A stretch of 16,992 nt of DNA, from positions 2,063-19,054 of the forward strand of contig JBBAUX010000008.1 of the NCBI GenBank assembly GCA_040398005.1, in the 5' to 3' direction. A model generated the notes under the pieces. That model made no database searches and was not told the DNA's origin. It was given only the letters and a program-made list of their open reading frames with translations. Both the position numbers and the translations under genes were made by a program. Source of the stretch: Opitutales bacterium. Its GTDB lineage: Bacteria > Verrucomicrobiota > Verrucomicrobiia > Opitutales > UBA953. Below, piece after piece: positions 1 through 16,992 of this stretch (the first letter of the stretch is position 1; every line of letters begins with the position of its first letter).

Positions 1-14
1 CCCTAACTAATAAT

Positions 15-1118
15 TCAGGGGACACGTGGGCCGACTAAGAGTTTTATAAGTCGATGATTGAGGAAGAGCTTATCGCGACCCACTTTAACTTCTTTAAGGA
101 TGCCAACTTTTACCAGTTGTGCTAAGTAGATTGAGGCCGTCTCACGTTTGGCTATGCTGGAGTCGACTAGGTTTTTAATGCGACAATAAGGTTGTTCAAA
201 AATTATGCGTACCATTTCCTCAGATGGAATGACCGGGCATTTCGTTTTGATTTGAAGATGCGTGGACTCAACGAGCCTATGAATTTCTTCCACCTTTTGA
301 GCGGTCCAAGTGGCTACTTCAACAACGCCATTAAGAATGTATAGTATCCACGGTTCCCAGGCATGACTTCGAGTGACAGCATTAAGTAAGCGATAATACT
401 CCGTGCGGTGAGTTAGGATGTAGCGGCTGAGATAAAGGATGGGCTGTTCGAGTAGGTTGGCCTCGACGAGGTAGAGGCTGTTTAGAATACGCCCCGTGCG
501 ACCATTCCCATCAGTGAAAGGGTGAATCGCTTCGAATTGATAATGCGCCACTGCCATACGAATAAGTGGATCGGGGCCGCGGCTATCGTGCAGATAAGTC
601 TCCCAGTTGCAGAGCATTTTGCGGAGTATGCTTTCACCTACTGGAGGCGTGTAGGTGATCTTTTTACCTTTGGCGAGGTACGTTCCCGGCAGTTTCCGGA
701 TAAGCATGGGTTGACCTTTGATTCGTGAGCAAAGCTGCTGTGCGAGACGCGTGCAGACGGGAAGTTTGGGAAGGCTCCAATAACCTTCCAGTAAAGCTTC
801 GGCATACCGGCCAGCTTCACGAAGGGCTGGGTCAAGGGCGTCGTCTAGGGTGCCACCATTTCGGAAAAGTTCGTCATCGGTAGTTACGATATTCTCAATC
901 TCAGATGAGCAGCGTGCCTCTAGGAGGGGCAGCGTGCGCACAAGGACACCTGGGTTGGGGAGTTTATTTGCTAAACGGTCGAGTTGAGAAAGCGCAGTTC
1001 GAGCTTTAATCGTAGCTTTTAGAATGGCTGGTGTTTCGACAACCACCGCGGGTGGCAAAGGGGGTAGTTCATTATATGGCTGTAATGGATTCCAATTGTT
1101 TTCAGTATGCTTTGCCAT
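15..1118 (-). CDS. fic: Fic family protein adenylyltransferase (SoFic-like: N-terminal autoinhibitory helix, probable C-terminal winged HTH)
   Basis: Canonical Fic motif HPFTDGNGRTGR; inhibitory (S/T)xxxE(G/N) motif SSEIEN; N-terminal PYNELPPLPP and C-terminal 'RETASIYLAQLVKVGILKEVKVGRDKLFLN' typical of this family. Confidence 0.93.
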   Translation of the reverse strand: MAKHTENNWNPLQPYNELPPLPPAVVVETPAILKATIKARTALSQLDRLANKLPNPGVLVRTLPLLEARCSSEIENIVTTDDELFRNGGTLDDALDPALREAGRYAEALLEGYWSLPKLPVCTRLAQQLCSRIKGQPMLIRKLPGTYLAKGKKITYTPPVGESILRKMLCNWETYLHDSRGPDPLIRMAVAHYQFEAIHPFTDGNGRTGRILNSLYLVEANLLEQPILYLSRYILTHRTEYYRLLNAVTRSHAWEPWILYILNGVVEVATWTAQKVEEIHRLVESTHLQIKTKCPVIPSEEMVRIIFEQPYCRIKNLVDSSIAKRETASIYLAQLVKVGILKEVKVGRDKLFLNHRLIKLLVGPRVP

Positions 1119-1138
1119 CGTTTTAGGGTGTATTGGTG

Positions 1139-1168
1139 AATCGACATGTCAAATGAGATATGTCGATT
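1139..1168. promoter_or_regulatory. Imperfect 30-bp inverted repeat upstream of fic, candidate operator
   Basis: AATCGACATGTC (1139-1150) and GATATGTCGATT (1157-1168) are complementary with one mismatch; the repeat lies 20 nt upstream of the fic start codon. Confidence 0.45.
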
Positions 1169-1190
1169 TATGTTAAAATAATAGAGATAA

Positions 1191-1285
1191 CGTGGCCGAT
1201 GGCCACTGGGGGACAAGGTGACAAGTGGGCACGTTGGCAAGGGGAACACCATTGAGGGGACACGGTGACAAGGGGACAAGGGGAG
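1191..1285 (+). repeat. Hairpin plus two octamer (GKKGRCAH) arrays
   Basis: CGTGGCC-GAT-GGCCACT, then GGGGACAA GGTGACAA GTGGGCAC GTTGGCAA GGGGA, then GGGGACAC GGTGACAA GGGGACAA GGGGA. Confidence 0.9.
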
Positions 1286-1339
1286 AGACAGTTACCTGAT
1301 ACGGGTTGCGTTGGGGGGATTTTATAGTAGGATTATATT

Positions 1340-1825
1340 ATGAGAACGACTTGTTTAGTTTGGGTGATGGGGCTTTGTCTGGCTTCTTCGTTGATGGCTG
1401 CCGAAGATAAGAAAAGTGATAAGAAGAATACGACGACTACAACGAACGGCACGATTGATGGTCAAAGAGTGAACACACGTACTTCTACATTTGGAGATGT
1501 CACCACAACCACTGGCACCATGGGTGGTGAGAGGGTAAATACACGCACGTCTACCTTTGGTGGGATTACCACGACCACGGGGACGATTGGTAATAAACGG
1601 ATTGATACTAGGACTTCTACTTTTGGTGGGATAACATCGACGACCGGTAAGCTGGGCGATCAGAGGGTGGATACGCGCACTTCTACGTTTGGTGGTATTA
1701 CAACGACGTCGGGCAAAATTGGTAATGATGCGGTTAAGACAAGGACTTCAACTTTCGGAGGGGTGACAACGACGTCGGGGGATCTGGGCGAAGATGAGAT
1801 TAATTTAAGACAGACGGAATTTTAG
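1340..1825 (+). CDS. Secreted Thr/Gly-rich tandem-repeat protein (about 6 x 22 aa)
   Basis: Signal peptide MRTTCLVWVMGLCLASSLMA/AE; repeats of the form (I/V)TTTTG(T/K)(I/L/M)GxxR(V/I)xTRTSTFGG; the repeat DNA differs mainly at synonymous positions. Confidence 0.8.
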   Translation: MRTTCLVWVMGLCLASSLMAAEDKKSDKKNTTTTTNGTIDGQRVNTRTSTFGDVTTTTGTMGGERVNTRTSTFGGITTTTGTIGNKRIDTRTSTFGGITSTTGKLGDQRVDTRTSTFGGITTTSGKIGNDAVKTRTSTFGGVTTTSGDLGEDEINLRQTEF

Positions 1826-1829
1826 TTAA

Positions 1830-1912
1830 GGGGACAAGGAGCGTGGCCGAAGGCCACGAGGGGACACGGTGACAAGGGGAGAGGCAAAGATACACGGACG
1901 GTGCGCAGTACC
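1830..1912 (+). repeat. Octamer unit, hairpin, octamer array and probable truncated REP
   Basis: GGGGACAA; CGTGGCC-GAA-GGCCACG (1842-1858); A GGGGACAC GGTGACAA GGGGAGAGGCAAAGATACAC; then GGACGGTGC-GCA-GTACC. Confidence 0.85.
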
Positions 1913-2167
1913 TTAGTAGTGGTAGCGTACTTGTAGGATGTAGAGGGTGTTGGCCTCTACGCGGTAAACGAGACGGTGTTCGAGTGTGATTCGTCGTGAC
2001 CACCAGCCGGATAAACTTCCCTTCAGCGGTTCGGGCTTACCGATGCCCGAATGAGGCGACTTTTTAATAGAAGCTATAAGTGTCTGAATTCTTTTAACAA
2101 TGGCGGGCTGATTGCGTTGCCAAAAAACTAAGTCTTCTTCCGCTGCACTGGACCATTTTATTTCCAC
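1913..2167 (-). CDS. yoeB: Txe/YoeB family toxin (ribosome-dependent mRNase)
   Basis: 84 aa; motifs GIGKPEPLK, WSRRIT, EHRLVY and C-terminal RYHY; GTG start overlaps the antitoxin stop codon. Confidence 0.95.
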   Translation of the reverse strand: MEIKWSSAAEEDLVFWQRNQPAIVKRIQTLIASIKKSPHSGIGKPEPLKGSLSGWWSRRITLEHRLVYRVEANTLYILQVRYHY

Positions 2168-2409
2168 GCTTTGCTTTTTTTGAATTTACCAGATGTGAAT
2201 TCATTAATGCCTTTGGCTAGGCGCTTGGCATTCGCGGGTGACGACAGTAAATGCATGGTTTCAACCATCATGGAATATTCTTCGGCGTCCATGAGCACGA
2301 CGGCGGCGGCACCGTTTCGGGTAATCGTGACAGGTTCACGATCCTCGCTGGCTGACTCCATGAGTGAGGCGAGTTGATTGCGGGCATCAGTATAAGAAAC
2401 GGTTTTCAT
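2158..2409 (-). CDS. yefM: Phd/YefM family antitoxin
   Basis: 83 aa from ATG 2409: MKTVSYTDARNQLA, PVTITR, ETMHLLSSPANAKRL. The longer ORF call (start 2550) merely reads through repeat DNA. Confidence 0.93.
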   Translation of the reverse strand: MKTVSYTDARNQLASLMESASEDREPVTITRNGAAAVVLMDAEEYSMMVETMHLLSSPANAKRLAKGINEFTSGKFKKSKAWK

Positions 2410-2444
2410 AGTATCACTAATAGTGTTGTACAGAATTCTGTCAA
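2410..2444 (-). promoter_or_regulatory. yefM-yoeB promoter/operator
   Basis: Minus strand reads TTGACA-16 nt-TATTAG-7 nt-ATG. It contains the TGTACA core (2427-2432) known from E. coli yefM-yoeB operators, plus palindromes ACAGAATTCTGT (2430-2441) and CACTA-A-TAGTG (2415-2425). Confidence 0.6.
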
Positions 2445-2447
2445 TAG

Positions 2448-2630
2448 CGCGACCTTCGGTCGCGAGGGGACACGTGGGCAAGGTGACACGGTGACAAGGG
2501 GAGATGCGAAGAGATAAAGCAGACATTAAATTCATGGGACAAGTGGGCAAGGTGACATGGTGACAAGGGGAACTAGTTCAGGGGGCGAGTTGGCACGTGG
2601 GCAAGGTGACACGGGGACAAGGGGAGATGC
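2448..2630 (+). repeat. Hairpin plus three octamer arrays
   Basis: CGCGACC-TTC-GGTCGCG followed by A GGGGACAC GTGGGCAA GGTGACAC GGTGACAA GGGGAGATGC; further arrays at about 2535-2571 and 2581-2630. Confidence 0.9.
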
Positions 2631-2791
2631 ATTATTTGTGTATGAGTATTTTGATTACGATTTTGGAGATATTTACAGGAACGGGTTGCGGTGGAAAAAA
2701 ATCGTGATACATCAACGGTATTACCTCTGTGGATAAATCCATAAACAGATTCAGATTTTATTTTTAACTTTAACCCTAATCCTATCATAAA

Positions 2792-4330
2792 ATGGCACTC
2801 ATTCATAAACCTGGAACAAGTTGGGACGAAGTGTATCGTCGGGCACGCGCAGCAGCACCCGAAGCTTTTGAAGCCGATCGCGCCGCTAACTTGATTGGCG
2901 GGAAGTGGATATTCGTCGGAGAAACGAAGCCGCATCCTTTGGCTGTCGATGGAACTTTAATTCCGGGCCCACCCCGTATCAGCCGCGAGATTGCGGTCTC
3001 AGCTGTTGAGCAATCCGCTAAGCAACACAAAGAATGGGTGAAAGTTCCGTTGGATGAAAGACAACGTCGGGTAAAGAAATCTTTGGATTATTTACGTGAG
3101 CATCGCGAAGCGATTGTGCATTTGTTAATGTGGGAGATTGGAAAACCCTGGCGCTTGGCTTGTGCCGACTTTGATCGCTGTGTTGAAGGGGTTGATTGGT
3201 ATCTCTGCGAGATTGAAAGGCAGATGCAGGGGAGGGGTCCTTTACCGGGTCCAGTTTCGAATATCGCTTCATGGAATTATCCACTGAGCGTGCTCGTTCA
3301 TGCTGAATTAACGCAGATGTTGGCGGGTAATGCGGTGATTGCAAAGACGCCTTCACAGGGCGGATTCCACGCGCTCACTTTATCACATGCGTTGATGGCG
3401 CGGGCTGGTTTACCGGTCACATTAGTTTCCGGCATTGGCAGTAATTTAAGTGATGCGCTTATTTCTTCCCCGCAACTCGGGGCGCTGGCGTTTGTGGGTG
3501 GACGCTCGAATGGCAGAAAAGCGGCGAGCACTTTGGCGGATTTAAGACGTCGACATATCTTAGAGCAGGAAGGCTTGAACGCTTGGGGCATTTGGAATTT
3601 TTCGCAGTGGGATTTGTTGGCCGGTCATTTGAAAAAAGGTTTCGAGTATGCTAAACAACGTTGTACCGCTTATCCGCGGTATGTGGTGCAGCGCAGATTG
3701 CTGCCCGATTTCCTAGCGACCTATAATAAGGTTATTCAATCGCTGCGCTTTGGTAATCCTTTCGCGGTAGAAAATGCATCGGATGCCTTACCTGATTTCG
3801 ATTTTGGTCCGGTGATCTCCCAGTCCAAGGCGACTGAATTACAGAAGCGTTATGATGAGTCGATTAACACGGGAGGTATTCCGCTGGTCCATGGAGACCT
3901 TGGTGCGGGAAGATTTATTAGTGGTCAGGATACGTCGGGCTATGTGGCACCGGCGTGTGTTTTGAATCCTCCTACTGGATGGGCATTCCATCACAGTGAG
4001 CCCTTTGGACCGATTGATTCCATTGTGATTGTGGATACCGAATCCGAGCTCTTGTCGGCCATGAATGTATCTAATGGATCGCTGGTGGCTTCGATTGCGA
4101 CTGACGATTTAGAATTTGCGGAACGTATTAGACCCGATGTGCAGGCCTTTAAATTCGGGGTGAACGTTCCCCGCAGTCGGGGCGATCGAGCCGAAGTATT
4201 TGGTGGTCGGGGTGCGTCTTGGCGCGGAGCCTTTGTGGGCGGTGACCACCTGATTTCTGCTTTCACTGATGGCGACCAGCCTCTGTTTGGCAACTTCCCC
4301 AACGGCTCGCTTTATCCGGCGAAGACGTAA
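2792..4330 (+). CDS. Aldehyde dehydrogenase family protein (divergent subfamily)
   Basis: Motifs EIGKP, SWNYP (catalytic Asn), AKTP, LEQEG (catalytic Glu), QRCTA (catalytic Cys), EPFGP and GSLVASI. Confidence 0.9.
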   Translation: MALIHKPGTSWDEVYRRARAAAPEAFEADRAANLIGGKWIFVGETKPHPLAVDGTLIPGPPRISREIAVSAVEQSAKQHKEWVKVPLDERQRRVKKSLDYLREHREAIVHLLMWEIGKPWRLACADFDRCVEGVDWYLCEIERQMQGRGPLPGPVSNIASWNYPLSVLVHAELTQMLAGNAVIAKTPSQGGFHALTLSHALMARAGLPVTLVSGIGSNLSDALISSPQLGALAFVGGRSNGRKAASTLADLRRRHILEQEGLNAWGIWNFSQWDLLAGHLKKGFEYAKQRCTAYPRYVVQRRLLPDFLATYNKVIQSLRFGNPFAVENASDALPDFDFGPVISQSKATELQKRYDESINTGGIPLVHGDLGAGRFISGQDTSGYVAPACVLNPPTGWAFHHSEPFGPIDSIVIVDTESELLSAMNVSNGSLVASIATDDLEFAERIRPDVQAFKFGVNVPRSRGDRAEVFGGRGASWRGAFVGGDHLISAFTDGDQPLFGNFPNGSLYPAKT

Positions 4331-4493
4331 CGTGGCCGAAGGCCACGAGGGGACAAGGTACGCGTGCACAGCACGCGAGGGGACACGTGGGCAAGGTGAC
4401 AAGGGGACAAGGGGAGAACAAGTTGAGGTGACACGGTGACATGGGGACAAGGTGACAAGGGGTAGTGAAGGACGCGACGCAGTCGCGCCCCAG
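4331..4493 (+). repeat. Two hairpins, octamer arrays and a degenerate REP
   Basis: CGTGGCC-GAA-GGCCACG (4331-4347) and CGCGTGC-ACA-GCACGCG (4361-4377), each followed by AGGGGACA; arrays run to 4462; GGACGCGAC-GCA-GTCGCGCCCC (4470-4491). Confidence 0.9.
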
Positions 4494-4565
4494 TCTTTAT
4501 AATTAATAACTTAATTTGAAAGGGGCTTAGCGAAGTGCAGAGAACTTCTATGCTGATTGGCGAAC

Positions 4566-4640
4566 GGGCAGCTAGGGTCAGCTGCCCCTACCAGATAATT
4601 CAGGGGACACGTGGGCAAGGTGACATGGGGACAAGGGGGA
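4566..4640. repeat. GTAG-type REP (minus strand) followed by an octamer array
   Basis: GGGCAGCT-AGGGTC-AGCTGCCC-CTAC (4566-4591; reverse strand GTAGGGGCAGCT...); array GGGGACAC GTGGGCAA GGTGACAT GGGGACAA GGGGGA (4603-4640). Confidence 0.8.
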
Positions 4641-4708
4641 TAAAGGGTAGGGGTGTAATTATTATATTATTACAAAAGTAGTATGATTTAATTTAAGCAG
4701 ATTTACTA

Positions 4709-4736
4709 TTGCACATGATTATTTTTGTGCTAGGAA
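4709..4736 (+). promoter_or_regulatory. Putative sigma70 promoter of the rhodopsin gene
   Basis: AT-rich region with TTGCAC (4709-4714), a 16-nt spacer and TGc-TAGGAA (extended -10-like); inverted GCACA/TGTGC half-sites overlap it. Confidence 0.35.
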
Positions 4737-4760
4737 TTAGAACGTACCCCTACAACTACT

Positions 4761-5561
4761 ATGACCTCATACCTAAAATCAGCGTATAATAAGGCATTCA
4801 TGTTCTTCATGTTTTGCTTTATGATCACCCCAGCATCTGTGAAAGCCGCTACACTCGGCGCAGCAGATTTAAAAGCAACTGACTACGTTGGAGTATCCTT
4901 CTGGGTAATCTCCATGGCGTTAGTTGCTGCGACTGCGTTCTTCTTCCTGGAAATCCAGCGCGTGTCTCCTAAGTGGAAAACCTCGTTGACTGTTTCAGGT
5001 TTAGTAACGCTCGTTGCTGCTACTCACTACTTCTACATGCGTGATGTATGGGTCGCTTCACAATCAACCCCTACCGTTTATCGTTATATCGATTGGTTGA
5101 TCACTGTTCCTCTCTTGATGGTTGAGTTCTACATCATCCTCTCAGCTGTAACTAACGTACCTGGTCGCGTTTTCTGGAAATTAATCATCGGTACTTTAGT
5201 CATGCTTATCGGCGGTTATGTTGGTGAAGCCGGTTTAATGGCTGCAACTCCTGCCTTCGTTATCGGCATGGTAGGTTGGGCATACATCATCTTCGAAATC
5301 TATGCTGGTGAAGCTGGTCAAATCAACGCCAACTCGGCAACCCCTGCTGTACAAGAAGCTTTCAAGCTCATGCGCAACATCGTGGTGATTGGTTGGGCGA
5401 TTTATCCTCTTGGATACTACTTCGGTTACATGACTGGTGCTTCTCCTGCAGACAGCCAGAAGACTCTTAACGTTGTCTACAATCTTGCAGATTTCGTGAA
5501 CAAGATCGCCTTCGGTGTTATCATCTGGAAGTGCGCTGTTAGCGAATCCGACAAACGATAA
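4761..5561 (+). CDS. Proteorhodopsin, predicted green-absorbing light-driven H+ pump
   Basis: YRYIDWLITVPLLMVEF gives the D97/T101/E108 (DTE) motif with Leu105; His75 in ATHYFYMR; ADFVNKIAFG holds the counter-ion Asp and Schiff-base Lys; 7 TM segments after an N-terminal leader. Confidence 0.97.
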   Translation: MTSYLKSAYNKAFMFFMFCFMITPASVKAATLGAADLKATDYVGVSFWVISMALVAATAFFFLEIQRVSPKWKTSLTVSGLVTLVAATHYFYMRDVWVASQSTPTVYRYIDWLITVPLLMVEFYIILSAVTNVPGRVFWKLIIGTLVMLIGGYVGEAGLMAATPAFVIGMVGWAYIIFEIYAGEAGQINANSATPAVQEAFKLMRNIVVIGWAIYPLGYYFGYMTGASPADSQKTLNVVYNLADFVNKIAFGVIIWKCAVSESDKR

Positions 5562-5574
5562 GTTTGTGCGAACG

Positions 5575-5615
5575 ATCGGACAATGGAGTCGACTGGCTTC
5601 ATTGTCCGATTTTTT
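5575..5615 (+). terminator. Intrinsic terminator after proteorhodopsin
   Basis: ATCGGACAATGGAGTC-GACT-GGCTTCATTGTCCGAT (16-bp stem with two G-U pairs) followed by a T run. Confidence 0.8.
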
Positions 5616-5687
5616 CGTTTTCAGTATCCGTGGGCCCCTCGCCCTCTTTGTTAGGTAACCTTTAATTTTCGGAACTTACCCCTACCG

Positions 5688-6557
5688 ATGAATACAATCA
5701 CCGACATCACCCAACAAGCGGTTGAACGTCTGATGCTTGATATGGTTATGGTAGCCATAAAGCCAGAAGATCAAGCCATCCCGGCTACGATTAAGGCTGC
5801 GCAATACCACCTAGAAGCAGGCGGACAACGTGTCCGAGCTAAGTTAGCCCTGCATGCCTGTCAGTGCCTTGGAGTTAAGATTGAAGACGCTGTGCGAATC
5901 GCAGCGGCAGTCGAATTACTCCACAATGCATCCCTGGTGCATGACGATTTACAAGACGACGAAAAGCTTCGTCGCGGACTGCCGACCGTATGGGCGGCTT
6001 TTGGCAAAGATGTAGGCATTTGTACGGGCGATATTTTATTATCAGCTGCATACGGTGCGCTTTCCGAAGTCAGTAACCCGAAATTAATCCCAGCGCTCCT
6101 TCGACGCGTCCATGTGCGTACCGCGATGGTGATTCAGGGTCAGTGCTCAGAGCTTTCGGCTAAGGATTGTGCGGTTACCGATTTATCTCAGTATGAGTCG
6201 ATCGTGATTGGTAAATCTGGAGCGCTGTTGAGTCTCCCGATTGAGTTAGCTTTTATCGCGTCGGGACACGAAACGTGGACGAAGCGAATTCAAGATGCGG
6301 CGCATACCTTTGGCGTGGGATATCAAATGGTCGACGACTTAGAAGATATCAAAACCGATACCGAGAAACATAATCTGAATATTGTATTAGTGCTCCAGGC
6401 TTCGGGCGAAGGTCAGCAAGCGACCAAGTTGGCGCGTAAATTCGCCCAACAGTATTTGGATCGGGCGATTTCATTGGCGGAGAGTTTACCGGAAGATTCA
6501 GGATCTTTGTTAGCTGAATTTGCCTTAGTTCTGGGCAAACGACTGAAAGCAGACTAA
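5688..6557 (+). CDS. crtE: Geranylgeranyl pyrophosphate synthase
   Basis: GGQRVR, ELLHNASLVHDDLQD..RRG (first Asp-rich motif), GQ, KSGAL, YQMVDDLED (second motif); first gene of the retinal cluster. Confidence 0.9.
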   Translation: MNTITDITQQAVERLMLDMVMVAIKPEDQAIPATIKAAQYHLEAGGQRVRAKLALHACQCLGVKIEDAVRIAAAVELLHNASLVHDDLQDDEKLRRGLPTVWAAFGKDVGICTGDILLSAAYGALSEVSNPKLIPALLRRVHVRTAMVIQGQCSELSAKDCAVTDLSQYESIVIGKSGALLSLPIELAFIASGHETWTKRIQDAAHTFGVGYQMVDDLEDIKTDTEKHNLNIVLVLQASGEGQQATKLARKFAQQYLDRAISLAESLPEDSGSLLAEFALVLGKRLKAD

Positions 6558-6566
6558 GTTTTCGGC

Positions 6567-8036
6567 GTGAAAGTTTTAGTCATTGGCACTGGATTTGGTG
6601 GCATCGCCGCAGCGTTACGTTTGCGGGCGAAGGGCTATGAGGTCGTGGTTATCGATCGTTGTGCGACGGTGGGCGGTCGGGCTCAGGTTTTTGAGCGTGA
6701 AGGCTTTCGGCATGATGCGGGACCCACGGTGATTACTGCACCGTTTTTATTCGAAGAACTTTTTAAACTCTTTGGTGAAAAATTATCTGACCATGTAAAC
6801 TTAGTGCCCGTGAAGCCTTGGTATCGATTTCATTTTAGTGACGGGAGTGAGTTTGATTATGGGGGCACGTTAGAAGAAACCTTGACGGAGATTGCGAAGA
6901 TTGAGCCCGCTGACTGCGAAGGGTATATGAAATTATTGGCTCACTCTAAGAAAATTTATCAGGTTGGGTTTGAAAAATTATCGGCAGAACCCTTTCACAA
7001 ATTTTGGACGATGGTAAAGCAGGTGCCGGCGTTGTTGAGATTAAGAAATTATGAGACCGTTTGGCAGATGGTTTCGCGCCATTTAAAAAGTCCAAAGCTC
7101 CGCCAGGCTTTTTCAATCCAACCTTTGTTAGTGGGCGGAAATCCTTTTGATACCACGAGCATTTATGGCCTCATTCATTATTTAGAACGAGAGCATGGGG
7201 TGCACTTCGTGATGGGTGGGACGGGTGCGCTGACTAAGGCCTTGGCGGATTTGATGGTCAGGCATGGCGTGCAGGTGCGACTCAACACTTCGGTGGCGTC
7301 TATTAAAATTAAAGACGGAGTGGCGTGTGGCGTTGTCCTGGCTGATGGAACGGAGATGGCGGCGGATCTTGTCGTATCGAATGCCGACGCGGCGCATTTA
7401 TATCAGAACATGGTTAAGCCCGAGGATCGTTCGGTGATGAGTGGGTTGAAACTCAAGGCGGCCCATTATTCGATGGGTCTGTATGTGCTTTATTTTGGAA
7501 CGAAGAAGCAATATCCTAAGGTGGCGCATCATACTATTTGGATGGGTAAGCGCTATCGGGAACTCTTGGATGATATTTTTCATAAGAAAATATTAGCGGA
7601 TGACTTTTCACTTTATTTACATCGTCCGACCGCCACCGATCCCAGTTTTGCGCCGGAAGGGTGTGACAGTTTTTATGTGCTGTGTCCGGTGCCCAATATG
7701 CAGTCGGGTATTGATTGGACGATTGAGGAACCCAAATTACGCGCTAAAATTATTCAAGCATTGGACGAGACTATTTTACCGGGCCTAAAGGAAAATATTG
7801 TAGCCGACTTTGCGATGACTCCGGCGGACTTTAAAAATAATTATGAAAGTGTCCATGGGGCTGGATTTTCGGTTGCGCCGCTCTTTAGGCAGTCGGCCTG
7901 GTTTCGTTTTCATAATAAAGCCGAAGGTATTAAGAATCTCTATTTGGTGGGTGCGGGAACGCATCCGGGGGCGGGATTGCCAGGCGTGTTATGTTCGGCC
8001 AAGGTGATTGACGCTCTCATACCCGCGACGAAATGA
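6567..8036 (+). CDS. crtI: Phytoene desaturase
   Basis: FAD-binding VIGTGFGG, DAGPTVIT, C-terminal LYLVGAGTHPGAGLPGVLCSAK; GTG start. Confidence 0.96.
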   Translation: MKVLVIGTGFGGIAAALRLRAKGYEVVVIDRCATVGGRAQVFEREGFRHDAGPTVITAPFLFEELFKLFGEKLSDHVNLVPVKPWYRFHFSDGSEFDYGGTLEETLTEIAKIEPADCEGYMKLLAHSKKIYQVGFEKLSAEPFHKFWTMVKQVPALLRLRNYETVWQMVSRHLKSPKLRQAFSIQPLLVGGNPFDTTSIYGLIHYLEREHGVHFVMGGTGALTKALADLMVRHGVQVRLNTSVASIKIKDGVACGVVLADGTEMAADLVVSNADAAHLYQNMVKPEDRSVMSGLKLKAAHYSMGLYVLYFGTKKQYPKVAHHTIWMGKRYRELLDDIFHKKILADDFSLYLHRPTATDPSFAPEGCDSFYVLCPVPNMQSGIDWTIEEPKLRAKIIQALDETILPGLKENIVADFAMTPADFKNNYESVHGAGFSVAPLFRQSAWFRFHNKAEGIKNLYLVGAGTHPGAGLPGVLCSAKVIDALIPATK

Positions 8037-8968
8037 AATCGGACAACCCACAGCTTCGTCGGGCGGAAGAAATTCTGGCAAAAAAAGGGAAGAGTTTTCA
8101 TTGGGCGAAGAAGTTGTTGTGTACGAAGCATGGTGAGCGGGCGACGAGGCTTTATGCCTTTTGTAGGTATTTGGATGACTTGGCGGATGAGGCGACAACA
8201 CCCGTGCAGGCGAGGGTGGCGTTGATGGAGGTAAGTCAATCGCTACAGACGGGTCGCACGAACGATCCCGTGGTGGCGGATGCGATTAATTTGATGAGTG
8301 ACTGTCGGATTGAGCCACAGATTCCCCAGGAGCTCATCAACGGATTATTAACGGACTTAGACGAAGTTGAGCTGAAGACCGTAGATGAATTATTACGATA
8401 CTGTTATCGGGTGGCTGGGACGGTGGGGTTGATGATGAGTGATGTTCTGGATGTTAAAGATCCAGCGGCGTCGCCTTTTGCGATTGATTTGGGAATAGGT
8501 ATGCAGCTCACGAATATTTGTCGGGATGTATTGGAGGACGCAAAAATGGGTCGACGTTACATACCCACGGAAATCATCGGTAAAATATCCTTAGATGATT
8601 TGATTAATCCATCGGCGGCACAGCAGGAACGTCTCCGTAAAGCGCTCTATTTTTTACTCAATTTAGCCGATGAATATTACGACAGCGGGGAGAGTGGCTT
8701 ACCCTATTTACCGTTACGCGCGCGGCATGGAATATTGATTGCCGCGAAGGTTTATGGTGCAATTGGACTGAAACTGAGGTCACTGGATTATCGTTATTGG
8801 GATGGGCGGGTCGTGATTCCGAAAACGCGAAAGCTGAGTATTACTTTTATGGCGTTGGGTGGCACTTTAGTGGATAGCGGGTTTTGGACGAAGCCGATTC
8901 GACATCGGGCGGAGCTACATCGGGCGCTGCATGCCTTACCCAGAGTAGATACCAGCTATGGAATCTGA
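8033..8968 (+). CDS. crtB: Phytoene synthase
   Basis: KSF, LYAFCRYLDDLAD, YCYRVAGTVG, LGIGMQLTNICRDVLEDA..GRRYIP; ATGA overlap with crtI. Confidence 0.95.
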   Translation: MKSDNPQLRRAEEILAKKGKSFHWAKKLLCTKHGERATRLYAFCRYLDDLADEATTPVQARVALMEVSQSLQTGRTNDPVVADAINLMSDCRIEPQIPQELINGLLTDLDEVELKTVDELLRYCYRVAGTVGLMMSDVLDVKDPAASPFAIDLGIGMQLTNICRDVLEDAKMGRRYIPTEIIGKISLDDLINPSAAQQERLRKALYFLLNLADEYYDSGESGLPYLPLRARHGILIAAKVYGAIGLKLRSLDYRYWDGRVVIPKTRKLSITFMALGGTLVDSGFWTKPIRHRAELHRALHALPRVDTSYGI

Positions 8969-10100
8969 TTATGATTTAATTATTATGGGAGGCGGGTGTG
9001 CGGGGCTCAGTTTAGCGATGCGTTTGGCGGAGTTGGGCGACCAGTGTCCGCGTGTTGCGATTATTGAGCGCCGTGAAAACTATGTGCATGATCGCACTTG
9101 GAGTTATTGGGCAACCGAGTCTGCTCAATTAACTCACTTAGCTAAATCAGATTGGAAAAAAGTCTTAGTCGGTGCGGCTGACCAGCGTGTGGTCGTGGAT
9201 TGTGACAAGACACCTTATCAATCGATTCATTCGGACGCCTTTTATCAGTCAGCCCTACGTAAAATTTACAAAAATAAACGGATTGATTTATTTTTAGGAG
9301 AATCGGTTGGGGTTATGCATAAGAAAAATAATCTTTGGCTGGTAAATATTCAAAATAGATTCGTCAGTGCACCGCAGATTATCGACACGCGACCCCCGAA
9401 ACGTACGAGTGATGATGCACCTATTTTATGGCAGTCATTCAGCGGGGTTGAGGTTAAGTGCGACCAGGGAGTTTTTGATGATAAGATTGCAACGTTGATG
9501 GATTTTACTGCAGGCACTTCGGACGAAATTAGATTTCTATATTTGTTACCCTATAGTTCGACATGTGCATTGATTGAGGCTACCGTTTTTGGAAAGCACG
9601 CGATGTCGCAGGGTGAGCTCGCCGCGATGTTGGATGGATTAGTTAAGAAATCGGTGGGATCGGTTGCTTACGAGATAACCTATCGGGAGCACTTTGTGAT
9701 TCCTATGGGGTTGGGTGATTACGTGCCAGGTAGTGACCCCTCTTACGTAACTGTTGGATTGGAATCGGGAGGCGCCAGGGCGTCGACTGGCTATGTGTTT
9801 CAGCGGATTCAGCGGTGGGCTAAAGGAGCGGTATCTGAGATAAAGAACGGTAAACCAGTCTCGGGTCATTCGCGGGACTCCTGGGTGGTTAGAAAGATGG
9901 ATTCGATTTTCCTGAGGGTATTAGAGCGTTATCCTGAGCGTGGGCCAGAGATTTTTATAAGGCTGTTTTCGATGCGCGATACGGGGTCGGTCATACGTTT
10001 TATGAATGACGAACCAACGCTTTCGGATATATTAAGGATTATGAGTGCCTTACCTTCGGGTATTTTTATCAAGGAACTTATGAGAGGATTTTTCCGATGA
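8958..10100 (+). CDS. crtY: Lycopene beta-cyclase
   Basis: DLIIMGGGCAGLSLA, DRTWSYW, LMDF, FLYLLP, ALIEAT, GG..RASTGY; located between crtB and blh. Confidence 0.88.
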   Translation: MESDYDLIIMGGGCAGLSLAMRLAELGDQCPRVAIIERRENYVHDRTWSYWATESAQLTHLAKSDWKKVLVGAADQRVVVDCDKTPYQSIHSDAFYQSALRKIYKNKRIDLFLGESVGVMHKKNNLWLVNIQNRFVSAPQIIDTRPPKRTSDDAPILWQSFSGVEVKCDQGVFDDKIATLMDFTAGTSDEIRFLYLLPYSSTCALIEATVFGKHAMSQGELAAMLDGLVKKSVGSVAYEITYREHFVIPMGLGDYVPGSDPSYVTVGLESGGARASTGYVFQRIQRWAKGAVSEIKNGKPVSGHSRDSWVVRKMDSIFLRVLERYPERGPEIFIRLFSMRDTGSVIRFMNDEPTLSDILRIMSALPSGIFIKELMRGFFR

Positions 10101-10972
10101 ACCTCATTCGAATTCAAGGTGTCCTCTTTGGAGTCATCTCCATTATCTGTTTATTGGCTTCGCTGTTTTTACCGGTGCTGGATAAGCAGACTGAGCTGAT
10201 CTTAGTGGCGGCTTTGATTATTATTCTCGGTGTTCCGCATGGTGCTTTGGACACACTCTTTGCGCGGGAATTATATGGAGTTAATTCAGCCACCGCGTGG
10301 ATTAAATTTTCGGTGATTTATTTGATGATGGCCGCACTGGTGGTGGTTTTGTGGTACATGGCGCCTCTTTTATTTCTAATGGGGTTTATTGGGATTTCGA
10401 TTGCGCACTTTTCGGGTGATCCGGATGGCGAGACTGGATGGTTCATTCGACTCATTTATGGTGGGGCGATTATTTTTATTCCCGTTTTAAAACATCCCCA
10501 GGAAATTGCGGATGTGTTTACTTTACTGGTGGGGGAGAAGAGTAGTCAGGCGTTGATGCCATGGATGTCGGGTTTAGCATTACCTTGGCTATTAGCGCTA
10601 TCGGCCGTGGTACTTTTTCTGCTCGTTAAGAAGTCACCCCTCAGTTTTGAGTTTTTATGTTTAGGACTCATCGCTTATTTTGTTTCACCCCTTATTTCGT
10701 TCACTATTTTCTTTTGTGGAATGCATAGTGCGAGGCACATTATTCGAACCGCCGCTTTCGCGAAATACTCGCAGCCCGTTTTACTTTTAGGTGCGATGCT
10801 ATTGCCGATGCTTGGCGTGTTGGTGATGTCGGTTGCTTCTTGGTATATGTTGAAGAATCAAAGTCTGGATGGTCGCGTTGTGCAGATTGTGTTTGTGGGT
10901 CTGGCTGCACTTACCGTGCCCCACATGGCATTGGTAGAGCAGGTGAGGGTGAAGGGGTGGATTGCTAAGTAG
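10097..10972 (+). CDS. blh: Beta-carotene 15,15'-dioxygenase (Brp/Blh)
   Basis: Multi-TM protein with His motifs GVPHGALD, AHF, HSARH and ALTVPHM; last gene of the cluster. Confidence 0.93.
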   Translation: MNLIRIQGVLFGVISIICLLASLFLPVLDKQTELILVAALIIILGVPHGALDTLFARELYGVNSATAWIKFSVIYLMMAALVVVLWYMAPLLFLMGFIGISIAHFSGDPDGETGWFIRLIYGGAIIFIPVLKHPQEIADVFTLLVGEKSSQALMPWMSGLALPWLLALSAVVLFLLVKKSPLSFEFLCLGLIAYFVSPLISFTIFFCGMHSARHIIRTAAFAKYSQPVLLLGAMLLPMLGVLVMSVASWYMLKNQSLDGRVVQIVFVGLAALTVPHMALVEQVRVKGWIAK

Positions 10973-11049
10973 GGGACACGTGGGCAAGGTGACAAGTTGG
11001 CTAGGGGAGAGGCAAAGATACACTTATCGATGCAATAGCGCCCCTACTT
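10967..11049. repeat. Octamer array, linker and degenerate REP bounded by 9-bp inverted repeats
   Basis: AAGTAGGGG (10967-10975) ... CCCCTACTT (11041-11049), enclosing GGGGACAC GTGGGCAA GGTGACAA GTTGGCTA GGGGAGAGGCAAAGATACAC. Confidence 0.8.
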
Positions 11050-11068
11050 GATTAAAACTCAACTGCCC

Positions 11069-11305
11069 TTACTTCGTAATAAAGGGGCGGGTGGAGGCTT
11101 GGCACCAGAGTTTGTAAATATTGATTACGTTTTTGCGAATGCCGGTGACAGGGATTTTTAGGAAGCCATTGCGTTTGGCGGCCTCGAAAAGAATACGTTC
11201 TTTTTGGGTGAGCCGATGTCCGACACCGCGATTACCGATTTTACCGCGCGTCGACTCTCCGCGGCTGAGCTTTTCGATGTCGTCTTTACGGGGGCGAGGG
11301 GGCAT
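11069..11305 (-). CDS. Small basic hypothetical protein (78 aa)
   Basis: ATG at 11305 (MPPRPRKDD...) just outside the repeat block; fills the gap between two repeat clusters; Arg/Lys-rich. Confidence 0.65.
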   Translation of the reverse strand: MPPRPRKDDIEKLSRGESTRGKIGNRGVGHRLTQKERILFEAAKRNGFLKIPVTGIRKNVINIYKLWCQASTRPFITK

Positions 11306-11319
11306 GGTGATTTGGTTTA

Positions 11320-11490
11320 GGGGACAAGTTGGCAAGGTGATCTAGTTTAGGGGACAAGTGGGCAAGTGGGCATGGTGACAAGGGGAAGAAACCTCAAGGC
11401 AAGAGCCAACATTCCATCAAGGTGACAAGGGGAGAGGCAAAAGCAAATGGACGCGAGTGAAACTCGCGAGGGGACAAGGTTACATGGGGA
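11320..11490 (+). repeat. Several octamer arrays plus a hairpin
   Basis: Duplicated GTTTAGGGGACAAGT starts; arrays; CGCGAGT-GAA-ACTCGCG (11452-11468) followed by AGGGGACAA GGTTACAT GGGGA. Confidence 0.88.
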
Positions 11491-11532
11491 AAACAATTGC
11501 AGGGGAGGTGGGGAGTGTTACTGAATAAACTA

Positions 11533-13113
11533 ATGAAGGGGGCGTTACTATTTTCTTTAATCCTAGCGAACGGAATATTTGCGGCCGAGTTGCCGGTGTC
11601 GTTCGTGGGGAGTGGGCCGGAATTAAAATATTTAAAGACTGAGCGAGGAGATCAAGTGTGTGATTTCTCGCATGCGGGCTATGGTGGTGGCGGCGTTGCA
11701 TTTCCGACATCGAACAATAAAAAGTCGGTTGGGTCCGTGACGGGTGACGCTTCAGAAGCTATCCAATCAGCCATTAATCAAGTGGCGTCGATGCCCTTAG
11801 TGGACGGCGTGCGTGGCACGGTTGAGTTGGCCGCAGGCACCTATTATTGTTCAAAAACTTTAGCGATTAAAACCAGTGGCATCATTATAAAAGGTGCGGG
11901 CAGTGCGGCGGGTGGAACGGTAATTAAATTAACTGGCAAACCTCATATTGCGATTATGATAGCGCATGAAGTGACCCAAGGTGAGGGCAAAGACTCGAGG
12001 AAAAAATCGAAAGCGGAAAATAGTAGCGAAGGGAAGTCGAGAAGTGCATCTAAACCCACTAAAATTACCAACGATTATGTCCCGTCGGGAACTACGGTGA
12101 TCAATGTCCAGTCGGTGTCGGGTCTGAAATTAGGCGACACTATTGAGATTACACGGGAGGCGACCAAGGAGTGGATTCGTTTTATGGAGATGGATAATTT
12201 GATGGATGGAGGAAAGTTGGAGACGTGGATGAAGGAGGACCGTCAGATTACGTATGTCCGAAAAATTAAATCGATTAAGGGAAATCAAATCATGGTTGAT
12301 ATCCCGTTGACCGATTGTATCGACACGCAGTTATTAAATAAGTCCGATATTCTACGCATTCTGGCGACAGTGACGAAGGTTGAACCGCCGAAAAAAATTT
12401 CGAGGTGTGGGCTGGAAAATTTCAAAATTGATGCACCCAATCCGGTGGGGGACTGGCGGGATGCGCAGAATATAGGAGTGATTATTAATGATGCGGAAGA
12501 CATTTGGATGAAGAATGTGGGCATGAAGAACACTTTTCCTGATGTGCAGGTGGGCGAGGATTCGCGGCGGGTGACGGTTGAGGCGTTAAAGACTGAGCAT
12601 CCTGGGGAGATTAAGCAGAGTGAGAAATCCAACGGGTATGCTTCGTATGTGCGACTCTTGGGGGCGCAGGTATTAATGAATAAATGCAATATCAGTGGGG
12701 ATAATGCATTTTATATTTCGACGGCGAATCCAGCGTCGCAACTCAATGTCATTTTAAATTCAACGTTTTCGGGTAACGGCTCGATTGAGCCACACATGAC
12801 ATGGTCGACTGGATTATTGCTCGATAACTGTAAGCTGAATCAGGGTGAAATCAGTATTAGGAATCGCGGTAAAGCGGGGTCGGGTCACGGCTGGACAATG
12901 GGCTGGTCGGTCGTTTGGAATTGTTCAGCGAAAAATATTACCATCGAGCAGCCACCGGGGGCGACCAATTGGTGTGTGGGATCGAGCGGAAAGTATGAAG
13001 TCGAAGACAAGGGCAAGAGCGCTTGGCTTTTCATGAAAGGGTCGTCAGTGACGCCCAGTAGTTTGTATCAGGCGCAGCTGGCAGTGCGCCTAGGGGACAA
13101 GGGGACACGGTGA
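11533..13113 (+). CDS. Secreted right-handed beta-helix (pectate lyase-like) carbohydrate-active protein
   Basis: Signal peptide MKGALLFSLILANGIFA from ATG 11533; DFSHAGYGGG, DASEAIQSAI, GTVELAAGTY, IIIKGAG, EPHMTWSTGLLLDN, GHGW and SLYQAQL. Confidence 0.8.
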   Translation: MKGALLFSLILANGIFAAELPVSFVGSGPELKYLKTERGDQVCDFSHAGYGGGGVAFPTSNNKKSVGSVTGDASEAIQSAINQVASMPLVDGVRGTVELAAGTYYCSKTLAIKTSGIIIKGAGSAAGGTVIKLTGKPHIAIMIAHEVTQGEGKDSRKKSKAENSSEGKSRSASKPTKITNDYVPSGTTVINVQSVSGLKLGDTIEITREATKEWIRFMEMDNLMDGGKLETWMKEDRQITYVRKIKSIKGNQIMVDIPLTDCIDTQLLNKSDILRILATVTKVEPPKKISRCGLENFKIDAPNPVGDWRDAQNIGVIINDAEDIWMKNVGMKNTFPDVQVGEDSRRVTVEALKTEHPGEIKQSEKSNGYASYVRLLGAQVLMNKCNISGDNAFYISTANPASQLNVILNSTFSGNGSIEPHMTWSTGLLLDNCKLNQGEISIRNRGKAGSGHGWTMGWSVVWNCSAKNITIEQPPGATNWCVGSSGKYEVEDKGKSAWLFMKGSSVTPSSLYQAQLAVRLGDKGTR

Positions 13114-13175
13114 CAAGGGTCGCGAGCACAGCTCGCGAGGGGACACGTGGGCAAGTTGGCACGTGGGCAAGGGGA
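13093..13175 (+). repeat. Octamer arrays plus a hairpin
   Basis: GGGGACAA GGGGACAC GGTGACAA; CGCGAGC-ACA-GCTCGCG (13121-13137); A GGGGACAC GTGGGCAA GTTGGCAC GTGGGCAA GGGGA. Confidence 0.9.
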
Positions 13176-13176
13176 A

Positions 13177-14604
13177 TTAGTTTACGGGGAGTTGGGCGGA
13201 AGTGGATTTGAGCCACGCGTCTAACTTTTTCTTTAAACTATTTTTGATTTCAATTTCTGAATTGGAGAGATCGAGTGACTCGCCTGGATCTTTTGCTAAA
13301 TTATAAAGTTCGTCTCGATTGTCTTCGTAGAAATGGATGAGGCGATAATCGCCGCTACGGATGGTGCTGTAGGGTCTGGCACCGCCGACGCGATGGTAGT
13401 GTGGGTAGTGCCAGAAGAGGTCACGTGTGGGCAGTATAGCTGCCGATTTAAGAAGTGGAGTCAGGCTTACGCCGTCGATGATGGAAGGTTGTGAGGTGAT
13501 GCCAGCCATCTCAATCAGTGAAGGGTAGATATCGATAGACTGAACCGGTGTAGATTGAGCCGATTGATTGGCAGTAGCTTTTGGCCAATAGATGATGAAG
13601 GGGACGCGTACGCCGCCTTCGTAGGCTGAGCCTTTGCCGTCGCGGTGGGGTGAGTTGTCGGTTACTTTAGGAAGTCCGCCATTATCGCTAGTGAATACGA
13701 TGATGGTGTTATCTGATAATTTTAGACGTTTCAGTGTTTCGCGGATTTTCCCGACTGAGTCATCCACGCTCGAAATCAGAGCAGCGTAGGTGGCGTTATT
13801 TTGTTTGAGATTGGTTTTATCTTTTTGTTCGAACTTTTTAATCACATCGGCTTTACCGGCAATCGGTTGATGAACCGCGTAATGCGCGAGATACAAGAAA
13901 AAGGGTTTAGTTTGGTTTTGCTCAATGAATTTAACGGCTTCATCGCCTTCGCGGTCGGTTAAGAACTCGTTCGTCGGTCCGTCTTGAAGATTTGGAATTT
14001 TATAAGGTGAGAAAAAACTTCCAGGCTGTCCGAGGTGATTACCGCCGAGATTAATATCGAAGCCATATTTCTGTGGGCTATAGTTATCGAATTCTTTGGC
14101 GTTAGGCGACAGGTGCCATTTGCCGATGAGTGCGGTGGAATACCCTGCGGATTTAAATTGCTGCGGTAGTGTGGTGGTGTCGGACGAAATAAATTTCCGC
14201 CAATCTGGGATTTTTACTTTGGCATTATCGGGTGCGGGATAACCAGGAATCCAATCCGTGAGGTGGAGTCGGGCGGGGTATTTTCCGGTGAGTAAAGCGG
14301 CACGACTGGGAGAGCAGACGGTAGAGGAAGAATAGGCCTGAGTGAACTGAACGCCGTCTTTGGCGAGCTGATCGATGTTGGGTGTCTCGTAGAACTTACT
14401 GCCTGTGCAGCCAAGGTCGGTAGCGCCCAAGTCGTCGGTAAGAATGACGATGACGTTGGGAGGGCTCGCTAAGACTGGCGCGGTAAGAAGAATAAATGAT
14501 AATATCAGGGGACATGTTGGCAAGGTGACACGGTGACAAGGGGAAATGCTCGGACACCACGCAATGGCGCCCCTACCTAATAAAAATGTGCGCAAGCGAT
14601 GCAT
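13177..14604 (-). CDS. Sulfatase (Cys-type, formylglycine-dependent S1 family), secreted; start codon uncertain
   Basis: PNVIVILTDDLG, catalytic CSPSRAALLTG, GKWHL, AVHQP, FTSDNGG, KGSAYEGGVRVP, ELYNL; hydrophobic leader LILSFILLTAPVLA. Confidence 0.92.
   Translation of the reverse strand: MHRLRTFLLGRGAIAWCPSISPCHRVTLPTCPLILSFILLTAPVLASPPNVIVILTDDLGATDLGCTGSKFYETPNIDQLAKDGVQFTQAYSSSTVCSPSRAALLTGKYPARLHLTDWIPGYPAPDNAKVKIPDWRKFISSDTTTLPQQFKSAGYSTALIGKWHLSPNAKEFDNYSPQKYGFDINLGGNHLGQPGSFFSPYKIPNLQDGPTNEFLTDREGDEAVKFIEQNQTKPFFLYLAHYAVHQPIAGKADVIKKFEQKDKTNLKQNNATYAALISSVDDSVGKIRETLKRLKLSDNTIIVFTSDNGGLPKVTDNSPHRDGKGSAYEGGVRVPFIIYWPKATANQSAQSTPVQSIDIYPSLIEMAGITSQPSIIDGVSLTPLLKSAAILPTRDLFWHYPHYHRVGGARPYSTIRSGDYRLIHFYEDNRDELYNLAKDPGESLDLSNSEIEIKNSLKKKLDAWLKSTSAQLPVN
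14508..14576. repeat. Octamer array plus GTAG REP lying inside the sulfatase 5' coding region
   Basis: GGGGACAT GTTGGCAA GGTGACAC GGTGACAA GGGGA; then GGACACCA-CGCAA-TGGCGCCC-CTAC (14552-14576). Confidence 0.85.
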
Positions 14605-14615
14605 TATGAATTGAG

Positions 14616-14745
14616 GGGACACACTAATTTAGGGGACACGTGGGCAAGGTGACACGGGACGCGAGCGTAGCTCGCGAGGGGACATGGTGACATGGGGACA
14701 CGGTGACAAGGGGTAGTGAAGGACGCGACACAGTCGCGCCCCTAC
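14616..14745. repeat. Octamer arrays, hairpin and GTAG REP
   Basis: CGCGAGC-GTA-GCTCGCG (14660-14676); arrays; GGACGCGAC-ACA-GTCGCGCCC-CTAC (14721-14745). Confidence 0.9.
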
Positions 14746-14771
14746 CTGTTGAAAAAAGTTAAACAAACGTC

Positions 14772-15542
14772 TCACGCGAGGCCGCGTTTGGTAGCTTGAG
14801 CGAAGGCGATGAACTTTTCTGTAATTCGATTTTTCTTTTCAACCTGAGCTTTTTCAATCGCCTGTGAGGTATTTAATCCGTCGCGGTAAAAGAGTTTAAA
14901 TAGGTTTTTTGCTGAGGCGACTTCTTCGGGAGAAAATCCAGCACGAGTGATTCCGACGACGTTGACCATTTTAGTTTCGGCGGGATTACCATCGGCGATC
15001 ATGTAAGGAGCAACGTCTTGGACGCATTTAGAACAAGCAGCAATCATCGCGTAGTCACCGATATTACAGAATTGGTGGATGCCTGCATTCCAAGCGATGT
15101 TGACGTGGTCACCGACGTGGACGTGTCCGGCGACGGCCGAGTGACTGGAGATGACGACGTTGTTGCCGATAACGCAATCGTGTGCGATGTGCGAGTAGGC
15201 GAGGAGAACGTTGTTATCGCCGAGGATGGTCCATTCGCCATCTTGGGTGCCCGAGTGAACGCTGACATATTCTCTGAAAATATTTTTTGATCCCACTTTG
15301 AGGCCGGTTTTACCGGGTCGACCTTTGAGATCTTGAGTGCGACCACCAATGAGAGCGTAGGGAAACACTTCGCAGTCGGGTCCCAGTTGAGTGAAACCTT
15401 CGACCGTAGCGTGGTGATGAATCGTGCAACCCTCGGCTAGGGTCACATCAGCACCAATGAATGCGTAGGCACCAATCGTTACATTGTGGCCGATTTTAGA
15501 GCCTGATTCGACGATTGCCGTAGGGTGAATCGAAGAAGCCAT
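14772..15542 (-). CDS. lpxA: Acyl-ACP--UDP-N-acetylglucosamine O-acyltransferase
   Basis: IHPTAIV hexapeptide repeats, QDLK, IFREYVSVH, HIAHDC, AGHV, HQF and DVAPY; directly downstream of fabZ. Confidence 0.95.
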   Translation of the reverse strand: MASSIHPTAIVESGSKIGHNVTIGAYAFIGADVTLAEGCTIHHHATVEGFTQLGPDCEVFPYALIGGRTQDLKGRPGKTGLKVGSKNIFREYVSVHSGTQDGEWTILGDNNVLLAYSHIAHDCVIGNNVVISSHSAVAGHVHVGDHVNIAWNAGIHQFCNIGDYAMIAACSKCVQDVAPYMIADGNPAETKMVNVVGITRAGFSPEEVASAKNLFKLFYRDGLNTSQAIEKAQVEKKNRITEKFIAFAQATKRGLA

Positions 15543-15547
15543 TGTGA

Positions 15548-16888
15548 TTACGATTGATTAACGGAGTCTGCGATGGAGAAAAGTAAATCAGCGGACGAAA
15601 CGGTTTCGCCATTCACGAGGCATTCGCATTCAGCGGCGGCGATACGACCGCGAATCTTGGTGAGCTTGGCGCGGATTTCTAAAGTGTCGCCCGGGGTGAC
15701 GGCTTTGCGGAATTTAACATTATCCGCGCTCATGAAGAAAACCACTTTGGGTGCTTCGTCGATCGCGGCACGGCCGAGCATAATCAAACCGGCGGCTTGA
15801 GCCATCGCTTCGATTTGGAGAACGCCGGGCATGACCGGTTGGCCAGGAAAGTGTCCTTGGAAGTAAGGTTCGTTGATGGTGACATTCTTAATCGCGACGA
15901 GTGAGTCGTCGGTGCGTTCGATGACGCGATCGACCATCACAAAAGGATAGCGATGAGGAAGGGCGTTAAGGATTTGGCGGATGTCGAGTGCAGTGCCGCT
16001 GGGCGCGGTAGGTGCTTCGACTTTTTTAGAAGACGCGGTAGATTTTTTCTTCTCTTTAGATTCTTGCCACTGTTTGCGGACGGCGGCGGCGAGGCGGGAG
16101 TTGAGGGCGTGGCCTGGGCGGACGGCGATGATGTGGGCTTTGAGGCGGATGCCGGAGAGGACGATGTCGCCAATGATATCGAGGATTTTGTGGCGGACTA
16201 ATTCATCTTTAAAACGCAGGGGTTCTTTGCTGACGACCTTATCGCCTTTTAAAATAATCGCAGAGTCGAGTGAGCCACCTTGGATAAGACCTTTTTTAAG
16301 AAGCTCTTCGATGTCTTCATAGATTGTAAAAGTACGTGCGGGAGCGATTTGTGCTTCGTAAGTTTCTGGATCGATATCGATGGTTAAGTGTTGAGTATGA
16401 ATTCCACGATCATCGGCGGAAGTGCAGGTGATGCGAAGTCCATCGAAAGGAAGAGCGATGATGGAGCGGCTCCCTTCGTTGATGGTGATTGGTTGAGTGA
16501 GGGTGAAAACTTCGCGATCTTCGTTTTGTTCAACGATGCCGGCTTGGTGGATGAGCGTCGTGAAGGGGCGAGCGGAGCCGTCGACGATGGGTGGCTCAGA
16601 GGCGTCGATTTCTACGATAGCGTTATCGATGGCCATACCGCTGAGGGCGGAGAGGACGTGTTCGATGGTGTGGAGTTTGACGGTGTCGGATGTGACGGTT
16701 GTTTTACGTTCCAACTCCGTGACCATTTCGGAGACGGGGCGAATTTCGGGTTTGCCGATGATGTCGGTGCGGCGGAAAACGAGACCCGTGTTGGGGGCGC
16801 CTGGCTTGATCGTGAGGGTAACCTCTTGGCCGGTGTGAAGGGCTTTGCCTTTGACGGAGGCCTCTTTGCCGATGGTTCGCTGTTTCAT
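15548..16888 (-). CDS. lpxC-fabZ: Bifunctional LpxC deacetylase / FabZ 3-hydroxyacyl-ACP dehydratase
   Basis: LpxC part: [40 protein letters not shown]. FabZ part: [38 protein letters not shown]. Confidence 0.95.
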
Positions 16889-16937
16889 ACCTATATTCAG
16901 TTATTCACAGGCGTTATACTCTGTAAAGCAAAGTTAA

Positions 16938-16974
16938 GGGGACAAGTGGGCATGTTGGCACGGGGACATGGGGA
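16938..16974 (+). repeat. Octamer array
   Basis: GGGGACAA GTGGGCAT GTTGGCAC GGGGACAT GGGGA. Confidence 0.88.
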
Positions 16975-16992
16975 AAATGCATATAATCGAGG

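What the first reader, a model, noticed from the sequence alone, without database searches (positions are those of the whole stretch)
1191..14683. Eight 17-nt hairpins with co-varying stems, each placed immediately before (A)GGGGAC
Seen: CGTGGCC-GAT-GGCCACT (1191, one terminal mismatch), CGTGGCC-GAA-GGCCACG (1842, 4331), CGCGACC-TTC-GGTCGCG (2448), CGCGTGC-ACA-GCACGCG (4361), CGCGAGT-GAA-ACTCGCG (11452), CGCGAGC-ACA-GCTCGCG (13121), CGCGAGC-GTA-GCTCGCG (14660). Stem sequences differ, but the 7-bp stem, 3-nt loop, CG ends and downstream AGGGGAC are conserved, which is compensatory variation. Known: GNA triloops (GAA, GTA; TTC is GAA on the other strand) form unusually stable single-stranded DNA mini-hairpins, and HUH/Y1 transposases (IS200/IS605 TnpA, RAYT) recognise ssDNA hairpins next to a short fixed sequence. 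Inference: this is a structure-selected recognition end of a possibly undescribed REP-like family acting on ssDNA, which would also fit the strand polarity.
Basis: partly seen in the sequence, partly recalled or inferred. Interest (0 to 1): 0.8.

Follow-up and report, generated by a model that had tools for sequence, protein, structure and literature searches.

The report
Hairpin-headed repeats at gene-cassette joints
These small hairpins are real and cap a short repeat that marks the joints where this lake bacterium and its relatives gain, lose, reorder and flip whole genes, likely through ordinary recombination rather than the transposase first proposed.

Summary
All eight hairpins are at the stated places and their stems covary (score 0.393 against 0.110 shuffled). 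They are not a free-standing REP family. Each is the 5' head of an 'arm' of about 37 nt: four octamers from GGGGACA to AGGGG. Inverted pairs of the same arm bracket the genome's one four-helix-bundle gene (PF05635), a layout this scan had noted in other genomes. A hairpin ends 0-3 nt before 21 of 60 arm starts, against 1.2% of random sites, and its sequence varies widely. New here: the arms are the joints of cassette arrays. In close relatives, 19 of 21 new between-module gene adjacencies at this locus carry an arm. The only inversion against a relative lies between two arms. Empty and filled sites show the arm duplicated. The genome's single Y1 transposase has its own different ends and does not track the arms (16 versus 36 of 40 genomes). 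No integron integrase was found. Most likely these are SDR-like mini-hairpins riding on short tandem repeats that host recombination uses to shuffle cassettes. The enzyme is inferred, not shown.

The parts
1191..1207 (+). 17-nt hairpin head, one terminal mismatch, loop GAT
1842..1858 (+). 17-nt hairpin head, loop GAA
2448..2464 (+). 17-nt hairpin head, loop TTC; same head at this flank in G009
4331..4347 (+). 17-nt hairpin head directly after the aldehyde dehydrogenase stop codon; replaced by an AT-rich head in G053
   Evidence: group 10
4361..4377 (+). 17-nt hairpin head, loop ACA, nested after a truncated arm
11452..11468 (+). 17-nt hairpin head, loop GAA, T-A closing pair
13121..13137 (+). 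17-nt hairpin head, loop ACA
14660..14676 (+). 17-nt hairpin head, loop GTA
17..31 (+). truncated octamer arm at the left edge of the Fic module
1209..1283 (+). octamer arm cluster (joint Fic | 161-aa ORF)
1830..1880 (+). octamer arm cluster (joint 161-aa ORF | yoeB-yefM)
2465..2625 (+). octamer arm cluster (joint yefM | aldehyde dehydrogenase)
4348..4639 (+). octamer arm clusters with GTAG REP remnants (joint aldehyde dehydrogenase | rhodopsin operon)
10971..11008 (+). octamer arm overlapping the blh stop codon
11298..11490 (+). octamer arm cluster (joint 88-aa ORF | 526-aa ORF)
13093..13175 (+). octamer arm cluster; the 526-aa ORF reads into it and stops inside it
14507..14713 (+). octamer arm clusters (joint sulfatase | lpxA); missing in G053, G066 and G009, present in G065
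16937..16974 (+). octamer arm beyond lpxC-fabZ
14721..14745 (-). GTAG-footed REP, a separate family that often follows an arm (also 14552-14576, 11023-11047, 4565-4591)
15..1118 (-). cassette: Fic-family gene
   Evidence: Pfam; bounded by arms in lake contigs
1340..1825 (+). cassette: 161-aa ORF with no Pfam or NCBIfam hit; sits before the 526-aa ORF in G066 and G009
1913..2409 (-). cassette: yoeB-yefM toxin-antitoxin pair; at a different arm locus in G043
2792..4330 (+). cassette: aldehyde dehydrogenase; different left neighbours in G053 and G066
4761..10972 (+). cassette: rhodopsin, carotenoid synthesis and blh genes (six genes, no arm inside)
11069..11335 (-). cassette: 88-aa ORF, no family hit, start uncertain
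11533..13113 (+). cassette: 526-aa ORF, weak DUF4955 hit
13177..14502 (-). cassette: sulfatase
14772..16888 (-). conserved flank: lpxA and lpxC-fabZ

Best explanation
The hairpins are interchangeable 5' heads of a 37-nt octamer repeat (the arm of four-helix-bundle cassettes), and these arms are the joints at which gene cassettes are gained, lost, reordered and inverted, likely by host homologous recombination between arms on incoming or sister DNA. Shown: the anatomy (head, A, GGGGACA, three more octamers, AGGGG); the same arm inverted around the PF05635 gene; different gene orders with arms at the joints; empty and filled sites with the arm duplicated; one inversion between inverted arms; presence, absence and swapping of hairpin heads at orthologous arms. 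Inferred: a cassette is one gene module plus one arm, and integration at an arm duplicates it in direct orientation, which would explain the one-strand polarity of this window. Also inferred: RecA-type exchange, helped by natural transformation, does the joining; and the 17-mers are small SDR-like palindromes kept perfect as single-stranded DNA hairpins, which spread with the arm they precede.
For: Anatomy: 66 clusters genome-wide. Hairpin 0-3 nt before 21 of 60 arm starts, after 1 of 60 arm ends and at 34 of 2859 random sites; 9 of 20 arm starts in G065 and 47 of 143 in regions of close relatives. Arm of PF05635 cassettes: the genome's single PF05635 gene lies between inverted arms. By eye, 22 of 30 best-scoring genus loci have this arm type and 8 have other octamers (most of the 22 are one orthologous locus). 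Shuffling: of 25 adjacencies new relative to this genome, 4 are inside new modules; of the other 21, 19 carry a same-strand arm, 1 has a 17-mer hairpin with a degenerate arm, 1 has only a GTAG REP; no arm lies inside the rhodopsin operon, the toxin-antitoxin pair or lpxA-lpxC. Against 1.25 Mb of G065 the only two rearranged junctions are the ends of one inversion of the PF05635 gene, both in arms; G104 has the same flip. Empty site G000:C2:174332 and G053:C35, filled with a DUF3800 gene and a second arm in G066:C46. Head tracks the left flank (0.58 vs 0.38) and tail the right flank (0.68 vs 0.62), so exchange falls inside the arm. In lake contig sets X3, X4 and X11 the Fic and yoeB-yefM pieces end at arms and have lower depth than neighbours (72 and 62 vs 167; 327 and 350 vs 787; 7 and 5 vs 137). 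RecA and ComEC are present. No reverse transcriptase, serine recombinase or IS110 was found, and only two XerC/D-like tyrosine recombinases (genome 94% complete). The same 7-bp/3-nt geometry with another stem heads a different octamer family in 5 of 25 genomes at the gpmI end. Hairpins abut 6 of 39 PF05635 arms across the phylum, against 13 of 666 control windows.
Against: No recombination event was observed directly; only contigs, not reads, were available, and contig depth is not a share of cells. X3 and X4 look alike and may not be independent. Ordinary gene gain and loss needs no arm: 49 of 50 indel or replacement junctions against G065 have none (many of these are scaffold-gap artefacts). 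One copy of a new joint (G066, F36|F14) lacks an arm and the sulfatase|lpxA arm is missing in 3 of 5 genomes. Arms of about 37 nt at 60-70% identity in their variable positions are poor RecA substrates by established knowledge. Homologous exchange does not explain why hairpins of unrelated sequence end in exact register with the arm. Six genomes with arms have no PF05635 hit (G043, G053, G008, G066, G090, G007). Hairpins at stop codons also occur without arms (G108, G079), and the 17-mer also precedes GTAG REPs at 6 loci.
Confidence: 0.55

Rival explanations
1. A dedicated system would nick the G-rich strand at the outer edge of the arm, possibly guided by the four-helix-bundle protein. The freed 3' end of the flank would snap back over a 3-nt loop, be extended by copying the flank, and be rejoined to an arm. 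The hairpins would be scars or signals of that reaction and the arrays would be built by site-specific exchange.
For: Hairpins lie only 5' of arms and in register. 111 of 141 have 3-nt loops (counted). At several loci the left arm is the end of the upstream gene and the right arm mirrors strain-specific changes (groups 4, 11, 15, 23; phylum loci L345, L357, L361). G083 and G108 have neither a PF05635 hit nor an arm. The protein is related to Avd (NCBIfam E 3e-5; PDB 2gsc; PMC10053308, passages).
Against: No candidate nuclease or recombinase was found beside the arrays or in the genome searches. No fixed crossover point could be resolved. At gpmI the apparent mirror is better read as an incoming 17-mer, since G090 has it detached from the gene end. 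Arms are abundant in six genomes without a PF05635 hit.
Confidence: 0.18
2. The hairpins would act in RNA, as 3'-end protecting or terminating stems after stop codons; arms insert next to such stems or recruit them, and selection on the RNA keeps the stems paired.
For: Arms follow the 3' end of a co-oriented gene in 44 of 60 cases, against about 41% expected from spacer orientations. T.G is the commonest non-Watson-Crick pair (9 of 29). Stems overlapping or following stop codons occur in G108 and G079 without arms.
Against: Hairpin-headed arms are not enriched after co-oriented genes (13 of 19 vs 31 of 41, Fisher p 0.55). No U-tract follows on the G-rich strand. Loops are 3 nt and GNA-rich, and the corresponding RNA mini-hairpins are much less stable than the DNA ones (PMC13037366). 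Several hairpins sit in the middle of arm clusters or on the promoter side of a gene (window 2448, 4361).
Confidence: 0.15
3. One reading: hairpin plus GGGGACA would be the recognition end of a non-autonomous family cut and moved as single-stranded DNA by a Y1/HUH transposase.
For: A Y1 gene exists in the genome. 34 of 73 arm starts read GGGGACAC and fit the GGGGWSAS motif of TIRYT ends (PMC3733652 and PMC6006769, passages). An arm lies just outside the terminal repeats in L001 and L019. A fixed 3' side and variable 5' side fit HUH chemistry (established knowledge).
Against: The Y1 gene has its own palindromic GGGGTCAGAC ends, which form their own small family. It was found in 16 of 40 genomes against 36 of 40 for arms; G070 (58 arms), G053 and G065 have no hit, and G052 and G093 have hits and no arms. 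37 of 73 arm starts (GGGGACAA, GGGGACAT) break the motif, other octamer families with the same hairpin geometry do not carry it at all, and there is no GTAG foot.
Confidence: 0.1

Closest known systems
Small dispersed repeats (SDRs) in the short tandem repeats (STRR) of Nostocaceae (Elhai et al. 2008; paper not held; details recalled; cited in PMC5861425 and PMC2884548, passages)
   Same: Very small (about 20 nt) palindromic elements; recalled as having structure kept by compensatory change and lying within short tandem repeats; no encoded enzyme.
   Different: Here 17 nt in Opitutales, always directly 5' of an octamer arm; the arms mark shuffled gene cassettes, which I do not recall being described for SDRs. 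PMC5861425 reports SDRs not found in HIP1-rich cyanobacteria outside Nostocaceae.
PF05635 (23S_rRNA_IVP, four-helix-bundle, Avd-like) genes bracketed by inverted short tandem repeats
   Same: The arm here is that repeat: inverted arms bracket the gene in this genome, the genus and the phylum, and gene-less arms are scattered through the genome.
   Different: New here are the hairpin head in register with the arm and the directly repeated arms forming multi-kilobase cassette arrays whose order differs between species.
Sedentary chromosomal integrons and their attC cassette arrays (PMC12614218, abstract)
   Same: One-direction array of modules, each closed by a short repeat; cargo such as toxin-antitoxin, Fic, DUF3800, NYN, DUF1810; cassettes gained, lost and reordered; competence gene present.
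   Different: No integron integrase (only two XerC/D-like proteins), no attC core pair in the spacers, the repeat is not one long hairpin, cassettes carry genes in both orientations and whole operons, and inverted arm pairs give inversions.
REP/RAYT and TIR/TIRYT repeats (PMC3733652, PMC6006769, PMC3116915; passages)
   Same: Extragenic, clustered short palindromes with alternative complementary stems and 2-3-nt loops; arm start partly fits GGGGWSAS; true GTAG REPs and a true TIRtron coexist in this genome.
   Different: No GTAG or CGTC tag, no Y1 gene flanked by these hairpins, no co-occurrence with the Y1 gene, and unrelated stems occupy the same position.
PeSL promoter-stem-loop cassettes of T4-type phages (recalled; lead from note e1-5900966)
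   Same: Repeated short elements with a stem-loop thought to let host or phage recombination shuffle gene modules.
   Different: Bacterial chromosome; no shared promoter was shown here; the repeat is a tandem octamer.

Membership tests
GTAG REP / RAYT | GTAG (or GTGG) foot 5' of the palindrome | tested here: not met
   GTAG within 9 nt 5' of 4 of 107 17-mers, 0 of 18 in this genome
GTAG REP / RAYT | A RAYT gene flanked by the same repeat | tested here: not met
   Single Y1 gene here has GGGGTCAGAC ends; short RAYT-like genes of relatives have GTAG REPs
GTAG REP / RAYT | Extragenic short palindrome with alternative complementary stems | tested here: met
TIR / TIRYT | GGGGWSAS motif at the end | tested here: inconclusive
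   34 of 73 arm starts fit, 39 do not
TIR / TIRYT | Repeat flanks the TIRYT gene and occurs with it | tested here: not met
   Different ends flank L001; 16 vs 36 of 40 genomes; G052 and G093 have the gene and no arms
Integron cassette array | IntI tyrosine recombinase | tested here: not met
   Two PF00589 hits, both XerC/D-like by sequence and context; genome 94% complete
Integron cassette array | attC sites with RYYYAAC and GTTRRRY cores | tested here: not met
   One core pair in the window, inside a coding gene at 7280-7419; none in spacers; no Rfam match
Integron cassette array | Directly repeated sites bounding modules whose order and content vary | tested here: met
PF05635 cassette with tandem-repeat arms | PF05635 gene between inverted octamer arrays of this sequence | tested here: met
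   G000:C1:214595-215205; 22 of 30 genus loci by eye
PF05635 cassette with tandem-repeat arms | The protein binds or acts on the arm | not testable with these tools
   needs binding assays; six arm-rich genomes lack a hit
SDR-like mini-elements | About 20 nt, structure conserved by compensatory change, set in short tandem repeats (definition recalled) | tested here: met
SDR-like mini-elements | Sequence relation to SDR1-SDR8 | not testable with these tools
   paper not held
SDR-like mini-elements | Clean insertion, present or absent at orthologous sites | tested here: inconclusive
   Present, absent or swapped at orthologous arms, but the hairpin replaces an AT-rich head rather than adding to it, and no target duplication is seen
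Diversity-generating retroelement (Avd with target hairpin) | Reverse transcriptase | tested here: not met
   no PF00078 match in this genome

The most novel reading that the evidence does not exclude
An integrase-free, integron-like cassette system: the arms of four-helix-bundle elements, capped by single-stranded DNA mini-hairpins, are dedicated exchange sites. They are cut at the hairpin-arm joint and let a streamlined freshwater bacterium swap toxin-antitoxin, defence and light-harvesting modules, with the long-unexplained PF05635 protein as the specificity factor.
Probability: 0.18. Interest if true: 0.88.

Novelty: new variant of a known kind. Interest (0 to 1): 0.62.

Why it matters
Cassette arrays that shuffle genes are known mainly from integrons. 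This locus shows the same outcome, including the rhodopsin-carotenoid operon as a movable block, in a 1.4-Mb lake bacterium with no integron integrase, using a 37-nt repeat as the joint. It ties a widespread protein family of unknown function (PF05635, found in 57 of 81 sampled genomes of the phylum) and its repeat arms to a measurable genome behaviour. It also gives a small, testable substrate: two arms, with or without a hairpin head. If host recombination suffices, it explains local hypervariability in these genomes; if a dedicated protein is needed, it is a new recombination chemistry.

Tried and rejected
Rfam search of the window: no match at E up to 1. A genome-wide excess of 7/3 hairpins: rejected, the first count came from N runs. 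KOPS-like replichore polarity: arms agree with local GC skew in 51 of 65 cases but occur in both orientations and in inverted pairs, so gene orientation and cassette duplication explain it better. A second Y1 gene in the genome: tblastn found none. Folding energies do not separate the strands or DNA from RNA, since the model lacks the special GNA term. A fixed crossover point: arm units turn over too fast to place one. Joints in lake contigs: nearly all have short sides inside the repeats and were not used; no raw reads were offered, so excised circles and RNA ends could not be tested; lack of cover of the Fic module in X8 was not used. RNA run X19 touches arms but is not shown to be transcription. 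The protein L292:1610-2347 that I took for an Abi protein, and the partners of two HTH genes that I took for toxins, got no Pfam hit, so those labels are dropped. My note of 18 new adjacencies was a miscount; 21 is the count. No covariance model, structure prediction or complex prediction was run: the 17-mer alignment is ungapped and the pair count answers the covariation question. Literature searches that found no description of this arrangement: (0 papers); subscription journals are mostly not covered. The lanthipeptide-TnpA_REP preprint (first 10,000 of 18,506 characters) and PMC3542288 (one reference-list hit) added nothing. No supplementary files were read; those of PMC3733652 list TIR sequences that might include this arm.
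Full report
Observation. Seven are perfect 7-bp stems with 3-nt loops followed by AGGGGACA, and they are the only perfect 7/3 hairpins in the window, where about one is expected. The genome (G000, 1.44 Mb, 14 contigs) has no general excess of such hairpins: 145, against 91-160 for other loop lengths. Twenty of the 145 abut AGGGGAC, on both strands. A genus search that fixed only the outer four pairs found the motif in 42 of 96 genomes. A scan of one genome per species gave 73 loci; by record title 72 are Verrucomicrobiota, mostly Opitutales, and one is a Polynucleobacter title. On 82 copies (64 distinct) the stem is 97.5% paired, with 66 cells changed on both sides against 18.9 in shuffles and a covariation score of 0.393 against 0.110; slid controls reach at most 0.085. 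The copies are related, so this is not a probability, but nine further pair types occur. No Rfam family matches the window.

The larger unit. Every hairpin is the head of an arm: A, GGGGACA, three more octamers of the form H-G-K-K-G-R-C-A, then AGGGG. There are 66 clusters in the genome, in both orientations and often as inward-facing pairs, so the window's polarity is local (30 forward, 24 reverse). Arms were found in 23 of 24 same-genus genomes and 0 of 16 genomes of other families of the order. The head is either an AT-rich word such as AATTGA or a hairpin. A hairpin ends 0-3 nt before 21 of 60 arm starts, follows 1 of 60 arm ends and occurs at 34 of 2859 random positions; G065 gives 9 of 20 and regions of close relatives 47 of 143. 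The heads are not one sequence: stems of 6-13 bp occur, 111 of 141 with 3-nt loops (a set enriched by my own pattern searches). At orthologous arms the head is present, absent or swapped, and some heads overlap the last codons of the upstream gene with changes mirrored on both sides. Loops are GNA in 41 of 89 perfect 17-mers, ANA in 19 and GNT in 16. Only GNA loops form the very stable DNA mini-hairpin, and RNA counterparts are much weaker (PMC13037366, passages), so the preference is real but partial.

What the arm is. The genome's single PF05635 four-helix-bundle gene (C1:214677-215090) lies between two inward-facing arms. PF05635 was found in 81 of 96 genus genomes. Of the 30 best-scoring loci, by eye 22 carry this arm type (21 on both sides, one cut by a contig end) and 8 carry other octamers; most of the 22 are one orthologous locus. 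Across the phylum the family is in 57 of 81 sampled genomes, with unrelated 7-8-nt arms, and a hairpin abuts the outer edge of 6 of 39 detected arms against 13 of 666 control windows (p about 1e-4). At the gpmI end, 5 of 25 genomes have a 7-bp/3-nt hairpin of different sequence directly before a different octamer family, and mini-hairpins are set inside those arrays too. Earlier notes of this scan describe the gene-with-arms layout in other genomes; I reached it and the notes agree. None of the look-ups returned the hairpin head or the shuffled arrays.

What the arms do to the genome. The window is an array of modules: Fic, a 161-aa ORF, yoeB-yefM, aldehyde dehydrogenase, a six-gene rhodopsin-carotenoid-blh operon, an 88-aa ORF, a 526-aa ORF and a sulfatase, ending at lpxA and lpxC-fabZ, with arm clusters at the joints. 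In relatives whose matches are mostly 79-95% identical the modules change order and are joined by others, such as a peroxidase-ankyrin pair, DUF3800, DUF347 and HTH pairs. Of 25 adjacencies not seen in this genome, 4 lie within new modules; of the other 21, 19 have a same-strand arm, one has a 17-mer with a degenerate arm and one has only a GTAG REP. One genome's copy of a new joint lacks an arm, and the sulfatase-lpxA arm is missing in 3 of 5 genomes. No arm lies inside the operons. Against 1,251,713 bases of G065 (most but not all of it), 1.146 Mb aligned at 85%; the only two rearranged junctions are the ends of one inversion of the PF05635 gene, both in arms, whereas 49 of 50 indel or replacement junctions have no arm, many being scaffold-gap artefacts. 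G104 has the same flip, the hairpin stays on the outer flank, and in G053, G066 and G008 the gene is replaced by a GTAG REP and a short arm. Other arm loci behave alike: an empty site at C2:174332 and in G053 is filled by a DUF3800 gene with a duplicated arm in G066, and yoeB-yefM sits at a different arm locus in G043. Of 134 arm junctions in eight relatives, 38 match a junction here, 11 join two of this genome's arm flanks differently, 39 share one flank and 46 neither; heads follow the left flank and tails the right, but no fixed crossover can be placed. In contig sets of three public lake runs the Fic and yoeB-yefM pieces end at arms and have lower depth than their neighbours; depth is not a share of cells and X3 and X4 may not be independent.

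Which enzyme. One Y1 transposase is present (C6:1173-2090), but it is flanked by palindromic GGGGTCAGAC repeats, the TIRtron arrangement with the GGGGWSAS motif (PMC3733652 and PMC6006769, passages). Homologs were found in 16 of 40 near-complete genomes, arms in 36 of 40; G070, G053 and G065 have arms and no hit, G052 and G093 the reverse. Short RAYT-like genes in relatives carry GTAG REPs, a separate family also present here. The genome shows two XerC/D-like recombinases and no reverse transcriptase, serine recombinase or IS110 (94% complete), and has RecA and ComEC.

Mechanism. Best reading (0.55): arms of four-helix-bundle elements, spread as gene-less copies to sites just after stop codons, serve as short homologies. 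Exchange between direct arms adds, removes or reorders a module plus one arm, which keeps an array in one orientation; exchange between inverted arms flips what lies between. The 17-mers are small palindromes that travel as heads of arms. The rearrangements and their joints are shown; the enzyme and the role of the hairpin are inferred. The weak point is the exact register of unrelated hairpins with the arm, which a nick-and-snap-back reaction would explain (0.18). An RNA role (0.15) fits the position after genes, but hairpin heads are not enriched there relative to other arms (13 of 19 vs 31 of 41, p 0.55). The Y1 model (0.10) fails the flanking and co-occurrence tests.

Comparison and verdict. 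The hairpins resemble cyanobacterial SDRs (paper not held; recalled; citing passages in PMC5861425, PMC2884548 and PMC3116915). The array works like a sedentary integron (PMC12614218, abstract) but fails the IntI and attC tests. It is not a REP/RAYT or TIR/TIRYT member and not a DGR. Ten library searches found no description of hairpin-headed PF05635 arms or of arrays built on them. Verdict: real, a new variant of known kinds of small repeat, with an unexpected link to cassette shuffling; interest 0.62.

Noticed in passing
L001 (G000:C6:1-2140): A clean TIRtron: 305-aa Y1 transposase between dimers of palindromic GGGGTCAGAC repeats, with an ADP-ribosylglycohydrolase gene enclosed by a further set of the same repeats; a few copies elsewhere (C1:317.5-318.7 kb, C3:22.5 kb, C6:56.9 kb).
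   Followed up: partly
window 14721-14745, 14552-14576, 11023-11047, 4565-4591 (- strand) and about 15 genome sites: A GTAG REP family that usually follows an arm; no cognate short RAYT was found in this genome, while relatives have REPtrons (L027, L028, L031-L035).
   Followed up: partly
window 4761-10972: Rhodopsin plus carotenoid and blh genes form one arm-bounded block with different neighbours in G009, G060, G008 and G066.
   Followed up: partly
L277:5811-5900, L292:2440-2500, G000:C1 about 36440-36520: A conserved untranslated stretch follows DUF3800-like cassette genes; it recalls the RNA motifs named after DUF3800 (recalled, not tested).
   Followed up: no
window 2425-2464: The hairpin at 2448 lies two bases from a TTGACA -35 hexamer (minus strand) of the yefM promoter, with a TGTACA palindrome of the kind recalled as a YefM operator.
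   Followed up: no
window 1340-1825: 161-aa protein with an N-terminal hydrophobic stretch and five copies of a TRTSTFGG repeat; no Pfam or NCBIfam hit.
   Followed up: partly
L374, L377, L381, L384, L390, L303, L316, L320, L006, L133: Other octamer families in the genus (GTGCAAAG, GAGTATCG, GATTACGG, GGTTGGCT, GTTGATCA, GAGGCTCA), some nested in each other and some with their own mini-hairpins.
   Followed up: partly
L365 (G108) and L327 (G108), L371 (G079): Hairpins overlapping or directly after stop codons of gpmI and the aminotransferase gene, with no arm beside them.
   Followed up: partly
G000 assembly: Arms lie at 4 contig ends and beside 8 of 23 scaffold gaps, so arm-rich loci are under-assembled and counts are lower bounds.
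   Followed up: yes
window 13093-13113 and 10970-10972; L150:2040-2110: Arms and hairpin heads supply stop codons or the last codons of adjacent genes.
   Followed up: partly
L083, L140, L058, L322, L381, L391: The CGCG 17-mer also stands directly before GGTAGGGGC (a GTAG REP start), including in G093, which has no arm of this type.
   Followed up: partly
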